Part shown: positions 1-64,000 of the stretch, one piece after another
How the letters are laid out: every line of letters starts with the position of its first letter
How positions within the stretch are numbered: position 1 is the first letter of the stretch
Origin: Candidatus Latescibacterota bacterium
GTDB taxonomy: Bacteria > Latescibacterota > UBA2968 > GCA-2709665
DNA length: 64,000 bases
Direction of reading: 5' to 3'
Assembly (NCBI GenBank): GCA_963667175.2
Contig: CAXXXF010000002.1
Span: forward strand, 224,001 to 288,000
Program-made: the position numbers and the translations under genes
The notes under the pieces: model-generated
Database searches by the model: none
Told to the model about the DNA's origin: nothing
What the model saw: the letters and a program-made list of their open reading frames with translations, nothing else

Positions 1-16
1 GGAATCGGAGTTCGAC

Positions 17-3000
17 GTGATTCCCGGTGTGCTGCTGCTGCCGGTACCGGGTTCCAGGCCGGCGGGCCGGGGGGTTTACCGCTCGGAGGTGGAAGATTAC
101 GAGCCGGATGCTGAATTCTACGCCCGTGACGGCCTCTATCCGGCGGAACCGGCCGTGGTCACTCGCATTGGCGTTTTGCGGGATCAGCGGGTCGCCGGAA
201 TCTCCTTAAGGCCAATCCAGTACAACCCGGCCCGACAACAACTGCGGATCGCCCGAAGGCTGCGGGTGCGCGTACGATTCGTGCGTGACGAGCGTACCAT
301 CAGGGTTCGGGCTTCGGACGAGGGCACGGGCGGCGGTTTCGAGGAATTCTACGAGAACGCGTTGTTGAACGCGGAGCAGGCCCGGCCCTGGAAGGGCCGG
401 GCCGAACAACCCGACGGGCCGCGCAAGCTCCGGATCGCGGAGGGCCTGGATCCGGCTGCCGCCTACTACAAGATCCGGGTACGGAATGACGGCCTGTACC
501 GGCTGGACGCGAACTGGTTTCGCGATGCCGGCATTGCGCTTCAGGCGGGAGATCTGGTGCGATTGAAAGTCTTCCTGAACGGTCAGGAAGTGCCCTTGGA
601 CGTGCGGGACGATGGAGACGGCGTGCTGCGCGAGGGAGAGGGCGCAATTTTCCATGGGGAGTATCGCCGCGCGCCGGATCGCGACTTCGAGAATGAACTC
701 GGACGCGAACACGTCTACTGGCTCACGCTCGACGGCCGACCCGGGCGGCGATTTGAGCCGGTGGACGGTTCGCCGCAAAACGGATTCCCCGCAGCCCTTC
801 GATTCACCCACCGGGCGCATGCCGAGGTCGATTCGCTCTATGATCCGCTGGGAGATGCCCCCGACGTAAATCGCGACCACTGGTACTGGGGGCGGACCGG
901 ATCGCCGGTCAGGCAGGGGACGAATGTCCTGAACCCGGATGGTTTTCCCGTGACCGTACCCGTCGCGCTGCCCGGGTTGGACCGGGCTGCGGAAACGATG
1001 GCCCGCGTTCGGGTGGGTATGCACGCGTTGACGTTCAGACGGCAGTTCGAACCCGATCATTACACGGTTGTGCAGCTTTCGAACGGCACAGTTGTGGCTG
1101 ACGACAGGTGGGATGGAAAGCGTGCGTTCATCGCCGAAGGGGCGGTACCGGTCTCGGATCTGGACGAGACGACCCGGGTGACCCTCGCGACGCCCGGCGC
1201 TCCGGATTTCCCGGCTGACTACATTGAGCACGTGTTGTTGAACTGGGTGGAAATCGAATATTCCCGGCGGTTCGAATGTGTGGAGGGCGCGCTGGATTTC
1301 GTGCCGGACGCAACCGACGAGGGCCGTGCCTTCTCGATCTCCGGGTTTCGAACGGCCGACGTTTTCGTCTACGACGTCGCCGGGGAACGGAGGATCCGGG
1401 ACATTCAGGTAACGCCGTCGGAGGTGGGATTTCAAGCCCGGTTCGAACTGCCGGCCGTATCCGGACGCTTTGTTGCGATGGACTCGGAGGCCATTCGGCG
1501 GGCGCCGGCCGGGGAGGCGGCCGAAGTGCCGGCGTTCGGAACCGACGGGGCCGACTACGTGATCGTCACCCACCCGCGGTTTCTCGAGGCCGCGGAGCGC
1601 CTCGCCGATCACCGCCGTGAACAGGGGTTGCGCGTGCAGGTCGCGGACGTCACGGAGATTTACGACGCGTTCTCCTTCGGGCATTTCGAACCTCATGCGA
1701 TCCGTCGATTCATGCTGCACGCCTGGGAGCACTGGGCGCGGCGACCGACCTATCTCCTTCTATTCGGTCCGGACAGCTTCGACTACCGGCGCAACTTCCA
1801 CGAATCCGCCATTGAGCGGCACGTGGATACGTCTCTGGTTCCCTCGCTTCCCTTCCAGTCCGTGAGGAGGGGACTGGCGTACTCGGACCATTTTTTCGGC
1901 GCCGTAGCGGGTTCTGAGGACGACCTGTTCCAGGATGTTTTCGTGGGCCGGCTTCCGGTGTCTACCCAACGGGGGGCCGCGGCCCTGGTCCGCAAAATCG
2001 CAGCCTATGACAACGCGCCGCATGACCGGTGGCGGGACCGGGCGCTGTTTATGGCCAACTACGATCCGTTGTTGATCTTCACGTCCCCCAGTGACCTGCT
2101 CTCGGCGAACTACACCGAGCCGCTGGGGCTGGAATCGTTCAAGGTCTACAACGATGAGGACGTCGGACCTGAACCCAATGAGGACACGGGCGAAGTCATC
2201 CGGCAGATCAACGAGGGGCGGCTGCTGGTGAATTTCCTTGGTCACGGAAGCGTTTCGGGAATGGCGCGGTTCCTGAGAGGAAGTTCACAAAGAGAAAGCT
2301 ATAACTATATGCGTCAGATCGTCAATGCGGGTCGATTGCCGATTGTGGTGGCGCTGTCCTGCCTGAACGGACAATTCTCGGATCCGAGGTTCACGTGCCT
2401 GGCGGAGGAGATGACCGGGAAAGCTGACGGCGGCGCCATCGCGTATATCTCGGCTTCAGCTCTTGCGGCTGTCATCACCAACGACTTCCTGAACGACCGC
2501 CTGTTTGCCGCGTTCTTCAGAGACGGCGTCCGGGAATTCGGCGCCGGTCTGGCCGTTGCAAAGGCGGCGCTGGATACGCGGTTCCCCGAGTTGAAAACGC
2601 TTACCCTTGGCATACAGTTGATTGGAGACCCCGCACAGGAACTTGCCATATTGCCCGAACCGGACTATCTGCTGGATTCCGGAAGCCTGAACGTTGAGCG
2701 GACCGCTCAATTAACTGTGGATGATTCGGTTCGGATCGCGATCCGGATCGAAAACATCGGGATCACGCCTCGCGCGGGGCCCGAGGTTGTCCTGGTGGAT
2801 CGCAATCTGGATCGGGCAGAGGCAGATACGCTGTTCGCGGGCGTTTTCCCCGCCTTCGGCCAGTCGGACAGCACAGCGGTGACGTGGCGGCTGGCAGGCC
2901 GCGCCGGGAGACACGCGCTTGCGCTCACCGTGGATCCGGACGATGAGATTCCTGAGTTGGATGAAGCCAACAACCACGTGGAGGCCGAGTTGGACGTGGT

Positions 3001-5470
3001 CGGTAGCCTGTCGGCCGTTCCCACGATGCCAAGGCAGAGCCAGGTGGTACCCGTTTCGGGGGTGCGGCTGGCCGTCCGGACGGGAACCGGCGCGCGGGAC
3101 GCGCACGGAGAATTCGAGCTGAGCGGTTCGCCTGCGTTCGACGGGCCGGGCGTGATACGTTCCGGATCCGTTGCGGGGCGCGCGGGGCTCGTGTTGTGGG
3201 GAGCGCCGGAACTGGCGCCCGGCACGTACTTCTGGCGGACCCGAGTCCGGGAGGGTGAGGAATTCGGGGCCTGGTCCGCCACGATGGACTTCAGCGCGCA
3301 GGCCGTTGCGCCCGCGCGAGAGATCGTCTGGCAACAGGACGCCGCCGGCGCGTTCAGGTGGGCTGCCGGAACAGACGTTCGGCTGGCGGATGGCGCCATT
3401 TCGCGGGTGGTCGACCCGCCCCCGTTGCGGCTGAACGCGGACATGCGGGAGGAGGCGTTCGCGGCCGAGGGCGTGCGGGGCGCCGGCGTGTTGTGTACGG
3501 ATGGCGCCTACCTGTACCTGAACCGGTTCTATTCCCCGACCACGGACTATCCCGGGACCGATATATTCGAGCGGATCGGCACAGGATACGGGGGCACTCG
3601 AGCCGGACAGAATCACGGCGCGCTTTCGGAAACGCCCGTGCTCGGCGTTTCGGCAACCTACCATGGCGACGGGTTTATCTACGCCGACAACCGCCGCGGC
3701 CGCGAACTCTTGCGTATCGCGCCCGCAACGGGTGGTATGGACCGCGTGAGGGTGCCGGATGGGTTGATGGAGTTTCGAACCGGACTGGTATTCGACGGAC
3801 ATTCGCTGATCACGTCGGACGGAACCTACATTTACAACCTCGCGGCAGCGGTGGACGGCGTGCAGCGCGCGGGCTGGTCGGTGCGCGTGTTCGATCCGGC
3901 GGAGGACTGGAGGCTGGAGCGCGAATTCACCGTAGCGCCCACGGAGACGGGGTTTGCCTATCTGGTCACGGACGGTGTGATCGCGGACGGAAGATACCTG
4001 TATCTGATCGAGTTTGGCACCGGACTGACCCACAGGGTTCGGGTGGTGGATGCCCGGAGCGGCGAATTTGTCGAAGAGTACGACAGCGACCAGGCGGAGA
4101 CCGATATCCTGACCGGCCAGTACGACTGGATCAACAACAAGGTGTGGATGGGCCAGCTGAACGGCCCGACGGTCTTCCGGTACGCGGGGAAAACGTTGCC
4201 GCCGTATGGGACGCTGGTATCTGAGGCGATCGGTCCGGCCGGCGCATGGCACGGCCTGGCGCTCGACGTTCGCGAGGTGACCGGCGGACGGGTTGAGGTG
4301 GATATTCTGAGCGCCACGCCGCCCGGTGGATTCGTCCCGCTTGCCGAATGGAGCGGCCTCGAGGCCGACGACGAGATCAATCTGAGCGATCTGAGAGATC
4401 ACCGCATCCGGATTCGGATCCGGCTGTACGGAGAGGAACTCGGACCGTCCGCCGGATTCATCGGCTGGCGGGTAACGTACCGGCCTCAGTCCGATCTTGT
4501 TCTGTCCGGGCTGCAAGCGTCGCCCCTCGAAGTCGATGAACTGGATCCCGTGCGGCTGACGGTCCGGGCCCGGAATATGGGACCTCTCGATCTGGTTCCC
4601 GGGGCCGTGGTGGCGTTTTACAGCGGCGCGCCCGAAGACGGACGGCTGATTGGAAGGGCGTCGGTTCCCGAAGGAACCCCCGCCGGTGAAACGGCTTCCG
4701 TGTCCCATGTCTGGAACACCGCGAGATTTGCGGGGACGAACGTCGTTACCGCCAGGCTGGAGGATCTCTCGGGCGGCCGGAGCTATTACGCGAGAGAGAC
4801 CACCGCCGAGAAGGCGGTTGAAGTCCATCCAAGCGACGATCGGGCGGGTCCTGAACTGGATCTGGTCGCTTTGGACGCCGCAGGTGAGGTGCGCCCCGAC
4901 GACTTTCTGCCGTCGACGCCGAAGTTCTCGGTGGCATTTCGGGATTCGAGCGGGATTGACGACAGGTCGGTGCGGATCGTCCTTACGGGACCAGGCGATG
5001 AAATCTCGGACGGACTGGCCTCGGACCGGGTGGCCGACCGGAAAGAGGATCCGACGTCGTTGCGATTTACCTGGTCACCGCGCCTGGATGACGGACGTTA
5101 TACGCTTGCGGTTTCCGGGACGGATCTCCTGGGCAACGGCCCGGCCGAAAAATCCGTGGCATTCCAGGTATCTTCGGACCTCGCGATCCGGAAACTGCTG
5201 AACGTACCGAATCCGACCGCCGACGCCACGGACTTTACGTACATTCTGTCCCGTCCCGCGGACGTGAGCATCCGCATCTTTACGATTGCCGGGCGACTGA
5301 TCCGGAAACTGGATGGCGTTCCGGGGCGGGCGGGATATAACCAGGTCCATTGGGACGGCCGGGACGCCGACGGGCAACTGCTGGCCAATGGCGTCTACCT
5401 CTATACGGTCAGCGCGGACGACGGCCGGAAACGCGTGCGTGAGAAAGAGCGGTTGATCGTATATCGATAG
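17..5470 (+). CDS. C25 family (gingipain/PorU-like) cysteine peptidase with CARDB/Ig repeats and C-terminal FlgD/T9SS-like sorting domain; probably 5'-truncated by the window edge
   Basis: Propeptide-like N-terminus, DYVIVT, VGRLP, FLGHGS and SCLNG catalytic motifs, IGDP, DPDDEIPELDEANN (CARDB), C-terminal NVPNP...WDGRD...LANGVYLY. Confidence 0.85.
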   Translation: MIPGVLLLPVPGSRPAGRGVYRSEVEDYEPDAEFYARDGLYPAEPAVVTRIGVLRDQRVAGISLRPIQYNPARQQLRIARRLRVRVRFVRDERTIRVRASDEGTGGGFEEFYENALLNAEQARPWKGRAEQPDGPRKLRIAEGLDPAAAYYKIRVRNDGLYRLDANWFRDAGIALQAGDLVRLKVFLNGQEVPLDVRDDGDGVLREGEGAIFHGEYRRAPDRDFENELGREHVYWLTLDGRPGRRFEPVDGSPQNGFPAALRFTHRAHAEVDSLYDPLGDAPDVNRDHWYWGRTGSPVRQGTNVLNPDGFPVTVPVALPGLDRAAETMARVRVGMHALTFRRQFEPDHYTVVQLSNGTVVADDRWDGKRAFIAEGAVPVSDLDETTRVTLATPGAPDFPADYIEHVLLNWVEIEYSRRFECVEGALDFVPDATDEGRAFSISGFRTADVFVYDVAGERRIRDIQVTPSEVGFQARFELPAVSGRFVAMDSEAIRRAPAGEAAEVPAFGTDGADYVIVTHPRFLEAAERLADHRREQGLRVQVADVTEIYDAFSFGHFEPHAIRRFMLHAWEHWARRPTYLLLFGPDSFDYRRNFHESAIERHVDTSLVPSLPFQSVRRGLAYSDHFFGAVAGSEDDLFQDVFVGRLPVSTQRGAAALVRKIAAYDNAPHDRWRDRALFMANYDPLLIFTSPSDLLSANYTEPLGLESFKVYNDEDVGPEPNEDTGEVIRQINEGRLLVNFLGHGSVSGMARFLRGSSQRESYNYMRQIVNAGRLPIVVALSCLNGQFSDPRFTCLAEEMTGKADGGAIAYISASALAAVITNDFLNDRLFAAFFRDGVREFGAGLAVAKAALDTRFPELKTLTLGIQLIGDPAQELAILPEPDYLLDSGSLNVERTAQLTVDDSVRIAIRIENIGITPRAGPEVVLVDRNLDRAEADTLFAGVFPAFGQSDSTAVTWRLAGRAGRHALALTVDPDDEIPELDEANNHVEAELDVVGSLSAVPTMPRQSQVVPVSGVRLAVRTGTGARDAHGEFELSGSPAFDGPGVIRSGSVAGRAGLVLWGAPELAPGTYFWRTRVREGEEFGAWSATMDFSAQAVAPAREIVWQQDAAGAFRWAAGTDVRLADGAISRVVDPPPLRLNADMREEAFAAEGVRGAGVLCTDGAYLYLNRFYSPTTDYPGTDIFERIGTGYGGTRAGQNHGALSETPVLGVSATYHGDGFIYADNRRGRELLRIAPATGGMDRVRVPDGLMEFRTGLVFDGHSLITSDGTYIYNLAAAVDGVQRAGWSVRVFDPAEDWRLEREFTVAPTETGFAYLVTDGVIADGRYLYLIEFGTGLTHRVRVVDARSGEFVEEYDSDQAETDILTGQYDWINNKVWMGQLNGPTVFRYAGKTLPPYGTLVSEAIGPAGAWHGLALDVREVTGGRVEVDILSATPPGGFVPLAEWSGLEADDEINLSDLRDHRIRIRIRLYGEELGPSAGFIGWRVTYRPQSDLVLSGLQASPLEVDELDPVRLTVRARNMGPLDLVPGAVVAFYSGAPEDGRLIGRASVPEGTPAGETASVSHVWNTARFAGTNVVTARLEDLSGGRSYYARETTAEKAVEVHPSDDRAGPELDLVALDAAGEVRPDDFLPSTPKFSVAFRDSSGIDDRSVRIVLTGPGDEISDGLASDRVADRKEDPTSLRFTWSPRLDDGRYTLAVSGTDLLGNGPAEKSVAFQVSSDLAIRKLLNVPNPTADATDFTYILSRPADVSIRIFTIAGRLIRKLDGVPGRAGYNQVHWDGRDADGQLLANGVYLYTVSADDGRKRVREKERLIVYR

Positions 5471-5729
5471 GGGAGAAACGGCGGAAGAGTGACGAATCGC
5501 GAAGGACCTGACGCCGCTCATGGACGTCGAACGGCTGCGCAACGAGTTCTTGGCAATGGGAAGCCGCGAATTACGGACGCCGTTGGCGCGGCTCTGCTTT
5601 GTGACGCACTCACCAACGGAATCCTCAATGGCCTGATCTCTCACGCCTTACAACCCCTTGCAGGTTGAGGCATCCTCTGTTATGGACCACATTGGGGTCA
5701 GCGCGCTGTGCTTGGGGCGGGCGGAGGTC

Positions 5730-6977
5730 TCACCCGGCCAGAAGGGGCCCGAGCGTGGCGATGATCTTCTTCGCGCCGGTATAGCCGAAGAAACCAAGGG
5801 TGGCGACGAGGATGGCGTTGATGATGACGTTGCTCCTGAATCCGGGTCCGACCCAGTCGGTCCTGTTGTTCATCAGCAAGAGCGTGAGCGCGACGAGTGG
5901 CAGAAAGAACGAACCCAGCACGGCGTAGGTGAGCTGGACCTCCGCCACGGAGCCCCACAGCAGGACGAGCGGCACGATCGCGAGACCGACCAGGTAGGCG
6001 CGGTAGGGCCTGGATCGCCGGACGTCCGAATTCTGAAAGGCTTCGGGTGAGACTCCTTTTCGCAGGGCGAGGAAATTCGCAAACATGTAGGGGTCGCTCT
6101 GCCAGACGCCAAGCAGGCTGGAGAAGACTGCGCCCCAGAAGCCGAGGAGAAAGGCCCACTTGCCCGGCGCCCCCAGCGCCAGTTCGAGCTGGTTCGAAAG
6201 GATGAGCGCCAGCGATGCCCCCTTCCCGTCCAGCGCCACCCGCGATCCGATGATGATCATCGCAACGCCGAACAGCGCGGTGACGGTGTACCCCACCGCC
6301 AGGTCGATACGGCAGGCTTCCACACCCTTGCGACCGTGCCTGCCCGTTTCCCGGATCCAGTATCCGTAGGACAGCAGCGTGACCGTTCCGCCCACGCCTC
6401 CCAGCACGCCGAGGGTCCAGCCCACGCCGCCTGACGGGATGACCGGAAAGAACAGGCCCTTTGCAAGGGCATTCCAGTCCGGCCCCAGCAACAGGGCCGT
6501 GAGCAACACGGTAACAAACATCAACCCGATGCACGCCGACATGAGGACTTCGAACACGCGGAACCCGCCGATCCAGACCAGGGCCAGGCCGGCCAGCGCG
6601 TGGACGATGCCCCACGTGATCTTCGACGTCGCCGGATCGCCGATGGGTAACAGACCGGCGCCCGCTACGCCGCAGGCCGTCACCAGCGCGCCGCCCACCG
6701 AAAAGCTCCAGATCAGAAGGTAAACGATAAAGACCCACTGCACCCAGGCGCCAAGGCGATGGACCCAGCCTTCCAGCATGGTGGTTCCGGTGGCCATTTG
6801 CCAGCGGGCGATGCCCTCGTTCAGGGTCCATTTGAGCAACGCGCCGATCACGGCCGCCCACGCGAGGCCAACGCCGATCTTCGAGCCGGCCAGGCTGGCC
6901 GTCAGCAGGTCTCCCGCGCCGACGCCGGTGGCGGCCATGAGAATGCCGGGAAGAATGAGAGCGGGTCTGAAACGCAC
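5730..6977 (-). CDS. Nramp-family divalent metal transporter
   Basis: About 11 hydrophobic segments; PGILMAATGVGAGDL and GGVGGTVTLLSYGYW motifs. Confidence 0.85.
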   Translation of the reverse strand: MRFRPALILPGILMAATGVGAGDLLTASLAGSKIGVGLAWAAVIGALLKWTLNEGIARWQMATGTTMLEGWVHRLGAWVQWVFIVYLLIWSFSVGGALVTACGVAGAGLLPIGDPATSKITWGIVHALAGLALVWIGGFRVFEVLMSACIGLMFVTVLLTALLLGPDWNALAKGLFFPVIPSGGVGWTLGVLGGVGGTVTLLSYGYWIRETGRHGRKGVEACRIDLAVGYTVTALFGVAMIIIGSRVALDGKGASLALILSNQLELALGAPGKWAFLLGFWGAVFSSLLGVWQSDPYMFANFLALRKGVSPEAFQNSDVRRSRPYRAYLVGLAIVPLVLLWGSVAEVQLTYAVLGSFFLPLVALTLLLMNNRTDWVGPGFRSNVIINAILVATLGFFGYTGAKKIIATLGPLLAG

Positions 6978-7096
6978 GGGGAATCCTGATTTCGGGTTGC
7001 GAGGTCACAACAGGCGATACCGGAGCTCGGCCACCTAAATAAGGAGGCGCGGGGACCCCGTCAAGCAAAAACCGCCGGCTTACACCGAAATGGCGC

Positions 7097-7125
7097 TTGA
7101 CACGTTGTCGACGGATTTCTATAAT
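7097..7125 (+). promoter_or_regulatory. Consensus sigma70 promoter for the TPR-eno operon
   Basis: TTGACA (7097-7102), 17 bp, TATAAT (7120-7125). Confidence 0.8.
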
Positions 7126-7153
7126 TCAGACACTTCCCGGAGACAGAGTCGCG

Positions 7154-9531
<2,378 letters not shown>

Positions 9532-9542
9532 GCGCCTGCATT

Positions 9543-10277
9543 TTGAAAACACCTCTGTTACAGATCGCGCCCTCCGGCGAGCGGCGATGGCTCAGCGATT
9601 CCGATCGTCGGCGCCTCCAGGCGGTTTACGACCAGGCGCCGGCCGTTTCGTGCCACTGCGACCGGTTGGGACAGTGCTGCGAACTCACGAAGGAGGAAAT
9701 GGAAGCGGATTTCGCAACCATGTATCCGCTCTATACGGTTGAGTATTTGAACATCGCAGACTACGTGCAGGACCACTTCGAGGCTGGACGACGCGACGCT
9801 TTGCTGCGGTTAACGGAGGAGCGGCCGGTGCGCTGCCCGTTTCTGACCGCCGACGGGGGATGTTCAATCTACCCGGTTCGTCCGCTGGTCTGCCGGACCT
9901 ACGGGGTGTTGAGCCGCGAAGCGGTGGAGGAAACGGCGCGCGGGGCCCGCGGTAAGGTGTCCGCGCAGTGGATCTCGTCGTTTCTGTTTACGGAACGCCA
10001 CGCGGTCTGCCCGCGTACACGCATGATGGCTCCTGAAAAACTGGCGGCGCATGCGCAGAGCATGGTTCGATTCAACTACGAGAGGGAATTGCTGACGCTG
10101 GGCCGGGAGGCGGAACCCTTTGATGAGGCCCGTGCGGCCCTGCTGTCGTCCGTGACCGGTCTGAATCGGGTGACACGATGGACCTGGGGCGGATACAACG
10201 CGCTGCTTCGGGCGCCGTTTGCCTGGCTGGAGCGACACTTTGCCGGCTATTGGCGTCGGTCCGCCCTTGCGGAATAG
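9543..10277 (+). CDS. YkgJ-family cysteine-cluster (Fe-S/Zn) protein
   Basis: CxCxxxxxCC, CPFL...GCSIYPVRPLVCRTY. Confidence 0.8.
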   Translation: MKTPLLQIAPSGERRWLSDSDRRRLQAVYDQAPAVSCHCDRLGQCCELTKEEMEADFATMYPLYTVEYLNIADYVQDHFEAGRRDALLRLTEERPVRCPFLTADGGCSIYPVRPLVCRTYGVLSREAVEETARGARGKVSAQWISSFLFTERHAVCPRTRMMAPEKLAAHAQSMVRFNYERELLTLGREAEPFDEARAALLSSVTGLNRVTRWTWGGYNALLRAPFAWLERHFAGYWRRSALAE

Positions 10278-10334
10278 CGAGACCACTCCGGCGGACGGGG
10301 CATTCGGCGGGCCGTGAACGACCCTCCCGACGAT

Positions 10335-11927
10335 TTATGGTGACTTGCCGAAGTTCCGCGCGAACATGATGAAATCTCCAAACGAGACGGCGCGGTCCCC
10401 GTCCAGATCGAACGAGGGGTCGAAGCCCGGTCTGCCCGCGGATTTACCGAAGCCCGCGGCAAATGCGACGAAATCGGAAAAGCCGACCGTTCCGCTGGCG
10501 TCGAAGTCAGCCGCCGCGGGGGCGTGGCCTTCGCGCGAGGCGAGGGAAAGGGTGTACGTGTGGGGGCCGGCGGACGTGCGTGTGACGGCCAATACGGTTG
10601 GCGAGCCGCCGTAGAGACCGATGCGCCGCCGCGCGCCGCCCGGTACGGCGACGGCAGCGACGTCGTGCCCGTTGTCCGTTTCGGAGACCAGTGTCAGGAG
10701 CAGGTCGCTGCCGCTGCCGACGTCCAGCGAAAAGCCCGGGAATCCTGACGTTCGAGGCACGAAATAGTCGATGCCCCAGAGCTGAAGGGCGCCGCCGAGG
10801 TCGTCGGCGGGAACCGGGACGGGTTCGCTTCTGACCGTCTCCAGCGTGAGGCCACGGTAACCCGGACCGCTCTCGTCGTTCACGAATACGGCTGCGGCCC
10901 AGTGAGACCAGAATTGATCGAAGCGATCGATCTCTCCGAGGGACGCCAGGGTACCGTCGAACCCGGCAATGCCGTTTTCCGGTTGGGCGACCAGCCGGGC
11001 GACGGCCGAATCGCCGTATCTCTCTGCGAAGTAGGTCGTCAGCAGAAAGGTCTGGTCGAAGAGGAAAGGCAGCAGGTTGCCGGCGGACCAGCTGGCGGCA
11101 TCCGTCAGACCGGCGTTGAATGGCACGCGATGGGCGGATTCCGGTGATTTGAGCAGGTTCGGCGCGCCCAGGAACAACTGTCCGGCCGTGCCTGTCGTGT
11201 CCTTGTATCCGCAGGCGAGTTCGGCGTATTCCGAACAGCCCTCGTCGACCCATCGGTTTTCGTCCGGGTCGGCGTTCCAGTGAAGCATGTGCTGGAATTC
11301 GTGGGCAAGGGTCGCGCGCGCCAGTTTTCCGCCGAGGTCCAGAGGATCGCTGTCGATATACAGGATTTCCCGGCCGACCGGCGCGGCCTGATTCGCGGTA
11401 TCGTAGTACCCCAGGACGTGGCCGCTCAGGACGTTGTCCAAAATGTCCAGGACAACGATCACGACGCGCGGGTCGCCATCCGCGTCGGGCGGGGGGCCGA
11501 AGATTTCCGTACCGATGGAAAAGATGCCGCGTCCGCGATGCCTCGGGGTGGACCGGTCGAATGCGCGGGCCAGGGATGCGACGGCGTTCGGCGTGACGCG
11601 GGCGCCGCTCCAGATCACGTCTTCCACGAAGACATAACAGTGCTCGCCGCGCAGACGGCACGTGGTGGTGGTGAGGTAATAGGGATTGGAACCCGGAGTT
11701 GCGCCGAAATTGTACGCACGAACGGTCAGCGGGTCGCCGACGTCAAACGTCTCGGCGGCCGTTCTCTTTGCCGCGGGGCCGGGATGGGGATGAACGGGCA
11801 GGAGGAGCGTACCGCAACGGGCCTCGGCGCCGGCGAACGCGGCGGTTGACGTCAAAAGGCAAAGTGCGACCGCTGCGGAGGCAGAACGCCAGGACCGGGA
11901 CACAGGATTGGAAATCGTCGACGTCAA
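10335..11927 (-). CDS. Secreted zinc metallopeptidase (M30/M6-like) with C-terminal EF-hand/dockerin-like repeat
   Basis: Signal peptide, TLAHEFQHM, WVDEGCSE, DFDASGTVGFSDF and DLDGDRAVSFGDF. Confidence 0.75.
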   Translation of the reverse strand: MTSTISNPVSRSWRSASAAVALCLLTSTAAFAGAEARCGTLLLPVHPHPGPAAKRTAAETFDVGDPLTVRAYNFGATPGSNPYYLTTTTCRLRGEHCYVFVEDVIWSGARVTPNAVASLARAFDRSTPRHRGRGIFSIGTEIFGPPPDADGDPRVVIVVLDILDNVLSGHVLGYYDTANQAAPVGREILYIDSDPLDLGGKLARATLAHEFQHMLHWNADPDENRWVDEGCSEYAELACGYKDTTGTAGQLFLGAPNLLKSPESAHRVPFNAGLTDAASWSAGNLLPFLFDQTFLLTTYFAERYGDSAVARLVAQPENGIAGFDGTLASLGEIDRFDQFWSHWAAAVFVNDESGPGYRGLTLETVRSEPVPVPADDLGGALQLWGIDYFVPRTSGFPGFSLDVGSGSDLLLTLVSETDNGHDVAAVAVPGGARRRIGLYGGSPTVLAVTRTSAGPHTYTLSLASREGHAPAAADFDASGTVGFSDFVAFAAGFGKSAGRPGFDPSFDLDGDRAVSFGDFIMFARNFGKSP

Positions 11928-11985
11928 GGCGTTGCCGCCCTTTCACGGCCGTTGTGATACGTCGATGCGAATCTGCGCCCGGGGC

Positions 11986-12633
11986 TCAGAACGCGTGATC
12001 GAAACCTGCGTACAGACTGCCCCGGAGACCCGCGCGAAGCTGTACGCCGGCGCCCCGCGTACGGGTCTTGCGCGCGATAGAAGCCGCGTTCAATGCGCTC
12101 GCGAAGCGGTTGAAGATAAGGCCGCCGACAAACAGGAAAGCCTTCTGTTCAGCGGAAGTGGCCTTGCTGCGCAGATCCTGAAATTTGACGCGGGAGGCTT
12201 CGGAGTCCCACTCCCAGACCTGGCCGGCGGATTCGGTCCGCAGATTCGCATGTTCGCCCGCGAGGAAGCGTTCGCGCTGGTTTCGCTCGTAGATACTCTC
12301 GAAACTACCCACCTCCTTGATGACGGACTCGGGTAGATTCCGCAGACGGATCCCCGCATGAGCGGCGGCATGGGCACGATAGGCGTCGACGCGGTACGTT
12401 TCGAGGAACCGGAACGTGGCCATTCCGGTCCACAGGATTCCTTCCGTGACCAGAAAGAAACGCCCGGAACGGGGGCCGCCGGCGTACAGTTCGCCCAGAC
12501 CGGGCAGAACGAGCGACAGCGCGGCGGCTCTGGCCGGCGACTTGCCCCTGGCGTGTCCCGCGGAAGGCGCGCCGACCAGAAGGAGGGTCATCACCGCGTG
12601 AAAGACGAAGGATCCTGGGAATCGGTGTGCCAT
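11986..12633 (-). CDS. Membrane protein (TM2/DUF5683-like), paralogue of the neighbouring gene
   Basis: KSP..A..LSLVLPGLGELYAG motif, NR.AS.LNA near the C-terminus, terminal Phe. Confidence 0.65.
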   Translation of the reverse strand: MAHRFPGSFVFHAVMTLLLVGAPSAGHARGKSPARAAALSLVLPGLGELYAGGPRSGRFFLVTEGILWTGMATFRFLETYRVDAYRAHAAAHAGIRLRNLPESVIKEVGSFESIYERNQRERFLAGEHANLRTESAGQVWEWDSEASRVKFQDLRSKATSAEQKAFLFVGGLIFNRFASALNAASIARKTRTRGAGVQLRAGLRGSLYAGFDHAF

Positions 12634-12666
12634 GCCTTACTCCTGGGAAGATTCTTCGAGCGGCGA

Positions 12667-13398
12667 TCAGAAAGCGAGGCGGAACGCCACTTCGGCCCGT
12701 TCCGGTGCTGGAAATACGGTGATTCGCAGGGACCGTGTGCGGAATGCCGCATGGATGGAACTCGCGATGCGGTTGACAACCGTCAGGCCGATGATGACGG
12801 AGGCGCGTTTGAGCAGTTTGTTGCTTTCGTTGCGCCGGTTTTCGTAGTCGATGCGCCGGCTGGAGACAACCTCGCCGTTTCCGGTTTCGAAGCCCACGCC
12901 GCGCACGTCTTTCCAGCCGAAGACAAACTGGTCGTACTTCCCGATCATCTCATAGTATTGCTGGGTGTCCACGTTGTGACAGCCGTCCTGAGCGCGTTTG
13001 CAGGGCAGGGTTTCGGTTTCAATATAGGGCGAACCCCTGGATTGGTTGTATTCCTGCCACTCGCGGTAACGGCTTTCGTCCCAGTTGCTGTCTGCAAAGG
13101 CGCGAAATTCGGCCTTGAGGTCGTTGCCCCTGCTCCGCCAGCGTAGATAGTTGAACCAGGTGAGCGCTTCGATCCCGAGAAAAACAGCCGCCCGTTTCGG
13201 CTCGCCCGCGTAGAGTTCGCCAAGACCCGGAACCACAAGCGACATCGCGAACGCCAGTTTGGGCGATTTGCGTCCGACCCGCGCGGGTTCGTCATTCTGA
13301 AGCCACGGACCTGCGCGGGAGGGGCCGTGGACGAGACGCTCGGCGGCCTGTGCGGGGAGACCAGCCAGCAGGATCAGTATCGGGATGACACGGCACAC
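12667..13398 (-). CDS. Membrane protein (TM2/DUF5683-like)
   Basis: KSPKLAFAMSLVVPGLGELYAG, QQYYEMIGKYDQFVFGW, NRIASSIHA. Confidence 0.65.
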   Translation of the reverse strand: MCRVIPILILLAGLPAQAAERLVHGPSRAGPWLQNDEPARVGRKSPKLAFAMSLVVPGLGELYAGEPKRAAVFLGIEALTWFNYLRWRSRGNDLKAEFRAFADSNWDESRYREWQEYNQSRGSPYIETETLPCKRAQDGCHNVDTQQYYEMIGKYDQFVFGWKDVRGVGFETGNGEVVSSRRIDYENRRNESNKLLKRASVIIGLTVVNRIASSIHAAFRTRSLRITVFPAPERAEVAFRLAF

Positions 13399-13425
13399 AA
13401 GAAACTCCTGACATTAAGAAAGCGA

Positions 13426-13779
13426 TCAGCGGTCAGCCTTCAGCCAAGAGCAAAGGCGACAACCAAAACCGAAAAAACAAGAGCCGTCAGCCATCAGCCA
13501 TCAGCCTGAAACAAAAGGCAAAAGCCAAACAGCAATGCGTAAATGGCGCAAATATCAGCGCAGTTGTTGTCGTGGTAGGGGCGGTTCGAGAACCGCCCAA
13601 ATACAGGCGCAGGATCTGTGATCCCCTCACGCGGTCCTGATTTACGCCCCCTCTCCCCCCGGGAGAGGGGGTCTGGGGGAGAGGTCTGCGCCCCTTTCGG
13701 TTCTTTCTAATCATGGCGCGGAAGTCAATGGGTTGATTTCGCTTCAAGCTGACTGCTGAAAGCTGATGGCTGATCGCTG
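13426..13779. repeat. Intergenic repeat composite: inverted heptamer arms (TCAGCnn / nnGCTGA) enclosing REP-like hairpins
   Basis: tcagcggtcagccttcagc and gtcagccatcagccatcagc at left; gctgactgctgaaagctgatggctga at right; inside gtaggggcggttcgagaaccgccc and cccctctccc...gggagagggg. Confidence 0.55.
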
Positions 13780-13780
13780 T

Positions 13781-16700
13781 CTATCTTCCTCCAACACTTT
13801 GCAGGTATCCGAAAAGCAGGGTGAAGTAGAATTTGAAACCGCTTTTTTCCAGTTCCTCGCCGGGTGCCACGCGCGGTACCGTGTCCATGCCGTAGGCGAC
13901 GTCCAGGCTGGCGCGGGTCGGAAAGGTGTAGAAGGACGTGGCGTCGTAGCGGATCTGGACGCCGACGTCCCGCTTCCAGCCGCGGTTGAGCACGCTGTCC
14001 ATTTCGTCGCCGTCCCAGGCGCGGCCGATACCTGCGAAGACGGATCCGAAGAGCTGGTCGGAGTAGATGGGACCAGTCTGCCGATCCATCCCGGTCCGGA
14101 TGGGAAAGCGGTACGCGGCGCGGAACATGGCGGCCCTCCGGCCTTCCAGGCTATAGAACGTATATCCCTTCATATACGGCAGGCCGCCGAGGAAATAGTC
14201 GAAGTAGTCATCCACTTCGCTGTCGATCATCCCGCCGTAAAAGCGCAGCCCGAGTGCGCTGCGTCCGGGACCCACCGGCAGGTATTCGATCCAGCTCAGG
14301 GTCAGCCGGTTGTAGAAGTAGCGGTCGAACGTCTCAATCAGAAGGGACGTGTCTTCCTTGAACCCGCTGATGAAATAATTGAACTGACGGTCATAGCGGA
14401 ACCGCATCTCCCGGCCGGCGCGCGGGTTGATCTCCCGGTCTCTGGTACGGAGGACGTTGTTCAGGGAATACGTGAATGAAAAATTGAAGCCGTGGTGGGT
14501 GGTGGCGCCGACGCTTACTTCGCCCATGCCGTTGAAGCGGGCTACGTCCTGGCCGGTGGTCGACAGGTTGTAGATGAATCGCGCGTCCATGCGGCTGCCG
14601 GCGCCCAGCCGGCGCCATGCCCCGAGTTCCACGCCCGAAAGCGTGAACGTCTGACTGAAGATGCGGAAGTTTTCGTCCCGGTTGAGTACGTCGTCTTCTT
14701 CGTGACGGACGGCCCGGTAGGCTTCCAGAAAGACGGTCGGCCGCCAGCGGCGGTACTCGTAGACCGCGAAGAGGTCCAGGTCCAGGTCACGGGCGGCCAT
14801 GGCCCCCACGAGCAGGGACTGTTTGTTGAGTACGTCGTTGGATCCGGCGAAGATGCCCAGTTTGAACTTTCCCGCGTCTATGGCAATGCGCGGATAGATC
14901 GACGTTGTGGAGAATTCGTTGCCATAGGAACGGGCTTTGGCGCCCGCTACTTGAGGAGCCAGAGGCAAGGGGGGAGACGACGTGGCGTCGGGCGCGAAGA
15001 TGCCCGGCGCCACCGGTTCCCAGGCGCCTTTGCCGGATATGACCCGGATCTCGTACCCTGAAGCGCCGTAGTGGGAAAAGGCAATGCGGCGGTCCCCGGG
15101 ATTGACGTGCGGCTGAAGAGCGCCCCCCAGAACACGGGTGACGCGGTGCGCGGCGCCGTCGATCAGGCTGAAGTGATACAGGTTGAAGATGCCGTCCTGA
15201 TCGGAGGCGAAGACCAGACCCGCCCCGTCGGGAGTCCAGGAAGGATCGCGGTCCGTGCCCGACGAACCGATGACCGGGATGAGCCGTCCCCCATCGGCAG
15301 GTACGATGGCAATGTCCCGGGTTTCGTTCGGACGGAACACCGAGCAGGCGATCTGCGAACCGTCGGGCGACCAGCGAGGCGTGTAGACCTGTGAACCGTC
15401 GTCGAATGACGTGAGCCGGCGAAGGTTTCCGCCGTCGACGTCCATCACGGCCAGGTTGGTGGAACCGCGGCCGTTAATCACCAGAGCGATCTGTTTTCCA
15501 TTCGGTGAATACGCCGGATGGCTGGCGCGGAGTCCGTGCGTCAGACGACTCTGGTTGGGTGGCAGTTTCTGAGACAGACCGAGTGTCGCCCGCGTCTTCT
15601 GAAACAGGCCGCCGTCCCGCGACGCGGTCGGGTCGACCGTATACAGATCCCGGAAACGGGAGCCGTATCTGTCGGGCGCGCTGCGGCGGGCGAAGATGAG
15701 GCGGGGGCCGTTCGGCGACCAGTCCGGCGCCGTGTCCGCGCCGCCGGCGAGGGTCCTGGACGTGCTGTCAGAGAGCGTATGCACAACCAGGGCGGTACGG
15801 CCGAAGTCGCTGCCCTGGTTGGTGAGATGAGCCAGTTGTCTTCCATCCCGCGACCAGCGGGGATGGAGGTTGAAGTACCCCTTGCCGTGAAGGATTTCGC
15901 CATCGACCAGGCGTCCTTCGAGTTCGGCCTTCTGAACTTCGTACCGTTCTTCCAGGGCGGCAACCCAGCGCCGGTGGAGTTCGCGCCCGGAGATGCCGAT
16001 GGCGCCGCGGACGGCGGATTCGAAGTCGGTTCGCCACAACCTGGTCATATTACGGTAGATTTCCGGCAGTTTGCCCTCGCCGAACGTGTTGACAATGAAC
16101 AGGGTCAGGGCGTAGCCGTGGTCGTACACCTTCTCCAGACCCAGGCCGGTCTTGGACCCGAATACGCCCATTTCCTCGTAGGTGAGCAACCGGTTGTGCA
16201 GCGTGGACATGCGCAGGATCATGTCGCGGTGGGAGTCCCAGCGGTCGAAATGGACGTCCGGCGCCATATATTGGGCGGTTCCTTCGGCGAACCACGGCGG
16301 TACGATGGTCAGGGGAACGGCGTAAGACGCAAAGACGTCCGGATAGCCCGTGAGAATATCGTCGCGCCGTTCTTCGTTCTGGTAGCCCAGATAGTGGAAG
16401 TAAATCGCGGGCATGCGTCGCGGGCCCTTTCGGGCCGTCTGCAGCGAAATGATGTGGGTGAATTCATGCGCGATCACATTCTGCAGCCAGTTGGTGTCCC
16501 CGCGAAGTTCGAATTCCAGGCTGGACGCCCAGATTTCCATGGTGTTGTGATAATAAAAGGCCGCGCCATTGGCATAGTCGTCGGTGTCTTTCAGGATCAG
16601 CCGTATTTTTTCGTCCGGAGTGAAACCGTAGAACGTCGTGACCGGGCCGTACACGGTTTCGGCGGCCGTTGCGGCGCGACGGGCAAAGTCGGCGAGGCCC

Positions 16701-16900
16701 TGATGGTAGTATATCTTGAAGTGGGCGGTCTCCAGGACCTCCCAGCGCAACTCGGGATGGTTGGCGTCGAACTGGGCGACGGCCGGCAACGGCGCCCACA
16801 ACAGCGCGGCCAGGCACATCCCGACGGTCATGCGCGACGAGCGCCGTGTCCGACCGCTATTGCGCGCCTGTCGTATACAATGTACTTCCCGTGTATGCAT
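13781..16900 (-). CDS. Outer-membrane protein: peptidase MA-like domain, PD40/TolB beta-propeller and BamA/TamA-like barrel
   Basis: IAHEFTH...WFAEG, repeated P.WSPDG motifs, FLGG..YMKGY barrel motif. Confidence 0.75.
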   Translation of the reverse strand: MHTREVHCIRQARNSGRTRRSSRMTVGMCLAALLWAPLPAVAQFDANHPELRWEVLETAHFKIYYHQGLADFARRAATAAETVYGPVTTFYGFTPDEKIRLILKDTDDYANGAAFYYHNTMEIWASSLEFELRGDTNWLQNVIAHEFTHIISLQTARKGPRRMPAIYFHYLGYQNEERRDDILTGYPDVFASYAVPLTIVPPWFAEGTAQYMAPDVHFDRWDSHRDMILRMSTLHNRLLTYEEMGVFGSKTGLGLEKVYDHGYALTLFIVNTFGEGKLPEIYRNMTRLWRTDFESAVRGAIGISGRELHRRWVAALEERYEVQKAELEGRLVDGEILHGKGYFNLHPRWSRDGRQLAHLTNQGSDFGRTALVVHTLSDSTSRTLAGGADTAPDWSPNGPRLIFARRSAPDRYGSRFRDLYTVDPTASRDGGLFQKTRATLGLSQKLPPNQSRLTHGLRASHPAYSPNGKQIALVINGRGSTNLAVMDVDGGNLRRLTSFDDGSQVYTPRWSPDGSQIACSVFRPNETRDIAIVPADGGRLIPVIGSSGTDRDPSWTPDGAGLVFASDQDGIFNLYHFSLIDGAAHRVTRVLGGALQPHVNPGDRRIAFSHYGASGYEIRVISGKGAWEPVAPGIFAPDATSSPPLPLAPQVAGAKARSYGNEFSTTSIYPRIAIDAGKFKLGIFAGSNDVLNKQSLLVGAMAARDLDLDLFAVYEYRRWRPTVFLEAYRAVRHEEDDVLNRDENFRIFSQTFTLSGVELGAWRRLGAGSRMDARFIYNLSTTGQDVARFNGMGEVSVGATTHHGFNFSFTYSLNNVLRTRDREINPRAGREMRFRYDRQFNYFISGFKEDTSLLIETFDRYFYNRLTLSWIEYLPVGPGRSALGLRFYGGMIDSEVDDYFDYFLGGLPYMKGYTFYSLEGRRAAMFRAAYRFPIRTGMDRQTGPIYSDQLFGSVFAGIGRAWDGDEMDSVLNRGWKRDVGVQIRYDATSFYTFPTRASLDVAYGMDTVPRVAPGEELEKSGFKFYFTLLFGYLQSVGGR

Positions 16901-16907
16901 CGGACGG

Positions 16908-19900
16908 TTATCTGATGATCGCGGTTTTGACGAAGCGGACTTCGGTTCGTTCTTCGGAAATGGCTTCCACGCGGCATACGTAGAAACCGCTGGCGTAGTC
17001 GCCGGTGTTCCATCGGAGTTCGTTGTCCGTACGGGGCGTCGGATTTTCCATGGTCATCCTGTCGACGATCTCACCCAGCGCGTTGAGTACGGCCACCTGG
17101 ACGCGGGCGCTCCTTCCGAGAAAAAACCGGATCGTGGCCGACGTCCCGCGAATGGGATTGGGATAGCAGTAGACCTGGTCGGGAGGCAGGAGCAGCGACG
17201 TGGTTTCCGGCGGCGGATCGCTGGGCAGCGTGAGGAGACGGCCCGCGTTTCCCGGCCCCCCTCCCGCCTGGCTCCAGACGAGATGATCACCCGTAAAATG
17301 GGCGTCGAACGTCTCGAGGTGCCAGAGATGCGCGGCGCCGTCTGTCGTGAAGACGACCAGCTCGAGGGTGCCGTCGCCGTCCAGGTCGTCAAGCAGGGGC
17401 GATGCGTGGACCGGACCTGAAACGGGCAGAGGAAAGGACGCAAGGCCTGAGCCGTCAGCGCCGAGACCGTACACCAGGCCTCCCTTTGTGGCCGCGAAAA
17501 TGTCCAGATCGCCGTCCAGGTTGACGTCGGCAAGCACGGGCGGCGCCGAGATCAGACCGGTTTCGTCCTTAAGCGGAAACGCGAGCGGCGTATCGGTCTG
17601 GCGCACCCCGTTGAAGCGCACCACCCAAAGGCGTCCCTCGCCGCCGAAGATCGCCTCGACGTAACCGTCTTCGTCCAGATCGCCCAGCACGGGCGCCGAA
17701 CCCGCGCCGCCGGGCACCGGCGCGCTTTGAGCCGTCATTCTCCCGCTGGAAAAGATGGATACCACGCCGTTCGCGTCCAGCGCGACGATCTCATCCCTCC
17801 CGTCCCTGTCCAGGTCGCCCAGGACAGGGGTTCCCGGGACGGGACCGGAAAGCGTGCCCACCTGCCGGACGTCTCCATTCGCTTCGGCAACGAAGAGCCC
17901 GCCGTCGCCCGTCAGGGCGACAATCTCGCTGGCCGGATCGTCGTCCACGTTTCCCGCCGCCAGGCCGATGACGGGTCCGCTGCCCATCTGCGCCACGCCC
18001 GTGTTCGCTCCCTCCAGATTGCCCCAGGTCACGTCGCCGTTCGTCCAGCCCCAGACGTCCACCGTCCCGTCCGCAAACCTCGTGACGACCGGCGGGCAGG
18101 AGATCTCCCGCGCCGGGCCAGCGGACGGGGCCGTGGTTCCGTTGCGTCGCCACAGAACGGGCGAGGGGCCCCGCGCGTAGATGAAATCGGCTTCGCCGTC
18201 TCCGTCGACGTCCCCCACGGCGGGGGTAAACGAGGTGACGAAGGGAAACGCGGCATCGGCCGGCAGGACGGCAGGATTTCCGCTTAGAGAGAGCGGCAGG
18301 GCGATGGGTTCCGCGGACGTCACGGCGGGGTCGGGGCCGAAGTGGCCGCCGCTGCGGAGGATTTCCTTGATGCCGTCGCCGTCAAGGTCGATTGCCCGGG
18401 GGGCCTGCAGCCCGACGTTCGCCAACCCGGTTGCGGGCCACGCATCCTGCTGGTAGTCAAACGTAATGACGACGTCCATCGTATCAGCAGGGGGGCTGAG
18501 GACTTGAATCGTGATTCCCGTGGGATAGTTCAGGTTGCTGTTGGTGGCGGGCACGGTGTCCGGCCCGAAACGCGACGCGTTGCCCGAGTAGAACGGATCG
18601 CGCGCGCCGCCTTCGATGGCATCCAGGCTGATGATACCGGCCTGCACAACCCGGTTTGCGGCATTGTTGCCGATATCTTCCAGGCCGTCGGCCTCCTCCA
18701 GCGAGATGCCCCGCCGGTATTGCCCCCCGGCGATAAGATACTGCGGATTGCTGTTGACGGCAACGCCGTCGCCGCTGGCCTGGATGACCGCGTCGTCCAC
18801 GTGCCAGATCAGAATGCCGGAACCCGGAATGAAGGCGTCGTAGTCGTCCATCGAGAGCCATACGCGATCTCCGGATGAGAATTCGATTTCCGGTTTGCGC
18901 CCGTGTACGGCGAGCCGGGAGATTCGGTTTTCCAGGAGGAAATATTCGGTGGCGCTGACGGGGATCTTGACGGCCTGGGGCAGGTTGGAACCCGGAACGT
19001 GCGGGGCAGCCAGCCGCACGGTGTCGTTCCGCGTGACGACGGTCGGTTCCAGCCACCCGAGGCGGATACGGGACCACGCGAGCAGACGGCTCGGCACAAA
19101 ACCGATGAGCAGGCTGTCTCCCGGGTCCGCGCTCAGCGGCTGAAGGCCCAGGCGGGCCGCGGAGGCGCCGGCGCCGGGGCCTCCGGTATCCAGCGGGCTC
19201 CAGTCTCCCACCGCCGGGAGCTCGTCTTCGAAATTCGACAGCCCCGGCAGGCCCAGCTGGTGCGCGAAGAACCGAACAAGCGTTCCGTTCAGACCGGCCC
19301 TTCCGTCCGTGCCGACGGCTTCGGGCAGCAACATGCCGTTATGGACGGCCTCCGACCCGTCGTCCACCGCCACCGGCCCGTTCGCAAACCGGTCGAGGTC
19401 ATTGCGGGACACGAAAGCGGACGGAATATCGTTAATGGCCTGTCCGCCGGCCTCCGCTCCGAGCCCGGCGTGAAAGACCACGAAGGCCTGGAAAGCCGAA
19501 AAATCCAGGTTTGCCCCTTCGGCGCCGTCGGCGGCCGCGATCCCGTCGCGGAAGAGCCGCGTGATACGCTCGGCGATTTCGTTTCTGGTGCGGCCGTTGC
19601 CGTATTCCTTGAGCGGCCGGTCCAGAACGTAGCTGCCGTCCGCATCCTCCGGAAACACGGTGTATTCTATATTGAGCCGTCCTTCGGAGATTTCCAGATA
19701 GTAGTTGCGCAGGGCCTGGAGGTGCGCTTCAAAATAGGATTTGTCGTGCGGGGGGGCATCGAAGGGGAAGACGTAATCGTCGCGGACCGAATCGAAGGTC
19801 CGGAGATCAAAAGCGCCGTTTCCGCTGGTCGTCCCGTCGTCGGGATCTTCCACCGAAAAGGACACGCGGACCGCGAGGATGCGCCAGGTTTCCTCAGCGC

Positions 19901-20027
19901 CCTGAGCGACGCGCGGAGGCAGAACGAGACAGAAAAAGCAAGTGGCGAGAAGGAACGCGGATGTCGTCTGCTTCTGCGCTACTCGCGTCTGCAGCCTGCG
20001 TCTGGGTTCAACCCGCCGCAACCACAC
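16908..20027 (-). CDS. M6 immune-inhibitor-A-like protein with FG-GAP repeats and T9SS-type C-terminal domain
   Basis: EYFLLENR, GILIWHVD, several GDLDxDG repeats, C-terminal YCYPNP...ASGFYVCRV; HExxH degenerate (RFFAH). Confidence 0.75.
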   Translation of the reverse strand: MWLRRVEPRRRLQTRVAQKQTTSAFLLATCFFCLVLPPRVAQGAEETWRILAVRVSFSVEDPDDGTTSGNGAFDLRTFDSVRDDYVFPFDAPPHDKSYFEAHLQALRNYYLEISEGRLNIEYTVFPEDADGSYVLDRPLKEYGNGRTRNEIAERITRLFRDGIAAADGAEGANLDFSAFQAFVVFHAGLGAEAGGQAINDIPSAFVSRNDLDRFANGPVAVDDGSEAVHNGMLLPEAVGTDGRAGLNGTLVRFFAHQLGLPGLSNFEDELPAVGDWSPLDTGGPGAGASAARLGLQPLSADPGDSLLIGFVPSRLLAWSRIRLGWLEPTVVTRNDTVRLAAPHVPGSNLPQAVKIPVSATEYFLLENRISRLAVHGRKPEIEFSSGDRVWLSMDDYDAFIPGSGILIWHVDDAVIQASGDGVAVNSNPQYLIAGGQYRRGISLEEADGLEDIGNNAANRVVQAGIISLDAIEGGARDPFYSGNASRFGPDTVPATNSNLNYPTGITIQVLSPPADTMDVVITFDYQQDAWPATGLANVGLQAPRAIDLDGDGIKEILRSGGHFGPDPAVTSAEPIALPLSLSGNPAVLPADAAFPFVTSFTPAVGDVDGDGEADFIYARGPSPVLWRRNGTTAPSAGPAREISCPPVVTRFADGTVDVWGWTNGDVTWGNLEGANTGVAQMGSGPVIGLAAGNVDDDPASEIVALTGDGGLFVAEANGDVRQVGTLSGPVPGTPVLGDLDRDGRDEIVALDANGVVSIFSSGRMTAQSAPVPGGAGSAPVLGDLDEDGYVEAIFGGEGRLWVVRFNGVRQTDTPLAFPLKDETGLISAPPVLADVNLDGDLDIFAATKGGLVYGLGADGSGLASFPLPVSGPVHASPLLDDLDGDGTLELVVFTTDGAAHLWHLETFDAHFTGDHLVWSQAGGGPGNAGRLLTLPSDPPPETTSLLLPPDQVYCYPNPIRGTSATIRFFLGRSARVQVAVLNALGEIVDRMTMENPTPRTDNELRWNTGDYASGFYVCRVEAISEERTEVRFVKTAIIR

Positions 20028-20091
20028 GATGGTTTTCGACCTTTTGAGAAGTCAATCGAAAAACAGCGGAAGGATAAGCCGTTCCATCGTC

Positions 20092-21138
20092 CTAGAATGA
20101 GAAGCCGCCCGTGAATCGAAAGACGTTTTGGATGGCGGATCCGCTGCTGGCAAAGTAGGAGAGATCGAACGTCGCCCAGTTGTATTTCAGGCCCAGACCG
20201 AAGGTCGGGCTCTTCCGGTCGCCGTCCTCATCGTGGAAATACCCCGTCCGCAGGGCGAAGGCGGACTCTTCGGAAAGGTTGTACGTCCATTCGATGCCCG
20301 CATGATAGTCGATGTCCTTGATTTCCTCGCCACCGTTTCGGTCGCTCCAGCCCGTGGCAAAGGAGAAAAAGCCCTCGTCGGCCAGGGGTTTATAGACGTC
20401 CGCGGCAAGAAGCAGCGTTGAATTCCCGCGCTGCAGCGCCGTATGTGCGATCCCGATGGTGAAATTCTGCGGGAGCGGATCGGCCTGGTCCGCATCGATG
20501 AACGTAATATTAGGCCCCACGTTTCGAAGCGCCCAGGCCAGCGTGAACCGATCCGATGCTCTCCACATGAATCCCAGGTCGCCGGCGAAAGACGTGCCGG
20601 CGCCCTTTCCCTTTTCGATGCCGGCCCCCTGACTGGCCAGTTTCTCGTGAATGAACTTCATGGTCGCGCCCACGGAAACGTCTTTCACGATAAAGGTTCC
20701 ATAGGATACGGCCACGGCCAGGCCGAAGCTCGTAAATTTGCCCAGGTCCTGCCCCTGGGAGTCGGTGCGGTGCTGGGACCCGAGGGACGTGTAGATCAGG
20801 CTGAAGCCCAGGTTGCCCACGCCTTCGACCGGCTGCGTGTACGCGCCGAAGGAGGTGAAAATGTCGCTGGCCAGCGATGGAACGGGCTTGTACATCGTTG
20901 TGCTCATATGCCTGTTCGTGTCGTCTGCCAGGGCGGCCGGATTGTAATAGGTTGCGTTGGCGCCGTCGGCGATCGCGATATAGGCCTCACCCATCCCAGC
21001 GGAACGCGCGCTGGGTTGAAAGAGAAGAAAGGGCGCCGCGGCCTGGCTCTCCGGCGTCGCCCACGACGGGCCCGGATACGCGAACACGAAGAAGAGGAGA
21101 ATGCCGGTCAGGCACACGCACAATGGGTTTCTTTTCAT
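20092..21138 (-). CDS. porV: PorV/PorQ-family outer-membrane beta-barrel
   Basis: FLLFQPSARSAGMGEA, ATYYNPAAL, N.GP.I.FID..QADPLP, ALRTGY, C-terminal Phe. Confidence 0.8.
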   Translation of the reverse strand: MKRNPLCVCLTGILLFFVFAYPGPSWATPESQAAAPFLLFQPSARSAGMGEAYIAIADGANATYYNPAALADDTNRHMSTTMYKPVPSLASDIFTSFGAYTQPVEGVGNLGFSLIYTSLGSQHRTDSQGQDLGKFTSFGLAVAVSYGTFIVKDVSVGATMKFIHEKLASQGAGIEKGKGAGTSFAGDLGFMWRASDRFTLAWALRNVGPNITFIDADQADPLPQNFTIGIAHTALQRGNSTLLLAADVYKPLADEGFFSFATGWSDRNGGEEIKDIDYHAGIEWTYNLSEESAFALRTGYFHDEDGDRKSPTFGLGLKYNWATFDLSYFASSGSAIQNVFRFTGGFSF

Positions 21139-21359
21139 GGGGTTCGGCTCCTTAAGGGGTTATTCGATCGATCGGGCCCGGCGGAAATTGTCGAGGCGAC
21201 AGGGCACAAAAAACCGGGTGCGGAAAGGGGTGGCACGGTGTGTAACCCCTTCTCTTGTCCGGCGACCCGGGTAAACGCTGCAACGGCACGGACACTCCAC
21301 TCGCCACAGCAGTCCGTTGAAAAAGTCGCTCTGCAGGTATTCGGTCACAAGGGCCGGAC

Positions 21360-21390
21360 GCCTGTCTGCGTGCGAACGCACAGGCAGGCA
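21360..21390. repeat. REP-like palindrome of the CCTG(C/T)CTG...CAG(G/A)CAGG family
   Basis: gcctgtctgcgtgcgaacgcacaggcaggca; related copies at about 31539-31573 and 47585-47617. Confidence 0.6.
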
Positions 21391-21622
21391 GTCCGGATGG
21401 ACTTTTCCAACGGGCTGATCGGTTTTTGCAACAAACCCGCAACGCGACGAACGCTGGGGATTTTAAAACAACTTCCAAGGGCAAAACACATCAGCGAATG
21501 TTCGGAATAGGCGCTCCTGCCGGAAAAAAGCTTGTTCGACAACCGGTGGTTGACTATTTTCTGTCAACTTGAGAGGGGCCGGATTCGTGTTTCAAGCGTC
21601 CGTCATTGAAAGGGACCACGTC

Positions 21623-21880
21623 GTGATTGACAAGGAACTGCTCGATATTCTGGCCTGCCCTGAAAACAAGACACCCGTAAGGCTGGCAGGTCGGGGATTG
21701 ATCGAAAGGATTAACGAATGCATCGAAAAGGGCGAAGTGAGCAACAGGCGCGGAACCCCCGTCGAGAACCCCATTGACGGTGGCCTCGTTCGAGAGGACG
21801 GCGCTTACCTGTATCCGATTGAAGACAACGTCCCGATCATGCTGGTCGAAGAGGCGATACCGCTTTCGAACGTCCGCTGA
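21623..21880 (+). CDS. Trm112-like protein
   Basis: LLDILACP...YPIEDNVPIMLVEEAI. Confidence 0.85.
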   Translation: MIDKELLDILACPENKTPVRLAGRGLIERINECIEKGEVSNRRGTPVENPIDGGLVREDGAYLYPIEDNVPIMLVEEAIPLSNVR

Positions 21881-22187
21881 CGATTCAGACAACGTCGTTT
21901 CCGGGAAGCCCGGCGACGTCTCTTTCCGGGAGGATGTAAAAGGGCAGCAACCGGCGCTTCGCCGCGACCCCGGAGATCGAACTTCCCTGGAATCTCAGGG
22001 AGCGAAAAAATTACGTTAATCGTCGCCGGAATGTCAAGTCTTTTCGTCGATTTCAAGATATAAACGCATCTGGAGTACAGTGGTTCCCGACTTTTCCGTT
22101 CGGCCGTCACAATTTCCCGGTCGGAGTCGCAGCAAATGGGAGATGGACGGCCGTCCCCTCTGAACCGTTATCCTGAACTCATCTCTC

Positions 22188-23762
22188 GTGCCTCGCGTTC
22201 CGCCGAATCCGCTGCTTGCGGCCTGTCTCTTCGCGACTCTGAATACCGGGTTCGCCGCCTGCGAGCGGGCGCCCGACGGATCCGTCCTGACCGCCCCGCC
22301 GTCAGGCCGGGTGATCTGGCGGACGTGGTCGGCGCGGGATTCCGCGCGTGTTCTCAATCGACCGCTGTTTCTTTATCTGTATTCCAGCCGGTCCTACTGG
22401 TGCCGGGATATGGTCAGACGGTGTTTCGGCGACGCTGAACTGGCGCGGTCGATCGGACGGGGAACGTGGCCGGTGCGGGTGGACGTGGACCGGCGGCCCG
22501 ACCTGGCGGAGCGGTTCGGCGTGGGCGGCTGGCCGTCAACGGCGATCCTGACTCCCGACGCCGACTGGATGACCGGGTCCACGTATCTGGATCCGGAAGA
22601 TTTGCGGGAACTGTTGCGACGGGTGCGGGTCTATTTCAACAGCCCGAAGCGCTGGAGCGATTTTGAACGCGCGCGTCGAAATCTGGCGCGGTGGGTGGCG
22701 AGAGAGGCGACGGACCTGCCCCGGGAAGCGCCTGCCACCGGCCTTCTGCGCCAATTTGCCGACAGCACCGTGGCCGCGTTGGAGCGGGGAGAGGCGACGG
22801 GCCACGAGACCTTTCTCGCCCTTCTCGACGCGGACGAATCGGCGGCGCGGGACCTGGCGCTGAGGCGGCTGAAGGAGATCGCCTCGAGTCCGTTGCGCGA
22901 TTCCGACGGGATGTTCTTCCAGCGCCGGCTCACGCCGGACGGCGCCGTACTCGACAGAGAAAAGACGCTGGCGGCAAACGCGGGTTGGCTGACCGTTCTG
23001 GCGCGGGTGGACACGGCCGCGGCGGTTGACCTGGGCGACGCGCTGGCGGGAGGGCTCTATGCTCCGCAGGCGGGCTTGTTCGTTGCCGGTCTCGCGGGGT
23101 TTTCGGAACAATCCGGAGAAGCAGTCCTCCTGAAGTCGGGTCTCGCGGCCCCGAGAGATCCGGCTGTCTATACCTCCTGGAACGCCCTGGCCGTTACCGG
23201 GTTTGTCGCGCTCTATCGGGCTTCCGGAACCACCGCGTATCTGGATCTTGCGCGTGACGTTCTGGCGTCCGTCCGAACGCGGCTCACCCATCCGGACGGC
23301 GGCGTGCGGCACGTACTGCACCCTCCGGGAGAACCGCTGTTTCTGCTGGCGGACCAGGCCCTGGTTGCGCGGGCTGCGCTGGACCTGTACAGTGCCGGCG
23401 GCGGTGATTTCCGGTTCGCATCGGAACTCGCCGACGTCATGCTGGAGCGGCTCTACGATGACGCGGGCGCGCTGCGCGACCGCTGGCCGGAGCCGGACGT
23501 GGCCGTCATCCACGCGGTGGACCGTCTGGTCCCGTCGGGTAACGGAGTGGCCGTTCAGGTGCTTTCGAGGCTGTACGCGCTGACCGGGCATTCGCGCTAT
23601 CGAGAAACGGCCGGTGAGATACTTGAGACGCTGGCGAACAGCCACCTCCGGCGCGCGCCCAATGCGGGCGCGCTGTTCAGAGGAATGGCGATGTACCTGC
23701 GCCCGGGAGCCGGGCGTGCCTCCCGGTCCGAGCCCCGAGAATTCCAACGCGAACTTCCGTAA
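22188..23762 (+). CDS. Thioredoxin-domain DUF255/YyaL-like protein
   Basis: WC..M, VDVDRRPDL...GGWPST, EKTL..NA, YTSWNAL, PSGNG. Confidence 0.8.
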   Translation: MPRVPPNPLLAACLFATLNTGFAACERAPDGSVLTAPPSGRVIWRTWSARDSARVLNRPLFLYLYSSRSYWCRDMVRRCFGDAELARSIGRGTWPVRVDVDRRPDLAERFGVGGWPSTAILTPDADWMTGSTYLDPEDLRELLRRVRVYFNSPKRWSDFERARRNLARWVAREATDLPREAPATGLLRQFADSTVAALERGEATGHETFLALLDADESAARDLALRRLKEIASSPLRDSDGMFFQRRLTPDGAVLDREKTLAANAGWLTVLARVDTAAAVDLGDALAGGLYAPQAGLFVAGLAGFSEQSGEAVLLKSGLAAPRDPAVYTSWNALAVTGFVALYRASGTTAYLDLARDVLASVRTRLTHPDGGVRHVLHPPGEPLFLLADQALVARAALDLYSAGGGDFRFASELADVMLERLYDDAGALRDRWPEPDVAVIHAVDRLVPSGNGVAVQVLSRLYALTGHSRYRETAGEILETLANSHLRRAPNAGALFRGMAMYLRPGAGRASRSEPREFQRELP

Positions 23763-23765
23763 CCT

Positions 23766-24692
23766 GTGCGTGTGGCACATATGGATGAAGGGACGACAAA
23801 AGCCGTATTGATTGTGGGGGCTTCCGGATTCCTCGGGCGCGCGCTTTGCGACGTGCCTTTCGAAGGGTTGCGGCGGATACCCGCGGCGCGCAGGCCGCGG
23901 GCGCCGTATTCGACGTCCGACTGTCTGCGGGTGGACCTCACGGATGCCGACTCTGTCAGGGAGACAATTACACGGGTGCGGCCCGACTGGGTGATCAACG
24001 CGGCCGCGGAGGCCGGCGTGGACCGGTGTGAGCGCGATCCCGACCTGGCGCGCCGCGTGAACGTTTGTGGAACCCGGAATCTCGTTCGGGCGTGCGAAGA
24101 CGCAGCCACCGGCCTGGTGACCGTCTCTACGAACTACGTTTTCGACGGCCTGGCTGGCCCCTATGCCGAGACCGATCCCACCAATCCCGTCAACGTCTAC
24201 GGACGGACCAAGCTCGACGCGGAGGTCCTGTTGCTGGCGTCTTCGTGTCGGGCGGTTGTGGTCCGGACCGCGGTACTATACGGATATCGTGCGGACTGCA
24301 GGCCCAATTTCGTGACGTGGGCACTGGATTCCCTGCTTCGGGGCGAAACCATCCGGGTCGTAACCGACGAATGGGCAAATCCCACACACGTGGATGAACT
24401 TGCCGTGTTTCTCCTCGGACTGTGTCGCGGCGACTTCCGCGGCGTGGTCCACTTTGCAGGGCCTGAATACCTCAGCCGGTATGAAATGGTAAGGCGGATC
24501 TGCCGCTGTTTCGATTTCGACGAGGATCTGGTTGTGCCCGTCACTTCCAGGGAATTGGGTCAGACCGCGACCCGGCCCCCCGGCGCCGGCCTGAAGCTCG
24601 ACCTGGCACGCGGGCGGTTCAATCCCGTTCTGCGGTCTTTTTCCGAAAATCTGAAGGCGACCGGCAGGAAGATGGGCATGAAGGTCAGGTGA
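23766..24692 (+). CDS. rfbD: dTDP-4-dehydrorhamnose reductase-like SDR
   Basis: GASGFLG, VSTNYVFDG, YGRTK, PTHVDELA. Confidence 0.8.
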   Translation: MRVAHMDEGTTKAVLIVGASGFLGRALCDVPFEGLRRIPAARRPRAPYSTSDCLRVDLTDADSVRETITRVRPDWVINAAAEAGVDRCERDPDLARRVNVCGTRNLVRACEDAATGLVTVSTNYVFDGLAGPYAETDPTNPVNVYGRTKLDAEVLLLASSCRAVVVRTAVLYGYRADCRPNFVTWALDSLLRGETIRVVTDEWANPTHVDELAVFLLGLCRGDFRGVVHFAGPEYLSRYEMVRRICRCFDFDEDLVVPVTSRELGQTATRPPGAGLKLDLARGRFNPVLRSFSENLKATGRKMGMKVR

Positions 24693-25423
24693 TTGACATG
24701 GGTGAATCCCCGTTGCGCGTGTCTCTGATTACACCAACCTATAACGAACGCCCGAACGTTTCCCTTCTGGCGGACGAGGTTTTTTCGGCGGTCGGTCGGT
24801 TCCCGGAGATCGATCTGGAACTGATCGTCGTGGATGATGCTTCACCGGATGGAACCGGAGAGGAAGCGGAGGCGCTGAAGGGCCGATATCCCGTTCAGGT
24901 GGTACACCGGTCCGGCAAACTGGGCCTGGGCAGCGCGGTGATGGAGGGGTTTCAAAAGTCGAACCGCGATTGTCTGGGCGTGATTGACGCCGACCTGAGC
25001 CACGATCCGGCCGTATTGCCCCGATTGATTCACGGGCTGCGGGAATGCGATCTCGCGCTTGGCAGCCGCTACAACCCCGAAAGCCGGGTGGAGCGGTGGC
25101 CATGGTATCGAAAGCTGATCTCCCAGGCCGGTGTGCTCGCCGCGAGGCAGTTGACCGGGGTACAGGATCCGCTCAGCGGATATTTTTTCCTGCATCGGCG
25201 GGTGCTGCAGGGCGTGACGCTGACGTCTCCGGGGTACAAGATTCTGCTCGAGATCCTCGTCAAGGGAACCTGGTCGACGTTTGTTGAGGTGCCCTACGTG
25301 TTCCGCAACCGGCAGTACAGCACCAGCAAACTCAATTTCAAGGAGTATTACCTGTTTTCCAAACAACTGCTCGTATTTTCAATGACTAAATCGAAAAACA
25401 GGGCCACCGGATCCGGCGGCTGA
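24689..25423 (+). CDS. Polyprenol-phosphate mannosyltransferase-like GT2
   Basis: PTYNE, VDDASPDGT, DADLSHDP, GYKILLE. Confidence 0.85.
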   Translation: MIDMGESPLRVSLITPTYNERPNVSLLADEVFSAVGRFPEIDLELIVVDDASPDGTGEEAEALKGRYPVQVVHRSGKLGLGSAVMEGFQKSNRDCLGVIDADLSHDPAVLPRLIHGLRECDLALGSRYNPESRVERWPWYRKLISQAGVLAARQLTGVQDPLSGYFFLHRRVLQGVTLTSPGYKILLEILVKGTWSTFVEVPYVFRNRQYSTSKLNFKEYYLFSKQLLVFSMTKSKNRATGSGG

Positions 25424-25450
25424 GGGAGCGGCGGCGGACGTGGTTTCTCC

Positions 25451-25479
25451 TTGACATCTCCGGCGGCCGTCGTTATGTT
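25451..25479 (+). promoter_or_regulatory. Putative sigma70 promoter of the S41 peptidase gene
   Basis: TTGACA-17bp-TATGTT. Confidence 0.55.
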
Positions 25480-25522
25480 GGATCGCTTTGAATCGACGTC
25501 GCGTGACTTCCGAGAGGTTTGT

Positions 25523-27172
25523 ATGCCGGTCATCCTTCGGATTGTTCCCATATTGATCATGGCGTGGGCAGCGGGTCGTCCATGTGCGGCGGACGCGGAT
25601 CCCCCACCTCGCGTGAATACGGCCATGCAGGCCCATACCCTGGATCAGCTGGCCGACCTGATCCGGCGTCAGTATTATGAAACGACAGATCCGGTCGAAC
25701 TGTATCACGGCGCCATCGAAGGTTATCTTTCCCGCCTGGACCCCCACTCAACCTATATTTCGCCGGAGGAACTGCAGGACACCCAGGAACGGATGCGCGG
25801 CACGTTCGAGGGTATCGGGATCTATTTCGAAATCATCGCGGGCCGGCTCACGGTTCTGTCCCCGATTGTCGGATCTCCGGCCTACGAGGTCGGACTTCGG
25901 CCCGGCGACCGCATTGTAAAGATTGACGGCGCGTCGGTGATCGGCGTACGGAAGACCGATGACGTGAAAAAGCGGCTCAAGGGTCCGAAGGGCAGCAGGG
26001 TGAACGTTCTGGTTCAACGCCCTGGAGTGGCGGACCCCCTCAGGTTCGAGATCGTTCGTGACAAAATCGAAGTGCCCAGCGTGCCGTATGCGTTCAGACT
26101 GAATACCGACGTAGGTTACGTGAAAGTCGACCGGTTCTCCGGCCGCACGTCACGGGAGTTGCAGGACGCGCTCGACGGTCTGATCGACGGTGGCGCCGGA
26201 AAGCTGATCCTTGATTTGCGCGGCAACAGCGGCGGTTACCTCGAGCAGGCCGTGGCGGTGGCCGACCTGTTCCTGGAAAGAGACCGCCTTCTGGTGTACA
26301 CGGAAGGCCGCAGACGGGGTTCCCGTGAAGATCATTTCGCGGATCGCGATCCGATTGTGCCCGCCGATATGCCGCTGGCGGTACTTGTCGACAGCTACAG
26401 CGCCAGCGCTTCAGAGATTGTGGCGGGGGCCGTCCAGGACTACGACCGCGGGCTCGTCGTCGGGCGGAACACGTTCGGCAAGGGCCTGGTCCAGAAGCAG
26501 TATTCGCTGAAGAACGGTGGCGCGGTTCTGCTCACCGTGGCACGCTATTTCACGCCCAGCGAACGGCCGATCCAGCGTCCCTATTCCAGCGACAGGCGGG
26601 CATACCTGCAAGAGGCGCACGACGGATACGATTCCAATGCCGATCCGGACAGCGTGCAGTCCCAACCGGTCTATTTTACGCGGATATTGCAGCGTAAGGT
26701 ATACGGCAGCGGCGGGATCACGCCCGACGTGGAGTTGGATTCGGAGCGTCCCGGCGATTTCGAACGGCGTCTGGCCCCCAGGCACTTTTTCGAATTCGCA
26801 AGCCGGAGCGCTTCGGAGTTTACGGGCGCCTATCCGGATTTTGAATCCTATTTTCAACAATATGAGCCCGGCGCCGGCGAGATCGCGGAATTCAAGGCGT
26901 TCCTCAAGGAGTGGGATGCGGATCTGACGTTTACAGACCTTGAATTCGAAACGGGCGTCGGTCTGATCAAGCGGCAGATGAAACGGTATTTCTCGAAGTT
27001 CCGCTGGGGAGACCGGGAGGCGGGCCGCGTCGCCGTGAGTCAGGATCCGGAAGTCGTTCAGACGATTGAGCTGTTCGACCGGGCGAAACGACTGTTGGCG
27101 GATAGAGCGTATTATTCAACCCGGCAGGGACGGACCCACGTCCCTGCGACGCGGGACCCCCAGGTCAGATAG
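25523..27172 (+). CDS. S41 family C-terminal processing peptidase with PDZ domain
   Basis: LDPHS, FEGIGI, LDLRGNSGG, SASASEIVAGA, TFGKGLVQ, GGITPD. Confidence 0.92.
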   Translation: MPVILRIVPILIMAWAAGRPCAADADPPPRVNTAMQAHTLDQLADLIRRQYYETTDPVELYHGAIEGYLSRLDPHSTYISPEELQDTQERMRGTFEGIGIYFEIIAGRLTVLSPIVGSPAYEVGLRPGDRIVKIDGASVIGVRKTDDVKKRLKGPKGSRVNVLVQRPGVADPLRFEIVRDKIEVPSVPYAFRLNTDVGYVKVDRFSGRTSRELQDALDGLIDGGAGKLILDLRGNSGGYLEQAVAVADLFLERDRLLVYTEGRRRGSREDHFADRDPIVPADMPLAVLVDSYSASASEIVAGAVQDYDRGLVVGRNTFGKGLVQKQYSLKNGGAVLLTVARYFTPSERPIQRPYSSDRRAYLQEAHDGYDSNADPDSVQSQPVYFTRILQRKVYGSGGITPDVELDSERPGDFERRLAPRHFFEFASRSASEFTGAYPDFESYFQQYEPGAGEIAEFKAFLKEWDADLTFTDLEFETGVGLIKRQMKRYFSKFRWGDREAGRVAVSQDPEVVQTIELFDRAKRLLADRAYYSTRQGRTHVPATRDPQVR

Positions 27173-27195
27173 CAGTCCGTTTGTGGGAGGAGTCT

Positions 27196-27885
27196 ATGGC
27201 GCAACGTTATTCCTCATCTGCCCGCCGGGAGATTGGCACGCAGGTCAAGCTGCCGGTCAGAAAGGCCGTTGAGATCAGTTTCAACAGCGTCAAGATCCGG
27301 TTCGGACGGTCTTTGATAACGGTGAGCAGCATTATTCTGGCCATCGCCTTCCTGATGTCCATATGGACAACCAGCTCGATTGTGAACAGTCTTCGAGACG
27401 CCAACGACCCGAAGATGAACCTGATTCTGCAGCAGAAGGGGATCGACATCAGTCAGGAAAGCGAAGCCAACCGGCAGGAGGAGGCCAAGAACACGTGGCT
27501 CGTCGTACTTTCTCTGCTGGTGTGTCTGGTTGGGATCACAAACGCGATGCTGATGTCCGTTACCGAGCGCTTCCGTGAAATCGGCACCATGAAGTGCATG
27601 GGAGCGCTGGATGGATTCATTGTCAAGCTGTTTATCCTCGAGTCCGCCTTTATGGGAATGGCCGGCACGGTGCTTGGCGCGGCGGTGGGCTTTCTGCTGT
27701 CCGTTCTCATGTCCTGGATCGGATACGGCACGGCCGTTATTGATTACGTACCGTGGCCCGGCATTCTGGAGCGAGGCGTGACGGCGATCATTCTCGGTTC
27801 CTTTCTTTCCCTGATGGGCGGAATCCTTCCCGCCTATCGCGCCGCCAAGATGGAGCCGGTCGACGCGATGCGGCTGGAGGTGTAG
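27196..27885 (+). CDS. FtsX/MacB-like ABC transporter permease
   Basis: GITNAMLMSVTERFREIGTMK..GA, PAYRAAKMEPVDAMR. Confidence 0.88.
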   Translation: MAQRYSSSARREIGTQVKLPVRKAVEISFNSVKIRFGRSLITVSSIILAIAFLMSIWTTSSIVNSLRDANDPKMNLILQQKGIDISQESEANRQEEAKNTWLVVLSLLVCLVGITNAMLMSVTERFREIGTMKCMGALDGFIVKLFILESAFMGMAGTVLGAAVGFLLSVLMSWIGYGTAVIDYVPWPGILERGVTAIILGSFLSLMGGILPAYRAAKMEPVDAMRLEV

Positions 27886-27958
27886 GCTTGAGTCGGGCAG
27901 CCCGCGCTTTCACGAAGACGCCGCAACCGAAATTCACTTGCTTGTCTGGAGGGCGACG

Positions 27959-28687
27959 ATGGCCGTCGTAAGAACACAGGACGTGAAGAAGGTCTATGAG
28001 ATGGGCGACGTGCGGGTGTCCGCGCTCAAGGGGGTGGATATCGAAATCGAGCAGGGCGAGTACATCTCCATTATGGGGCCCTCCGGTTCCGGAAAGACCA
28101 CCCTGTTCAATATGGTGGGCGGGCTGGACAAACCCAGCGACGGGAAGGTGTACATCGACGACGTGGACGTTGCCCAACTCGATGCCTATGAACTGGCGTG
28201 GCTGCGTTGCCGGAAGATCGGGTATATTTTCCAGACGTTCAATCTGATTCCGGTGATGACGGCGCTGGAAAACGTGACGCTTCCCATGGTATTTGCCGGG
28301 CTGACCAGCGACGAGGCCAGGGACAAGGGGGTCGAACTGCTGAATAAGGTGGGATTGGGCGACAGGGTGTCGCATAAACCCTTTGAACTTTCGGGCGGGC
28401 AGCAGCAGCGCGTTGCGGTTGCCCGGGCGTTTGCAAACGACCCGGCCCTGATACTTGCCGACGAACCCACCGGAAACCTGGATCTGCGCACCGGTACGGA
28501 GATTATCGAACTGCTGCGGGAGATGAACCAGGAGTCCGGCGTCACCGTGGTGTCGGCAACGCACGACCACAAGATGCTGAGCGTCTCCGATCGGGTGGTG
28601 TGGGTGCGCGACGGGCGCGTCGACCGCGTCGTGAAACGGGAAGAATTGAAGATCGAGGTGGGTACCATCGACGGACGAACGGCGTAG
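27959..28687 (+). CDS. ABC transporter ATP-binding protein (LolD/MacB-like)
   Basis: GPSGSGKTT, LSGGQQQRV, ILADEPTGNLD. Confidence 0.92.
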   Translation: MAVVRTQDVKKVYEMGDVRVSALKGVDIEIEQGEYISIMGPSGSGKTTLFNMVGGLDKPSDGKVYIDDVDVAQLDAYELAWLRCRKIGYIFQTFNLIPVMTALENVTLPMVFAGLTSDEARDKGVELLNKVGLGDRVSHKPFELSGGQQQRVAVARAFANDPALILADEPTGNLDLRTGTEIIELLREMNQESGVTVVSATHDHKMLSVSDRVVWVRDGRVDRVVKREELKIEVGTIDGRTA

Positions 28688-28823
28688 AACGGGTCGCGAG
28701 AAAAAAAGCGGGCGATCCGGATTCTGTGTGGAGTCGCCGCCAGGGATGGCTCTATCAGGTCCGGGAGGTCGGCTCCCGGGCCTTTTTCAATCAACTGTCA
28801 AACAAAACTGAGGAGGCATCACC

Positions 28824-29141
28824 GTGATCATGACCACCACACCGGGCATCGAAGGCAAGACCATCCGCGAGTACAGGGGCATCGTCACCGGCGAGGCGAT
28901 TCTCGGCGCGAACATCTTCAAGGATTTCTTCGCCGGCATACGCGACATCGTGGGCGGGCGTTCCGCGGCGTATGAGAAGGAGTTGAAGCATGCGCGCGAG
29001 ATCGCGTTCAGCGAAGTGGAGGAAGCGGCCCTTCAGGAAGGCGCCAACGCGGTCGTCGGCATCGACCTGGACTACGAAGTCGTCGGCGAGGGCAGCATGC
29101 TGATGGTCTCGGTCAGCGGCACCGCGGTTCGGACCGACTGA
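28824..29141 (+). CDS. YbjQ/UPF0145 family protein
   Basis: [39 protein letters not shown]. Confidence 0.9.
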
Positions 29142-29206
29142 CGCAACTCGCGCCACTGATGCATTTCGCGACAACCCGGGTAACCAACGAACACGGAGAA
29201 CGGCCA

Positions 29207-29569
29207 ATGGGCGCGACGTACGTTGACGTCACCATTCGCAATCCCGCGGATCCGGGACGCAGCTGGACGGGAAAATTCCTCGTCGATACAGGCGCGTTCG
29301 ATTCGCTCGTGCCGCGGGCGCGTCTCGATGCGATCGGGCTGACTCCGAGAGGCAGCCGCGAGTACGTCCTTGCTGACGGAAAATCCGTGGCCATGGACGT
29401 AACAATCGCGGAACTCGAGATTGAAGGAGAAGTCGTGGGTGGAACGATCGTATATGGGGATGCCGGCGCCGAACCCCTACTCGGCGTTACGGCACTGGAA
29501 TCGGGCGGATTCGAGGTCGACCCGCGCAGTGAAGAGTTGAAGCGGCTGCCGGCGGTTCTGTTGAAATGA
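29207..29569 (+). CDS. Clan AA (retropepsin-like) aspartic protease
   Basis: FLVDTGA, LADG, PLLGVTALE. Confidence 0.85.
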   Translation: MGATYVDVTIRNPADPGRSWTGKFLVDTGAFDSLVPRARLDAIGLTPRGSREYVLADGKSVAMDVTIAELEIEGEVVGGTIVYGDAGAEPLLGVTALESGGFEVDPRSEELKRLPAVLLK

Positions 29570-29695
29570 CGTGGAGGAGCCGGCGTAGAGCTTATAACGG
29601 TCTCTCTTGTAAAATTCCGGCTTGACAAGACCCCCGGATACGTTAGATTTCTACTGTAACGGAGCACACGGCAAATCCATCCTCCGGGGTGTAAC

Positions 29696-29944
29696 ATGAA
29701 CGGTAAAATCTTCAATGAAGACAATCTTCGATTCGCCATTTTTCTTTTGGCCTTATGGGGATCTCTATGGAGTTTCTCATCTGGAATCAATCAAAGAATA
29801 GATAGATTGGAAGACCGACTGACTCAACGAATAGGCAAATTAGAAGATAAAATGGAAAGCAAGTTTGATGCCATCGATGCACGTTTGGATTCCTTCGGGG
29901 AGCGCATTGCCGCGAACGAAGCACGAATAAACGCCAGAGAGTAA
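29696..29944 (+). CDS. Small membrane-anchored coiled-coil protein
   Basis: One hydrophobic segment, then RIDRLED heptads; TTGACA promoter-like element at 29622. Confidence 0.55.
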   Translation: MNGKIFNEDNLRFAIFLLALWGSLWSFSSGINQRIDRLEDRLTQRIGKLEDKMESKFDAIDARLDSFGERIAANEARINARE

Positions 29945-30250
29945 AAACATCCGCACGACAATCCCCTTCCACGACTCGCCTGCCGGTATTACATATTGGC
30001 AGGATTTTTTTTATGTCATCCTGAGAAGGCCGTTGTGAGGGTGGAGCCTGCCTCGACGTCGCTCAGAATGACGGGCCGGCCGATCGCAATAATCGTCATT
30101 CTGAGGAAGCCGCCAGGCAGGCGATGTCTCCGCGCAAATGCGTTTCCCGCGCTTTTCCGTTCAGGACGATCGAGAAGACGGGACAACGCGCCTTGTGAGC
30201 CCATTGTCCCGATATCTCTTTTGAGGTGAAGGGTATTTCGGGGGTGGGAC

Positions 30251-31153
30251 TCAGTCCTGTTCCTGATCCAGCAACCGACCGAACGCGTCGAGGCTGGATA
30301 CCCGGACCGCCGCGCGGTGCAGTTCCTTCAGGCGATGCACGTCGTCGACCGCCGCGATGCGAGCGGCCGGGAGATGCGACGCAGCAAGATTGAATCGAAC
30401 TTCCAGGACCGCGAGGATGCTGTCCCGAAGACCCTGCTCGATCCCCTGCTCTATACCTTGCTCTTTGGCTTCACGGGTGAGGTATTGGGCAAAGGACGAT
30501 TCGCGGATGAGATCCATGATGCCCTCCTTCAAGATAACGTCAGAAATGGCTTCCGGCGTGTACACCAATCCGCTCAGCACTGACATGCCAGCCAGATAGT
30601 CGGCTTTTGCAGGTGAAGCGATCGGCCGCGCGTTGGCAAGGTGGATACAGCGGCGTAACCACGCGCCAGAAGCCATGCCCTCAGGCGGCTTCATCAACGG
30701 CGTAAACGCGATCAGCCCGGCGTGTCCCGCATCGAGGATGCCCTGGCCATCCAGGTCAATCAGCCGAATCACTTTGTACTGAACTTGAACCCGATGACCG
30801 GGCTGCGATTGCAGATACTGTCCCGGATCGCGCCGCCCCGCTTCGGGGCGAAGATAGATGACGCTGGAATAGACCGGCACGCCGTACCGCTCAATGGCGC
30901 GCCCTACGTAGCCTGCCATGCGCCTCGGCATCGGCTGACCGCTGTCCGTCGTCTGAAATTCGTTGTGGACCAATGCCTCCCGGCCGTCGACGCGGACGCG
31001 AATGAGACTGTCGGTCTGACGCGCGGTGACCGTGGGCTGCTCCGTGTCAATGACATCAAGAACTTCGACGTCGTCTCGCCCGAGGGTAAAGCCGGCGAAG
31101 TCGCCGGGATACGATTGAATCAGGTGCTTGGAAATCGCATCAAATTCTGCCAT
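30251..31153 (-). CDS. Rpn/transposase_31-like PD-(D/E)XK protein
   Basis: FD..SK.L, TDSLI...HNEFQ...MPRRM..Y, EQGIEQGIEQG repeat, LEVRF C-terminal domain. Confidence 0.75.
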   Translation of the reverse strand: MAEFDAISKHLIQSYPGDFAGFTLGRDDVEVLDVIDTEQPTVTARQTDSLIRVRVDGREALVHNEFQTTDSGQPMPRRMAGYVGRAIERYGVPVYSSVIYLRPEAGRRDPGQYLQSQPGHRVQVQYKVIRLIDLDGQGILDAGHAGLIAFTPLMKPPEGMASGAWLRRCIHLANARPIASPAKADYLAGMSVLSGLVYTPEAISDVILKEGIMDLIRESSFAQYLTREAKEQGIEQGIEQGLRDSILAVLEVRFNLAASHLPAARIAAVDDVHRLKELHRAAVRVSSLDAFGRLLDQEQD

Positions 31154-31375
31154 GCAGGATGCCCGGGGGACTTTGGGGAATAGGACGGCGCCGTGTAAAC
31201 AAGATACGGGATCAGCGCCGAAAGTCAATTGCATCATTAAGATTTCCGCGAAATACAAGACCGGTGAGACGTAAGACGGGAGACGGTAGAGGACGTCCTT
31301 GCCCGATTGTTTATTCCTTTATGCCACTGGCAGGAAATGAAACCGCACGGGGCAGGCTATCTCTCACGTCTTAAG

Positions 31376-32750
31376 TCTTGCGTCTCCCCGCCTTTAGCAG
31401 ATCGCTGCTTTTCCTGACCACTTGCCACTGACCACTGGTCTTTCTTTTTCCGCGCCGAGGGCATCTTGCCCTCGTTGCGCTTTCCGGTGCTTCCACGTCT
31501 CGGCGCTGAGCTCGAGTGATGGCTTTCCACCTGGGAGCGCCTGCCTGTGCGTGTGACACGCACGCAGACAGGCGGGCGTCCCGCCCGCAACATGGTCGCA
31601 GCACTGATGTCAACTGATTGACTTCCGCTGTTGGATGATCGCGATTCCCGTGCATCAGTTGTCTCGAGCTACTGTCACATTTTGCAACATCCGGAAACAC
31701 CTGCCTATTCAGTAGCCATTGTTGTAACTGTCAACAAAACGAACGCGCACTCACATCCTCTACCCTCTTCCCTCTTGCGTCTCCCCGCCTTTTAGCTGAC
31801 CACTGCTTTCACTGACCACTTACCACTTGCCACTGGTTTCTCTTTTTCCGGACCGAGGGCATCCTGCCCTCGATGCGCCCCTTGTGGTCTCCCCATGTCC
31901 AGGCGTTGACGTCACTGGGTTGTTTTTTGATTCAAGCTGACCACTTCCCACTGACCACTGACCACTGATCCCTTACCACTTGCCACTTCCCACTGGTCTC
32001 CGAACGCGACAATCCCTTGCATGCTGCACAAAGTTTCACCATATTATGTGTGGCGGCGATGAAACCAATCCGAAAACGGGACGGACAATCGACACGACGA
32101 ATTTCCAGGATCAGTAAAGGTGGAGATTTGTCGTTCTTGCCATATCGCAATAAAATTCTCAACGGGCTGTCAGGCCGCGGGACGGGTAAGTTTGCGGAAA
32201 AAAATAGCGGCCAGGGACATTGTCCCGGGTCGGCTGGCGCCGGCCCATTCTGGTCGCTGCAAAGAATATAGCCATCCGCAACGAAAACGCAACTCTTTTC
32301 GACATTTCTTGTAGGCGCCACTGGCAGATCAATCTCTATCAAAACACGGGGATGCTGAGGTTACGGGTGAAGTGGCCTAAAGTGAGTGCGTGGCGCGTGT
32401 CTTCTGTCTACCGTGTTTTTTCGTCCATGGTTGCATTTTGCGACACCCTGGGAGCGCCCGCATCGCACCCCAGTTAATCCGTCCACGAAAAGTTCGGCCG
32501 TAGAATGTCCTGCTCATTCGTCTGGATGTGGCATTTTGCGACACCTGGGAGCGCCTGCCAACGGATTGGGTCTTTTCTGACCACTGAGCCCTTGCCACTG
32601 ATTCCCGTTTTTTGGACCGAGGGCATCTTGCCCTCGATGCACGCTTCCCAATCCTTCCACGTCTCTGCGCAGACGTCGACGGGTTGTTTTTGACTCAAAC
32701 TGACGGCTGAATGCGGATCGCTGCTTCTACTGATCACTTCCCACTGACCA
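31376..32750. repeat. Non-coding mosaic of degenerate repeats (CCACTGA heptamers, GAGGGCATC(T/C)TGCCCTC hairpins, CATTTTGC(G/A)ACA blocks)
   Basis: Related blocks at about 31376-31480, 31773-31880 and 32570-32700; cattttgc blocks at about 31678, 32434 and 32532; no convincing ORF. Confidence 0.75.
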
Positions 32751-32804
32751 CTACTTAGAAAATAACCTTTCAGATTTCGAAGAATCCTGTTGTTTTTCTT
32801 TTAT

Positions 32805-34145
32805 TTAAGCAGCTTGTAGCGTAAGCGCAACGTTGTACCCCAACTTTTCCAGGCGATGGGAGAGCCGAGAGACAACGTCGTGTTTCTTGCGCTGATCGAA
32901 ATAGTTGCTGCCCGGATCTTGATAAGGTTGTGTGTGACAGGCCATATGATAGGCGGCTGTGAGAATGGAATGAGCCACTGCCACCAAGGCGCGTTTCTTG
33001 CCCCGTCGTGCGGCCAACCGACGATAGAGAGCGGACAGATAAGTGTCTTTGGTGCGCGAGGCCGCCCAGGCCGCCTGGACGAGGGCAAGACGCAACGCAG
33101 GATTGCCTTTGGTGGTGCGCCCCGATTGACGTTTCCCTGCGCTTTCATGGTTTCCAGGCGCTAAGCCGACCCAGGAGGCCAGATGCCGGTGGGTGGGGAA
33201 GCGGCCCATATCCACGCCCATTTCGGCCACCATAACCTCGGCCACGGTCTGGTTGACGCCAGGAATCGTATCCCACAAGGCCATGGCCTGATTGGGAAGG
33301 AGCCGAGAAGCTTGCGCAGGCTTGGACGAGGCGGCGGTTGGTGACTGCGCAGGCTTGGGCGAACCGCCCGAAGGAGGCTGCGGGTCTTTTGGGGGCACAC
33401 CCATCGCCTCAATGTGTTGAGCGATCTGGTCGGACAGCTGAGAAAGTTGTGTTTCCAGAAAGTCCAGATGCACCAGCAAGTGGCTCAACAAAAAGCGATG
33501 GTGGGGTCGGAAAAAGCCGGTCAGCGCCTGCTCTAGGTCGGCCTTCTTGTTGCGCAAGCGGCCCTTGGCCAACTCCGCTAACGCTGCTGGATCTTCCTGG
33601 CCTTGGATGAGCCCTTTTAGTATGGCCCGACCCGACACGCCCAGCGTATCGCTGGCCACACTGGACAGCTTGATGTTGGCGCCCTCCAAAGCCTTCTGCA
33701 CCCGATTGATCACCCGGGTGCGCTCCTGCACCAATGTGGTGCGATACCGCGTCAGATCACGCAAATCCCGCTGGAGGGCAGGGGGAATAAAGCTCGCTTT
33801 GAGCAAGCCGTGTTGCAGCAACCCGGCCAGCCACTCAGCATCCCGGACATCGGTCTTGCGTCCTGGCACCTGTTTGACGTGCTGAGCATTGACCAGCAAG
33901 ACTTCAAAGTTGGCTTCCAGCACGTTGAAGATGGGCTTCCAATACTCGCCGGTGCTTTCCATCGCCACATGGGTGCAGCCCCACTGAGAAAGCCAATCGC
34001 TCAACGCCAGCAACTGCCGGGTCATTGTGGAGAAGGTCTTTACCTCTCGCCGGCTCGGCTTTGACCCTTCGGCCTTCATCCGGCAGGCAACGACCGTCTT
34101 TTTGTGGACATCCAAACCAGCGCAACAAGGGTAGATGACATGCAT
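32805..34145 (-). CDS. IS110-family DEDD transposase/recombinase
   Basis: GLDVHK, MESTG, KTDVRD (DEDD RuvC-like); GLAP..HESAG, KGN..LR, ALVAVAH (Tnp_20). Confidence 0.95.
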   Translation of the reverse strand: MHVIYPCCAGLDVHKKTVVACRMKAEGSKPSRREVKTFSTMTRQLLALSDWLSQWGCTHVAMESTGEYWKPIFNVLEANFEVLLVNAQHVKQVPGRKTDVRDAEWLAGLLQHGLLKASFIPPALQRDLRDLTRYRTTLVQERTRVINRVQKALEGANIKLSSVASDTLGVSGRAILKGLIQGQEDPAALAELAKGRLRNKKADLEQALTGFFRPHHRFLLSHLLVHLDFLETQLSQLSDQIAQHIEAMGVPPKDPQPPSGGSPKPAQSPTAASSKPAQASRLLPNQAMALWDTIPGVNQTVAEVMVAEMGVDMGRFPTHRHLASWVGLAPGNHESAGKRQSGRTTKGNPALRLALVQAAWAASRTKDTYLSALYRRLAARRGKKRALVAVAHSILTAAYHMACHTQPYQDPGSNYFDQRKKHDVVSRLSHRLEKLGYNVALTLQAA

Positions 34146-34149
34146 CGCA

Positions 34150-34370
34150 GGCCTCCTGTGTCTGATCCGGCTGGTCGGGTATCTGCTGGGATAAGAGTCT
34201 ACTTGGCGGGCTCTCCCTTTACAGGGGGCGACAATAATGGATACCTCCAGATACCCAGGTCCAACTGTTTTTCAGGCTCATAGCACCATCTACAAAACGA
34301 CCTTCGACCAGCCAAGGGTTATGGTGGCCAACAACTTACCACACAAGTCTGTTGACGCAACCATTTTCAT
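34150..34370 (-). ncRNA. Candidate IS110 bridge RNA (second copy about 35800-36020)
   Basis: Structured 255-bp non-coding end 5' of the transposase; stems 34169-77/34305-13, 34177-85/34248-56 and 34257-61/34299-303; loops contain target and donor matches. Confidence 0.7.
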
Positions 34371-34371
34371 C

Positions 34372-34400
34372 ATTATGGGTGCCCCAAAGGGGCATGACAA
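34372..34400 (-). promoter_or_regulatory. sigma70-like promoter at the IS110 end (also 36022-36050)
   Basis: Minus strand TTGTCA-17bp-CATAAT, starting immediately inside the core dinucleotide. Confidence 0.65.
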
Positions 34401-36052
34401 CTACTTAGAAAATAACCTTTCAGATTTCGAAGAATCCTGTTGTTTTTCTTTTATTTAAGCAGCTTGTAGCGTAAGCGCAACGTTGTACCCCAACTTTTCC
34501 AGGCGATGGGAGAGCCGAGAGACAACGTCGTGTTTCTTGCGCTGATCGAAATAGTTGCTGCCCGGATCTTGATAAGGTTGTGTGTGACAGGCCATATGAT
34601 AGGCGGCTGTGAGAATGGAATGAGCCACTGCCACCAAGGCGCGTTTCTTGCCCCGTCGTGCGGCCAACCGACGATAGAGAGCGGACAGATAAGTGTCTTT
34701 GGTGCGCGAGGCCGCCCAGGCCGCCTGGACGAGGGCAAGACGCAACGCAGGATTGCCTTTGGTGGTGCGCCCCGATTGACGTTTCCCTGCGCTTTCATGG
34801 TTTCCAGGCGCTAAGCCGACCCAGGAGGCCAGATGCCGGTGGGTGGGGAAGCGGCCCATATCCACGCCCATTTCGGCCACCATAACCTCGGCCACGGTCT
34901 GGTTGACGCCAGGAATCGTATCCCACAAGGCCATGGCCTGATTGGGAAGGAGCCGAGAAGCTTGCGCAGGCTTGGACGAGGCGGCGGTTGGTGACTGCGC
35001 AGGCTTGGGCGAACCGCCCGAAGGAGGCTGCGGGTCTTTTGGGGGCACACCCATCGCCTCAATGTGTTGAGCGATCTGGTCGGACAGCTGAGAAAGTTGT
35101 GTTTCCAGAAAGTCCAGATGCACCAGCAAGTGGCTCAACAAAAAGCGATGGTGGGGTCGGAAAAAGCCGGTCAGCGCCTGCTCTAGGTCGGCCTTCTTGT
35201 TGCGCAAGCGGCCCTTGGCCAACTCCGCTAACGCTGCTGGATCTTCCTGGCCTTGGATGAGCCCTTTTAGTATGGCCCGACCCGACACGCCCAGCGTATC
35301 GCTGGCCACACTGGACAGCTTGATGTTGGCGCCCTCCAAAGCCTTCTGCACCCGATTGATCACCCGGGTGCGCTCCTGCACCAATGTGGTGCGATACCGC
35401 GTCAGATCACGCAAATCCCGCTGGAGGGCAGGGGGAATAAAGCTCGCTTTGAGCAAGCCGTGTTGCAGCAACCCGGCCAGCCACTCAGCATCCCGGACAT
35501 CGGTCTTGCGTCCTGGCACCTGTTTGACGTGCTGAGCATTGACCAGCAAGACTTCAAAGTTGGCTTCCAGCACGTTGAAGATGGGCTTCCAATACTCGCC
35601 GGTGCTTTCCATCGCCACATGGGTGCAGCCCCACTGAGAAAGCCAATCGCTCAACGCCAGCAACTGCCGGGTCATTGTGGAGAAGGTCTTTACCTCTCGC
35701 CGGCTCGGCTTTGACCCTTCGGCCTTCATCCGGCAGGCAACGACCGTCTTTTTGTGGACATCCAAACCAGCGCAACAAGGGTAGATGACATGCATCGCAG
35801 GCCTCCTGTGTCTGATCCGGCTGGTCGGGTATCTGCTGGGATAAGAGTCTACTTGGCGGGCTCTCCCTTTACAGGGGGCGACAATAATGGATACCTCCAG
35901 ATACCCAGGTCCAACTGTTTTTCAGGCTCATAGCACCATCTACAAAACGACCTTCGACCAGCCAAGGGTTATGGTGGCCAACAACTTACCACACAAGTCT
36001 GTTGACGCAACCATTTTCATCATTATGGGTGCCCCAAAGGGGCATGACAACT
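34401..36052 (-). mobile_element. IS110-family element, copy 2 (tandem)
   Basis: Offset of exactly 1650 bp from copy 1. Confidence 0.92.
34455..35795 (-). CDS. IS110-family DEDD transposase/recombinase (identical copy)
   Basis: Same 446-aa translation as 32805-34145. Confidence 0.95.
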   Translation of the reverse strand: MHVIYPCCAGLDVHKKTVVACRMKAEGSKPSRREVKTFSTMTRQLLALSDWLSQWGCTHVAMESTGEYWKPIFNVLEANFEVLLVNAQHVKQVPGRKTDVRDAEWLAGLLQHGLLKASFIPPALQRDLRDLTRYRTTLVQERTRVINRVQKALEGANIKLSSVASDTLGVSGRAILKGLIQGQEDPAALAELAKGRLRNKKADLEQALTGFFRPHHRFLLSHLLVHLDFLETQLSQLSDQIAQHIEAMGVPPKDPQPPSGGSPKPAQSPTAASSKPAQASRLLPNQAMALWDTIPGVNQTVAEVMVAEMGVDMGRFPTHRHLASWVGLAPGNHESAGKRQSGRTTKGNPALRLALVQAAWAASRTKDTYLSALYRRLAARRGKKRALVAVAHSILTAAYHMACHTQPYQDPGSNYFDQRKKHDVVSRLSHRLEKLGYNVALTLQAA

Positions 36053-36074
36053 GTTTTCCATATGCGACAAATCC

Positions 36075-36103
36075 TTGTATGCTGCACAAACTTTCACTAT
36101 CTT
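36075..36103 (+). promoter_or_regulatory. Putative cas operon promoter
   Basis: TTGTAT-17bp-TATCTT about 135 bp upstream of cas6; paralogous TTGCAT-17bp-CATATT at 32017-32045. Confidence 0.55.
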
Positions 36104-36237
36104 ATATGTGCAGCGACTAATCCAATGCGAGAGGACAAGCCCGACAGGCGCGACCTATGACAGCGCTAGATCTGAATGTTACGTTCGCTAATGATTGAAC
36201 TGGGTAAATGGCATACCGATAGAATTGGGAGAGCACA

Positions 36238-36864
36238 GTGCCGTACGTTGACCTCGCTTTTCGCCTGACCGGATCCACCGTTCCGGTTGACCATGGTTAC
36301 GCTTTGTATGCGGGTCTGAGCCGTATTCTACCTGAAATCCATGCCGCACATGCAATCGGAATTCATCCAATCCGGGGTATTTACAACGGAGCTGGAAGGC
36401 TCCAGTTGTCCGACGCGTCGCGTCTGGTCATCCGTCTGCCACACGAGGATATTCGATTATACCTGAAGCTGGCCGGGAAGAGTCTCGTGCTGGACGGTTG
36501 CAAGCTGCGCGTCGGCGTCGGCGAGACCCGAGCGCTGGTTCCGGCGGCTACATTGTACTGCCGGATTGCCACCACCAGGAATGGCAACGATTCGGCTCGC
36601 TTTGATTCTGAAGTCGCCCGGCAGTTAGCTGCCCTCGGCATTCGCGGTAAGGTCTTCCGCGAACCGGAGGGTTCCGGGGGAAGTGATGGCCGCGACCCGA
36701 GTCGCCGCATTTTCCGCGTCAAAAGCAAGCGAATCGTCGGCTACTCAGTACTGGCGACGGAACTGACGGCTGAGGAATCCATCCTGTTGCAGGAGCGTGG
36801 GCTCGGTGGGCGGCGGCGGATGGGGTGTGGAGTTTTTGTGCCGACAGGAGGCACGAACACATGA
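36238..36864 (+). CDS. cas6: Cas6 (I-MYXAN Cmx6-type) endoribonuclease
   Basis: VPVDHGYALY; G-rich loop GLGGRRRMGCGVF. Confidence 0.93.
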   Translation: MPYVDLAFRLTGSTVPVDHGYALYAGLSRILPEIHAAHAIGIHPIRGIYNGAGRLQLSDASRLVIRLPHEDIRLYLKLAGKSLVLDGCKLRVGVGETRALVPAATLYCRIATTRNGNDSARFDSEVARQLAALGIRGKVFREPEGSGGSDGRDPSRRIFRVKSKRIVGYSVLATELTAEESILLQERGLGGRRRMGCGVFVPTGGTNT

Positions 36865-39251
36865 CTGATATATTGCTCGCGAAATCACGTAACGAAAAGA
36901 ACGGCCAAGACGCGGTTTCTCTGCTAGAACACTCGAAGGCTGTCTTGGCGGCAGCCCGTGCGATACTCGACGAAGTCGGAGAATTTCTTCCTGCGGAATT
37001 AGCCAAATCCGATCTGAGGCACCTCGTCCTCTCGGGAGCAGTCCTGCACGATATCGGCAAGGCGAACGGTATTTTTCAAGGCAAACTTCATCCTCGACGA
37101 GAAGTGTTCCCGCCGATTCCATGGCATCAACGGCAACCGCTTCGGCATGAAGGACTCAGTGCATTGATTATCGCTGGATATGTCAAGGCCGCTGAGGAGT
37201 TTTCCGATCAGTTGGCAACGAAGTTTTTTAGTGAGTGTGAGAATCCCGAGATAGCCCGATGGATGTTAGCTTGGCTGGTCGGTGGGCATCACCTCCAGAT
37301 GCACCATGCCGAGGATGACTCGGCTGGCTTGGTTCGCATCAGCGGTATTGGTTCCGAGCGCATCCGGTTTCACGGTGATCTTCTGGGAAAGGAGTGGCAA
37401 CAGGAATTCCCTGATGTATTGCCGGACGCGTTCTGCTTACCAGATTTCGTCATTTCTACGGATATAGGTGAAGATGATAATCACCATGCCGCCTTGATGG
37501 ACAATTTCGCGTGGGAGTCGGAGGAGGAGGCCGAATCTCTGTCTTCTGATGACCTGCTCTTACTGGCGTTTGCCAAGGCGATCCTCATTGCGGCGGACGT
37601 AGCTGGCTCTGCCCTGTGGGATGATGGGGGCGATGAAATCACCCGATTGGAAAGATGTGTGCGATCATCGCTACGAAATCATTGTAAGCAAGAGCACTTG
37701 AAAGCAATTGTACGCACCCGGCTCAAGGTTGGAGGAAACGCCGACTACGAGACGAGCCTTTATCCATTTCAGCGTCACGTCCGAGCTGCGCGTAAACCCC
37801 GCGTCGTTCTAGAGGCTGCCTGCGGCGGCGGTAAGACCATCGCAGCCTATGAATGGGCGCACCAGTACGCCGATGCCGAACGCAAGTTAATTATCTGTTA
37901 TCCGACCACCGGCACGGCGGCGGCAGGATTTGACGACTATCTGTTTGTACAGGATGAATTAGAGCGCGATCTAATATCCAGCCGCGCCAGTGTGGATATC
38001 CTGCGAATGCTAGCCAATGAGCCGGAAGCAGCCGACGGAGTACATCGCGAGTTACGCCACCCCAACCGCGACCAAGATTTGGAAAACTTGATGAAGCAGG
38101 AATCGCTGCAAGCATGGGGTCAGCAAGCCATTGCCGCGACAGCCGATTTCGCTCTAGGACTCATGCAAAACCACCGGCGCGGCCTATTCAGTTTTCCGGC
38201 CATCCTCAAGAGCGCCATAGTTTTCGATGAAATTCATAGCTATGACGCCAAAATGTTCGGCTCTCTAGTGCGATTTTTGCAGACGTTTCCGCAGATTCCG
38301 GCATTACTGATGACAGCGTCGTTGCAACCGTCTCGGCGCGAAGCGTTGGATTCGGCGGGTGTGGACTACGAGCTCATTCCTGGCGACGACGATATGGAAA
38401 GAGCTGATCGGTATCGCCTAAAATGGCACGAAAAAGACAAAAAACAGTCTGATGTCCCAGATAAGTACTGGGAGGCTGTCAAGGACACGCTCGATAACGA
38501 CGGCAAGGTGTTGTGGGTATGCAATACCGTTGCCGATGCCACCTGCATTTACGACGAGGCGGAGCAGTTTGGCAACGGTGTGAAACGCATCCTGTTCCAC
38601 AGCCGCTTTTGCTATCGCCATCGCGTGAACCGCCAAAACGAGATATTGGCAGCCTTCAACGAGGATAAGGCACCGTGCTTGGCAGTGACGACGCAGGTGT
38701 GCGAAATGTCTTTGGACATCAGCGCGGACTTACTGGTGACAGCCCTCCCGCCGTTTCCAGCCCTAGTCCAACGGATGGGACGATTGAACCGCCGGTTCCC
38801 CCCGGAAAATCCAAACGGTGCTCAATGCTTGGTCTATGACTACGACGGCATGGATGGTCGTCCTTACCTCGTTGCGGACCTGAAAGCGGCCCGTGAGGCC
38901 GTCAAGAAACTCGCCGAAAAGCACCGCGCCCTCTCCCAACGCGATCTCAAGAACGCGCTGGACGAAATGCCGGAAGAGGTTGACGACATCAAGTTCCATT
39001 CCTCGTGGCTGGACGGCGGATGGGAGAGTAAGCCGTCAACACTACGCGAGGGGGACGCTACCGTGCCCGTTCTGCTGGCGCAGCACGAGGATGCAATTCG
39101 CGAGCGTATCGACGAGATTGGCAAAAACACGGCCATCAAGGAATGGTTGGTTCCGATTCTGGCCAGCAAGCAAATCGGTCGTGTCGGCAGCATCGGCGGT
39201 TATCCGCTGGTGTCCGGTGTGGAGTACGACGAGGAAAAAGGCGCGAGATGA
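36861..39251 (+). CDS. cas3: Cas3 HD nuclease-helicase
   Basis: LHDIGKA, LRHE, GHH, AAD; ACGGGKT, DEIH, MTAS, QRMGRLNR. Confidence 0.95.
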   Translation: MTDILLAKSRNEKNGQDAVSLLEHSKAVLAAARAILDEVGEFLPAELAKSDLRHLVLSGAVLHDIGKANGIFQGKLHPRREVFPPIPWHQRQPLRHEGLSALIIAGYVKAAEEFSDQLATKFFSECENPEIARWMLAWLVGGHHLQMHHAEDDSAGLVRISGIGSERIRFHGDLLGKEWQQEFPDVLPDAFCLPDFVISTDIGEDDNHHAALMDNFAWESEEEAESLSSDDLLLLAFAKAILIAADVAGSALWDDGGDEITRLERCVRSSLRNHCKQEHLKAIVRTRLKVGGNADYETSLYPFQRHVRAARKPRVVLEAACGGGKTIAAYEWAHQYADAERKLIICYPTTGTAAAGFDDYLFVQDELERDLISSRASVDILRMLANEPEAADGVHRELRHPNRDQDLENLMKQESLQAWGQQAIAATADFALGLMQNHRRGLFSFPAILKSAIVFDEIHSYDAKMFGSLVRFLQTFPQIPALLMTASLQPSRREALDSAGVDYELIPGDDDMERADRYRLKWHEKDKKQSDVPDKYWEAVKDTLDNDGKVLWVCNTVADATCIYDEAEQFGNGVKRILFHSRFCYRHRVNRQNEILAAFNEDKAPCLAVTTQVCEMSLDISADLLVTALPPFPALVQRMGRLNRRFPPENPNGAQCLVYDYDGMDGRPYLVADLKAAREAVKKLAEKHRALSQRDLKNALDEMPEEVDDIKFHSSWLDGGWESKPSTLREGDATVPVLLAQHEDAIRERIDEIGKNTAIKEWLVPILASKQIGRVGSIGGYPLVSGVEYDEEKGAR

Positions 39252-41077
39252 GCGATAAGAAAAAAAAGGCAAGAAGTACGGGGGTGACTTTCCGTTTGAA
39301 CGAGCCGGGCATGGGAGAGCATGAGCGTGTGGGCTTGGCGGGATTGTGCCTGAGCTTGACCGCAGCAATGGCGTGGGAAAAGCAAGGGCGGACATTGCCG
39401 TTGCCCAAGACCGTCGAAAAGAGTCTGGATAGATTGCGCGAGACGATAAGCAATTTGGATGCCCCCAATTTTCCTTTTATGGAAGACGGCTTGGGAATCT
39501 GTCTGGAATGGAGCGAAGGCAACGAAAAAGCCGCACTGGAGGCCGTCGTCAAATGGGCGTGGCAAGTCCATGATGGAGTATTTTTTCTTCCCGGCGTTCA
39601 CCGCAAGCGCGAGCATCTGGATTGCTACCATCTGCGGCTGCATGTCCACAATGGCCTATTGGGGACCTTTTTTCAGTTCCCAAGGACGATCAAGAAGGAG
39701 AAAGACCCTGAGCGGAAAGTCGTGCGCTTCGATGAGGAGAAAACTTTTTCAGTGTCATATCGCCGCATCGCGGCTGATGCAAAATTGCCCCAGCACAATG
39801 CTGTCCCCAAAAAGGGCATTTGTGGTAATGATACAGTAAAGGCAATGTCCTCTTGGATTTATCCGGGATCAGAACCTCGCTTCAACAACAATCCGACAAG
39901 TATTCAACGGGAAACAGGATGGCGCGGTCCAGCACGGTTCGCCTATCTAATGTTGTTCGCACCTATCGCCTGTCACTATATCAAGCTGCCGCGTTCCAGT
40001 GCCGATAATTGGGCATATATGGTTCCAAGCGTGGAGAACCTGCGGGGATATCAGCGCGATTTTATGCGCCGAAACATGGTCAACTTCGGGAACTGGCCTT
40101 TTTACGGCGAGGTCGCCGGGCTAGAGGATGCCACCTTGCGCTATGCGACGAGAAACAATGCGAGTGATCAGTCTGTGACGGTCGTCATGGGGAAAGCCAG
40201 TTTCTACCATGCTCAACAGAAGACTCGGAAAAACCTGTGGCGTGAAATAATCGTCTCTGACGAAATGCCGCCGCCGTTTTGGCGCTATGACATTTTCAAC
40301 CGCGTTTTTCCGGCTGGCAACATGGCCCGGCCGACCCGTAAACCAAAACCCGAAGAAAGCGACCAGAAAGGCAATCATTTCATTACGCTACCGAATTGCC
40401 GAGAGCGGATTACGGCCAATATCCTGCGCGGCAATCCGTGGTACGCTGACTTGGCGTATATTCCGTTCTGGCAGAGTGACCAAGTGGCCGACGAACGCAA
40501 GAGGACCAAAGATTCGATCTCTGCAGAAAGGCTATGGCTCCGCAAACTTCAATTTGAGAGGAAACAGCTTATGTCAATTGCCGACGAGGAAAGGATGTGG
40601 GACGACCCGCACGAAAAGGACATGCTTGAGGCTTTTCGCAGAGCGCTCTGGCGGCTTTGGAATCGGGAAGCTAAAGGTTTGGAAAGGGGTGGAAGCCGGG
40701 ATCTGTCCAAACGCTGGGATAACACGGCGGATAAATGGCACCGCCGACTCCTCCACGCCAAGACTAAGCTGTTGTTGGCCACAGTGGTCCACGAACTGCT
40801 TGCACAGGCAGCGAGAAGCCCCAATCGGAGGGGGGGGGACATAGGCGGCCCCGCATTCTTGCTGCCCAAAACTAGCGAAGATGAGAGCGATGAATCTCGC
40901 CGCGCACGAAACGACGCCTTTCAGGCTGAATTCCGCCGTATGGTGAATCATCCCAGTGACTGGAAGAAGGTTCGCGACTTGGCACTCTTGGCGTTGACGA
41001 CCTTTACAGCCCCGCGCATCGGTAGCGGCAAAGACAATCAATCCACCGAAGGAAACGGAAAGGAAGCCAACCAATGA
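39248..41077 (+). CDS. cas8: Cas8 large subunit (Cmx8/Cas8a1-like)
   Basis: Lies between cas3 and cas7; ERVGLAGL, LFAPIAC, W.KVRDLALLAL motifs. Confidence 0.85.
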   Translation: MSDKKKKARSTGVTFRLNEPGMGEHERVGLAGLCLSLTAAMAWEKQGRTLPLPKTVEKSLDRLRETISNLDAPNFPFMEDGLGICLEWSEGNEKAALEAVVKWAWQVHDGVFFLPGVHRKREHLDCYHLRLHVHNGLLGTFFQFPRTIKKEKDPERKVVRFDEEKTFSVSYRRIAADAKLPQHNAVPKKGICGNDTVKAMSSWIYPGSEPRFNNNPTSIQRETGWRGPARFAYLMLFAPIACHYIKLPRSSADNWAYMVPSVENLRGYQRDFMRRNMVNFGNWPFYGEVAGLEDATLRYATRNNASDQSVTVVMGKASFYHAQQKTRKNLWREIIVSDEMPPPFWRYDIFNRVFPAGNMARPTRKPKPEESDQKGNHFITLPNCRERITANILRGNPWYADLAYIPFWQSDQVADERKRTKDSISAERLWLRKLQFERKQLMSIADEERMWDDPHEKDMLEAFRRALWRLWNREAKGLERGGSRDLSKRWDNTADKWHRRLLHAKTKLLLATVVHELLAQAARSPNRRGGDIGGPAFLLPKTSEDESDESRRARNDAFQAEFRRMVNHPSDWKKVRDLALLALTTFTAPRIGSGKDNQSTEGNGKEANQ

Positions 41078-42003
41078 CGATTCACATATTCGGGATGGCG
41101 CTCACACACGAGGGCACCTTCTCCAACAATCGAGGCGAAAACGAGGGCAATACCAACACCCTCCAGAAAGTCATTCGCAACGGCGACTTGTTCTCCACCG
41201 TCTCGGCAGAGGCAATCCGCTATGCTTTGCGCGATGGCTGGCAGCAAGCTGGCGAAACACTGAACCGAAAGACGCTCGATCATCGCGCTGTCGAATACAC
41301 TGACCGCGAATTTGCTGATGGTAATTGGTCAAATCGTCTTGACGATGATGTTCTTGGATTTATGCACGCAAAGAACGATACTGTCAGCCGGCGCGCGCCA
41401 CTGGAAGTGACTCGCGCCATTTCGGTAACGCCATGGACCGGAGAGACCATTCACAATTTCGCCTCTCCCGGCTCCAATCCGGCGAGACCAGATGACAATG
41501 ACCCAATCCCGTATTCGGTGGAGGTCCACCACACTCGCTATCAGTTCGGATTCGCCTTAACTCCCGATTCTTTGGGTCGGGAAAGGAATGACGCCGATAG
41601 CGCACACGACAATGATGAAAGGATCAGGCGTATTGATGCAACGCTGAATGGCCTCGCTAGCCTGCGGCGAGTCGGCGGCGCACATGCCCGCTATTTCGCC
41701 GACTACTCCCCGGAAATTCTCATCCTTCGCGTAACCACCGATCCCGCGCCGCGTATGCTCTATTGCTTTGAGCAACATGAGGGAAGTGGGAAAATCAGCG
41801 TCTGCGCCCTAAAAAAGAAGCTCGGCAGGGATATCGATCCCAAAGAATTGATTGTTGGCGCGGCAATCGACATCTCTGGGTTGAGTGATTTGGAAAGGGA
41901 CGATGGCGGACAAATCACCGGCGAGAGTCCATGGAATGGCGCAACCTTGACCGACGGTGTGAAAGATGCGGTCAAGAAATGCGTCGAGCGTTTGAAAGGC
42001 TAG
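41074..42003 (+). CDS. cas7: Cas7 (DevR-like)
   Basis: NNRGENEGNTNTLQK, VSAEAIRYALR, DDDVLGFM, HTRYQFGF. Confidence 0.92.
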   Translation: MTIHIFGMALTHEGTFSNNRGENEGNTNTLQKVIRNGDLFSTVSAEAIRYALRDGWQQAGETLNRKTLDHRAVEYTDREFADGNWSNRLDDDVLGFMHAKNDTVSRRAPLEVTRAISVTPWTGETIHNFASPGSNPARPDDNDPIPYSVEVHHTRYQFGFALTPDSLGRERNDADSAHDNDERIRRIDATLNGLASLRRVGGAHARYFADYSPEILILRVTTDPAPRMLYCFEQHEGSGKISVCALKKKLGRDIDPKELIVGAAIDISGLSDLERDDGGQITGESPWNGATLTDGVKDAVKKCVERLKG

Positions 42004-42008
42004 GCACA

Positions 42009-42701
42009 GTGACCGATGTGACTTCGGTGGAAAGCGCTATCCTCGTCCTGCGAGTGGATGTCCCGATGATGGGTCTGCGCCCGATGTGGGCGCGGGAGTA
42101 CCAAGAGACCTACCCCGCGCCGCCGCCCTCTACAATCTACGGCATGTTGCTTTCACTCGTTGGCGTTGAACGCCATAGAAAAGACAGGCACGTCGGTTTA
42201 CGCATTGCGCTCGCCCTAGCCGAAAATACAAAGGAGTCACTTTGGCAAAGGCGAGAAAAGGGGCGCATTTTCCGCAAGTTTCGTCGGGTGGCGCAAGCTA
42301 AGAAAAACGCGGATCCGCTGGCCGACCGTCGTCCAGACTACCAAGAGTTATTGCTTGGCTTGGAGTTCTGGCTGTGGATTGACGACTCGCAGGCGAGTCA
42401 CCCGCTATGCGATGAAATCCGCAAGGCGCTAGACCCTGAAAAGCGCGACGAAATCGTCCGCCACGGCGCACTATGCCTCGGCGAGTCCTCGCACATGGTC
42501 AATGAAGTCACGAAAGATCGCCCACATGGAAAAGGGAGCTTTGTGGCCCCGTGCGAAAAGGGGTTTCTTTCCATGCCGGTCTGGAGCGATTACAAAGAGA
42601 ATCGGCCTACCGTGCTCAATTTCGAGATTCGCGAGCCGGAGGAATTGACTGACAACCCACCCCCCGACTGCTGGATCACCGTTGCTCCGCGTGACGGGTA
42701 A
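42009..42701 (+). CDS. cas5: Cas5 (DevS-like)
   Basis: AREYQETYPAPPPSTIYGMLLSLVG, PDYQELL, LCLGESSHMVN. Confidence 0.92.
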   Translation: MTDVTSVESAILVLRVDVPMMGLRPMWAREYQETYPAPPPSTIYGMLLSLVGVERHRKDRHVGLRIALALAENTKESLWQRREKGRIFRKFRRVAQAKKNADPLADRRPDYQELLLGLEFWLWIDDSQASHPLCDEIRKALDPEKRDEIVRHGALCLGESSHMVNEVTKDRPHGKGSFVAPCEKGFLSMPVWSDYKENRPTVLNFEIREPEELTDNPPPDCWITVAPRDG

Positions 42702-42705
42702 TTCT

Positions 42706-44376
42706 ATGAACGACACTTCCTCCACTTCATCCGCTGACCGTGACGATCATCCGATCATCCGCGTCATGGCGTTACATGCACTCGCTTACTGCGAGCGCCT
42801 TTTCTACCTGGAAGAGATCGAAGAAATCCGCGTTGCCGACCACCGCGTCCACGCCGGGCGCACCCTGCATGACTCCGAAGTAGATAAGAATCGCGAGTGG
42901 CAAAGTCTGGAGCTTTCCAGCGAGGTATGGGGCATTCGCGGCAAGGTGGATTTCGCCCGCTACCGCGACGGGCGACTCGTTGCGGTTGAGCACAAGAAGG
43001 GCCGTTCCAAAGGCGACGACGCTTGGGATAGCGACAAGCTCCAAGTTACCGCTTACGCCGTGCTCCTCTCCGAGCATTTCGGCAGGCCGGTTCCCGAAGG
43101 GCGCGTACGCTATCACGCCAGCAACAAGACGGTGCGCGTGGCCGTGGACGATACGGCCCTTGAGCGGTTGCGGCTCGCCGTGGCCCGTGCGCGGGAATTG
43201 TCGCTTTCCTTGGAACGTCCGCCGGTGACGGACAATGAAAACCTGTGCGCCAAGTGCTCGCTCGCGCCGGTGTGCTTGCCGGAGGAGTCGCGCTTGGCAG
43301 CCGTTGTTGATGCGGCTGACGATACCGCCAGCCTCTCGAAACCGCGACGCCTTTTTCCGAAAGACGACACACGGCGTGTTCTGCATGTGGTGGACCGAGA
43401 CGCGCAGGTCAGGCGTGCTGGTCTACAGTTCGTGGTCCGCAATTCCAAGGGTGAAGAAAGGAAGTTTCCCGGCATGGACGTCGGCGCCGTCATTCTGCAC
43501 GGAAGCGCGCAGATTACCTCTCAGGCCATTCAATTTGCCGCGGCTAACGACATCGCCGTGCACTGGATCAGCGGCGGTGGATGGTACGTCGGAGGCGTCG
43601 CGCCGCCCGCGGGCGCCCAGCGCCGTTTGCGCCAATATCAAGCATTGCAGGAAAGCGATTTGCGGTTGCGCCTCGCCCGTCGCCTGGCGGCGGCCAAAAT
43701 CGAAAACCAATTGCGTTTCATCAGTCGCCAGTCGCGCACTCGAAACGCACGCGATAAGGTAAAGTCCTATCTAAACGCCATGCGCAACGAGCTTCGGGAC
43801 GTGGGTGGTTGCACGGACCCAGGCGCTCTGCGCGGCTGCGAGGGCATTGCGGCCCGCAATTACTTTTCGGCTCTTGCCGAATTGCTGGATCCGGGGGAAG
43901 AGTCCATGGCGTTCTCTGGTCGCAGCCGTCGTCCGCCGCTCGACGGCTTCAACGCCGCACTTTCTTTTGGTTACGGCTTGCTATACAGGGAAGTCATGGC
44001 CGCGATCATTGCGGTCGGGCTGGATTCCACGATCGGGTTTTTTCACGCGGCACGCACCGCGGCCCATCCGCTGGCGCTGGATGTAATGGAGCTGTTTCGC
44101 ACGACGCTGTGGGACATGCCTCTGGTGGCGTCCGTCAACAGACGGCAATGGACCGAGGAGCATCTCGCGGTGAGCAAGAAGCAAGTGTGGCTTTCCGATG
44201 AGGGCAAGCGTTTGGCCGTACGTCTCTTTGAGCAACGAAAGCAGGAATCCTGGAAACACCCTGTGTTACAATATTCCCTGAGTTATGCTCGTGCCATTGA
44301 ACTGGAGGCGCGGCTTTTGGAAAAGGAATGGAATGGCGAGGAAGGGCTGTTTGCCCGTATGCGCCTGCGAGGATGA
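42706..44376 (+). CDS. cas1: Cas4-Cas1 fusion
   Basis: YCERLFYLE, GKVD, EHKKG, C..CSL..VCLP (Cas4); EG.AA..YF, RRPP.D..NA.LSFGY, LALDVMELFR (Cas1). Confidence 0.95.
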   Translation: MNDTSSTSSADRDDHPIIRVMALHALAYCERLFYLEEIEEIRVADHRVHAGRTLHDSEVDKNREWQSLELSSEVWGIRGKVDFARYRDGRLVAVEHKKGRSKGDDAWDSDKLQVTAYAVLLSEHFGRPVPEGRVRYHASNKTVRVAVDDTALERLRLAVARARELSLSLERPPVTDNENLCAKCSLAPVCLPEESRLAAVVDAADDTASLSKPRRLFPKDDTRRVLHVVDRDAQVRRAGLQFVVRNSKGEERKFPGMDVGAVILHGSAQITSQAIQFAAANDIAVHWISGGGWYVGGVAPPAGAQRRLRQYQALQESDLRLRLARRLAAAKIENQLRFISRQSRTRNARDKVKSYLNAMRNELRDVGGCTDPGALRGCEGIAARNYFSALAELLDPGEESMAFSGRSRRPPLDGFNAALSFGYGLLYREVMAAIIAVGLDSTIGFFHAARTAAHPLALDVMELFRTTLWDMPLVASVNRRQWTEEHLAVSKKQVWLSDEGKRLAVRLFEQRKQESWKHPVLQYSLSYARAIELEARLLEKEWNGEEGLFARMRLRG

Positions 44377-44657
44377 GCGAACGACACTGGTATCTCTTCA
44401 GTTACGATATCCGCGAACCCAAACGGTGGCGTCGTGTGCACAAGATTGTAAACGGATATGGGGAGCGGTTGCAGTATTCGGTATACCGATGTCACTTGAC
44501 GCGGGCACAGATGGAACAGGCGAGGCATGAGCTGGAGAAGGTGATGGGGGAAGACGACGACCTACTTGTGATTCGACTCTCCCATCGCTGCAAGATCGTC
44601 GAGCGGACCGAAAGCAGAACGTGGACGGAGCCGCCGCCCAGGTTCGATATCCTTTAG
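44373..44657 (+). CDS. cas2: Cas2
   Basis: YLFSYDIREPKRWR, GERLQYSVY. Confidence 0.95.
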   Translation: MSERHWYLFSYDIREPKRWRRVHKIVNGYGERLQYSVYRCHLTRAQMEQARHELEKVMGEDDDLLVIRLSHRCKIVERTESRTWTEPPPRFDIL

Positions 44658-44908
44658 TGTGCTTACTGGACGACAAGCACGTAAGGATGGACAAGAAGCC
44701 AATCGCGAGTAGCTCTGATATCACCCGTAATTTCAGTATGTTAGACAGGAAAACTCTACGATGAGATACTTGTCGCTTGTAAGTACCGAAAATATCACGA
44801 TTTATCTTGCAGGGAGGTCTAACGACATCGGAACGCAGGACATATACAGGGTAGTGCAGGACATGTCGGCGCATTTGTCCCTTAGAAACAATCAGTTACA
44901 CGGGTACT
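44658..44908 (+). promoter_or_regulatory. CRISPR leader
   Basis: AT-richer non-coding stretch between cas2 and the first repeat. Confidence 0.7.
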
Positions 44909-46961
44909 ACGCAGAAATCTTTGATGCCGAAAGGCGTTGAGCACTTCGAATGAGAATGACTCCACACGAAAAGATCATGAACGCAGAAATCTTTGATGCC
45001 GAAAGGCGTTGAGCACAAAGAAACATCGAAGACGTCCAGGCAAATGACCTTGACGCAGAAATCTTTGATGCCGAAAGGCGTTGAGCACGGGAATGTCATT
45101 GTGGATCGGCAGTGGTTGGTGTATACGCAGAAATCTTTGATGCCGAAAGGCGTTGAGCACTCGATCGGTTCGCCGTCGATCCAGATCCGGCGCGCCAGAC
45201 GCAGAAATCTTTGATGCCGAAAGGCGTTGAGCACCCGTTGCCTGTTCCACTGCGCTCCCCTTTCGCTGCCTACGCAGAAATCTTTGATGCCGAAAGGCGT
45301 TGAGCACCGCTCAGGAAGTCGATTGGCAACGTCGTAGAAGCACGCAGAAATCTTTGATGCCGAAAGGCGTTGAGCACAAGAACATCCAGTCCGCGTATCA
45401 GCACGATACATACGCAGAAATCTTTGATGCCGAAAGGCGTTGAGCACTTGCGCCTCTGCTGGTCCAGCCGCTGGCTCGTGAAGCACGCAGAAATCTTTGA
45501 TGCCGAAAGGCGTTGAGCACCTGGTTGCGCGTTCGCGGATCACACGCCAGGCCCGCCGACGCAGAAATCTTTGATGCCGAAAGGCGTTGAGCACATGGGA
45601 GTGGGCAAGAGGACAGCCCACCCCCATCACACGCAGAAATCTTTGATGCCGAAAGGCGTTGAGCACATACCGAGGGCATTCGCCGCTTCTCTTCCTGCGA
45701 GGTTACGCAGAAATCTTTGATGCCGAAAGGCGTTGAGCACAAGACATCTGGAATTTGAGCGGATTGACGCGGGCGACGCAGAAATCTTTGATGCCGAAAG
45801 GCGTTGAGCACTATCAGACGACGGCCGGCTCGAACACCTTTCCGAACGACGCAGAAATCTTTGATGCCGAAAGGCGTTGAGCACAGGAAAAATCAAATGT
45901 CTTTGTAATGAATGGTGGATACGCAGAAATCTTTGATGCCGAAAGGCGTTGAGCACTATCAGGAATTCAAGGAGCGATTTCTTGTCAATCAACGCAGAAA
46001 TCTTTGATGCCGAAAGGCGTTGAGCACAATGATGCAACACCCGGCGCAACAGGGGGAAGTTGCAAACGCAGAAATCTTTGATGCCGAAAGGCGTTGAGCA
46101 CATCATGGTTGTTCCCCTTGTATGTGTTTGTTGCGCTACGCAGAAATCTTTGATGCCGAAAGGCGTTGAGCACGCTTTAGCTGATGGTTCCCGTAGATGG
46201 GTAGAGATTGACGCAGAAATCTTTGATGCCGAAAGGCGTTGAGCACTCCGATTGCCAGTAGACAATCGACGGCGTTTCGATAACGCAGAAATCTTTGATG
46301 CCGAAAGGCGTTGAGCACTCACAATCGCGGCTGCCGGCGAATCGATCGGCTCGACGCAGAAATCTTTGATGCCGAAAGGCGTTGAGCACGTTAAGAGTTC
46401 GCGGAAAGCCTGCTTGGCCGCCACGCAGAAATCTTTGATGCCGAAAGGCGTTGAGCACCCGCGATCAACCTGGAAAACCGGCTGCGGGTCGACGCAGAAA
46501 TCTTTGATGCCGAAAGGCGTTGAGCACTTAGTTGTGTGGCAAGGGAATAAGCCCAAGCCCGAACGCAGAAATCTTTGATGCCGAAAGGCGTTGAGCACAT
46601 TGATTGCGAATTTCCACTTGATGCCCGCATCTTCGACGCAGAAATCTTTGATGCCGAAAGGCGTTGAGCACGTAAACAGCCTGGAAGATCATCCAGAATC
46701 AATACACTACGCAGAAATCTTTGATGCCGAAAGGCGTTGAGCACTCCGATTGCCAGTAGACAATCGACGGCGTTTCGATAACGCAGAAATCTTTGATGCC
46801 GAAAGGCGTTGAGCACGACCGCCCGCAGTTGCAGGACGGTGTCGCGCAGATCGACGCAGAAATCTTTGATGCCGAAAGGCGTTGAGCACAACCCACATCG
46901 CACACCATCTGTGCCTTTGTTGCCGACGCAGAAATCTTTGATGCCGAAAGGCGTTGAGCAC
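44909..46961 (+). CRISPR. CRISPR array, 29 repeats (ACGCAGAAATCTTTGATGCCGAAAGGCGTTGAGCAC, 36 nt) and 28 spacers of 33-38 nt
   Basis: Counted by eye; hairpin GCC-GAAA-GGC; orientation from the leader side and 3' GTTGAGCAC end. Confidence 0.97.
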
Positions 46962-46998
46962 CCAATGACCATGGCTTGTTCGATAGTGGGGTGAAATC

Positions 46999-47562
46999 TT
47001 GACGCAAAAGGAAATCATCGCACGTCGCCCAAGGCTCAAAGTTCCGGATGAATTTCAGGATGAATGGGTGACTTTGGCCGACGTCGGGTTCGACGGGGAG
47101 TGGGTATCGCCGATTCAGAAGAAATCGAACAGCAGGAAAGGTCCGGTACTCGTAGCGAAACACTGGTTCGATGCGGAATCCGTGAATCTGAATCGAAAAG
47201 TCCTCGAGTGCTTCGGGTATCTGCCCGGCAATCCGTTCAACCGCGCACTTGACCGGGTTCTTGCGTCTGTCGGTCTTGAGCGTGGGGACGTCTACATCAC
47301 GCAGGCGTGCCACTTCCTGCCGAAGAACGACAAGCGGAAGAGAGTGCCGTCCAAATTGATGAAGCTTTCCGTGGAGACGGTGACCCGCCATGAAGTTGAG
47401 GGTCGGCGGGTGATCGCCTTGGGTGGCGAGGCACAGATGGCCTTGACGCGTGCCAATATTGGCTTCCTGCCGTGCCCGCATCCGAGTTCATCGGTCGCTG
47501 GACGATTCGAGGAATTGGCAGAAGCGCTTCGCGATTCGGCGCCGTTCGTCAGCGCCAGTTAG
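46999..47562 (+). CDS. Uracil-DNA glycosylase superfamily-like protein (paralogue of 52777-53316)
   Basis: VYITQA.HF, VIALGGEA, CPHPS motifs. Confidence 0.65.
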   Translation: MTQKEIIARRPRLKVPDEFQDEWVTLADVGFDGEWVSPIQKKSNSRKGPVLVAKHWFDAESVNLNRKVLECFGYLPGNPFNRALDRVLASVGLERGDVYITQACHFLPKNDKRKRVPSKLMKLSVETVTRHEVEGRRVIALGGEAQMALTRANIGFLPCPHPSSSVAGRFEELAEALRDSAPFVSAS

Positions 47563-47564
47563 TG

Positions 47565-47777
47565 ATCTCCCCTCGCTTCGGCGGCCTGCCTGCGCAGCGG
47601 TGTGCGCTGCAGGCAGGGGGGAGCGGATTGAAACCTCTCCCCGATCCCGTCCTACGGATGCCGGTTGTCGTATCTCCCCTCGCTTCGGCGGCGGGAGCGG
47701 ATTGAAACTTGTGTGAGATGTCCTCAGGACAGTCGAGGCAGGATCTCCCCTCGCTACGGCGGGGGGAGCGGAATTCC
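47565..47777 (+). CRISPR. Degenerate mini-array of a second repeat family (ATCTCCCCTCGCTTCGGCGGnGGAGCGGATTGAAAC): 3 repeats, 2 spacers
   Basis: Repeats at 47565-47634 (interrupted), 47672-47708 and 47743-about 47777; spacers 37 and 34 nt. Confidence 0.8.
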
Positions 47778-47804
47778 TTTAAAGGAACAAGAGGGAGTCA
47801 ACAC

Positions 47805-48740
47805 ATTAGGCGAATCGTACTCAGCCGCAAGGGATTCGACTCGAGCCGCAAGGGATTGGAATCGCCGAACGGCGGCGTGCCCAGTCCCATTTTCCCGGAC
47901 GGTCGAATCCTTTCCTTGCCTATTCCGACTCCCAGGCGCTATCCTCAATCTTCGAAACGGTTTGACGACATTGTGTGGGATGGTAGATCGCTATCTCCGC
48001 TCGTGGAGAGTCTTAGTAAAGTTAGAGGTGAGTGTTGGTGCCACTTGGATCCGGATATTCGAGCAGATGCGATCCAACGGCAACCTGGATGGCGGCCGGC
48101 GTTCGGACAGGTTGATGGATCTCAATCCCAATTGGCCAATCAGGAAGTCTCTCAGGGCGACCTGTTCCTGTTTTTTGGTACATTCCGGCGTGTCGAAGAT
48201 GATGGCAGTGGAGGTTGGCGTTACGTCAGAACCGCACCGAAAGTCCATATGCTTTTTGGCTGGTTACAAGTGCAGGAGGTTTTGTCGTTTCGTACTAATG
48301 CCGACTACGACCGGGCACTTTGCAAGTATCCGTGGCTGTCGGACCACCCACATCTCCACAGATCATTTACGGAACGTGCCCACAGTCTTCGCAAGCTTCC
48401 GAACAACACCGTCTACCTGTCGAACCCGAAGCTCAATATACGGGGAATAGACCTACCGGGAGGTGGCGTATTTCAGAGTGAACACGGCCGTATCGTATTG
48501 ACTGATCCAGAGGAGGTTGGAAAAGGAGCACCCTGTCGGCCTTCGTACTGGAGGCTGCCCGAGTGGTTCTGGCCGGACAGCGATTATCGCCGGTTACGAC
48601 GCAAAGTCATGTTGCGGCGGCGCGACACGGAGTGGATCCATGTCGCCTCGGGAGGTAGGGGACAGGAGTTCGTAGTTGACGTACACGACGTCTCAGATGC
48701 CGCAAACAAGTGGGTGCGCAATCTGTTCGAAGATGCTTGA
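47805..48740 (+). CDS. Nmad3 (nucleotide modification-associated domain 3)-like protein; expected ATG reads AGG at 47808
   Basis: IVLSRKGFDS...GGVPSPIFPDG..LSLPIP, CHLDPD, FGQ, GDLFLFFG.F, HPH, GQEFV. Confidence 0.75.
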   Translation: MRRIVLSRKGFDSSRKGLESPNGGVPSPIFPDGRILSLPIPTPRRYPQSSKRFDDIVWDGRSLSPLVESLSKVRGECWCHLDPDIRADAIQRQPGWRPAFGQVDGSQSQLANQEVSQGDLFLFFGTFRRVEDDGSGGWRYVRTAPKVHMLFGWLQVQEVLSFRTNADYDRALCKYPWLSDHPHLHRSFTERAHSLRKLPNNTVYLSNPKLNIRGIDLPGGGVFQSEHGRIVLTDPEEVGKGAPCRPSYWRLPEWFWPDSDYRRLRRKVMLRRRDTEWIHVASGGRGQEFVVDVHDVSDAANKWVRNLFEDA

Positions 48741-48767
48741 GCGGCACCAAGAGTCCGAGAGGTCGCG

Positions 48768-48803
48768 GCGCAGAAATCTTTGATGCCGAAAGGCGTTGAG
48801 CAC
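48768..48803 (+). CRISPR. Solitary repeat of the main array family (35/36 identical)
   Basis: gcgcagaaatctttgatgccgaaaggcgttgagcac, 27 bp after the Nmad3 stop. Confidence 0.92.
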
Positions 48804-49182
48804 GTGATAAAAGAGGCGAGTTGCGATTCTTGGCGATGCAGGCGTCTGGAATTTGAGGGATTGTAGTGGGTGATAGATCGTCTTTCCTGTGGAGTTTACC
48901 GTTCAATAAGAATCAGTCGATCCACGCAATGCAGTCTTAGTGATAAGGGGGGAGCCAATGTCGACACACAAGCTGGAGATCGTACAGGTACTGGAAAAGT
49001 ATCCTGACGGGGCGCTGGTCGAGGAGTTGATGAAAGAAAGGCGGCGGATAAGGAAGTCCGAGACCGGATTGACGCTGCTCGCGTTTTTGCCCGCCAGTGG
49101 GACATCGTACGGGTAGACCATTGTACTTTTCAACTGATGCTGTGAATTGGCAGGTGCGTCACCGTTAGGTAACCATGCACAG

Positions 49183-49286
49183 GTATTGTGCCCACTAAGG
49201 AGCGGTTTGAAATATCAAAACTCCAATGCAGGTGTTCAGTGACCCGTGGGAAATCGAGAATCTTCCATCAGAACAAGGATTGAAAA
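49183..49286 (+). CRISPR. Hybrid repeat-spacer-repeat unit
   Basis: ...taaggagcggtttgaaat, 36 nt, then gaaatcgagaatcttccatcagaacaaggattgaaaa. Confidence 0.65.
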
Positions 49287-49503
49287 TACCCGTGGACAGG
49301 GTCTATTGATTCACTACAGAAGGCTTAGAAAGTACGAACGGTCTGGTTCCTGACGACGCTTTATGCTTAAAGTGCGGAGCAATCGGTTACGGTCAGTGCA
49401 CATGCCCTACACCGGCCCATTGCTGCGACTGAACGGCTCCAGGGGATCTACATTGCACCTGTGCCGTAGGACAGGGACCCGTGTGGTCAGACGAGGAGTA
49501 AAT

Positions 49504-50094
49504 ATGCTGATTTTAATTCTGCTCTCCGTGGGCTTAGCCCAGGCGGAGCTGCCAGAAGGTTTTTCTACCTGGGACTTGTCGATCAAAAAGGATCCCATCG
49601 AAGAAACGACAACTATACGGCTGACCCTGCATGGTGAGGCATTGGTGTATGTTAAGGGTCAGCGATATGGTAGAGAGTATGATCATTTTGGGGCGATCTC
49701 CTTTAGTTGTCATTTGTCCAGATATGCAAGCACAGTAGAAATGGGTGTATTGACCCATAAATCGTTCATATATGGTGTAGAGGAAGGGGACGCGGTGGAG
49801 CCAGCGTTCATGATTATGCGATATGATAGTAAAACGCCGAAGAAGATATTCGGATGGAAAACGACAAGGGTGAAAGGTCGGGATCTGCTTCTACCACCTG
49901 AGGGATTTATGAACGCATTCGTAGATACATTACGTAAAGGCGGACATTATGAATTGTTGTTAAGATCGGAATCGCCGTTTACTGGTAAGCGATGGACAAT
50001 GAAATTTAACGTCACTCACAGTAGACGAAACGTGATGAACTTTCTTAGAAAGTGTAAGGCTCACCGGAGGGATGATCACGGCTACAACTACTGA
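49504..50094 (+). CDS. Secreted hypothetical protein
   Basis: GAGGAG RBS, signal peptide ending AQA, lower GC than the core genes. Confidence 0.65.
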   Translation: MLILILLSVGLAQAELPEGFSTWDLSIKKDPIEETTTIRLTLHGEALVYVKGQRYGREYDHFGAISFSCHLSRYASTVEMGVLTHKSFIYGVEEGDAVEPAFMIMRYDSKTPKKIFGWKTTRVKGRDLLLPPEGFMNAFVDTLRKGGHYELLLRSESPFTGKRWTMKFNVTHSRRNVMNFLRKCKAHRRDDHGYNY

Positions 50095-50188
50095 GCATTT
50101 GAATAGCGCCATATTTCTTCCTGCTCAAGCAGTTGAAGATATAGAGAAGGATGATTGGTATCGCGGACACCTGCGAACGCGCACGTAA

Positions 50189-50225
50189 CCCGTTGAGAAT
50201 CTTCCATCGGAACAAGGGTAGAAAC
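50189..50225 (+). CRISPR. Solitary degenerate repeat, CTTCCATCAGAACAAGGATTGA family
   Basis: cccgttgagaatcttccatcggaacaagggtagaaac. Confidence 0.65.
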
Positions 50226-50280
50226 TTGCCCAAACCAGAAAACGGGCGACAAAGTAGCTGATGGGGCTCTCTACTTAGAT

Positions 50281-50598
50281 TTGGACGGTGGAGAATTAGG
50301 CAAAACGGTCTTGTCCGTCGAAGGCGGAAACATCCGACCGTCGGATTTACAAGACCTGCAAGGGGTGTTACATTCCGATCCAGATGCCCGCCTTTCCGGT
50401 TTCCTTTCGTTGAATGAACCCACAAAGGCAATGGGAAAGGCTGTCAGTTCAGATGGACAATGGAGTTACAAGGGCGAGACCTACGACAAAATTCAGTTGC
50501 TCACCGTTCGTGACGTGGTCGACGGGAAGCGGTTGTTCCAGACGCCTACCAGCCTGAAATACAAGGATTACCACTTGCAGGAAACGATCCGGTTTTAG
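50281..50598 (+). pseudogene. Fragment of an Mrr-like restriction endonuclease domain, of the kind fused C-terminally to DNA methyltransferases
   Basis: SV.GG.IRP.D..DL.GVL...GFLSL..PT..M...Y.KIQLLTV; N-terminus absent. Confidence 0.55.
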
Positions 50599-50990
50599 AT
50601 CTCCAATTCGGGAAGAAGACATATGCGACCGAATCTCGCGCAGGTCAAGTCGTTTATTCTATCCGAGTTTCCTGAGTTACTGCCAGATGGCCATTGAAGA
50701 CGGATGGTCTTTTTTCTATAAAGAGATAAGAAAAGGACGCGACTCCACCCGAATCGCCCGCGTCAAGCAGGCGAGCTCAAACAGTAAAATAGATTTCAAA
50801 CCTGCTGTTACTGCCAGAATAACGGGAGATGAACGATTGAGGGTTGAGATAACAACTGACTGGGAGAACGAGATTCGCAACGTAACCGAACGGGAGTTGG
50901 AACTTTGGGAGTGCCATTTCGGGAAACAGGATTGGCAATTTTAAACCCAAAACGCACCAGCCCGTCTCTTAATTTCGTCCTGCGCGCGTG

Positions 50991-51092
50991 ATTTCCCCTC
51001 GCTTCGGCGGGGCACGAGGGATTGAAGCTAGTCCACGGGGGCGATCCGTAAGGGTATCGGGTCGCCCCCTACGTGGTGCGTGGGCTGAAAAA
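50991..51092 (+). CRISPR. Hybrid unit: family-2 repeat, 32-nt spacer, type I-C-like repeat
   Basis: atttcccctcgcttcggcggggcacgagggattgaagc (50991-51028); gtcgccccctacgtggtgcgtgggctgaaa (51061-51090). Confidence 0.65.
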
Positions 51093-51153
51093 GCGCCGCC
51101 ACGCTTATTTACAGGTAACCCGTTTCCACTCCATACTTCGACAAGGAGGTCCG

Positions 51154-51741
51154 ATGGACACGAGTGAATTGTACGAATTTAGCCAGGGTCTGGAGTCGCT
51201 GATCCGAAAACCGACCGATCTGCGACCCTTCGTATGTGAGGGTTCGCCTCTTGCATGTGATGCGTTCCTCGTGGGTATCAATCCCGCGAGCGAAATGTCG
51301 GATGACTTCTGGGATTTCTGGTCGGACAGTTATGGATTCGACAAGAGCGCGTGGTTTGAGAAGTACAAGGAGGAGCGAAGAACTCGCCCGCTGAAACTCG
51401 GAAGGAAGAGAAGGAATGAAGTAAGCAACACACGCAGAATCATCGAGGAGGTCGTTTTGGGCGCCAATCCCGTCAAATGTCTTGAGACGAACATATACGC
51501 GAAAGCGACGAAACAGGCATCGGACCTGGACGAGCAAAACAGAATCACGGCGCCCTTCGACTATCTCTTGCGCGAGATAGCGCCGAAGTTGGTGATTGCC
51601 CACGGCAAGGACGCTGCCGAGTACCTGCAAGCGCAGGACCTACCGTGCAAACTCAGGTGTGTCAAACATTTCCGACTCTGGTCCAAGCAGAACGCGCGAG
51701 ATCTAGGGTTGAGTATTCGCAGGTATTGTGAGGGAGAGTAG
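51154..51741 (+). CDS. Uracil-DNA glycosylase superfamily-like protein
   Basis: FLVGINPA, ETNIY, PKLVIAHGK, KHF; AAGGAGG RBS. Confidence 0.65.
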   Translation: MDTSELYEFSQGLESLIRKPTDLRPFVCEGSPLACDAFLVGINPASEMSDDFWDFWSDSYGFDKSAWFEKYKEERRTRPLKLGRKRRNEVSNTRRIIEEVVLGANPVKCLETNIYAKATKQASDLDEQNRITAPFDYLLREIAPKLVIAHGKDAAEYLQAQDLPCKLRCVKHFRLWSKQNARDLGLSIRRYCEGE

Positions 51742-51887
51742 CGGGACCGCGCGTGAAAACCCGCCTCGGGTTCACAGCCCATTCGCTTCGCCGGTTGACG
51801 TCCAAAGTCGCTAGGCGAGCCACGCCCGCTGAGATTCCTGCATAAGTAACGAGGTTTGACCGGAACGAAGGATGAAGGGGTCTATGG

Positions 51888-52751
51888 ATGATCAAGATAG
51901 TCAGTTGGAACATCGACAACCGAATGCAGCCGTGGTGCGAACTGGTGCGGATGGCGCAGGACGGCGAGGCCGACCTGGCGCTCCTGCAGGAAGCGGGTGG
52001 CCCGCCAGGCGACCTTGTACATCTGGTCGAATACGATGATGCGGTGTTTTGGAACCGCCAACTTTACGACCGATGGCCACTGGTCGTGAAGTTGTCCGAT
52101 CGAATAGCAGTCGAACATTACCGACAGGTGCCGCCGATCAGCGAACTTGGTATGAGCGACATTGGCGTGAGCGGTATCGGGACCATCGCCGCCGCGAGGG
52201 TGATCCCTTACGAAAGTGAAGATGAGGCCTTCGTCGCTGTCTCCATGTACGCGCGCTGGCTGAAGCCGCATCCGTCTACGGATAGCCCATGGAAAGTCGG
52301 TTACTCGGATGCGTCGGCACATCGAGTTATTTCGGACCTATCGGCTTTCATCGGTCACACCAACCCGTCCAGACACAGGATTCTGGCGGCAGGCGACCTG
52401 AACATGTTTTACGGGGCAACCGGCACGAGACTGTCACTGCCGGAACGTGAGCGCACGGTCTGGGATCGAATGAAATCGCTCGGACTGGAATTTTTGGGAC
52501 CGCAGGTTCCTTGCGGACGACCCGCACCGACTGCGCCGGACGACGTACCTTGCGATACGAAGAATGTACCGACGTACTACAAGGTTGGAGAATGCCCGGA
52601 AAAGGCGACGAATCAATTGGACTACGCATTTGCGTCGCACGGCTTCCACGAAAGGGTTTCAGTACGGGCGATGAACGAGATTTGCGAATGGGGATGCAGC
52701 GACCACTGCAGGCTGATCATTGAGGTAAAGACGAACGCCGATAGCGCCTGA
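51888..52751 (+). CDS. Endonuclease/exonuclease/phosphatase (EEP) family protein
   Basis: IVSWNI, LLQEA, AGDLN, LDYAFAS, SDH. Confidence 0.88.
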   Translation: MIKIVSWNIDNRMQPWCELVRMAQDGEADLALLQEAGGPPGDLVHLVEYDDAVFWNRQLYDRWPLVVKLSDRIAVEHYRQVPPISELGMSDIGVSGIGTIAAARVIPYESEDEAFVAVSMYARWLKPHPSTDSPWKVGYSDASAHRVISDLSAFIGHTNPSRHRILAAGDLNMFYGATGTRLSLPERERTVWDRMKSLGLEFLGPQVPCGRPAPTAPDDVPCDTKNVPTYYKVGECPEKATNQLDYAFASHGFHERVSVRAMNEICEWGCSDHCRLIIEVKTNADSA

Positions 52752-52776
52752 CAGAGTTGCGCCACGAGGTGAAACC

Positions 52777-53316
52777 ATGGAACGAGAGGACATAATCGAA
52801 CGTCGCCGAAGCCTTCAAGTTCCGGACGAATTTCAGGATGAATGGATGACATTAGCCGACGTCGGGTTCGACGGTGAGTGGGTATCGCCAATTCAGAAGA
52901 TATCGAACAGCATGAGGGGTCCGGTACTCGTAGCAAAGCACTGGCTCGACGCCGAATCCGTGGATCTGAATCGGGAAGTCCTCGAATGCTTGGGATATTT
53001 GCCTGGCAACCGATTCAATCAGTCTCTTAATCGGGCCCTGGCAAATGTCGGGAAAGCACGTGGGGACGTCTACATTACACAGGCGTGCCACTTCCTACCG
53101 AAGGACGACAAGCGGAAGCGAGTGCCGGCCGAATTGATGAAACTTTCCGTGAAGGAGGTGACCCGCTATGAAGTTGAGGGTCGAAGGGTCATTGCGTTGG
53201 GTGGTGAGGCTCAGTTGGCCCTGGAGCGTTTCGGTATTGATTTTCTGCCGTGCGCGCATCCGAGTTCATCGGTCACTGGACGATTCGAGGAATTGGCAGA
53301 TGCGATTCGAGATTAG
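52777..53316 (+). CDS. UDG superfamily-like protein (paralogue of 46999-47562)
   Basis: Highly similar translation; VIALGGEA, CAHPS. Confidence 0.65.
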   Translation: MEREDIIERRRSLQVPDEFQDEWMTLADVGFDGEWVSPIQKISNSMRGPVLVAKHWLDAESVDLNREVLECLGYLPGNRFNQSLNRALANVGKARGDVYITQACHFLPKDDKRKRVPAELMKLSVKEVTRYEVEGRRVIALGGEAQLALERFGIDFLPCAHPSSSVTGRFEELADAIRD

Positions 53317-53341
53317 GCGCCGTTCGTGGGCTCTATCCCAA

Positions 53342-53451
53342 ATCTCCTCTCGCTTCAGCGGTGGGAACGGATTGAAACGCGTCGCGCCGCTCGCAGATGG
53401 AGTGGATGGCGGCGCCCAGCGAGAGCCTTCCATCAGAACAAGGATTGAGAC
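53342..53451 (+). CRISPR. Three abutting repeats of different families
   Basis: 53342-53378 family 2; 53381-53408 I-C-like gtcgcgccgctcgcagatggagtggat; 53415-53451 cccagcgagagccttccatcagaacaaggattgagac. Confidence 0.7.
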
Positions 53452-53456
53452 TGCTT

Positions 53457-53633
53457 ATGCCGCAAGATATCCGAAATCGACAGGAACCGGCCGCCTTCCA
53501 GGTCTGGCATCCGGATGGGACGCCCTTTTCCGATGATGACTATCGAAAGGCCGGAATGCCTGTACCAACCCCCGAGCAGATCGCTCACTGGGCTGAGATG
53601 GACCGAAGTTTCGCCGATCCGGATACTGACTGA
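53457..53633 (+). CDS. Small hypothetical protein (WHPDGTP domain)
   Basis: Conserved paralogue at 55643-55837 and a fused copy at about 57105-57200. Confidence 0.6.
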   Translation: MPQDIRNRQEPAAFQVWHPDGTPFSDDDYRKAGMPVPTPEQIAHWAEMDRSFADPDTD

Positions 53634-53653
53634 GGCTTGATCGGATACATCCG

Positions 53654-53689
53654 CCCAGAGAAATCGTCCATCAAAGAATGGATTGAAGC
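53654..53689 (+). CRISPR. Solitary degenerate repeat overlapping the methyltransferase start
   Basis: cccagagaaatcgtccatcaaagaatggattgaagc aligns with 53415-53451. Confidence 0.55.
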
Positions 53690-54522
53690 TGCCCAACGGG
53701 CTGCGTCCGGACGGAGGACCTGAACTTGTGACTGGCGCCAACTACGACACTCCCTGGTGGCCGCTTATATACGACCAGTGGAACGAGCGGGGCGATAGGC
53801 AGCAGACGCACCAGCGCGAGTTCCAATTCTACAGCATGCAGCTCACCGGAGAGGCGGGTCCGATCCTCGAAACGGCTTGCGGCACTGGTTCGATTCTGCT
53901 TCGCCTTTGGCGCCACGGCGTTGACATAAGGGGTTTCGATTGCGCCGCAGGGATGCTGGCCGTTCTGCGGCGCAAGGCAGCGGCTCTGGGGCTGGGCGAT
54001 ATCGACCGCCGCGTTGGCTGTCAAGACCTCGTTGACTTCTGCTACGACCAGTCCTTTGCAGCCATTCTGATTCCGGCCAGTTCGTTCATGCTCTTACCCA
54101 CACAGTCGGCCCAAATCACCTGTCTCGAACGCATTCGCGCGCATATGGCACCTGGCGGGCGGCTACTGATGAATTTCTACATCCCGTCGCTTGCCGACGA
54201 CCTGCTTGCCCACATCGCCCCGTCCCCGTCGCTGGAAACATTCGGCGAATTCATCCACCCCCAAACAGGCCGCCAAATCAGCGTCCGCTTCAAAAAGATC
54301 GTCGATCTGGGCGAGCAGACTGAGCACTACGAGTGGTTTTTTCTCTACGACGGAGAAACTGCAGCCGTGCCCATGACTGCGCGGTGGATCTACAAAGAAG
54401 AATTTCAGCTATTGCTGCGTCTGGCAGGATTTAGCCGCTGGCGGCTTTCTGGCACCCACGACGGCCAGCCGTACACAGGTTCAAAGGAGATTGGGACGAC
54501 GTACTGGGTCGTCGAACGCTGA
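53683..54522 (+). CDS. Class I SAM-dependent methyltransferase
   Basis: ILETACGTG, GFD...ML, HMAPGGRL. Confidence 0.85.
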   Translation: MKLPNGLRPDGGPELVTGANYDTPWWPLIYDQWNERGDRQQTHQREFQFYSMQLTGEAGPILETACGTGSILLRLWRHGVDIRGFDCAAGMLAVLRRKAAALGLGDIDRRVGCQDLVDFCYDQSFAAILIPASSFMLLPTQSAQITCLERIRAHMAPGGRLLMNFYIPSLADDLLAHIAPSPSLETFGEFIHPQTGRQISVRFKKIVDLGEQTEHYEWFFLYDGETAAVPMTARWIYKEEFQLLLRLAGFSRWRLSGTHDGQPYTGSKEIGTTYWVVER

Positions 54523-54851
54523 GCGGATCAGTACCTGCAAACGGTGGTGACCGTTTGGTAAGCTGGTTAGGGTCTGCCAGCACCGTTGGTTGAAAGACGA
54601 TAGGTATTGTTCGCTACTGCATCAGGGGATACTTCAAGGCGATTCAGTTCGCCACGGCGAGACACAATCGACTGGGTTCCCTGCCTGGCCAATGCGTGAT
54701 GGCGACCCGCCGGAAATCTGGTTTCAGCTGGACAAAGGACGACCTCTCCAACATGATCGACAAGACTTTGAAGTGGGACGTGGATTGAAGCTGCTGCGGG
54801 GTTTATCCCAGGGGACGGACTGTATCACGCGACACAGGAGGAGATGACCCA

Positions 54852-55538
54852 ATGTGCGGTCGATTTACCCAGATGATGTCCTGGGGTGAGCTCCATTGGC
54901 TTTACAGCCTGTCCGAACACTCGGAATCGCTGGAGTTGCAATCCCGCTATAACGGCGCGCCGACCCAGGATTTCGCGGTCTGCCGCCTGGACGGAAACGG
55001 CAACCGGGAGATCGACAGGCTGCAATGGGGTCTGGTACCCGCGTGGTCCAAAGACGTCAGAATCGGCGCCCGCATGATCAACGCACGGGCCGAAAGCGTA
55101 CACGAGAAACCGGCATTCGGCGCCGCCTTTCGGGCGCGCCGGTGCCTGGTGCCGGCCGACGGGTGGTTCGAGTGGCAAGCAGCAGGGAGCGCCAGACAGC
55201 CCTACTTCCTGGCGCTCGCGGACGGGTCGACGCTGTCGTTCGCCGCGCTGTGGGAACGCTGGGATAGAGGCGGCGCCGCCCTGGAGTCATTTACCATCAT
55301 CACCACGGCCGCCGACGAAGCGCTTTCCAACGTCTACCATCGCCAGCCTGCCGTCATCAATCCCGAACACTTCTCCGTCTGGCTCGACAACGAATCATCC
55401 GCGGCGACGTTGCTGGATCTGGTTCGCTATCCTCGCGCGGGACCGTACGAAATACGCGCCATCGGCGCTCGCGTAAACAATGTCCGAAACGACGATCCGG
55501 ACGTTCTCCTGCCCACGTCCCAGCAGCGCCTGTTCTAA
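54852..55538 (+). CDS. SRAP (YedK/HMCES) abasic-site-protecting autopeptidase
   Basis: N-terminal MCGRF, YN.APTQ, INARAES, RCLVPADGWFEW, HRQP.I. Confidence 0.93.
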   Translation: MCGRFTQMMSWGELHWLYSLSEHSESLELQSRYNGAPTQDFAVCRLDGNGNREIDRLQWGLVPAWSKDVRIGARMINARAESVHEKPAFGAAFRARRCLVPADGWFEWQAAGSARQPYFLALADGSTLSFAALWERWDRGGAALESFTIITTAADEALSNVYHRQPAVINPEHFSVWLDNESSAATLLDLVRYPRAGPYEIRAIGARVNNVRNDDPDVLLPTSQQRLF

Positions 55539-55544
55539 GTCCAC

Positions 55545-55637
55545 ACGGGAGAGCGGATTGAAACGACAAAACACCAGTGCCGGTGGTCAGTGACCCGTGG
55601 CCCAGTGAGAGTCTTCCATCAGAAAAAGGATTGAGAC
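55545..55637 (+). CRISPR. Hybrid repeat-spacer-repeat unit (paralogue of 49183-49286)
   Basis: acgggagagcggattgaaac, 36 nt, then cccagtgagagtcttccatcagaaaaaggattgagac. Confidence 0.7.
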
Positions 55638-55642
55638 TGCCT

Positions 55643-55837
55643 ATGCCGCAAGATATCAGAAATCGCCAGGAGCCCGCCGCCTTCCAGTGCTGGCATCCGG
55701 ACGGTACCCCTTACTCGCCGGCAGACTATCGAAAGGCCGGGATGCCTGTCCCGACCCCCGAGCAGATCGCCCACTGGGCTGAGATGGACCGAATATTCGC
55801 CGATCCGGTGAGAATTGTCAATCAGAACAAGAAGTGA
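55643..55837 (+). CDS. Small hypothetical protein (WHPDGTP domain), second copy
   Basis: MPQDIRNRQEPAAFQCWHPDGTP...DYRKAGMPVPTPEQIAHW. Confidence 0.6.
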   Translation: MPQDIRNRQEPAAFQCWHPDGTPYSPADYRKAGMPVPTPEQIAHWAEMDRIFADPVRIVNQNKK

Positions 55838-55876
55838 AACAGCGAATCCGTCCCAATCCTCGCCTGGACGATCGAT

Positions 55877-55912
55877 GTCTCCCCTCGCTTCGGCCGGGGA
55901 GCGGATTGAAAC
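55877..55912 (+). CRISPR. Solitary family-2 repeat
   Basis: gtctcccctcgcttcggccggggagcggattgaaac. Confidence 0.8.
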
Positions 55913-55991
55913 GTCGCCGCAATGTCCCCGCGCCCTTGTGAAAAGGCGAAGTCGACGGGGCGGTACGTGGCGCCAATGGAGGTGAATAACA

Positions 55992-57257
55992 ATGCTATTC
56001 AGACTTACTCGAGATGGAGATAAGAACGGTTTTCAGCCATATGTCGAAACGTCAGCATCAGACTTGCAACTCACCGAAAAGAACCTGGAAACCTGGATGG
56101 CGCTGCACCCTGAGTTGCTTTTTGGAAGCGAGCAAGTCCTTGTGATCAGCCAGTCAGTCGCAGGTCAGAGCATGGGCGACATTCTGGCGTTAGACGCCGA
56201 TGGATGTTTAGTGATCGTCGAGATTAAGCGGGACTGGTCCGATAGAGCGACGGTTGGCCAAATCCTGGAATATGCGGCCGAAATGACCGGGAAATGTTAT
56301 GAGGACCTGGAGAAACTGCATCACAGCTACTGGATCAAACAACACTCGAATTGTAATTATGCATCCTTGCTGACGCGGTTTCAAACCCTGACCGACAACC
56401 ACGAATGTGATGAGGACGATATTCCGAGACGTCAAAAAGGTCATCGAATTCTAGTCGTCGCACCGGCTGCTGACGAGGGCCTGATGAGGATTGTAGAGTG
56501 GCTTAGAGAGTATGGTGTGCCGATCAGCTTTGTGCCTTTCACGATCCATGCAGATACGGAAAGCAAAGACATCTTGCTGGAGCTAGAGCCGCTCCCCGAG
56601 GCTCAGTCGTTCGGAGAAATGGTAGACAGTCAGGAATGGCGTGGAGATTGGATCTTTAATACGAACGAAACTTACGCCCCAGGCGCATACCGAAAGATGT
56701 TTGATCAACGCGTAATTGCTATCCACGGATATGAGAGCGGTCCAGCCAATCTGACAGGTAGTGCCGAAGGGCAGCGGGTATTCGCTTATGTAAATCGCAA
56801 AGGTGTCCTGGCGGTGGGTCGTATCGTTAACGGCCAACCGGTTTCGGGGACAACCGTGTTTGGCGAGGAACGCGAGTTCCATGTGAAGGTCGTCTGGGAG
56901 ACAATCGTGGACGATGACAGGGGAATGACATTACGGGACGTCAGCGAAGAAAAAGGTTACAATCTCCCTGTTCGATGTGTCTTTGCTCGCATGAATCGTC
57001 CCGATGCCGCCGATTGGATCGCCGACGAACTGCAAAGCAGGATGGATAAACGTAATCCTGGACGTAGAGGCTCAAGATTCTCAGACCCTATCGTCGGCCG
57101 CGCCTGGCATGCCGACGGCACGCCTTTTGGTGAGGAAGACTACAGGAGAGCGGGCTTGTATGTCCCCACCGAGGAACAATTGGCCGCGTGGGAGAAGGCG
57201 GATGCCGAACGCGACGCGCTACCGCCCGGTGAGAATCTACCGCCAGAACAGGAATGA
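55992..57257 (+). CDS. NucS/DUF91-like PD-(D/E)XK endonuclease with putative EVE/PUA-like domain and C-terminal WHxDGTP domain
   Basis: EKNLE.W...P.L, DILALD..G.LVIVEIKR...VGQILEY; G.RVFAY...GVLAVG.I. Confidence 0.7.
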   Translation: MLFRLTRDGDKNGFQPYVETSASDLQLTEKNLETWMALHPELLFGSEQVLVISQSVAGQSMGDILALDADGCLVIVEIKRDWSDRATVGQILEYAAEMTGKCYEDLEKLHHSYWIKQHSNCNYASLLTRFQTLTDNHECDEDDIPRRQKGHRILVVAPAADEGLMRIVEWLREYGVPISFVPFTIHADTESKDILLELEPLPEAQSFGEMVDSQEWRGDWIFNTNETYAPGAYRKMFDQRVIAIHGYESGPANLTGSAEGQRVFAYVNRKGVLAVGRIVNGQPVSGTTVFGEEREFHVKVVWETIVDDDRGMTLRDVSEEKGYNLPVRCVFARMNRPDAADWIADELQSRMDKRNPGRRGSRFSDPIVGRAWHADGTPFGEEDYRRAGLYVPTEEQLAAWEKADAERDALPPGENLPPEQE

Positions 57258-57404
57258 AGCAGCAGTGGTCGGTGGTCCGTGTCAGTGACCAGTCCGAAAG
57301 CCGGATGATGTACGGGAAGGTGCATGCGCGCCTGCGGATGCCGGCTTCCAGCTCAATTCCGTGGGTCTTCAAAGCCGAAATGAATCCGGGGAGGCAGGGA
57401 AACC

Positions 57405-58277
57405 ATGAAAATCGTTTTCAGTCGCAAGGGATTCGACTCGACCCGCAGGAGATCTGAATCGCCGAACGGCGGCGTGCCCAGTCCCATCTTTCCGGACGGC
57501 GCCGCCCTGTCCCTGCCAATTCCGCAACACGGAAGTCGGACGCGCTACGGGGACGTACAGTGGCGCGGCGAGTCGATCGGTCCGATTGTGGAGTGCTTGA
57601 CTGAGGGTCGAGTGAAGCAAGGTGATTGTTGCCATCTCGACCCCGATCTGAACGCCGATGCCCTTGCGCGCTTGCCCGGATGGCGGCCGGCCTTCGGGCA
57701 GTCACAGGCCGCTCAGAGCCATCTGAAAAACGAGGGTGTCGAACCCGGGGACCTCTTTCTGTTCTTCGGCTGGTTCCGCGCCGTGGAACCCGGCAAAGGA
57801 GGCATGTGGCGGTACGTTTCAGACGCCCGGGACGTACACAGGCTGTTCGGTTGGCTCCAGGTTTCCGAGGTCGTGCCCGTCGGGGCGGATCTCGCCCGCG
57901 CCCGGTCCGAGCGGCCGTGGCTATCCAGGCATCCGCATCTGAATAGGGATAGGGACAACAACACGATCTACATCGCAAGGGAGAAACTTGACGTCGAGGG
58001 CGTGACTGCGCGGAGCGACGCAGGCCTGTTTTCCGGCAACGGCGACCGATTCACACTGACGGCGCCGGGTTCCAGGACCCGCTCCAATTGGCGGTTGCCT
58101 TGGTGGTTCTATCCCTCAAACGGTCGTCCAACGCTCAGCTACCACGGCAATGGGGATCGCTGGCAGCACGCGAAACCGTGGGTATACCTGGACACGGTCG
58201 GCATCGGGCAGGAGTTCGTGTTCGACGCCGGCGGGATCCCGGAAGCAAACGTCTGGTTGCGAGAACTGTTCAGGTGA
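57405..58277 (+). CDS. Nmad3-like protein
   Basis: MKIVFSRKGFDS, CHLDPD, GDLFLFFGWF, HPH, LSYH, GQEFV. Confidence 0.8.
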   Translation: MKIVFSRKGFDSTRRRSESPNGGVPSPIFPDGAALSLPIPQHGSRTRYGDVQWRGESIGPIVECLTEGRVKQGDCCHLDPDLNADALARLPGWRPAFGQSQAAQSHLKNEGVEPGDLFLFFGWFRAVEPGKGGMWRYVSDARDVHRLFGWLQVSEVVPVGADLARARSERPWLSRHPHLNRDRDNNTIYIAREKLDVEGVTARSDAGLFSGNGDRFTLTAPGSRTRSNWRLPWWFYPSNGRPTLSYHGNGDRWQHAKPWVYLDTVGIGQEFVFDAGGIPEANVWLRELFR

Positions 58278-58588
58278 AGGGTTGTGCCGAGTATCGGCAG
58301 ACGGAACAGAAAGGCATCGCTGGAAATCTCGGCGGGAGAACAGATATGCGGCGAAGCAACGAAAAGCGCAATCGTCTTGCTGCACTCGCCCGCCATCTCC
58401 GGGACAATGTTCCATCCGGATTCCGGGGGGCGGCGACTATCATTCGGGCGTTTATGAATGCGGATTCGTATCGCCGTATACAAAGTTGGCAGGCAATCTA
58501 CACGCATGTGTCGCAAATTGCGACACATGCCAGCACCTGCGTCGTTCGTTGGCGCATTCGCTGCCAACAAACAGGCCGCACGGTACCC

Positions 58589-58615
58589 GTAGGGGCGACC
58601 GGCCGGTCGCCCCTA
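58589..58615. repeat. REP-like palindrome GTAGGGGCGACCGGCCGGTCGCCCCTAC (also about 59515-59539 and 62201-62228)
   Basis: GTAG-started hairpin overlapping the 3' end of antitoxin genes or remnants. Confidence 0.7.
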
Positions 58616-58721
58616 CGCTGCCAGAGGCTCGATGGAAAGCCTAAATCCGATCCGCCGGAGGACCTCAGGCGTGAGGTCGCGGCCGGCATGATCGCGGCAG
58701 GGGAGATGTTTGAATCGAAAT

Positions 58722-59054
58722 CTATGTAAGGTTCAGCCAACTTTGCAGAGAAGCGATCAAAGTCGTCTGATCATTTTGCGCGAGGGATCCGATTTTCTTG
58801 AAAATCAGCTTCTGATGAATCGTATAGATGCCTCGTTTGACGGCAGACGCAACGTTGAGTCCCGATTCCGTCCACTTGTCGAGCACGAACTCGCCAGGTA
58901 ATAGATCTGTTATTCTGCTGGTTAGCGGAACAATGAAAACATCCTGAGAAACATGGAGCGTGCTCACAATGATGGCCGGACGCACTTTGGAATCCTGCAA
59001 GTCAACAAACGGATATCGGACGAGTACGACGTCATTCTCCAAGTAAACGGACAT
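58722..59054 (-). CDS. PemK/MazF-family toxin
   Basis: DVVLVRYPF.D....KVRPAIIVS, VPLTS, GLNVAS. Confidence 0.85.
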   Translation of the reverse strand: MSVYLENDVVLVRYPFVDLQDSKVRPAIIVSTLHVSQDVFIVPLTSRITDLLPGEFVLDKWTESGLNVASAVKRGIYTIHQKLIFKKIGSLAQNDQTTLIASLQSWLNLT

Positions 59055-59232
59055 ATACATCGTCCTCATTATTGTCCCAAACTTGCTTCAGGGCATCCTG
59101 GCTGGCTTCGTGCCAGAACGAATCATCATCGGGCAAAATCGTAACCAATACTCTTTTCCCTTCGGGCAACGCAATGCGTTCGAGGGTTTCAATTTTTCCA
59201 TCTTTCACGATCCCCATTGCGGTGCTGAGCAT
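59032..59232 (-). CDS. Cognate antitoxin (DUF104/AbrB-like)
   Basis: GIVKDGKI...LPEG.RVLVT, WDNNEDDVY; overlaps the toxin start. Confidence 0.7.
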   Translation of the reverse strand: MLSTAMGIVKDGKIETLERIALPEGKRVLVTILPDDDSFWHEASQDALKQVWDNNEDDVYVRLLGE

Positions 59233-59535
59233 GAACAACTCCTTTTCGATTCTTCACGTGCCTATTCCGGTACCAATATGCTCTTGACGTTGTAGCGGTA
59301 GCTATTGATGCTCTGGGCAGCTATCGACCGGTCCTTCAGTCCGTCGAACAAGATATAGCCAACATTCCGGCGAAAAGCAACTGCTTTGACACGACAATGC
59401 GTGCAAAACCAAAATCTCCTCGGCGCATGAAGTACTTCACGGTAGAAATCGTTGTGGTTGCCTGAAAGTTTACGTACCGCGCGTGAATCGGACTGGCGCC
59501 CGCGGCGCCGGTCCGGCGCGAACGGCCGGTCGCCC

Positions 59536-59846
59536 CTACTGCTCTGCCAGGGGCTCGATGGAAAGCCTGAATCCGAGGCTGTTCAGGATCTTCTCCATCG
59601 TGTCAAGGCGAGGATTTCCGTCTCCCGAGAGCGTCCTGTACAGGTGAGCCCGGTTTAGATTCGCCTGCCGCGCCAACTTTCCCAGCCCGCCTCTTGCCGT
59701 CGCAACGTCCTTCAGAGCCAGCAGAAGGACGGTTCGATCCCTGTCTCTGGCGTATTCCTCCAGCGCGACCTCGAGGTAGGCGCGAGCGCGGTCCGGATCA
59801 CTGAGGAATTCGAAATGGTGTTTTTCGAACGATACGGAGGCTTCAT
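59536..59846 (-). pseudogene. Addiction-module antidote (HTH) with a 1-nt deletion right after the ATG
   Basis: AYL..ALEE...LALKDVA.ARGG...LA...L.R.HLY..LS..GNPRL; ATGAA versus ATGGAA in the paralogue at 62536. Confidence 0.6.
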
Positions 59847-60011
59847 CAGGAACGCTCCTTCTGTAGACTTCGGGAGCTTGTTGGCGCACTTGGCAGGAGG
59901 ACTTGCGCCGTCACCCGAAACCAACGCGACGGAATCGTCGCGATACATCCTTTCCGGATCGCCAGGTGTGTGTCGGCAACCTGCGTATCTAAAGGCCTCG
60001 CACGCGGAAAA

Positions 60012-60335
60012 CTACGACGCGAACGTCTCCTTCCGCACAGAGAGGATCTGCGGCGCCGCCCTGTCGCTAATCTTTCCAGGGCGACGGACCAGGCGTGATT
60101 TGTCAACGGTGCGTACCTGATCGAGTACGATCTGTCCGACTTTTCTCTGAAAACGCAAGGGGACGCGGGTGGGATACGTGCAACCTTTTGTCGTCATCGG
60201 GGCAACGATGGCGGTTTCTATGTGCCGGTTCATCTCATCCGGCGATATTACGACACAAGGGCGCGTTTTTTGAATCTCGCGCCCTTGTGTAGGATCGAGC
60301 CGCACCAGGTAGACGTCGAAACGTGCAACTACCAT
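60012..60335 (-). CDS. MazF/PemK toxin
   Basis: RFDVYLVRLDPTQGREIQKTRPCVVISPDEMN, DQVRTVDKSRL. Confidence 0.9.
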   Translation of the reverse strand: MVVARFDVYLVRLDPTQGREIQKTRPCVVISPDEMNRHIETAIVAPMTTKGCTYPTRVPLRFQRKVGQIVLDQVRTVDKSRLVRRPGKISDRAAPQILSVRKETFAS

Positions 60336-60583
60336 TCCCACTCCGTGTTGTCCCACTCGGTAGCTGCCTGAGACTGGTCGTCGATGAGTGTGTCGTCCTG
60401 CTGTTTGCCCATGTTGCGAAAGGCGTCGTCCCATCCGCACCGAGGTTGGGTCGGTGGGCGAATAATCAAATGGTCGCCGTGGTGTTCGAGTTCCACGACG
60501 TCCTGAAGGTGACACTGTTCCAGGAACGCCCGGGGGATGCGGATGCCGCGCGAATTTCCGATTTGAACGAGAGCGGTTTTCAC
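60329..60583 (-). CDS. MazE/AbrB antitoxin
   Basis: LVQIGNSRGIRIP, PR.GW..AF, WD..EWEW. Confidence 0.88.
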   Translation of the reverse strand: MKTALVQIGNSRGIRIPRAFLEQCHLQDVVELEHHGDHLIIRPPTQPRCGWDDAFRNMGKQQDDTLIDDQSQAATEWDNTEWEW

Positions 60584-60689
60584 CGGAAGCCTCCGTTTGG
60601 TTATATTCCCTGCAATATAACTACCAGTTTTGATTCGCGTTGTCAACTGGTTCTCTCACCACACGTGCCTAAGTGTCACGGCGTCAAAC

Positions 60690-61064
60690 GGGTTGGCTGA
60701 ATCTGTACGCTTGTCTTTCACCCCGATGGTACCGTGCGCCTGCGACGAGATTGTCGGGGTCGCCAAAGGCAGAGCTTACCAGGAGCGGACGTCCTCTACG
60801 TCGGGGGCGGCAATACGCTGAAGATGATGCGCTGGCGTCCCGAGAAGGCACGACTTCCACGACATGATGAAGCGGAAGCCTGGGGACGGCCTGGCCATCG
60901 ACAACGACTGCGCGGTCGCGTTTGCATCCGACGGGTACCGGGTCATCGCCGCCAGTCCCGGGGCGGGAGCGTAATCCCTGCGCGTCGAGCATGGAGGCGT
61001 GATCGAACGCCGGCTTCCGGTTTCCGGTGCCTATCGGCCGATTGAGACGCTGTACGAGAGGTAA
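60690..61064 (+). pseudogene. Peptidase E (S51) remnant
   Basis: ADVLYVGGGNTLKMMRW and GLAIDNDCAV in different frames, with stops and deletions. Confidence 0.6.
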
Positions 61065-61255
61065 AAAAGTGGATTACACGGGAAAGTGCCAGACGCAAAC
61101 CGCGTGCCGGATATTGTATTAAAAAGGAATAGAAAAAGCAAAAAACCCATTATTTCTAACTTGACTTTGCAAGCTGGTCTATATATTATTTTTGAACAAT
61201 TGTACCAAAAACCAGGAGGTAAACCTTACCGTCTCACCCCCGGAGACTTCCCTCA

Positions 61256-61474
61256 ATGCTGACTTTTATGCAAAATCTCCTGCACAGGAATGCCTTTTAC
61301 GTTGGATTCTGGAATGGAATATCGCCAATTAGATCCATATACTCAATAAGGCTCCATACGAAAAAATATGACCGAGGATTCCGTGACGACATTCGGGCCT
61401 GGGGGGGAGATATGTGGAAAGCCATAGACGAATATGAGGAAGAGAAAAATGTCGAAGAGACGGCAGCAACGTAA
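61256..61474 (+). CDS. Small hypothetical protein upstream of the DUF2335 gene
   Basis: Overlaps the next gene; TTGACT-17-TATTAT promoter-like element at 61161-61189. Confidence 0.55.
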   Translation: MLTFMQNLLHRNAFYVGFWNGISPIRSIYSIRLHTKKYDRGFRDDIRAWGGDMWKAIDEYEEEKNVEETAAT

Positions 61475-61895
61475 GCCGACACAGGCGAATATACAGAAAC
61501 AAGAAGACCTCCTGAAAGCCATCCCCTCTGAATTACTTAAAACCCTTCCGCAAAACACCCAAATAGCAGTTTTACAGTCAATCTCTTTCCAGGGACCATT
61601 GCCGCCCCCTGCCTTGTATCGAGAGTACAAGGAAATCTTGCCGGGAGCGGAAGAGCGTATTTTGAAACTCGCAGAAAACGAACAAACGCATCGCCATCAG
61701 TGGGACAATAACATTATGAGAAATGCAGCCACGGCGGTTAGACGAGGTCAATGGATGGGCTTTGGAGTGGCATGCGCGGCGATATTATTTGCGGCATTTT
61801 GCGCATACTTGGAACGCGACGGGGGAATGTACATTTTCGGCGGTATATCGTTCATCGGTATTCTCTCGGCATTTGTGCCATCAAGATCCCCATAA
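61449..61895 (+). CDS. DUF2335 membrane protein
   Basis: FQGPLPPP....Y..ILPGAEERI...E.EQ.HRH, two TM helices. Confidence 0.8.
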   Translation: MSKRRQQRKPTQANIQKQEDLLKAIPSELLKTLPQNTQIAVLQSISFQGPLPPPALYREYKEILPGAEERILKLAENEQTHRHQWDNNIMRNAATAVRRGQWMGFGVACAAILFAAFCAYLERDGGMYIFGGISFIGILSAFVPSRSP

Positions 61896-61929
61896 ACTCC
61901 TACCGCTTTCCCCCTCGACTTTTCAGCCA

Positions 61930-62173
61930 CCGCAACCACGACCGTTTCACGTTGACGGCGCCGGGTTCCAAGAGCCGCTCCCGGTGGCGGTTGCCGTGGT
62001 GGTTCTATCCCTCAAACGGTCGTCCAACGCTAAGCTACCACGGCAATGAGGATCGCTGGCAACCCGCGAAACCGTGGGTATACCTGGACACGGTCGGCAT
62101 CGGGCAGGAATTCGTGCTCGACGCCGGCGGGATCCCGGAAGCAAACGTCTGGCTGCGCGAGCTGTTTGGATGA
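61930..62173 (+). pseudogene. 3' fragment of an Nmad3-like gene
   Basis: Near-identical to about 58040-58277. Confidence 0.8.
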
Positions 62174-62224
62174 CGGGTTGTGCCCTGGCCCCGGGTACCT
62201 GTAGGGGCGACCGGCCGGTCGCCC

Positions 62225-62536
62225 CTACAGCTCTGCCAGTGGCTCGATGGATAGCCTGAAGCCCAGGCTGTTCAGGATCTTCTCCATCGTGTCCAGGCGA
62301 GGATTTCCGTCTCCGGAAAGCGTCTTATACACGTGGGCACGGTTCAGGTTTGCCTTCCGCGCCAATTCTCCCAGCCCGCCTTTTGCGGTCGCGACGTCCT
62401 TGAGCGCAAGCAGAAAGGCCGACCTGTCGTGATCCCTGGCGTATTCCTCCAGCGCGGCCTCGAGATAGGTGCGAGCGCGGTCCGGATCACTGAGGAATTC
62501 GAAATGGTGTTTTTCAAATGGGACCGATGGTTCCAT
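62225..62536 (-). CDS. Addiction-module antidote (HTH), no toxin partner
   Basis: MEPSVPFEKHHFEFL...LSGDGNPRLDT. Confidence 0.75.
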   Translation of the reverse strand: MEPSVPFEKHHFEFLSDPDRARTYLEAALEEYARDHDRSAFLLALKDVATAKGGLGELARKANLNRAHVYKTLSGDGNPRLDTMEKILNSLGFRLSIEPLAEL

Positions 62537-62569
62537 CAGGAACGCTCCTTGTAGTCGGTCAGGTAGGGC

Positions 62570-62807
62570 TATAGTCCAATGGGTCGAGCTTTGCAGAGGA
62601 TACATCGAGATTTTGTATTTAGATGGCAAACGGGTTATATTTTATAAATTGTCGGAAGCCCAACTATACTTCTATTTGGAATTAGAGACTTGCATGATTC
62701 ATCTGATTGCCATTGGGTTTAAAAAGTCTCCAAAACACGATATGCTTTGGCGACATGATTATATTCATAAACTGGAAATGGAGAAACCGGATGGCCGCTC
62801 CGTATAA
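62570..62807 (+). pseudogene. Possible RelE/HigB-like toxin C-terminal remnant
   Basis: RVIFY...IHLIAIGFKKS directly upstream of and overlapping an XRE gene; no clear start. Confidence 0.35.
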
Positions 62808-63429
62808 TTCGGTGTTGGAAATGGCGCAGGACAATCTTTCCGCTGATTCTGTACGCCGGTTAGAGAGACGTTTGGCGGATCGAATCGTCATTAGCGCACT
62901 ATGTGCGCTCCGGTGTTCCAAGGACATAACCCAAGAGCAACTGGCGAAGAAGATGGGTATGTCAAAAAAGGAAATTGCGGCATTGGAGGATGGCACTGAC
63001 CATCGAATAAGCGTACCTCTTCTTTTCAAACACGCAAGTGCCCTGGGCATGAACGTCGCGATTATCCTGGATACCGATAAAACAGATTCAACAGAAACTG
63101 TGGCAACACATGCCATTAAGCAACGTGTGTTTGAAATTCGCGACTACCTTGATAAGTTAGCTGATCTGGTACAGGGAGATAAGGCAATTCATACAGGAGT
63201 GAATTCCTTCTATAAAGATTACCTGTATAATATCCTACGACTTTTCCTATATAGTTTCAATAATCTTCAGGGACAAACACCAGATCAGAAAGACATGGCC
63301 AAAATTGTCGATTTTATCGATGAACTTACAACTGATACAGTCGAGGATGATACAGAAGGAATTGAGACAAAAGAACCGATTGTCGTAGCGCCTCAAAAAT
63401 CATACGGCAATGTGTCGGCTGTGACTTAA
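62791..63429 (+). CDS. XRE-family HTH protein
   Basis: LR....ITQEQLAKKMGMSKKEIAALEDG. Confidence 0.75.
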   Translation: MAAPYNSVLEMAQDNLSADSVRRLERRLADRIVISALCALRCSKDITQEQLAKKMGMSKKEIAALEDGTDHRISVPLLFKHASALGMNVAIILDTDKTDSTETVATHAIKQRVFEIRDYLDKLADLVQGDKAIHTGVNSFYKDYLYNILRLFLYSFNNLQGQTPDQKDMAKIVDFIDELTTDTVEDDTEGIETKEPIVVAPQKSYGNVSAVT

Positions 63430-63632
63430 ATCGATAGCCAAGAGCACATTACGACGTATGCAGCCCTTGTTCTGTCGAAATTTACTTTCATCAGAATAAG
63501 GGTTATTTTCTGCTTGGGAATAAACTTTCCCCTATTCACGCTCTCCAATCCCCTGACGATTACCCCTATTTTGACTTCCAATCAAACCGTGGCTCTTCAA
63601 AGCCGAATTGAATCCGGGGAGGCAGGGAAACC

Positions 63633-64000
63633 ATGAAAATCGTCTTCAGTCGCAAGGGATTTGACTCTGCGAACGGCGGCGTGCCCAGTCCCATTTTCCC
63701 GGACGGTACCGCCTTGTCTCTACCCATTCCGGGTAAGAGAAGTCCGACGCGCTTCAGGGAGGTAATGTGGCGTGGCGAATCTATCGGACCGATTGTGGAA
63801 AGTTTGACCAACCGTGAGAGTTCGACCAACCGTCGAATCAAGGAAGGGGATGGGTGCCATCTCGACCCCGATCTGAACGCCGATGCCCTTGCGCGCTTGC
63901 CCGGATGGAGGCCGGCCTTCGGGCAGTCAGGGGCCGCTCAGCGCCATCTTGACAACCAGCGTGTTAGGCGCGACGACCTCTTTCTGTTCTTCGGCTGGTT
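63633..64000 (+). CDS. Nmad3-like protein (runs off the window)
   Basis: MKIVFSRKGFDSANGGVPSPIFPDG...CHLDPD; upstream 45 nt nearly identical to those of the 57405 copy. Confidence 0.8.
   Translation, partial: MKIVFSRKGFDSANGGVPSPIFPDGTALSLPIPGKRSPTRFREVMWRGESIGPIVESLTNRESSTNRRIKEGDGCHLDPDLNADALARLPGWRPAFGQSGAAQRHLDNQRVRRDDLFLFFGW

What the first reader, a model, noticed from the sequence alone, without database searches (positions are those of the whole stretch)
46926..48803. Two genes sit inside the CRISPR array like a 1.8-kb giant spacer
Seen: repeat 29 (46926-46961) is undegenerate, and a 35/36 copy recurs at 48768-48803. Between them lie a UDG-like gene (37 bp after the repeat), a foreign mini-array and an Nmad3 gene (ending 27 bp before the repeat). 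Inference: the genes were inserted into the trailer end of the array, could be transcribed from the leader, and could be released by the resident Cas6.
Basis: partly seen in the sequence, partly recalled or inferred. Interest (0 to 1): 0.8.

Follow-up and report, generated by a model that had tools for sequence, protein, structure and literature searches.

The report
Genes wedged before a CRISPR array's last repeat
Two intact DNA-repair-like genes sit between the last regular repeat and the old terminal repeat of a bacterial CRISPR array, as one case of a lineage-wide habit in which genes and stray CRISPR repeats alternate behind the arrays.

Summary
A type I-MYXAN array has 29 identical repeats (44909-46961). 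A 30th copy lies at 48768-48803, and 1806 bp between them carry a UDG-like gene, a remnant type I-C mini-array and an Nmad3 gene.

Comparison with a congener (G012) that has the same repeat shows that repeat 30 and the DNA behind it are the ancestral terminal repeat and trailer. The genes are therefore an insertion at the trailer end. The junctions do not look like Cas1-Cas2 spacer capture. About 25 nt of unique, spacer-like sequence remain on the left, and the right junction falls in a 5-nt overlap (GCGCA) between the Nmad3 3' flank and the repeat.

The insert is the first unit of an 11-kb run of about 15 same-strand ORFs interleaved with stray repeats of three CRISPR subtypes. This island sits at a chromosomal hot spot shared across the genus.

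A 58-aa ORF family ("PQD") starts 2-8 nt after a type I-B or I-C repeat in 25 of 35 copies.

Transcription from the leader and release by Cas6 fit the anatomy (37-nt gap, no terminator, intact repeats). They remain untested: no RNA data were available.

The parts
36238..44657 (+). Type I-MYXAN cas operon: cas6/cmx6, cas3, cas8a1/cmx1, cas7/devR, cas5/devS, cas4-cas1 fusion, cas2
   Evidence: NCBIfam and Pfam hits above the curated cut-offs
44658..44908 (+). Leader, with one promoter-like site at 44742-44770
   Evidence: Its position between cas2 and the first repeat; consensus scan only, not above chance
44909..46961 (+). CRISPR array: 29 identical 36-nt repeats (type A) and 28 spacers of 33-38 nt; spacer 19 equals spacer 26
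   Evidence: sub-threshold Rfam CRISPR-DR33 match on the + strand
46962..46986 (+). Unique 25 nt, probably the remnant of the last ordinary spacer (left junction)
   Evidence: Homology among the three UDG-type genes begins only about 12 nt before the start codon; no other copy in the genome
46999..47562 (+). UDG-like gene 'UDGa' (187 aa, TTG start aligned with ATG and GTG starts of relatives; HPS motif kept)
   Evidence: Pfam UDG 7.7e-9; 82% nt identity to the paralog at 52768-53361; dN/dS 0.25-0.27
47565..47634 (+). Type I-C-like repeat B1, split by a REP-like palindrome (47586-47616)
   Evidence: the same insertion site occurs in a B repeat of G015
47635..47775 (+). Remainder of the foreign mini-array: spacer, repeat B2 (47672-47708), spacer, degenerate repeat B3' (47743-47775)
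   Evidence: B repeats form arrays of 13 to 110 in relatives next to type I-C cas genes
47805..48740 (+). Nmad3 gene 'Nmad3a' (311 aa). The likely start is ATT at 47805, after the RBS AAGAGGGAG, where G012 has GTG. The frame is also open from TTG at 47709.
   Evidence: Pfam Nmad3 5.3e-57; orthologs 70-76% aa identity; dN/dS 0.22-0.24
48741..48772 (+). Nmad3a 3' flank and right junction; the last 5 nt (GCGCA) are shared with the start of the repeat
   Evidence: Relatives' Nmad3a flanks are homologous up to ...GGTCGCGGCGCA and then diverge
48768..48803 (+). Repeat 30: the ancestral terminal repeat (G at base 1, as in all 27 repeats of G012)
48804..49200 (+). Conserved trailer: the 3' remnant of a gene that is whole in G012, then orf58 (frameshifted here)
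   Evidence: Alignment to the G012 trailer
49250..58277 (+). Rest of the cassette island, all on the + strand: orf243, orf105, orf85, UDG-like 51154-51741, EEP 51888-52751, UDGb 52777-53316, PQD 53457-53635, methyltransferase 53683-54522, SRAP 54852-55538, PQD 55643-55837, PDC-S11-like 55992-57257 and Nmad3b 57405-58277. Stray repeats end at 49286 (C), 51028 (B-like), 53378 (B), 53451 (C), 53689 (C-like), 54791, 55564 (partial B), 55637 (C) and 55912 (B).

Best explanation
The 1.8-kb stretch is a real two-gene insertion. It lies between the last regularly spaced repeat and the ancestral terminal repeat of a type I-MYXAN CRISPR array. It is the first unit of a hypervariable island on the trailer side of a CRISPR hot spot that is conserved across the genus. 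In this island, same-strand cassettes (UDG-like, Nmad3, EEP nuclease, SRAP, methyltransferase, PDC-S11-like nuclease, PQD) alternate with stray repeats and mini-arrays. These repeats match CRISPR subtypes (I-C 'B', I-B 'C') that occupy this hot spot in sister species but have no cas genes in this genome. The unit was assembled by recombination, not by Cas1-Cas2 spacer capture: illegitimate or microhomology joins, plus exchange between repeats. The two genes are intact and under purifying selection, and are probably a defence or DNA-modification-sensing pair. Inferred, not shown: UDGa starts 37 nt after repeat 29, leaving no room for a promoter and with no terminator, so the genes are most likely transcribed as an extension of the pre-crRNA. 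Because both flanking repeats are intact, Cas6/Cmx6 would then cut the bicistronic RNA free of the crRNAs.
For: Structure: see the observation check.

Terminal repeat and trailer are ancestral:
- G012 has 27 of 27 regularly spaced copies of the same repeat.
- DNA after its terminal repeat aligns to window 48822-49190, except for one 214-aa gene of which only the 3' end is left here.
- All 27 G012 repeats begin with G. Ours begin with A in 29 of 29 and with G only in repeat 30.

Composite insert:
- 46990-47584 is 82% identical to 52768-53361 in the same window.
- Nmad3a is 79% identical to a G012 gene that lies behind the trailer there.

Junctions: unique 25 nt on the left; GCGCA overlap on the right; no terminal inverted repeats.

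The right junction exists in another lineage (record 12).

Island:
- All 482 A/B/C repeat-core hits in 11 loci are on the gene strand and 0 are on the other strand.
- B arrays sit next to type I-C cas genes and C arrays next to type I-B cas genes.
- This genome has only I-MYXAN and I-G and no B or C array.

Hot spot: in 12 of 14 congeners, island markers lie 7-26 kb from the ortholog of window gene 25451-27172. Two congeners are too fragmented to judge.

Same layout elsewhere:
- In G015 an EEP gene starts 27 nt after the last I-B repeat and is followed by another repeat.
- In G011 a PQD ORF lies between the last I-C repeat and a further repeat.
- Also in G011 a broken PQD lies between the last I-B array repeat and a further repeat.

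Genes are constrained: dN/dS 0.22-0.27.

Nothing promoter-like or terminator-like was listed in the 37-nt gap before UDGa, and across 44300-58500 the counts were no higher than in shuffles.
Against: - Transcription and Cas6 cutting are not tested at all. No RNA-holding run was listed, and promoter types of this phylum are not covered by the scan.
- The left junction (46961/46962) has no independent support, so a chimeric join in this 18-contig assembly cannot be fully excluded.
- There are signs of decay: Nmad3a has ATT where G012 has GTG; UDGa reads past the stop used by its paralog; orf58 is frameshifted.
- A -37 kcal/mol hairpin (B1 plus palindrome) lies between the two genes and might stop or attenuate transcription.
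- The 25 nt on the left could belong to the captured fragment and need not be a spacer remnant, so a Cas1-Cas2 origin is disfavoured but not excluded.
- The relic reading of the B and C repeats explains their presence. It does not explain why the repeat in front of PQD stays conserved.
Confidence: 0.6

Rival explanations
1. Functional 'punctuated operon'. The stray repeats are kept because Cas6-type enzymes use them to cut a long array-driven transcript into separate mRNAs, or because Cas proteins bound to them control translation. The giant spacer is one such processed unit.
For: All repeats are co-oriented with the genes (482 against 0). Genes start 2-37 nt after repeats. In 22 PQD units and 198 divergent pairs, the 25-nt repeat core in front of the ORF is 82.6% identical, against 28.4% for the 25 nt further upstream. 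The order UDG, repeat, Nmad3, repeat recurs in a second genus (G015) with different repeat types.
Against: This genome lacks cas genes for the B and C repeat types. Cassette junctions are imprecise. Many stray repeats are degenerate. Conservation near PQD may partly reflect tandem duplication or gene conversion. There are no RNA data.
Confidence: 0.2
2. True giant spacer: Cas4-Cas1-Cas2 integrated a 1.8-kb fragment, duplicating the repeat.
For: Full-length repeats lie on both sides. The integrase genes are intact.
Against: The interval is about 50 times the length of the other 28 spacers. It lies at the trailer end, not the leader end. The two flanking repeats differ at base 1, and the distal one carries the ancestral state with the ancestral trailer. 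The insert is a mosaic of modules found apart elsewhere.
Confidence: 0.05
3. Assembly artefact: two repeat-bearing regions were joined wrongly at repeat 29.
For: The genome is a draft of 18 contigs. No run holding this strain was found. The left junction is not bridged.
Against: The join is not at a repeat edge: 25 unique nt follow repeat 29. The right junction is seen in independent contigs of relatives. The same layout recurs in complete single-contig genomes of relatives (G015, G011).
Confidence: 0.05
4. Anti-CRISPR island: the stray repeats are RNA decoys (Racr-like solitary repeat units) and the small genes are anti-defence genes of an integrated mobile element.
For: Solitary repeats of subtypes used by sister species lie next to small acidic ORFs such as PQD. 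GC content is lower than the genome mean.
Against: The locus is syntenic in 12 of 14 congeners. There is no tyrosine recombinase on this contig. No homolog of UDGa or Nmad3a was found in 50,697 phage records. In relatives the same repeats sit directly behind their own arrays.
Confidence: 0.1

Closest known systems
CRISPR arrays interrupted by insertion sequences or other inserted DNA (recalled from general knowledge; one example seen here in G002)
   Same: Non-spacer DNA of kilobase size lies between two repeats of one array.
   Different: There is no transposase, no terminal inverted repeats and no target duplication. The cargo is two constrained cellular-type genes plus a foreign mini-array, and it sits exactly in front of the terminal repeat.
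Standalone repeat-like elements and mini-arrays in CRISPR-cas loci (Shmakov et al. 2023, PMC10120712; passages read)
   Same: Ectopic repeats lie close to cas loci. That paper attributes them to the recombinogenic nature of repeats and describes dynamic gain and loss.
   Different: That pipeline looked for copies of the locus's own repeat in intergenic DNA, with spacers of 15-60 bp. Here most stray repeats belong to other subtypes, they bracket protein genes, and the mini-array spacers have no partial match in the genome.
RNA anti-CRISPRs / solitary repeat units of phages and plasmids (Camara-Wilpert et al. 2023, PMC10651486; abstract only)
   Same: Solitary CRISPR repeats outside arrays, often beside small genes.
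   Different: This is a chromosomal, syntenic locus directly behind the host's own arrays, with no mobile-element hallmarks.
Integron cassette arrays (recalled)
   Same: A run of short, same-strand, apparently promoterless cassettes separated by short repeats behind one upstream promoter region, with very variable content between relatives.
   Different: There is no IntI-type recombinase on the contig and no attC architecture. The separators are CRISPR repeats and the junctions are imprecise.
Engineered Cas6/Csy4 sites between cistrons (recalled; a Cas6f-based tool seen only in a search listing, PMC13478208)
   Different: Those are synthetic constructs. Here it would be natural, and it is untested.

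Membership tests
Type I-MYXAN CRISPR array (flanking repeats as members) | Same repeat sequence and strand as the array next to I-MYXAN cas genes | tested here: met
   Repeat 30 matches 35 of 36 positions on the same strand, and there are only 30 copies in the genome.
Type I-MYXAN CRISPR array (flanking repeats as members) | Terminal repeat followed by the conserved trailer | tested here: met
   The trailer is orthologous to the G012 trailer, and base 1 is in the ancestral state.
Spacer acquired by Cas1-Cas2 | Length within the ruler range of the array | tested here: not met
   1806 nt, against 33-38 nt for the 28 other spacers.
Spacer acquired by Cas1-Cas2 | Leader-proximal insertion with a freshly duplicated, identical repeat | tested here: not met
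   The interval lies at the trailer end, and the flanking repeats differ at base 1.
Spacer acquired by Cas1-Cas2 | Contiguous protospacer with PAM in a source genome | tested here: not met
   The insert is a mosaic. Its parts lie apart in this genome and in G012. The PAM is unknown.
Transposon or IS insertion | Transposase gene, terminal inverted repeats, target-site duplication | tested here: not met
   The insert holds only UDG and Nmad3 genes and has no terminal inverted repeats.
Integron | IntI tyrosine recombinase beside the cassette array | tested here: not met
   Pfam PF00589 hits lie only on contigs C15, C6 and C12.
Integron | attC sites (RYYYAAC ... GTTRRRY imperfect palindromes) after each cassette | tested here: not met
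   The separators are CRISPR repeats ending GGATTGAAAC or GTTGAGCAC. The attC consensus is recalled, not taken from a call.
crRNA-like regulatory mini-array (CreA / crlRNA type) | Spacer partly complementary to a promoter of cas or cargo genes | tested here: not met
   A short-query BLAST (blastn-short) of the mini-array spacers against the genome gave no hit at E <= 0.05, apart from one duplicated spacer-plus-repeat unit. Matches under 16 nt would be missed.
Racr / solitary repeat unit of a mobile element | Carried on a phage, plasmid or integrated element | tested here: not met
   Syntenic chromosomal hot spot; no integrase on the contig; no phage homologs of the two genes.
Cas6-processed transcript unit | Transcript spanning both repeats, with Cas6-dependent ends | not testable with these tools
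   No RNA-holding run was listed. Both repeats fold into the same hairpin.
Pfam UDG superfamily (PF03167) | Score above the gathering cut-off | tested here: met
   36.2 bits against 24.3. The family-4 and UdgX NCBIfam models are far below their cut-offs, so the subfamily is not assigned.
Pfam Nmad3 (PF18754) | Full-length match above the cut-off | tested here: met
   193.7 bits, profile positions 1-247 of 247. There are 1797 clusters of relatives.

The most novel reading that the evidence does not exclude
In this lineage CRISPR repeats may act as punctuation marks of a gene-bearing extension of the array. The leader-driven pre-crRNA would run on into defence-type cassettes, and Cas6-type enzymes would cut out each mRNA. 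For the PQD family, a protein-coding 'spacer' begins 2-8 nt (mostly 4-5) after the repeat. Cutting 8 nt before the repeat end would separate the only Shine-Dalgarno-like motif (AAGGA inside the repeat) from the start codon. Translation would then report whether crRNA processing is working. This would be a natural case of Cas6-processed mRNAs and of ORFs used as spacers.
Probability: 0.2. Interest if true: 0.85.

Novelty: new variant of a known kind. Interest (0 to 1): 0.6.

Why it matters
If the anatomy reflects function, expression of a set of non-Cas defence-type genes would be wired to transcription and processing of the CRISPR array. That coupling is known from synthetic biology, but I found no natural example in seven full-text searches.

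Without function, the locus is still a clear record of how CRISPR loci turn over at one hot spot. Four subtypes (I-MYXAN, I-B, I-C, I-G) occur within the genus. Adaptation modules are swapped between effector modules. Repeats of subtypes used by sister species persist as scars between cassettes.

The locus also flags two untested candidates:
- a UDG-like/Nmad3 pair as a possible defence module;
- a 58-aa protein family that is found almost only as the 'spacer' between CRISPR repeats.

Tried and rejected
- Expression: no RNA holder was listed, so nothing can be said about expression.
- Runs X1-X3 held only small shares of the stretch. Laying them showed relatives, not this strain. Parts without cover mean nothing.
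- The metagenome scan with UDGa returned one distant relative (30% identity) and no useful context. The genome-contig scan with Nmad3a returned one locus, the same as G016.
- Rfam: only sub-threshold CRISPR-DR families were hit. No other RNA family was found in 44000-59000.
- PADLOC: there was no hit for UDGa, Nmad3a, EEP or PQD. Only orf421 matched (PDC-S11), with weak hits for the methyltransferase and SRAP.
- Solved structures: there was no sequence relative of UDGa or of the Nmad3 profile. The Nmad3a model is confident (pLDDT 90.3), but Foldseek against the PDB gave nothing at E <= 0.001. The best matches were weak partial hits to PUA-like or EVE-like domains (probability about 0.2), which I do not use.
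- The PQD model is only moderate (pLDDT 72) and was not searched.
- Nmad2, the partner of Nmad3 on a Burkholderia plasmid, was not found in this genome. The control rang nowhere, so this says little.
- The IS110 copies upstream of cas6 have no relatives in the sister islands, so I dropped the idea that they shuttle cassettes.
- The integron idea was dropped.
- Paper searches found no report of genes carried as spacers or of Nmad3 near CRISPR. This covers only the held open-access library, and supplements were not seen. The DefensePredictor paper (PMC13092281) lists NMAD and UDG among the domain labels of validated or predicted defence systems. I saw figure legends and one passage only. Which Nmad family is meant, and whether the two occur together, could not be seen.

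Full report
WHAT IS THERE

The window carries a complete type I-MYXAN cas operon on the + strand, 36238-44657. It encodes Cas6/Cmx6, Cas3, Cas8a1/Cmx1, Cas7/DevR, Cas5/DevS, a Cas4-Cas1 fusion and Cas2. A 251-nt leader follows, then 29 identical 36-nt repeats at 44909-46961. The 28 spacers are 33-38 nt, and spacer 19 is repeated as spacer 26. A 30th repeat lies at 48768-48803 and differs only at its first base.

With up to three mismatches the repeat occurs exactly 30 times in the 5.52-Mb genome, all on one strand. The reversed control pattern occurs 0 times. The 1806 nt in between hold:
- 25 unique nt;
- a UDG-superfamily gene, 46999-47562;
- three repeats of another type ('B'). The first is split by a 31-nt palindrome and the third is degenerate;
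- an Nmad3 gene ending at 48740.

THE DISTAL REPEAT IS THE OLD END OF THE ARRAY

Among 22 genomes of the family, only this genome and one congener (G012) carry repeat A. In G012 all 27 copies are regularly spaced. G012's Cas4-Cas1 and Cas2 are 90% and 95% identical to ours.

The DNA behind G012's terminal repeat aligns with window 48822-49190. The exception is a 214-aa gene of which only the 3' end is left here. The small gene after it (orf58) carries a 4-nt frameshift in our genome. All 27 G012 repeats begin with G. Our 29 array repeats begin with A, and only repeat 30 begins with G.

Repeat 30 with its trailer is therefore the ancestral array end. In G012 the Nmad3a ortholog (79% nt identity) lies further downstream, behind orf58 and outside the array.

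HOW THE INSERT WAS PUT TOGETHER

The insert is a mosaic.
- 46990-47584 (UDGa plus the start of a B repeat) is 82% identical to 52768-53361 in the same window. There a paralog, UDGb, is also followed by a B repeat.
- Homology among the three UDGa-type genes starts only about 12 nt before the aligned TTG, ATG and GTG start codons. The 25 nt after repeat 29 are therefore unrelated to the cassette and are best read as what is left of an ordinary spacer.
- On the right, the 3' flanks of Nmad3a orthologs in G012, G013, G002 and G016 are homologous to ours up to ...GGTCGCGGCGCA and then diverge, while ours continues as the repeat. The join therefore lies within the five bases GCGCA that both partners share.
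- There are no terminal inverted repeats. No transposase lies in the insert, and no tyrosine recombinase lies on the contig.

A Cas1-Cas2 integration would be expected at the leader end, with a fresh identical repeat duplication and a contiguous source fragment. None of these holds. I read the structure as the product of illegitimate or microhomology joins in a repeat-rich, recombination-prone region.

A 6195-nt contig of a roughly 93%-identical relative in a public run carries the same Nmad3a, repeat, orf58 order. It also has about 2.4 kb of extra DNA between two B repeats. The right junction is therefore older than this strain, and the B repeats are themselves sites of further gain or loss.

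THE WIDER PICTURE

The giant spacer is the first unit of a larger structure. From 46999 to 58277 about 15 ORFs follow one another, all on the + strand. They are UDGa, Nmad3a, orf58, orf243, orf105, orf85, a second UDG-like type, an EEP-family nuclease, UDGb, PQD, a SAM methyltransferase, an SRAP protein, PQD again, a PDC-S11-like nuclease and Nmad3b.

Between these ORFs lie stray repeats of type B and of a third type, 'C'. All are on the + strand and all end in GGATTGA(A/G)(A/G)C. Neither B nor C forms an array in this genome. The genome has only two Cas1 genes, in the I-MYXAN locus and in a type I-G locus on another contig with a fourth repeat type.

In relatives, B and C are genuine CRISPR repeats.
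- B arrays of 13 to 110 repeats sit next to type I-C genes.
- C arrays of 23 to 76 repeats sit next to type I-B genes.

In the ten fetched loci plus our own, all 482 repeat-core hits lie on the strand of the arrays and genes, and none on the other strand.

The trailer sides of those arrays carry the same gene families, again interleaved with stray repeats. In G012 the gene after Nmad3a has a GmrSD-type restriction domain.

The ortholog of a conserved gene (window 25451-27172) is present in 15 of 15 genomes of the genus. In 12 of the 14 relatives it lies 7-26 kb from arrays, PQD or Nmad3 genes on the same contig. The other two assemblies are too fragmented to tell.

This is therefore one chromosomal hot spot at which CRISPR-Cas subtypes have been exchanged. 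The B and C repeats in our genome are most simply relics of earlier occupants. GC content in the island (0.48-0.62) is mostly below the contig means of 0.575-0.62.

THE SAME LAYOUT ELSEWHERE

- In G015 an EEP gene starts 27 nt after the last repeat of a type I-B array, and another C repeat follows about 215 nt after its stop.
- In G011 a PQD ORF starts 13 nt after the last repeat of a 20-repeat B array and is followed by a perfect C repeat.
- Also in G011, behind the 76-repeat C array, a broken PQD sits between the last repeat and one more C repeat.
- In G015 the order UDGa, C repeat, Nmad3b, B repeat (with the same palindrome insertion) mirrors our UDGa, B repeats, Nmad3a, A repeat.

The arrangement of array, gene(s), then one more repeat is recurrent in this family.

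PQD

The 58-aa ORF at 53457-53635 (again at 55643-55837, and as the C-terminal domain of orf421) belongs to a small unnamed family of 13 clusters in the large protein collection. It occurs in 12 of 14 congeners, in 1 of 7 genomes of the family's other four genera, and in 0 of 31 genomes of the sister family.

Of 35 non-redundant copies:
- 25 have a C or B repeat ending 2-8 nt (mostly 4-5) before the ATG;
- 23 have a C-like repeat at or just after the stop.

Tandem runs occur in G009, G010 and G014. They look like arrays whose spacers are ORFs.

In 198 divergent pairs among 22 units, identity is 82.6% in the 25-nt repeat core, 58.6% in the repeat's 5' part and 28.4% in the 25 nt further upstream. 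The unit therefore begins exactly at the repeat, and the repeat is conserved along with the ORF. dN/dS is 0.10-0.32. This is the strongest hint that at least some stray repeats are more than scars.

THE TWO GENES

UDGa and Nmad3a are under purifying selection, with dN/dS 0.22-0.27 against paralogs and orthologs. UDGa keeps an HPS motif but matches no UDG subfamily model.

Nmad3 is a large family of 1797 clusters with no solved relative. My confident model found no significant fold match. Neither protein has a homolog in the phage collection. On a Burkholderia plasmid, Nmad3 is paired with Nmad2.

From the company these genes keep (glycosylase-like, AP-endonuclease-like EEP, SRAP, GmrSD-like, PDC-S11-like), I infer a defence or modified-DNA-sensing role. 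Figure legends in one paper list NMAD and UDG among domains of validated or predicted defence systems. This role is inference.

HOW IT PROBABLY WORKS

Shown: the layout, its origin as an insertion, and its place in a syntenic island.

Inferred:
- UDGa starts 37 nt after repeat 29 with its own ribosome-binding site but no room for a promoter.
- The consensus scan listed nothing promoter-like or terminator-like in that gap. Across 44300-58500 it found 11 promoter-like sites against 7.8 ± 2.9 in shuffles, and 16 terminator-like sites against 14.0 ± 4.3.
- The genes are therefore most likely read as a continuation of the pre-crRNA. If so, Cas6/Cmx6 should cut at repeats 29 and 30, which fold into the same 8-9-bp hairpin. 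This would release a roughly 1.85-kb RNA with crRNA-like ends.

Against this, the -37 kcal/mol hairpin between the genes and the ATT start of Nmad3a may limit expression. No RNA data exist to decide.

VERDICT

The object is a new variant of known things: interrupted arrays and ectopic repeats. It sits in an unusual, conserved setting that deserves an RNA experiment. Interest is 0.6. The boldest reading not excluded is that repeats act as punctuation of an array-driven gene cassette transcript. I put that at about 0.2.

Noticed in passing
window 53415-53689 and 55601-55840; also L034, L036, L045-L073: A 58-aa ORF family ('PQD', motif WHPDGTP..DY.KAG.PVPTPEQ.AHWAE) sits as the 'spacer' between type I-B or I-C CRISPR repeats. 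The ATG lies 2-8 nt after the repeat in 25 of 35 copies, and there are tandem runs in G009, G010 and G014. The upstream repeat is conserved (82.6%) while the DNA before it is random (28.4%).
   Followed up: partly
window 47586-47616; L030 (G015): A REP-like palindrome (CTGCCTGC...GCAGGCAG) is present 112 times in this genome. It is inserted at the same position of a B-type CRISPR repeat here and in a genome of another genus, giving a -37 kcal/mol hairpin.
   Followed up: partly
window 42682-44657 versus L028 (G012): The adaptation module and the repeat are nearly the same in the two genomes (Cas4-Cas1 90%, Cas2 95%, identical repeat). The effector genes are only 21-39% identical, so modules have been shuffled within one locus.
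   Followed up: no
window 46247-46282 and 46745-46780: Spacers 19 and 26 are identical, and the surrounding 127 nt are 93% alike. This is an internal duplication of a repeat-spacer unit, which shows recombination inside the array.
   Followed up: no
window 32805-34145 and 34455-35795 (- strand): Two identical IS110-family transposase genes lie in tandem just upstream of cas6. At least nine copies occur in the genome, and none in the sister islands examined.
   Followed up: partly
window 55992-57257: A 421-aa protein matches the PADLOC candidate defence family PDC-S11 (1.5e-29), with a weak NucS-like nuclease hit. Its last roughly 60 residues are a PQD-like domain whose stop lies in a degenerate C repeat.
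   Followed up: no
window 47805; 47536-47562; 49030-49060: There are small signs of decay in this copy of the island. Nmad3a has ATT where G012 has GTG. UDGa reads about 8 codons past the stop used by its paralog. orf58 is frameshifted relative to the 72-aa ORF of G012.
   Followed up: partly
window 57405-58277, 61919-62173, 63634-64000; C3:320290-320951: Further Nmad3 copies and fragments exist: one whole, one C-terminal remnant, one running off the window. A second small site on another contig has a C repeat next to an Nmad3 fragment. Small toxin-antitoxin-like genes on the - strand lie between the copies in the window.
   Followed up: no
G000 contig C13:48240-64000 (L041): A second CRISPR-Cas system, type I-G, has 18 repeats of a fourth type ending in ATTGAAGC. 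Its trailer has none of the cassette genes.
   Followed up: partly
L076 (Burkholderia plasmid NZ_CP053612.1): The nearest plasmid homolog of Nmad3a overlaps an Nmad2 gene, next to a metallophosphoesterase and an HD-domain protein. This is a different partner from the UDG-like gene seen here.
   Followed up: no

Follow-up and report, generated by a model that had tools for sequence, protein, structure and literature searches.

The stretch that we analyzed, hereafter the window, comprises 64,000 nucleotides of a Candidatus Latescibacterota genome (G000, 95% complete). It holds a type I-B cas operon and a resident CRISPR array of repeat family F1, followed on the trailer side by a tail of at least 22 kb whose genes lie mostly on the + strand (Table 1). 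The F1 repeat is close to Rfam CRISPR-DR33, with a score under the gathering threshold. As stated in the preliminary description of this DNA, F1 is the only family with cas genes in the window; on a separate contig the same genome carries a type I-G system, whose repeat is of a fifth kind. The island extends past the window at least to window-equivalent position 68182, with an F3 copy at 68146 and small ORF c, and an F2 fragment lies at 69573.

Table 1 Features of the CRISPR locus and its tail (positions within the window)
Feature	Position	Strand	Details
cas operon, type I-B Myxan-like gene order	36238..44657	+	Pfam families
cas6	36238-36864	+	PF09559
cas3	36825-39251	+	PF18019/PF22590
cas large subunit	39143-41077	+	no Pfam match
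cas7/DevR	41074-42003	+	PF01905
cas5	41931-42701	+	PF09704
cas4-cas1 fusion	42682-44376	+	PF01930+PF01867
cas2	44328-44657	+	PF09827
Resident CRISPR array, F1	44909..46961	+	29 exact 36-nt repeats, 28 spacers; duplicate spacer at 46247 and 46745
1.8-kb "giant spacer" slot, last array repeat to next exact F1	46962..48767	+	UDG-like gene, decayed F2 mini-array, Nmad3 gene
UDG-like gene	46999-47562	+	
F2 relic mini-array	47565..47772	+	spacers 37 and 34 nt; copy 1, 47565-47634, interrupted by 33-nt palindrome; copy 2, 47672-47708; copy 3, 47743-47772, truncated 3' end
Nmad3 ORF	47709-48740	+	start uncertain
Solitary exact F1	48768..48803	+	G first, as in G012 array
Solitary F3	49251..49287	+	preceded by F2 3' fragment (49200-49213), then 36-nt spacer-length stretch
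Cargo, probable secreted protein	49505..50094	+	no family match; ORF listed from 49363, ATG 49505 after GAGGAG
Solitary F3	50189..50225	+	
Two small ORFs	50281..50944	+	50281-50598 and 50687-50944; no family matches
F2, spacer-length stretch, probable F4 relic	50991..51092	+	F2 50991-51027; stretch 33 nt; F4 51061-51092
Cargo, UDG-superfamily-like	51155..51741	+	ORF listed from 51073; PF03167, E 0.0018, below cut-off
F3 relic, weak	51825..51859	+	local score 31
Cargo, EEP nuclease/phosphatase	51888-52751	+	
Cargo, UDG-like	52777-53316	+	paralogous to 46999-47562, 82% DNA identity, F2 behind each included
F2, spacer-length stretch, F3	53342..53451	+	F2 53342-53378; stretch 36 nt; F3 53415-53451
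Small ORF a, WHxDGTP family	53457..53633	+	58 aa; start 5 nt past F3; F3 relic 53654-53690 after
Cargo, SAM-dependent methyltransferase	53683..54522	+	PF13649
Repeat 3' fragment, 15 nt (...GTGGATTGAA)	54775..54789	+	within EEP-like remnant ORF 54590-54847
Cargo, SRAP (SOS-response-associated peptidase)	54852..55538	+	PF02586, E 3e-64
F2 3' half, 36-nt stretch, F3	55547..55637	+	F2 55547-55564; F3 55601-55637; paralogous to 49200-49290
Small ORF b	55643..55837	+	64 aa; stop is TGA within next F3 (55805-55840)
Solitary F2	55877..55912	+	
Cargo, PDC-S11-like	55992..57257	+	421 aa, weak NucS_C similarity; WHxDGTP domain at end, frame running into F3 relic 57225-57258
Cargo, Nmad3 copy 2	57405..58277	+	copy 3 starts 63633; fragment 61932-62184
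Distal tail	58582..64000	.	MazF/PemK toxins and HI1420-type antidotes (- strand); HTH protein, DUF2335 protein, REP-like palindromes, weak F3 relic 63485-63504

The preliminary description had presented the tail as an array of genes delimited by CRISPR repeats, and this core observation was confirmed. The 15 ORFs between 46999 and 58277 are all on the + strand, as claimed (overlapping - strand ORFs have no family support), and 12 of the 14 gaps between them contain a repeat or relic in the orientation of the array; repeat scans of the tail detected none in gaps 50599-50686 and 52752-52776. When the tail was scanned for F1 to F4 with gaps allowed, 27 matches were obtained on the + strand and none on the - strand. 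The matches exceed chance: in a scan of the whole genome (5.52 Mb, both strands, ungapped, at most 30% mismatches) 30/30 matches for F1, 3/3 for F2 and 6/7 for F3 fell within the locus, all on the + strand. The copy that had been reported for family 1 at 48768 is an exact solitary F1 with G instead of A as its first base. All six positions named for family 2 were recovered, as were four of those named for family 3 (49250, 50189, 53415 and 55601), the fifth, 53654, being a weak relic (local score 28). Further F3 copies were found at 55805, 57225 and, in weak form, 51825 and 63485. As for family 4, the match at 51061 is plausible with a gap (score 35) and was negative in the ungapped scan at up to 30% mismatches, 54773 is a 15-nt 3' fragment only, the F2 3' half at 55545 fits equally well as F4, and 53381 gave no match, this being the 36-nt stretch that separates an F2 from an F3 copy.

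Each of the four families is the resident array repeat of some sister species. The cas neighbours are I-B Myxan-type for F1 (27 copies in G012), I-C for F2 (33 and 38 copies in G010 and G013), Cas6b-type I-B for F3 (22-142 copies in 11 of 61 relatives) and I-C for F4 (27 copies in G014); a check of these neighbours fitted Cas6b-type I-B in G002 and I-C in G007. Judged by them, the preliminary assignment of family 4 to I-C was right, and those of family 2 to I-G and family 3 to type III were wrong.

One reading places the function of the repeats at the RNA level: the tail would continue the pre-crRNA, and its repeats would be Cas6/Cas5d cuts that free single-gene mRNAs, or would act as CRISIS-like crlRNAs through which Cascade regulates the adjacent defence genes. 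The repeats are all on the transcribed strand, + strand terminator-like sites are not in excess (19 versus 15.5 in shuffles), the resident F1 at 48768 is exact, the F2 copies retain the hairpin and 11-nt tail typical of I-C, and the position of a solitary repeat unit behind defence genes matches the CRISIS anatomy as outlined in 10.1101/2024.12.27.630466. However, no Cas6b, Cas8b, Cas5d, Cas8c or Cas7c homologues that would serve F2 to F4 were found in G000, and the lack of the cognate Cas6b and Cas5d/Cas8c/Cas7c weakens the single-gene mRNA version. The tail F3 copies are equally degenerate (5-11 mismatches) in G002, which owns the cognate system. For 37 solitary repeats, the 18 nt that follow showed no pairing within 5 kb above shuffled controls, paralogous modules apart, and crlRNA-promoter pairing was not found at these repeats. 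Cas6b-type cleavage would be expected 8 nt from the repeat end, and such a cut would cost 6 of 16 small ORFs their stop codon. We consider an RNA-level function unlikely.

The same type of tail occurs in seven other members of the genus. Since four of these genome sequences are each assembled as one contig (5.1-5.8 Mb), the island is not a binning artefact. Nine loci in the eight genomes contain 64 solitary copies, 64/64 on the array strand, and the cargo pool common to these genomes includes UDG-like, Nmad3, EEP nuclease, GmrSD, SRAP and PDC-S11 genes. Gene order is not invariant, cargo clusters recurring in different orders across the 8 genomes. The suggestion that cargo travels with repeat scars was borne out by F3-small ORF-F3, UDG-F2 (present twice), Nmad3-F3 relic and F3-S51 peptidase units, the last also lying, as F3 with a peptidase fragment, on another contig (C3). 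Homology of the Nmad3 cassette between G000 and G012, G013 and G002 stops 2-3 nt from the edge of the solitary F1. Of 307 clusters of homology breakpoints, 33 are no more than 10 nt away from a repeat edge, where 5.2 would be expected, an approximately six-fold enrichment that arises in part because the repeats are themselves conserved module ends; the other 274 clusters lie away from detected repeats, which therefore account for only part of the shuffling. In two clean kb-sized indels the empty site retains one recombinant repeat. In the first, two F3 copies of G010b enclose 2.2 kb and G008 shows one F3 at the corresponding place, with orthologous sequence on both sides (1223 nt and 166 nt); the second, of 1.0 kb, is F3-bounded and a chimeric repeat remains. 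That most breakpoints are off repeats would suit a passive origin, in which the repeats are remnants of dead arrays without a part in rearrangement and the genes arrived independently of them, through IS elements or otherwise. Transposases (rve and DDE) do interrupt the resident F3 array of G002, one cutting a repeat, and standalone degraded repeats are reportedly common in cas loci (10.1101/2023.03.03.530964). We nevertheless see little chance for this origin, given the breakpoint enrichment, the two repeat-bounded indels and the joint travel of repeats and cargo; the scanned tail ORFs of G000 also yielded no transposase.

The tail is probably, and we say so with some reserve, a defence island on the wreck of successive arrays, reshuffled by repeat-to-repeat recombination, its repeats being mostly decaying relics. 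The trailer side of the CRISPR locus would have become hypervariable, species of the genus carrying different CRISPR-Cas subtypes ahead of tails that draw on one cargo pool, and every change of subtype would leave repeats of the older array behind. Since the direct repeats are all on one strand, we propose that recombination deletes, inserts and reorders gene-sized segments between them, the partners being tail repeats and repeats on incoming DNA from relatives, by a RecA-type or slippage-type process as accepted for spacer loss. Repeats that recombine would thereby become cassette boundaries, with a result like that of an integron but no dedicated integrase involved; the scanned ORFs yielded no integrase or integron-type recombinase. 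The preliminary interpretation of the repeats as boundaries or recombination sites is thus partly supported: the breakpoint enrichment, the indels and the shuffled pool speak for it, the missing recombinase and the breakpoints off repeats against it. The cargo would be reached by read-through transcription from the array and may well act in defence. Repeats of different families are often 24-37 nt apart, as in a hybrid array; simple turnover and recombination do not explain this spacing, which counts against the recombining island. That the first 15 genes are strictly co-oriented, and that exact copies of resident-type repeats occur far into tails (G000 48768; G010b 7235 and 8885), is a hint of function or of recent events.

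Segments of gene length between like repeats could also result from active capture, if Cas1-Cas2(-Cas4) at times integrated "giant spacers" and duplicated the repeat, a CRISPR-driven analogue of the integron. The 1.8-kb segment between two F1 repeats in G000, whose right junction lies no more than 3 nt from the edge of the repeat, would fit, as would a 1.6-kb segment between two exact F2 repeats in G010b and the small ORFs that occupy entire inter-repeat slots. Yet the G000 segment is at the trailer end, already contains relics of other families and has 26 nt without comparator at its left junction, and repeats of foreign families cannot be created by Cas1-Cas2 integration. Islands also last without nearby cas genes: in the 20 kb fetched for G008 and G010b we found islands without an array, and no Cas1/Cas4-like ORF near them. 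We know of no Cas1-Cas2 that puts kb-sized DNA into arrays, and hold such capture to be quite unlikely.

Integrons and chromosomal superintegrons consist of co-oriented, promoter-poor cassettes with boundary repeats, a shared and shuffled pool and toxin-antitoxin modules. The island resembles them in its co-oriented, mostly promoter-poor cassettes, its short boundary repeats, a pool shuffled among relatives and its toxin-antitoxin modules, but no IntI-type tyrosine recombinase or attC-type sites were found here, the boundaries are formed by several CRISPR repeat families, and general recombination is the likely mechanism. Repeat-to-repeat recombination is described as established in CRISPR arrays (PMC8047081), with direct repeats as substrates in spacer loss and array rearrangement and the boundary kept after deletion (PMC8047081; 10.1101/2022.05.19.492656). 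Here too direct CRISPR repeats would be the substrates and the repeat boundary is preserved, but the units are kb-sized and protein-coding instead of ~35-nt spacers, and the repeats are relics outside a functional array. Duplicated spacers occur within the arrays of both G000 and G012. Comparison with the related genomes suggests that the tail repeats are break-and-join points at which genes are gained, lost and swapped. Standalone CRISPR-like repeats, single or paired and often partly degraded, have been outlined outside arrays in cas neighbourhoods (10.1101/2023.03.03.530964), and such units (SRUs) have been suggested to recombine with array repeats and so bring DNA into arrays (Faure et al. 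2019, cited in PMC8616872). SRU surveys, as summarized, used the resident repeat as query and found one or two units per locus, in cas loci or viruses, whereas the island has at least 20 units from four families, of which three are foreign to this genome; these units are spread over a distance exceeding 20 kb, mark off genes and recur in other members of the genus. In CRISIS, as outlined by Shu et al. (2024; 10.1101/2024.12.27.630466), defence-type genes beside CRISPR-Cas are each followed by a solitary repeat unit that is cognate to the resident Cascade and whose spacer-like part pairs with the cassette promoter beside a PAM. The island shares the defence-type genes with solitary repeat units near CRISPR-Cas, but promoter pairing was not found and the genome lacks cognate Cas proteins for most of the units.

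The protein family that occupies "spacer" slots between repeats (WHxDGTP) is new. Its members are conserved, acidic, 50-70 aa long and without a known family. Their context recalls CreTA, in outline a CreT RNA toxin repressed by Cascade through creA (10.1101/2023.03.03.530964), in that a small gene lies between repeat-like sequences in a type I-B setting, but unlike that RNA toxin the product here is predicted to be a conserved protein, encoded between full repeats. A further reading takes the solitary foreign-subtype repeats as host decoys that act like RNA anti-CRISPRs on the CRISPR-Cas systems of invaders, or the small ORF as an anti-CRISPR from integrated elements. Solitary units that mimic repeats are described as inhibiting Cas complexes (PMC10651486), and a short acidic protein without known family would suit an anti-CRISPR. 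However, the exact F3 and F2 patterns had 0 matches in viral contigs, 0 of 212 spacers match any tail and many copies are decayed, and we regard this reading as very improbable. The small ORF is under purifying selection and the F3 upstream of it is conserved, with changes at 41 of 370 positions compared with 67 of 227 four-fold sites (in pairs that are not independent of one another); not every repeat is thus neutral debris, a point that also favours the RNA-level reading. In the recombining island that we prefer, these F3 copies would be the exception among decaying non-resident repeats, retained as part of the gene's 5' region. The F3 copies downstream of the three stand-alone small ORFs in G000 are visibly decayed.

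Six of the seven genes of the resident cas operon have a Pfam match (the large subunit has none), and gene content and order are those of a type I-B operon, presumably of the Myxan-like variant. On the 3' side of cas2 a leader is followed by 29 exact copies of a 36-nt repeat (family F1) at 44909-46961, with a period of 69-74 nt. F1 resembles the Rfam family CRISPR-DR33, with a score below the gathering score. This interval is a canonical CRISPR array; the sequence from 46962 on, here called the tail, is not, its repeats being 0.1-2 kb apart. One spacer occurs twice in the array (46247-46282 and 46745-46780), and duplicated spacers were also found in the related genome G012 (two adjacent) and in an array on C13, another contig of the genome under study (one). 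The duplications within the first two arrays show that repeat-to-repeat exchanges do occur in them, and recombination between repeats is the accepted way in which spacers are lost (PMC8047081). The C13 array, of 18 repeats of a fifth family, belongs to a type I-G system (C13:48241-78000, loci L024 and L025) comprising GSU0053, GSU0054, two Cas3-like genes, cas4-cas1 and a cas2 fused to an AAA-ATPase-like region.

Main features around the array and its tail
Feature	Position	Strand	Remarks
Two tandem IS110-family transposase genes, 446 aa each, in a 1650-nt unit	32750-36050	-	Exact duplication over 1653 nt; just 5' of cas6
cas operon, seven co-oriented genes: cas6 (PF09559), cas3, large subunit, cas7 (DevR/Csa2), cas5, cas4-cas1 fusion, cas2	36238-44657	+	Pfam
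Toxin-antitoxin genes: two MazF/PemK-like toxins, two HI1420-type antidotes	58722-62629	-	Duplicated, 86-96% identity

Behind the array, all 15 ORFs spanning 46999-58277 lie on the + strand, in agreement with the preliminary description, and 12 of the 14 gaps between them contain a repeat or its relic. A gapped local scan of both strands, from 46963 to window-equivalent 69700, detected one F1, nine F2, 11 F3 and six F4-like copies on the + strand, some of the F4-like copies overlapping F2, and no match to F1-F4 on the - strand. A control repeat, from the other array of this genome, gave 0 and 1 matches; the type I-G repeat of that array, on C13, is absent from the tail. The single exact F1 copy lies at 48768, where it had first been seen, and the six F2 sites reported from the sequence all exist. 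Four of the five F3 sites are clear and the fifth, at 53654, is only a weak relic. F4 is the least well supported family: the copy at 51061 is plausible with one gap, the sites at 54773 and 55545 that had been called possible are 3' fragments, and the one at 53381 is a 36-nt stretch between F2 and F3 that contains no repeat. Throughout the 5.52-Mb assembly, searched on both strands at up to 30% mismatches, there is no F1 or F2 copy outside the locus and a single off-locus F3 copy (C3:320278-320314, on a further contig), so that F1-F3 are nearly confined to the locus and the objection that such motifs might be just as frequent elsewhere in the genome falls.

Folding predicts simple hairpins for F1 (3'-proximal) and for F2 (with an 11-nt tail), and F3 is unstructured (z 0.4-0.5). 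Repeats of different families are often only 24-37 nt apart, as in a hybrid array: F2, 36 nt and F3 follow one another three times in the genome under study, and G010b, the second locus of the related genome G010 (L012, reverse strand), has F1', F4', F2 and F3' in a row, 24-35 nt apart, at oriented positions 8755-8982. The ten 3' bases GGATTGAAAC are common to F2, F3 and F4, and exchange at this microhomology is a possible source of the mixed-family junctions. Inserted in the loop region of one F2 repeat, at 47585-47617, is a 33-nt palindrome of the CCTGCCTGC...GCAGGCAGG type; the 9-mer CCTGCCTGC occurs 293 times in the genome and the palindrome therefore looks like a small REP or MITE-like element.

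The systems to which these families belong were found in relatives. The F3 core is present in 25 out of 61 related genomes, with arrays of 22-142 copies in 11 of them; the 5' half of F2 is present in 8/61, with arrays in G010 and G013; F1 is present in 3/61, with an array in G012; and F4 forms a 27-repeat array in G014. The F3 array of G002 is adjoined by cas6b, cas8b (TM1802), cas7, cas5, cas3, cas1 and cas4, and the F2 array of G007 by cas5d, csd1 and cas7, behind which lie ORFs clustering with Cas3, Cas4, Cas1 and Cas2 of other loci (identities come from Pfam for the scanned genes and from clustering with other loci for the rest). G013 and G014 have the same cas gene clusters as found beside the G007 array. 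This indicates that F3 is a Cas6b-type I-B repeat and that F2 and F4 are I-C repeats; the earlier assignment of F4 to I-C was right and those of F2 to I-G and F3 to type III were wrong. A tblastn search of the genome under study, which is 95% complete, detected no homologues of the effector genes of I-C or of Cas6b-type I-B. It encodes a cognate Cascade for F1 only, and the cognate nucleases are missing for the other three families.

The tail architecture extends from this genome to the genus. We compared nine loci from eight genomes, scoring solitary repeats at up to 30% mismatches, and found 64 of them (50 F3, nine F2, three F4 and two F1), all on the array strand. The arrangement in most genomes is a resident array of one family and, behind it, 7-25 kb in which the other families have solitary copies. 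Because four of the genomes are single contigs of 5.1-5.8 Mb, the pattern cannot be put down to assembly. Homologous cargo elsewhere forms a shared and shuffled pool: cargo clusters are shared among the eight genomes and differ in gene order, and repeats accompany some of them. Shared cargo includes Nmad3, an EEP nuclease, UDG-like proteins, DUF4432, GmrSD, an S51 peptidase, a cysteine-rich protein of 183 aa, DUF6361 with a helicase, a REase-helicase, UvrD and a ParA-like protein, families that suggest a role in defence or conflict. PADLOC identified in the tail under study a 421-aa protein as a candidate PDC-S11, a weakly mad2-like methyltransferase, one marginal ShosA match and nothing else. 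In G008 and at one G010 locus the island is there, but the 20 kb examined contain neither an array nor a Cas1/Cas4-like ORF; the genes that flank these two islands have homologues 7 kb 5' of the cas operon under study. That Cas1 drove the capture of the cargo is, in our estimate, quite unlikely.

Some joints of this pool coincide with repeats. All-against-all BLASTN of the tails gave 307 breakpoint clusters. Of these, 33 are no more than 10 nt away from the edge of a repeat, where the space taken up by such windows predicts 5.2; the other 274 are not. The homology of one Nmad3 cassette of the genome under study to those of G012, G013 and G002 ends 2-3 nt from the solitary F1, and the cassettes of these three genomes run on into a decayed F3. 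In G008 a single F3 stands in place of 2.2 kb between two F3 copies of G010b, its left flank matching the left of the first copy (1223 nt, 86%) and its right flank the right of the second (166 nt, 90%). At a second indel, of 1.0 kb, the G008 repeat resembles the left copy in its 5' part and the right copy in its 3' part. Both cases show the pattern left when two direct repeats recombine or when an insertion takes place at one. Repeats move together with cargo as well: a unit of UDG and F2 is present twice in the genome under study (82% identity), and the F3 copy on C3 is followed 21 nt later by an ORF resembling a fragment of the S51 peptidase cargo, a gene that has F3 in front of it in G012 too. 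One contig of metagenome run X1 joins 51754 to 49256, which would give the F3 at 49251 another 5' neighbour, a weak hint from a single contig. Joints at 49285 in aligned metagenome contigs were discounted because most of them arise where a repeat of an array or module aligns to a solitary copy, and interruptions of the G002 array, which are transposase insertions, were left out of the cassette count.

The best explanation, and one that we hold to be somewhat probable, is a defence island that grew on the remains of arrays succeeding one another at the site, with recombination between the repeats reshuffling its genes. The preliminary description had listed an integron-like platform among its readings, and part of this stands: like integron cassettes, the cargo genes are co-oriented (15/15 in 46999-58277), come from a shared pool and differ in order in eight genomes. 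However, integrons have an IntI tyrosine recombinase beside their cassettes, whereas no recombinase or integrase family was found in 35 ORFs of the locus (including L001:5266-6108, in the sequence continuing past the window), the only mobility genes there being the two IS110 transposase copies (one of which was scanned). Likewise, attC sites are imperfect palindromes that fold as single strands at cassette 3' ends, whereas the boundary elements here are CRISPR repeats.

In CRISIS (crlRNA-supervised defence genes; 10.1101/2024.12.27.630466), the spacer-like part of a solitary unit pairs over about 16 nt with the promoter of adjacent genes, and the genome encodes the cognate Cascade, which is true here for F1 only. 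We compared the first 18 nt 3' of each of 37 solitary repeats from five loci with the surrounding 5 kb on either side, on both strands. For 35 of the 37 units the best pairing, 10-13 of 15 scored positions, equalled that of shuffled controls, and the two exceptions (14 of 15) reflect small-ORF modules that are paralogous and match each other. The CRISIS model therefore does not fit as a general explanation. From the arrays of seven genomes, 212 spacers gave only chance-level matches of 17-19 nt in the nine loci and the whole genome under study, and so do not point to targeted elements as the source of the cargo. RNA anti-CRISPRs (Racr) and viral SRUs are solitary repeats carried by a virus or mobile element. 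This locus is chromosomal, and among mobile elements the search covered viral contigs, in which exact degenerate patterns of F3 and F2 had no match. That the repeats are decoys or anti-CRISPRs seems most improbable. F3 relics in G002, where the cognate system is present, have 5-11 mismatches. This decay, together with the lack of pairing, the missing cognate nucleases and the absence of an integrase among the scanned ORFs, argues against a function for most repeats. RNA processing or regulation at the repeats is unlikely, and passive debris, against which the excess of breakpoints at repeat edges speaks, is very unlikely.

Some of the 'spacers' between the repeats encode protein. The nine loci contain 16 members of a small-ORF family (49-80 aa) whose motif is W-H-x-D-G-T-P-[FY]...D-Y...A-G...P-T...Q-L...W, four of them in the genome under study, where one is the C-terminus of the 421-aa protein. 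At 13 out of 50 solitary F3 copies the ATG of such an ORF lies 2-5 nt 3' of the repeat, and in G014 one is likewise placed behind the terminal F4 repeat. Six of the 16 end at a TGA within the ATTGAAAC end of the next repeat, two read through that repeat and eight stop at most ~20 nt before it. These start and stop positions indicate that the gene fills a spacer slot. With dN/dS of 0.10-0.37, the small proteins are under purifying selection. The repeats 5' of the ORFs differ at 41/370 positions, compared with 67/227 four-fold sites of the ORFs next to them, in pairs that are not independent of one another. This low rate of change points to constraint, even in the genome under study, which lacks Cas6b, and suggests that the upstream repeat has a role in the 5' region of the small gene. 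F3 copies before a small ORF are no better conserved than other detected F3 copies (6.3 vs 6.8 mismatches, p 0.48), a comparison in which detection itself favours conserved copies, and the F3 copies downstream of the three stand-alone small ORFs under study are visibly decayed.

The small ORF matches no Pfam family (best E 0.15) and has no usable Atlas match; among 5.8 billion proteins the family forms 67 clusters, all unnamed or 'hypothetical'. Its AlphaFold2 model is of modest confidence (mean pLDDT 72.5) and has no PDB neighbour at E <= 0.001 by Foldseek. Loci with the small ORF are in MAG records of Candidatus Latescibacterota, two of them labelled Gemmatimonadota. In records of Chloroflexota (Caldilineaceae, Dehalococcoidia) and Binatia the WHxDGTP domain lies inside longer ORFs (loci L034, L035, L038 and L040-L043), and inspection by eye of ~130 nt upstream and ~170 nt downstream revealed no F3-like repeat. 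A bolder reading would make CRISPR repeats the attC-like sites of a cross-subtype gene-capture platform, in which some spacers are protein-coding minigenes (50-70 aa, WHxDGTP) that take their translation signals from the repeat; Cas6-type cleavage would strip leader and stop codon, and expression of the proteins would then indicate whether the repeats are being processed, which would make them a sensor of CRISPR status or an addiction device tied to it. We regard this reading as unlikely. The proteins in spacer slots are a new object, for which anti-CRISPR, toxin, regulator or other roles are candidates.

Standalone CRISPR repeats are usually regarded either as debris or as regulators that depend on the resident system. 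In these loci four repeat families, three of them without cognate Cas in the genome, appear to mark the joints of a defence-type gene pool shuffled across the genus, and there are kb-sized segments whose gain or loss has repeats as its clean boundaries. Should this hold more widely, CRISPR arrays would serve defence islands as scaffolds for gene exchange besides being memory banks, which would help to explain the pile-up of defence genes beside CRISPR loci and the replacement of one subtype by another at one site. The nearest published work concerns standalone repeats (10.1101/2023.03.03.530964), mini-arrays, SRUs and CRISIS; our search of a paper library found no description of multi-family cassette tails or protein-coding 'spacers'.

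Toxin-antitoxin cassettes are a feature of chromosomal integrons, which the distal tail recalls. A perfect or near-perfect palindrome, GGGGCGACCGGCCGGTCGCCCC, flanks the - strand toxin-antitoxin modules (58592, 59515 and 62204; L001 ~2650 and 6594) and has 22 copies genome-wide at up to two mismatches; metagenome contig depth has its peaks in two bins, those of the copies at 58592 and 62204. Directly 5' of the S51 peptidase cassette, L001 4503-5234 (window-equivalent 66503-67234) contains group II intron RNA domains (RF02003, 102 bits; RF00029, 46 bits), with the ~450 nt between the two matches as the only room for any intron-encoded ORF. The first Nmad3 copy has ATT (47790-47815) at the position of the GTG start codon of G012, and its listed ORF starts at a TTG further 5', reading through a truncated F2 copy; the start or integrity of this gene is uncertain. 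Sponge-metagenome runs X2 and X3 hold near-identical pieces, for example 873 nt with one difference, which hints at the habitat.

Follow-up and report, generated by a model that had tools for sequence, protein, structure and literature searches.

CRISPR arrays are known to decay, leaving degraded terminal repeats, and their repeat-spacer units can be duplicated or deleted by recombination between repeats. According to Shmakov et al., 2023 (10.1101/2023.03.03.530964), mini-arrays are widespread in type I loci; units resembling them are ascribed there to the recombinogenic nature of the repeats, and those that lack both a target and positional conservation are considered degraded CRISPR repeats. 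In the CreTA and CreR systems, degenerate mini-CRISPRs are reported to repress toxin or cas promoters (PMC8501985; 10.1101/2023.03.10.532045), and CreA-type guides function even with very degenerate repeats (PMC8501985). Additionally, solitary repeat units acting as RNA anti-CRISPRs (Racr) have been described from mobile elements (PMC10651486).

The locus described here lies in a window of 64,000 nt, which is the whole stretch of DNA that was analysed, from a Candidatus Latescibacterota genome (G000), and comprises a resident type I-MYXAN system, recognized with Pfam and NCBIfam models, and a zone of genes behind its array:

36238-44657, plus strand: type I-MYXAN cas operon, with cas6/cmx6 (36238-36864), cas3 (36825-39251), cas8a1/cmx1 (39143-41077), cas7/devR (41074-42003), cas5/devS (41931-42701), a cas4-cas1 fusion (42682-44376) and cas2 (44328-44657)
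44909-46961, plus strand: resident CRISPR array, in which the 36-nt repeat ACGCAGAAATCTTTGATGCCGAAAGGCGTTGAGCAC (family D1) occurs 29 times
46999-48740, plus strand: block between the 29th and 30th resident repeats, with a UDG-like gene (46999-47562), three family-A repeats (47598-47634, 47672-47708 and 47743-47779) and an Nmad3 gene (47709-48740)
48768-48803, plus strand: 30th resident repeat (D1), solitary, 1842 nt beyond the 29th
48958-49180, plus strand: small winged-helix-like gene that forms the native trailer sequence behind the last resident repeat, with 87% identity to locus L026, 13743-13468

The resident repeat, also found in genomes G012 and G016, shares no more than its last bases with repeat families A and B and is otherwise unrelated to them, and the winged-helix-like gene is frameshifted in comparison with that of G012. 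The zone further contains three units in which a family-A repeat, a stretch of spacer length (S in units 1 and 2) and a family-B repeat follow one another, the A repeat being truncated (A') in units 1 and 2:

49183-49213, plus strand: unit 1 A', a type I-C-like repeat of family A, with the middle of its hairpin gone and the 3′ end GGTTTGAAAT
49214-49249, plus strand: unit 1 'spacer' S1, CAAAAC and then degenerate heptads
49250-49286, plus strand: unit 1 family-B (type I-B-like) repeat, with no ORF directly downstream
49449-49503, plus strand: third, decayed copy, an S-like stretch and a shortened B repeat, abutting the ATG of ORF 49504-50094 (196 aa, without family match)
53342-53451, plus strand: unit 3, an unrelated spacer of 36 nt (53379-53414) enclosed by a full family-A repeat (53342-53378) and a family-B repeat (53415-53451)
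53457-53633, plus strand: 58-aa 'WHPDGTP...HWAE' ORF, copy 1, its ATG 5 nt past the B repeat
55535-55564, plus strand: unit 2 A', a truncated family-A end as in unit 1 (GGATTGAAAC), beginning inside the last bases of the SRAP gene
55565-55600, plus strand: unit 2 'spacer' S2, matching a CAGTGGT heptad consensus at 16/21
55601-55637, plus strand: unit 2 family-B repeat, the 5′ end of a small-ORF cassette common to unit 3
55643-55837, plus strand: 64-aa 'WHPDGTP' ORF, copy 2, its stop codon within a further B-like repeat (55804-55840)

A family-A repeat (55877-55912) lies 36 nt beyond this last B-like repeat. The B repeat of unit 1 is almost perfect, with one mismatch to the 31-nt genus consensus, despite having no ORF behind it.

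The original prediction was that the same 36-nt sequence is kept twice in a chimeric unit next to different cargo, and in these respects it was confirmed. S1 and S2 are identical at 30/36 positions, the final 14 nt being the same, and are contained in a 91-nt direct repeat (family D13; 49200-49290 and 55551-55641, 80% identity) with unrelated flanks, the likeness ending at both unit edges. Each S is preceded by a family-A 3′ end (GGTTTGAAAT to 49213, GGATTGAAAC to 55564) and followed by a 37-nt family-B repeat, so that an ordinary array spacer, with one repeat on both sides, was rejected. The neighbours differ, being the winged-helix-like gene and ORF 49504-50094 for unit 1, and the SRAP gene (54852-55538) and the 64-aa ORF for unit 2. 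The unit is not part of a larger duplication, similarity stopping at its ends. There are further copies, namely the more decayed S at 49449-49484 (26/36 to S2, then a B repeat, likewise decayed, and the ATG at position 49504) and two homologous units in one other species, G010; overall, the unit pattern is present in 2/22 genomes of the family. The likeness of S1 and S2 exceeds chance: 1/80 shuffled spacers reached a match of at least 27/36 anywhere in the 5.5-Mb genome, and 4/80 reached at least 26.

Family B is a true array repeat: its 31-nt pattern, allowing up to three mismatches, occurs in 13/61 genomes, including 11 of the 14 other genomes of the genus, with arrays of 36-80 copies in four genomes, and a reversed-pattern control gave none. 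Family-A arrays, of 13 to about 36 copies, are found in G007, G010 and G013. Type I-C cas genes adjoin the A arrays and type I-B genes adjoin the B array of G009. The locus is syntenic, since five relatives have, behind their A or B arrays, a flank matching that beyond the zone (window-equivalent 69786-72524), and other species of the genus carry here a type I-C array (A), a type I-B array (B) or, as in G011, both in tandem. Junctions between the two types are common in the trailers of the relatives, from A to B as well as from B to A. In G000, B-like copies are found at only six places and A at three, with an array of neither. Its only two cas1 loci are of type I-MYXAN and type I-G, and a search of this genome, whose completeness of 95% leaves the absence unproven, turned up neither a cas1 nor a cas3 locus of type I-C or I-B; a functional CRISPR spacer with cognate cas genes was accordingly rejected, since both cas1 matches belong to those two loci. 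The Pfam Cas6_C model had no match in the genome, and the sole recognized Cas6, Cmx6, serves another repeat than B. Of the resident repeats, that of the window has the end ...GGCGTTGAGCAC and that of contig C13 the end ...CCTCATTGAAGC; both resemble A and B only in terminal TTGA-type bases, whereas A and B have their last ten bases in common (GGATTGAAAC).

We favour, with moderate confidence, the explanation that the A'-S-B units are what decay has left of hybrid junctions between arrays of older CRISPR systems, and that recombination at repeats made the copies. Arrays of type I-C (A) and type I-B (B) would once have stood at the locus that the type I-MYXAN system holds in G000; here A and B survive only as isolated copies, dispersed behind the array among genes of one strand. 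A crossover in the shared end of A and B, or the fusion of neighbouring arrays, could have generated the order of A, about one spacer length, and B; the unit would have been copied and its pieces re-assorted at repeats, such that units 1 and 2 share A'-S-B and units 2 and 3 share B plus the small gene. The zone cassettes are indeed mosaic: the homology between units 1 and 2 (D13) stops at the 3′ end of B, and that between units 2 and 3 (D7, small-ORF cassette, 53414-53622 and 55600-55808, 87%) begins at its 5′ end, while repeats coincide with 7/46 of the zone's clusters of homology left ends, where 2.4 would be expected. Immediately before B, 40 nt compared between small-ORF cassettes show 29% identity, the random level. 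From the two functions originally proposed for the unit, a recombination site fits this mosaic (edges of D13 and D7, 7/46 clusters), but a regulatory crRNA-like RNA found no support in the absence of cognate cas genes, in the number of seed matches, in the fold or in the conservation of S.

An ungapped scan of both strands of window positions 30000-64000 gave 7 and 9 seed or partial matches, other copies of S among them, where shuffled spacers averaged 5.35 and 5.0. Such matches were thus no commoner than in shuffles in this 30-64 kb region, where, with regard to the suggested check for PAM-adjacent partial matches in promoters, we found neither a supported seed match in a cas promoter nor a PAM-flanked, partly complementary promoter target. 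RNA folds of the unit were no more stable than those of shuffles (z-scores from -0.40 to 0.68), and the unit had no match in Rfam. It is very unlikely, in our estimation, that the unit is a regulatory mini-array (CreA, CreR or crRNA-like) whose RNA loads into a resident type I effector and represses, by partial complementarity, the promoter of a cas gene, of the adjacent small ORF or of a toxin gene. The architecture is that of a mini-array, with two repeat-like sequences around a spacer-length insert near a CRISPR-cas locus; the repeats are degenerate, there is more than one copy, in two species, two of the three units lie directly before the same small ORF, the first 10 nt of S2 match a higB remnant on contig C6 exactly, and the reported abundance of mini-arrays in type I loci also speaks for this idea. 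Nevertheless, the repeats are foreign to both resident systems, sharing with them only terminal TTGA-type bases, so a resemblance to the repeat of the resident effector was not found, and the C6 match is inside a gene remnant, not a promoter, with a CCA flank not assignable to a PAM as type I PAMs are generally known. Position and spacer are not conserved among close relatives either, because G012 has no S and the G010 units are shorter. Nothing suggests that the unit works as a guide RNA, and under the favoured explanation it is most likely inert as such in G000, where no cognate Cas machinery and no target were found and the A' copy has lost its hairpin; the functioning of CreA-type guides with very degenerate repeats counts against this inertness.

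In G012, the closest relative, which shares the resident array, the orthologous junction consists of a decayed A' abutting B, without S. The two units of G010 are 11-12 nt shorter, with only about 24 nt between repeats, the deletion taking the 5′ (seed) side of S. S is dispensable, being absent from one relative and shortened in the other. Since the deletion is common to the G010 pair and missing from the G000 pair, the unit was duplicated or homogenized separately in each lineage, which could reflect selection on copy number.

The premise that S was acquired as a spacer is itself doubtful, and judging from its composition these 36 nt are probably not an acquired spacer. S consists of degenerate CAGTGGT heptads, a motif found elsewhere behind terminal or solitary repeats, as in this feature:

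57224-57295, plus strand: B-like repeat (57224-57260) with the tract CAGTGGTCGGTGGTCCGTGTCAGTGACCAGTC immediately behind, which resembles S; together they form the conserved leader belonging to the Nmad3 cassette (57405-58277)

Heptad tracts follow 5/103 solitary or terminal repeat ends, against 0.38 expected, including the terminal repeat of the G009 array, although this association represents only about three independent sequence lineages because the remaining cases are homologous copies; the terminal repeat of the type I-G array of G000 likewise has such a tract behind it. Among 418 repeat-bounded spacers (13 stretches), S2 alone reached at least 15/21 against the heptad consensus. S could instead be a genuine old spacer from a mobile-element gene, frozen at the trailer end of the ancestral array, the unit then being an ordinary 'anchor' spacer at the A/B junction without present function. 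We consider this quite improbable. The 36-nt spacing of both G000 units equals that of real spacers in these genomes, and near-matches above the shuffle level exist at C12:295114 (27/36; an AHJR-like/HEPN gene with a RusA gene next to it) and C6:197538 (26/36; the higB remnant, HigB-like match with E 0.064). However, a heptad-like composition inflates such near-matches, the two genes are unrelated to each other and therefore at least one of the near-matches is due to chance, none of the 417 other spacers resembles S, the G010 units do not keep the spacing, and S had no match in viral contigs or in metagenome contigs.

The B repeat requires separate consideration. There are 14 cassettes of B plus the 58-aa ORF in nine genomes, with the ATG 2-5 nt past the repeat. 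In their 91 pairwise comparisons, identity over the 3′-terminal 25 nt of B is 87%, compared with 77% for codon positions 1+2 and 49% for position 3; in the four genomes without a B array (36 pairs) the values are 90% for B against 55%. Before the small ORF, B is therefore far better conserved than the silent sites of that gene and clearly under constraint, so that calling it a relic would fail for this part of the unit. Another explanation, in our view unlikely, is that B, if not the whole unit, functions as an expression signal for the downstream cassette. The zone would be read through from the array promoter, B would be an RNA-processing site (a Cas6-type cut 8 nt from its end) and/or a translation start region, and A'-S would be a spacer-like upstream context. 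Besides the conservation of B, this agrees with the zone genes being all on the plus strand with short gaps, with the lack of enrichment in promoter-like (17 vs 11.1 ± 3.4) and terminator-like sites (24 vs 21.1 ± 5.0), and with the situation in G015, where a B-like array of about 86 repeats ends in a terminal repeat that is directly followed by an EEP nuclease cassette. Conversely, no type I-B cas genes or Cas6_C match were found in G000, and Cmx6 serves a different repeat; the conservation of B is the same whether or not a genome has a B array, and this does not fit a dependence on Cas6b; the B of unit 1 precedes no ORF; just 7/46 homology boundaries fall on repeats; and the one distant homologue of the small ORF, from Binatia, has no repeat upstream. 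That homologue sits in a prophage head-morphogenesis module.

As a tentative and rather doubtful extension, the genus may have co-opted CRISPR repeats to signal the 5′ boundary of exchangeable gene cassettes, which accumulate as a pool behind arrays. If so, the arrangement would be integron-like, with the repeat serving for recombination, as a signal for Cas6-type processing or translation, or in both ways; each A'-S-B unit, instead of being passive debris, would be the scar of a junction or a site of entry; and the 58-aa 'WHPDGTP' protein, with its only distant homologue in a prophage module, would be the clearest case of co-option. Actual integron attC cassettes were considered and rejected, the elements being CRISPR repeats ending in ATTGAAAC with no GTTRRRY core seen in the sequence, and no recombinase family was recognized among the 25 ORFs scanned in the window.

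Returning to the favoured reading as decayed array junctions, the units can be placed among the described systems. With the mini-arrays of Shmakov et al. they share a repeat-like pair around a spacer-length insert, outside the array but at the same locus, with one repeat degenerate; in contrast, the G000 repeats derive from two subtypes (I-C-like and I-B-like), neither matching the resident systems, and the insert is heptad-repeat DNA present in multiple diverged copies among gene cassettes. CreTA and CreR are similar in their highly degenerate flanking repeats and in the small gene directly downstream, as in two of the three G000 units, but for G000 we found no PAM-flanked promoter target and no cognate effector, and S is lost or shortened in relatives. 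The Racr elements, also single copies of CRISPR repeats outside arrays, recall the G000 copies beside a small gene, and the Binatia homologue of this gene provides a phage context; however, the G000 copies occupy a syntenic chromosomal locus behind a host array, in many species, with no recognizable phage or plasmid. An RNA anti-CRISPR mimicking a system of the same cell was rejected for G000, where neither type I-C nor type I-B was found, although relatives such as G009 and G011 do present that combination. Finally, the zone differs from the usual decay of trailer ends in having whole genes between relic repeats, with two families interleaved, and in that family B is conserved above the coding sequence behind it.

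The 36-nt inserts S1 (49214–49249) and S2 (55565–55600) lie behind a complete CRISPR-Cas locus, referred to here as the resident locus, whose parts are as follows:

Resident locus in the window.
36238–44657, type I-MYXAN cas operon, complete from cas6/cmx6 through cas2 (Pfam and NCBIfam), upstream of the units
44909–46961, resident array, 29 copies of a 36-nt repeat quite unlike families A and B
48768–48803, 30th resident repeat, 1842-nt gap after the 29th

S1 and S2 are identical at 30/36 positions and form the centre of a direct repeat of 91 nt with 80 % identity (D13, 49200–49290 vs. 55551–55641). Each of these units comprises three pieces: the final 15–30 nt of a family A (type I-C-like) repeat, the 36 nt, and a 37-nt family B (type I-B-like) repeat. 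The consensus of family A within the window is ATCTCCCCTCGCTTCGGCGGCGGGAGCGGATTGAAAC, and the hairpin middle is missing from the A ends of both units; that of family B for the genus is CCCGNTGAGAATCTTCCATCAGAACAAGGATTGAAAC, with the blocks TTCCATCA and AAGGA. The original prediction of a 36-nt pair held between two types of repeat is thus borne out and, since only 1 of 80 shuffled spacers found a match of at least 27/36 anywhere in the genome, the pair is not due to chance. It is also correct that the neighbouring genes differ; similarity stops at the edges of units 1 and 2 on both sides, with no larger duplication. A third unit of an A repeat, 36 nt and a B repeat (53342–53451) has an insert unrelated to S, and shares with unit 2 the B repeat and the small ORF behind it (D7, 53414–53622 vs. 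55600–55808, 87 %). Behind a decayed further copy of S (49449–49484, 26/36 to S2) come a shortened B remnant and the ATG at 49504.

The resident array is split: the interval between repeats 29 and 30 (46962–48767) contains, besides a UDG-like and an Nmad3 gene, three repeats of family A. In the closest relative, G012, the Nmad3 cassette is placed after the trailer gene instead. Directly 3′ of the last resident repeat is a small winged-helix-like gene (48958–49180), intact in G012 (ca. 76 aa); in our genome a 2-nt difference shifts its reading frame, through either gene decay or faulty assembly. A tandem pair of identical IS110-family transposase genes, spaced 1650 nt apart (32805–34145 and 34455–35795), closely precedes the cas operon. 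Assignment of the system in the window to type I-G was rejected, because NCBIfam gives type I-MYXAN and type I-G is a second locus, on contig C13; these two are the only cas1 loci of the genome. The C13 region 49700–81500 contains three type I-G gene sets (three cas3g, several cas7g and csb2) beside one array of 18 repeats ending in ...CATTGAAGC.

No array of A or B was found in this genome, where B-like copies occur at six places and A-like copies at three. In a genome scan, the motif GGATTGAAAC (up to one mismatch) was enriched only in positions 270–280 kb of C2, the contig containing the window (11 per 10-kb bin vs. at most 4 elsewhere). Of 61 genomes, 13 contained a 31-nt B pattern when up to three mismatches were allowed; this one was among them, and so were 11 of the 14 other members of the genus. 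The reversed control pattern gave no match. Four genomes carry B arrays, in runs of 36, 38, 67 and 80 copies with a spacing of ca. 74 nt, and that of G009 is adjoined by type I-B genes. Arrays of A are present in G007, G010 and G013, adjoined by the type I-C genes for Cas5c, Cas8c, Csd2 and Cas1c. A tandem of A and B arrays occurs in G011, and G012 contains 27 copies of the resident repeat. The flank past the cassette zone (window-equivalent 69786–72524) matches that behind the arrays of five relatives, indicating a single locus with type I-C, type I-B, both (G011) or type I-MYXAN, depending on the species. This is a clear and dated example of locus turnover, with three CRISPR subtypes replacing one another at one site within a genus. 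Two interruptions of the B array of G002 were considered as possible cassettes and rejected, both being IS elements.

From ca. 47 kb to past the window end (ca. C2:293.6 kb), every recognisable gene is on the + strand. This cassette zone includes three UDG-like and three Nmad3 genes and genes for an EEP nuclease, a methyltransferase, an SRAP peptidase and a NucS-like protein, many of them diverged paralogues, and between them there are at least 17 A-like or B-like repeat copies, single or paired, all in the orientation of the array. Blastn comparison of 46.9–76 kb with 14 trailer loci showed that relatives carry the same cassettes in other orders and combinations. Pfam searches of the relatives' trailers identified Nmad3, UDG-like, EEP, GmrSD, DUF4432, DUF6361-plus-helicase, ParA-like, PIN, WYL and ADP-ribosylglycohydrolase genes. 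In most relatives, solitary A and B repeats lie 200–6000 nt apart behind the arrays, and among them are pairs separated by about a spacer length, in both orders (A then B, B then A). Left ends of homology in the zone formed 46 clusters, seven of which were on a repeat (2.4 expected) and contained 36 of the 95 HSPs; most homology boundaries are thus situated elsewhere than at repeats.

Several other features of the zone were recorded. For the 421-aa NucS-like protein (55992–57257), PADLOC gave a match to PDC-S11, a candidate defence family (E = 1.5e-29), and the stop codon of its gene is within a B-like repeat. In 54520–54847, a decayed A repeat end directly follows the methyltransferase stop codon, and then come a leader and the mere C-terminal end (…NMIDKTLKWDVD*) of an EEP nuclease gene that encodes 443 aa in G007, G008 and G011; in these three and in this genome its stop codon is inside a repeat-end motif, GGATTGAAGC. 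Paralogous segments with 78–95 % identity occur in the distal zone (57359–58288 vs. 63587–64000; 58036–58288 vs. 61932–62184; 59515–59814 vs. 62204–62503), which lacks A and B repeats yet is duplicated, so that duplication there is independent of them.

Some breaks of homology fall precisely on the borders of B, with D13 stopping at its 3′ end and D7 starting at its 5′ end; over the 40 nt before B, small-ORF cassettes are only 29 % identical to one another, which is the random level. This indicates that the repeats are joints where pieces re-assort, so that the original interpretation is supported in part, in its recombination site and not in its regulatory guide. Families A and B have their last ten bases in common, and a crossover within this shared end would place a B repeat one spacer length behind an A repeat. 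Alternatively, the same arrangement could result if neighbouring A and B arrays, of the kind still present in G011, collapsed. Homologous units in G010, overlooked by blastn-short and found by a motif scan, have ca. 24 nt between the repeats, with a gap of 11–12 nt on the 5′ side and ca. 79 % identity in the rest. Both G010 units have this deletion, which is not found in such a pair in our genome, suggesting that the unit was duplicated or homogenised within each lineage. The same junction in G012 consists of the winged-helix gene, the truncated A repeat and, directly, a decayed B, with no insert. The unit is best read as a relic junction between arrays of types I-C and I-B that has been duplicated and in which a heptad tract of the trailer type separates the two repeats.

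The insert S is probably not an acquired spacer. It consists of degenerate heptads, with GTG every 6–8 nt and S2 matching the CAGTGGT consensus at 16/21 positions; S2 alone reached a heptad score of at least 15/21 among 418 repeat-bounded spacers from 13 stretches of this genome and relatives. Tracts of this motif are dispersed in the genome (ca. 87 at a loose threshold, 40 loci at a stricter one). Among 103 repeat ends that were solitary or terminal, 5 had a heptad tract behind them within 16 nt (0.38 expected). Such a tract lies behind the B-like repeat at 57260 and behind the last repeat of the 18-repeat type I-G array. The cases represent ca. three independent sequence lineages, so that the statistic overstates the evidence. 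A 9-nt run, TCAGTGACC, is common to the tract at the terminal repeat of the G009 array (...GTGTCAGTGACCAGTC...) and to S, in its conserved 3′ part (...GTGGTCAGTGACCCGTGG). Against the non-spacer reading count two near-matches of S, one of 27/36 in an AHJR-like/HEPN gene beside a RusA gene on contig C12 and another of 26/36 in a 31-residue higB remnant on contig C6 (HigB-like toxin, E = 0.064). As these genes have no relation to each other, chance must account for at least one of the matches; 4 of 80 shuffled spacers had a genome match of at least 26/36. An origin of S from a leader was rejected, since true B-array leaders (G009, G015) are AT-rich, unlike S.

The dispersed tracts (CCACTGA on the other strand) are often beside a GC hairpin, e.g. 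at 31400–32760 of the window, C15:380397–380520 and C4:136392 (C15 and C4 being other contigs of the genome), and ca. 20 belong to a conserved element of ca. 100 nt (ATTACCAGGAGCAGTAAATAGTGGA, heptads, and GGAAGAGCAGT...). The tract at 32720–32752 abuts the outer end of the tandem IS110 pair. IS110 was dropped as the source of the tracts, because its seven copies do not coincide with the listed tract loci.

The B repeat also heads a recurrent cassette. We identified 14 cassettes in nine genomes with a B repeat, 2–5 nt and the ATG of a 57–64-aa ORF with the core WHPDGTP(Y/F)S..DY.KAG.PVPTPEQ.AHWAE, most of them with another B-like repeat starting very shortly behind.

Small-ORF cassettes of this genome (ORFs of 58–64 aa).
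53415–53633
55601–55837
C2:292146–292365, 4.1 kb past the window end

Identity among small-ORF cassettes.
All 91 pairs: B 3′ 25 nt, 87 %; B 5′ 12 nt, 67 %; codon positions 1+2, 77 %; position 3, 49 %
36 pairs, four genomes without a B array: B 3′ 25 nt, 90 %; B 5′ 12 nt, 68 %; codon positions 1+2, 85 %; position 3, 55 %

The silent sites of the ORF are near saturation, and these values indicate that the B repeat is held tighter than the protein behind it, with or without B arrays; this includes our genome, which has neither a B array nor type I-B genes. As read from the sequence, other genes of the zone have GGAGG-type ribosome binding sites 5–9 nt before the ATG; the small ORF has only the AAGGA of the repeat, ca. 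12 nt from its ATG. The small protein did not show a family in Pfam or PADLOC, nor a usable match in the ESM Atlas; its 13 database relatives are all small, and a modest AlphaFold model (mean pLDDT 71) consists of a short hairpin and two helices. A search of viral contigs gave only a 16-residue match. The only homologue found outside the family is distant (74 aa, L053 2465–2689, a stretch from a Candidatus Binatia MAG) and no CRISPR repeat was found upstream of it. It is on the opposite strand, between a Phage_Mu_F-like (head-morphogenesis)/ADP-ribosyltransferase gene and a gene for 271 aa, and is apparently a prophage accessory gene, in the kind of position where, presumably, Mu-like phages carry anti-CRISPR genes.

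The B repeat before the small ORF is the part of the unit that is not debris. Its conservation points to a role of CRISPR repeats beyond immunity, in cassette mobility, RNA processing or translation control: it may be where a selfish cassette recombines, where RNA is processed, or a signal for translation. In the literature searched, supplements aside, we found neither chromosomal gene cassettes with a CRISPR repeat at their head nor a non-immune use of a CRISPR repeat before a small gene. This conserved repeat could matter more than the relic units, a finding by itself of little consequence, and deserves follow-up.

The original prediction also proposed a regulatory crRNA-like RNA, for which a scan for local targets gave no support: partial matches (at least 10 of the first 12 seed positions, or at least 21/36 overall) in 30–64 kb of the window numbered 7 for S1 and 9 for S2, vs. 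shuffled means of 5.35 and 5.0, and these counts include the other S copies. When S1 and S2 were searched by blastn-short in the genome and in the loci of 14 relatives, only word matches of 11–18 nt came up beyond the two units. Of the 22 genomes in the family, 2 had the unit pattern, two patterns searched in metagenome contigs gave no match to the unit, and two S patterns gave none in viral contigs. Five RNAs were folded, one for each of the three units and two for reverse strands, with z-scores from −0.40 to 0.68, and no Rfam family was found across the 64-kb window. The closest published class is that of the standalone repeats and mini-arrays of Shmakov et al. (10.1101/2023.03.03.530964), which needs a partially complementary target in the locus; mini-arrays near arrays, lacking targets and positional conservation, are considered by these authors to be degraded repeats. 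By this test of target and position, the unit falls on the degraded side. It belongs to the known class of degenerate standalone repeats, and chimeric units of this kind, from recombination at shared repeat ends, mimic designed mini-arrays and call for caution in automated searches for regulatory crRNA-like RNAs.

Follow-up and report, generated by a model that had tools for sequence, protein, structure and literature searches.

Engineered Cas6/Csy4 sites are used to insulate 5′ UTRs: a CRISPR repeat is placed directly 5′ of a coding sequence and cleavage sets the 5′ end of the mRNA, in an artificial design that has the ribosome-binding site (RBS) downstream of the cut. Natural repeats outside regular arrays have also been described. 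In CreTA and related cr-like mini-arrays, found at type I-B-like loci, degenerate repeats are tied to an adjacent small gene and Cascade, guided by a cr-like RNA, represses a promoter; in the accessible part of that work, the survey of cr-like elements counted only repeats 15–60 bp apart that did not overlap ORFs (10.1101/2023.03.03.530964). RNA anti-CRISPRs (Racrs) are described, in the available portion of the source, as solitary repeats on phages and plasmids that act as RNA decoys, often in the context of anti-CRISPR genes (PMC10651486). Type I-B crRNA carries an 8-nt 5′ handle, according to the accessible text of another report (PMC6546412). Here we describe a locus at which small protein-coding genes stand in spacer positions with a CRISPR repeat as their apparent leader, a layout that we did not find in print and that, by the limits just given, the cr-like survey could not have seen.

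The locus lies in a 64,000-nt stretch of DNA from Candidatus Latescibacterota bacterium (GCA_963667175.2, contig CAXXXF010000002.1, positions 224,001 to 288,000 of the forward strand), hereafter the window (Table 1). A sequence-only reading had claimed that near-identical small ORFs begin 5 nt after a CRISPR-type repeat, twice, and direct reading of the sequence bore this out. Each ORF follows a 37-nt repeat ending in ATTGAGAC: at 53444-53451 it precedes tgctt and the ATG of WH1 at 53457 (stop 53631-53633), and at 55630-55637 it precedes tgcct and the ATG of WH2 at 55643 (stop 55835-55837), the two units being 87% identical over 209 nt (53414-53622 versus 55600-55808). The WH2 ORF runs into the following repeat, whose TGA is its stop. 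Because a degenerate copy of the repeat also lies 3′ of each of the window's three WH ORFs, each ORF fills a spacer position, and since the gene sits exactly at the place of a spacer between repeats, the upstream repeat would be its whole leader. In a third stand-alone copy, 4.2 kb past the window end (G000:C2:292191-292361), 2 nt separate the repeat from the ATG. We counted the string GGATTGARRC 10 times in the window, where 0.78 occurrences are expected, and none of 100 shuffles reached that count.

Table 1. Repeats, genes and linkers of the island, in window coordinates.
Feature	Coordinates	Strand	Evidence
Resident type I-B/MYXAN cas operon: Cas6/Cmx6, Cas3, Cas8a1/Cmx1, Cas7 DevR, Cas5/Cmx5, Cas4-Cas1, Cas2	36238..44657	+	Pfam, NCBIfam
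Resident CRISPR array, 29 repeats ending ...GGCGTTGAGCAC	44908..46961	+	Rfam CRISPR-DR33-like matches below gathering score
Mini-array of A repeat (ATCTCCCCTCGCTTCGGCGGGGGGAGCGGATTGAAAC), 3 repeats and 2 spacers	47563..47780	+	Weak Rfam CRISPR-DR9 match
Orphan copy of the resident array's repeat, 3′ of two gene cassettes	48767..48803	+	Sequence match, Rfam
B1 copy of B-type repeat, without a flush ORF after it	49250..49286	+	nhmmer E 1e-8
B2 copy of B-type repeat	50189..50225	+	nhmmer E 4.8e-9
A-type repeat after UDG-like gene 52777-53316	53342..53378	+	nhmmer E 4.7e-4
36-nt spacer-like linker between A and B repeats	53379..53414	+	Sequence comparison
B-type (type I-B) repeat, predicted 5′ UTR of WH1	53415..53451	+	nhmmer E 1.1e-9
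WHxDGTP small protein gene 1 (WH1), 58 aa	53457..53633	+	Reading frame, family alignment, dN/dS
Degenerate B repeat, 20 nt past WH1 stop, ending GGATTGAAGC	53654..53689	+	nhmmer weak, E 17
3′ part of A-type repeat after SRAP gene 54852-55538	55548..55564	+	Sequence comparison, nhmmer
36-nt linker, resembles linkers/trailers after repeats in congeners	55565..55600	+	Sequence comparison
B-type repeat, predicted 5′ UTR of WH2	55601..55637	+	nhmmer E 7.8e-10
WHxDGTP small protein gene 2 (WH2), 64 aa	55643..55837	+	Reading frame, family alignment, dN/dS
Degenerate B repeat, overlaps WH2 3′ end	55805..55840	+	nhmmer E 0.074
A-type repeat upstream of NucS-like gene	55876..55912	+	nhmmer E 7.8e-3
NucS-like / PADLOC PDC-S11 nuclease (residues 1-350) read through into WH module	55992..57257	+	Profile matches, homologue comparison
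WH module of fusion	57042..57257	+	Met351 aligns with Met1 of stand-alone P0028, 77% identity over 52 aa
Degenerate terminal B repeat, gives TGA stop of fusion	57225..57260	+	nhmmer E 1.2
Conserved element before Nmad3	57260..57404	+	Matches element after last repeat of congener's B array

The resident array is transcribed towards the gene cassettes, and the cas genes, array, repeats and WH ORFs are all co-oriented, with terminator-like sites at chance level. The two linkers at 53379-53414 and 55565-55600 are unrelated in sequence. Cassette types of the island (UDG-like, Nmad3, an endonuclease/exonuclease/phosphatase-family (EEP) gene and WH) recur in other order in congeners.

The resident array's own repeat was ruled out as the WH-linked repeat, which is a different, orphan type I-B repeat (the B repeat). 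In congeners, the B repeat is demonstrably a bona fide type I-B repeat: it forms a regular array in G001/G057 (64 exact matches, ∼74-nt period, unique spacers), and this array adjoins cas6b-cas8b-cas7-cas5-cas3-cas1-cas2-cas4. The G057 operon (L026) encodes Cas6b_N and Cas6b_C, Cas7 Cst2/DevR, Cas5b, Cas3, Cas1, Cas2 and Cas4, with the same cas order in G054; B arrays with Cas6b were also found in G052 and G054, and 35-82 B repeat matches in G052, G054 and G062. Three congeners keep the type I-B (Cas6b) system. This genome (95% complete) has five good solitary B copies on contig C2 and one on C3; we found no cas6b-cas8b-type I-B operon in it, and a search for a cognate Cas6b with a congener's Cas6b protein and Pfam Cas6b_C, Cas6_C and RAMPs returned zero matches. 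Across the genus (this genome and 14 others), WH genes occur in 13 genomes, only 3 of which carry Cas6b_C, and the cas modules at this locus vary among congeners (I-B, I-C-like, I-MYXAN).

The WH proteins (∼60 aa) share the core W-H-x-D-G-T-P-[FY]-x3-[DE]-Y-x2-A-G-x2-V-P-T-x-E-Q-x-A-x-W. From 42 candidates, the family comprised 38 clusters (90% identity) at E≤0.01, none of them annotated, and 74 matches were obtained in a 50% library at E≤0.001, 47 of these being single-stretch proteins. Among the three WH copies of this genome, dN/dS was 0.14, 0.17 and 0.18 (dS 0.64-0.75), and the median was 0.31 over the 114 of 171 WH pairs that were usable. Thus, the WH ORFs are genuine genes, as the sequence-only reading had taken them to be, and are under purifying selection. 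The pN/pS was 0.20 in the core versus 0.72 in the tail (12 pairs). The protein probably serves as a small module for binding another protein, its core being conserved and its tail fast-evolving.

A lack of repeat linkage among homologues had been named beforehand as one observation that would overturn the sequence-only reading, and the homologues did not overturn it. Of 33 WH genes in 14 genomes of the family, 24 have an in-frame ATG 2-5 nt after the end of a B repeat (gaps of 2 nt in one unit, 3 nt in two, 4 nt in 13 and 5 nt in eight), counts that are drawn from kin and are not independent. One further WH gene begins flush with a repeat of another CRISPR type, the last one in an I-C-like array. 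In at least eight WH units the next repeat begins 0-1 nt past the stop, and WH genes stand in tandem, up to five in a row. Of 168 genomes from the phylum, 14 carry WH in repeat-linked form, and these belong to a single GTDB genus and a neighbouring genus; among the 147 genomes in the 13 other families there was none. No repeat accompanies the distant homologues in Chloroflexota or the one in a Binatia prophage.

Over 190 unit pairs, the p-distance was 0.240 for the 37-nt repeat versus 0.605 at fourfold-degenerate sites, the repeat being the closer in 187 pairs. For the 23 nt 5′ of the repeat it was 0.73. The gap between repeat and ATG differs in sequence among units but has kept its length, 4-5 nt in 21 of the 24. 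Among 11 pairs between Cas6b-less genomes, the five least diverged were picked post hoc; in these, repeat and fourfold sites differed to the same degree (20 of 185 versus 17 of 132 positions), so the whole repeat is not visibly constrained there; the repeats of this genome's three WH copies appear to be drifting. Inside the repeat, AAGGA (53440-53444 and 55626-55630) is, as first claimed, the sole SD-like string upstream of WH1 and WH2, and no alternative ribosome-binding or promoter-like site was seen between repeat and ATG. It lies 11-12 nt from the ATG. In this genome AAGGA is found mostly 6-10 nt from the ATG, and counts at 11-12 nt are lower and above background; the WH spacing is at the edge of the range that the genome uses. 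Relative to shuffles, folding of the repeat plus ORF start is weaker, at z +0.5 to +1.6.

We consider it somewhat likelier to be right than wrong that WH is a promoter-less gene in a spacer position, with the repeat as its 5′ UTR, and Cas-gated where Cas6b is present. According to this model, the array in whose spacer positions the WH genes stand was once of type I-B, with a 37-nt repeat ending 2-5 nt 5′ of the ATG and the next repeat at or overlapping the stop. Transcription, processing and translation, which we infer from the layout, would proceed as follows. Without a promoter of its own, the gene would be co-transcribed with the array and the cassette island, and the B repeat would supply its entire 5′ UTR and sole SD-like element. 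Where Cas6b is present, the canonical cut between AAGG and AUUGAAAC would strip away that element and leave a 12-13-nt leader starting with the crRNA 5′ handle, so that WH, as a Cas-gated small protein, would be made mainly from transcript escaping Cas6b/Cascade. The earlier proposal that Cas6 cleavage 8 nt from the repeat end makes translation depend on Cas status holds for the position of AAGGA, upstream of the canonical cut, but is weakened for this genome, in which no Cas6b was found; Cas-dependent translation may thus be limited to relatives or proceed via putative cross-processing by the resident Cmx6. With I-MYXAN at the locus and no I-B module found, the three WH copies of this genome would be ungated, and with Cas6b_C in so few WH genomes of the genus, gating cannot be the present role in most carriers.

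The layout may couple WH protein production to CRISPR RNA processing. It is a much larger and improbable step to suppose that in this lineage CRISPR arrays have a second use in expressing protein-coding 'spacers', small ORFs borne on the pre-crRNA, with Cas6b severing the RBS, Cascade covering the start codon and the repeats serving as recombination joints that shuffle defence cassettes between arrays of different subtypes. If this were true, WH proteins would appear only on failed crRNA processing or Cascade assembly (anti-CRISPR attack or cas loss), and would amount to a protein-level alarm of CRISPR failure built into the array.

It is possible, though rather unlikely, that there is no regulatory coupling, and that a gene trapped a single time between two array repeats, in the ancestor of the genus, was multiplied by unequal recombination between repeats. 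The repeats would then have stayed alike only through the arrays being functional or homogenised, and the repeat 5′ of the gene would be there by chance. The narrow distribution of the linked form is consistent with such hitch-hiking, as are the distant homologues that work without repeats, the neutral-like repeat decay in recent pairs of Cas6b-less genomes, the degeneracy of the repeats 3′ of the window's WH ORFs, and the differing modules (I-B, I-C-like, I-MYXAN) at the locus in congeners. Against it, the gap is mostly held at 4-5 nt although the gap sequence varies, no other ribosome-binding or promoter-like site was seen between repeat and ATG, and the layout has outlasted saturation at fourfold sites with the repeat still at 0.24.

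We think it unlikely that WH is a regulator that binds a neighbouring enzyme (the PDC-S11 NucS-like nuclease or ZacAB) as inhibitor, adaptor or sensor, with stand-alone copies acting in trans. WH2 lies 155 nt 5′ of the NucS-like gene, which itself carries a fused WH module: the motif (WHADGTPF, from about 57105) was correctly noticed at the C-terminus of the NucS-like protein, where alignment gave 42% identity and 21 invariant columns. The PDC-S11 profile matches residues 28-285 of the fused ORF (E 1.5e-29), as for a PD-(D/E)XK nuclease of NucS type, and its NucS_C matches (Pfam, NCBIfam) fall below cut-offs. WH genes also lie directly 5′ of ZacA/ZacB in L009, L010, L011 and L015, WH is also fused in P0043 and, with HTH-like C-termini, in P0054 and P0058, and tandem, diversified paralogues with a fast-evolving tail would suit a regulator. 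But the tail is found in none of the 120 listed nuclease homologues (253-402 aa), whose matches to the query reach from residue 1 no further than about 352, and the closest of them (87% identity, 351 aa) has its C-terminus at the point where the WH Met starts. We therefore take the fusion to be a lineage-specific read-through after loss of stop and repeat, unique to this genome among the matches listed, which weakens the nuclease-regulator candidate, and WH neighbours differ from locus to locus.

An anti-CRISPR or other anti-defence gene of mobile origin, brought into the array as a solitary repeat plus small inhibitor by repeat recombination, seems quite unlikely. A small unannotated protein beside a repeat copy does recall RNA anti-CRISPRs as described in the available part of their report (PMC10651486), and in one Binatia prophage the P0032 subfamily sits between the genes for phage head morphogenesis and scaffold, inserted on the opposite strand. 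Yet no WH relative was present among 393 pattern-matching IMG/VR stretches and PHROGs holds no family for it; in the genus, the units are chromosomal, at one conserved locus among defence-type genes and co-oriented with the array, and neither integrase nor phage genes adjoin them; and WH is kept in genomes with no I-B system to inhibit. Least of all do we expect a lethal guard toxin, a protein analogue of CreT silenced by Cas6b/Cascade and released on cas loss or inhibition to kill or arrest: although the gene lies inside the array, with its SD-like element upstream of the predicted cut and its start codon in the crRNA part that Cascade would cover, most WH carriers lack Cas6b, this genome has three intact copies although no Cas6b was found in it, no likeness to a toxin promoter was seen in the linker 'spacers', and up to five genes in a row are unlike an addiction toxin, so the CRISPR-coupled toxin first suggested is very improbable.

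Compared with known systems, the WH units resemble CreTA, in the part of that work available, in tying degenerate repeats outside the regular array to an adjacent small gene at type I-B-like loci, and two WH ORFs are immediately preceded by an A repeat, a 36-nt linker and a B repeat. Whereas the CreTA cr-like RNA directs Cascade to a promoter, the WH repeat would be the gene's own leader (10.1101/2023.03.03.530964). Furthermore, the WH ORF itself fills the spacer position (about 185-200 nt) and a conserved protein persists without Cascade; no spacer-promoter match like that of CreTA was seen by linker sequence comparison, linker 55565-55600 resembling other post-repeat linkers and not a promoter, and the co-occurrence with Cascade genes that marks a CreTA guard is absent, given 13 genus genomes with WH and 3 with Cas6b_C. 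Like Racrs in the accessible description, WH units have solitary repeats outside a regular array, which in the Racr case often stand beside small anti-defence genes; in contrast to those phage- and plasmid-borne decoys, they are chromosomal, in the array's own locus, with repeats flanking a protein gene on both sides (PMC10651486). The island is also reminiscent of integron cassettes, in which promoter-less co-oriented genes are separated by a recurring recombination-prone repeat and served by a common upstream promoter, but its joints are CRISPR-type by sequence and context rather than attC, and no integrase was present among the ORFs scanned by domain profiles. A further parallel in layout is offered by the engineered Cas6/Csy4 insulators, from which the WH units differ in being natural and in having their SD-like element upstream of the predicted cut.

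Direct reading of the window bears out the coordinates and letters of the sequence-only reading, which had placed two small ORFs of a ∼55-aa protein with a WHxDGTP motif (WH) 5 nt after a CRISPR-type repeat, here called the B repeat. The only Shine-Dalgarno (SD)-like string of either ORF is the AAGGA inside that repeat, and alignment shows that the motif recurs, as claimed, at the end of a longer ORF for a NucS-like protein (the fusion). Because a degenerate B repeat also lies 3′ of each ORF, the ORF takes up the whole 'spacer'. The stop codons of the second WH gene (WH2) and of the fusion are the TGA of the repeat tail. A second repeat type, A, occurs exactly 36 nt 5′ of two of the B repeats; the 36-nt linker was considered as a guide directed at a promoter, and the idea was dropped after the linkers were compared.

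Features of the WH region and related loci (bare coordinates are window positions, the window being C2:224001-288000 of G000, the source genome; C2, C3 and C13 are contigs of the source genome; L numbers are loci of relatives or other contigs)
Feature	Position	Strand	Remarks
Tandem 446-aa ORF	32805-34145	-	IS110-family transposase (Pfam); just 5′ of cas6
Tandem 446-aa ORF	34455-35795	-	1650 nt from the former; just 5′ of cas6
Type I-B/MYXAN cas operon	36238-44657		Complete: Cmx6/Cas6, Cas3, Cas8a1/Cmx1, Cas7 DevR, Cas5, Cas4-Cas1, Cas2
Resident CRISPR array	44908-46961		29 repeats; 3′ of cas operon
Segment from last resident repeat to orphan copy	46962-48803		UDG-like gene, A mini-array, Nmad3
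Repeat tails before UDG-like paralogues	46990-47001; 52765-52779		GGTGAAA(C/T); both genes start 1 nt past the tail
A repeat	47563-47780		37-nt hairpin repeat, tail GGATTGAAAC; three-repeat mini-array, plus single copies elsewhere
First A repeat	47563-47634		Palindromic insertion of ∼35 nt in hairpin loop
Orphan copy of resident repeat	48767-48803		
B repeat			37 nt, unstructured; CCCGGYGAGAATCTTCCATCAGAACAAGGATTGA(A/G)AC
Degenerate repeats with type I-G tail	51019; 53680; 54782		
WH1	53457-53633		58 aa; starts 5 nt past B repeat
WH2	55643-55837		64 aa; starts 5 nt past B repeat
Fusion ORF	55992-57257		
Degenerate repeat	57225-57260		
∼145-nt element	57260-57404; 63490-63632; L007 1464-1790, 6224-6455		Between terminal B-like repeat and each Nmad3
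28-nt perfect palindrome	58589-58616; 62201-62228; 59515-59539		GTAGGGGCGACCGGCCGGTCGCCCCTAC; distal island
Third WH copy	C2:292191-292361		4.2 kb beyond window; ATG 2 nt past B repeat
Related palindrome	near C2:292600		3′ of third WH copy
Solitary, well-kept B repeat	C3:320279-320314		Followed by Nmad3 C-terminal fragment
Second CRISPR array	C13:48240-49018 (L027 12240-13018)		With Cas4g/Cas1g (type I-G) adaptation gene
WH homologue	L014 5965-6189		74 aa

Both repeat types are scattered through a gene island 3′ of the resident array, in which the larger ORFs as far as ∼58300 are all on the plus strand and which contains UDG-like genes, Nmad3, an endonuclease/exonuclease/phosphatase-family (EEP) gene, a methyltransferase, SRAP and the NucS-like gene. 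A conserved lipoprotein gene on the minus strand marks the end of the island and, in congeners (genomes of the same GTDB genus), of the corresponding region. There, the cassette types (UDG-like, Nmad3, EEP, a ParA-like pair, a 182-aa Cys-rich protein and WH) recur in varying order and the cas module heading the locus is I-B, I-C-like or I-MYXAN. The degenerate repeat at the end of the fusion ORF, together with the next 145 nt, corresponds to the last repeat plus trailer of a congener's B array, with Nmad3 next in both. The window therefore holds what is left of a B array whose spacer positions are occupied by genes. In four loci (L009, L010, L011 and L015), the ATG of ZacA (DUF6361) lies 1 nt past a degenerate B repeat. 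A copy of the ∼145-nt element also stands 3′ of the final repeat in the 64-repeat array of a congener; candidate identities for the element are an array trailer and a structured leader of Nmad3. The segment between the last resident repeat and its orphan copy resembles one 1.8-kb 'spacer'.

The WH family was found in 14 of 168 genomes of the phylum, namely the source genome (G000), 12 of the 14 others of its genus and one of two of the sister genus, and in 0 of 147 genomes from 13 other families of the phylum. The 36 WH frames in these 14 genomes correspond to 33 genes because three genes are frameshifted. The sequence-only reading had made its case turn in part on whether homologues are repeat-linked, and in 24 of the 33 genes, which are kin and not independent counts, the projected end of a B repeat lies 2–5 nt before an in-frame ATG (2 nt in one gene, 3 nt in two, 4 nt in 13 and 5 nt in eight). 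In one other gene, the start is flush with the terminal repeat of an I-C-like array, and for two or three more the B repeat is present only in degenerate form. Tandem WH runs occur in L011 (five genes, one truncated), L015 (four), L007 (three) and L008 (two), often with the next repeat beginning 0–1 nt past the WH stop, and the related genome G054 has a WH gene with a B repeat on one side and a normally spaced three-repeat stretch on the other. Gaps in the G054 B array were considered as further cassette holders and discarded, their contents being an IS21-like transposase pair (identified by eye) and other ORFs.

An apparent spread of the linked form across phyla was also discarded, as the Gemmatimonadota-labelled MAGs share identical sequences with genomes in the GTDB genus of the window (L009 and G052; L011 and G053) and a contig labelled Tectimicrobiota has a near-identical counterpart in the related genome G062; thus, NCBI labels overstate its breadth. 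Distant homologues without a repeat occur in Chloroflexota, where they are often longer or fused, and in one Binatia prophage. Phage head-morphogenesis and scaffold genes flank the L014 homologue, which is encoded on the opposite strand and has no repeat; a portal gene stands farther out. We conclude that the linked form is so far confined to the genus plus one member of the sister genus.

By the evidence of its sequence, WH is a genuine gene. The three copies of the source genome have dN/dS values of 0.14–0.18 at dS of 0.64–0.75, the median dN/dS over 114 usable pairs is 0.31, and pN/pS is 0.20 for the core around W-H-x-D-G-T-P versus 0.72 for the C-terminal tail (12 pairs). A profile search returned 38 clusters at 90% identity. 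An exhaustive search gave 74 hits, of which 47 are single-stretch proteins of 44–464 aa; the remaining 27, long multi-stretch proteins (FG-GAP repeat proteins in three of four scanned), were left out of the family. The FG-GAP proteins have in common with WH only a W-x-N-D-G-T-P-F strand, and we regard these long matches as probable motif look-alikes. At P0039, P0051, P0099 and P0102, the likeness is between the WH core and the 'AWQNDGTPF' strand that recurs in FG-GAP beta-propeller proteins, and we take it as apparent motif convergence. WH had no match in Pfam (E≤10), NCBIfam, PADLOC or PHROGs, no usable match in the ESM Atlas and no relatives in IMG/VR. An AlphaFold2 model (pLDDT 72.9) has one beta bridge and two helices, and its best Foldseek match in the PDB had an E-value of only 2.8.

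The B repeat is a genuine type I-B repeat, because B arrays stand beside cas6b operons in congeners: in G001 (= G057), a 64-repeat B array lies directly 3′ of cas6b-cas8b-cas7-cas5-cas3-cas1-cas2-cas4, and B arrays with Cas6b are likewise present in G052 and G054. In G062, 82 B-repeat matches were counted but a search for Cas6b_C gave none. The orientation of the B repeat makes ATTGAAAC the crRNA 5′ handle. The B repeat had no match in Rfam at E≤0.1. In G000 (95% complete), searches for Cas6b, Pfam Cas6_C and RAMPs found none, and the CRISPR loci found were I-MYXAN and, on C13, a type I-G locus with a repeat ending in CATTGAAGC (read on the cas strand), a tail that also ends several degenerate repeats of the window. 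A GAGAC variant of the repeat tail was considered as an adaptation to the resident Cmx6 and rejected, as the sole other Cmx6-bearing congener has GAAAC.

Among 20 WH units (190 pairs), the p-distance of the 37-nt repeat was 0.240, compared with 0.605 at fourfold-degenerate sites and 0.40 over the whole coding sequence, and the repeat was more alike than the fourfold sites in 187 of the 190 pairs. Conservation ends sharply at the 5′ edge of the repeat, where the adjoining 23 nt differ at 0.73; in the gap between repeat and ATG, the length is kept but the letters are not. Counter to this, in a small, post-hoc selection from genomes lacking Cas6b (the five least-diverged of 11 pairs), repeat divergence is on a par with that of fourfold sites (20 of 185 vs 17 of 132). 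We read this pattern as long-term constraint that held under a type I-B system and relaxed once that system was lost, as in G000. The alternative that the repeat was a decayed relic throughout is ruled out for its deep history, and is still compatible with recent history without Cas6b.

Since the WH ORFs and repeats point the same way as the cas genes and array, and promoter and terminator sites in 44600–58400 were both at chance level, WH is probably cotranscribed with the island and array. Its entire leader would then be the repeat and a 4–5-nt gap, unstructured in a folding comparison, with AAGGA 11–12 nt from the ATG; in G000, AAGGA spacing is mainly 6–10 nt, with 11–12 nt rarer yet above background. 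The 5′ handle of type I-B crRNAs is 8 nt long (PMC6546412), which predicts a Cas6b cut at AAGG|AUUGAAAC. Such a cut would detach AAGGA, and the ORF would keep a leader of 12–13 nt starting with the handle bound by Cas5/Cas7, so that Cas6b-bearing cells might make the protein only from transcripts that avoid processing. The near-fixed 4–5-nt gap is suboptimal for SD use and may suit a cut-site/handle constraint better than SD spacing. The proposal that translation depends on Cas status thus gains from the position of AAGGA 5′ of the predicted cut and loses from G000, with no detectable Cas6b, where the gate would be absent unless Cmx6 cross-reacts.

As to what the protein does, a regulator or adaptor role is kept as a live guess because WH lies beside defence-type genes: ZacA/ZacB in four loci and, in the window, the NucS-like protein, a PADLOC PDC-S11 candidate defence nuclease. 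Regulation of that nuclease had been proposed from the fusion, which is unique against the listed homologues and makes for a weak link. All 120 nuclease homologues among the matches listed end at about residue 351, the closest (87% identity) with ...ELQRR, and Met351 of the fusion corresponds in the alignment to Met1 of a free-standing WH protein (77% identity), which argues that the fusion arose by lineage-specific read-through into the adjoining unit. The prophage copy suggests, as a further live guess, an anti-defence role. A lethal guard toxin is unlikely, given that among G000 and the 14 other genomes of the genus, 13 keep the gene and Cas6b_C is found in only three.

CRISPR arrays are generally held to be non-coding. 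The sequence-only reading is confirmed and extended in its observation and supported in part in its interpretation: a protein family under purifying selection is encoded in register with CRISPR repeats, with the repeat as its probable leader, and we rate the WH units as probable repeat-associated cargo of CRISPR loci with a concrete proposed mechanism. A search of the literature, supplements not covered, found no description of protein genes in spacer position. The closest known parallels are cr-like mini-arrays and CreTA, whose repeat-derived RNAs regulate adjacent genes (10.1101/2023.03.03.530964), and RNA anti-CRISPRs, solitary repeats on mobile elements (PMC10651486); unlike the WH units, neither combines its repeats with an in-register protein gene. 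The survey of mini-arrays took only repeats 15–60 bp apart and excluded those overlapping ORFs (10.1101/2023.03.03.530964), limits that would make WH-type units invisible and thus constitute a blind spot. If the coupling is not real, the units are still a well-documented case of array recombination trapping and multiplying genes. If it is real, it would be a new coupling of a gene to CRISPR-Cas state, supplementing the RNA-based guards and regulators known from CRISPR loci with a protein arm and providing a natural counterpart to engineered Cas6-insulated cassettes.
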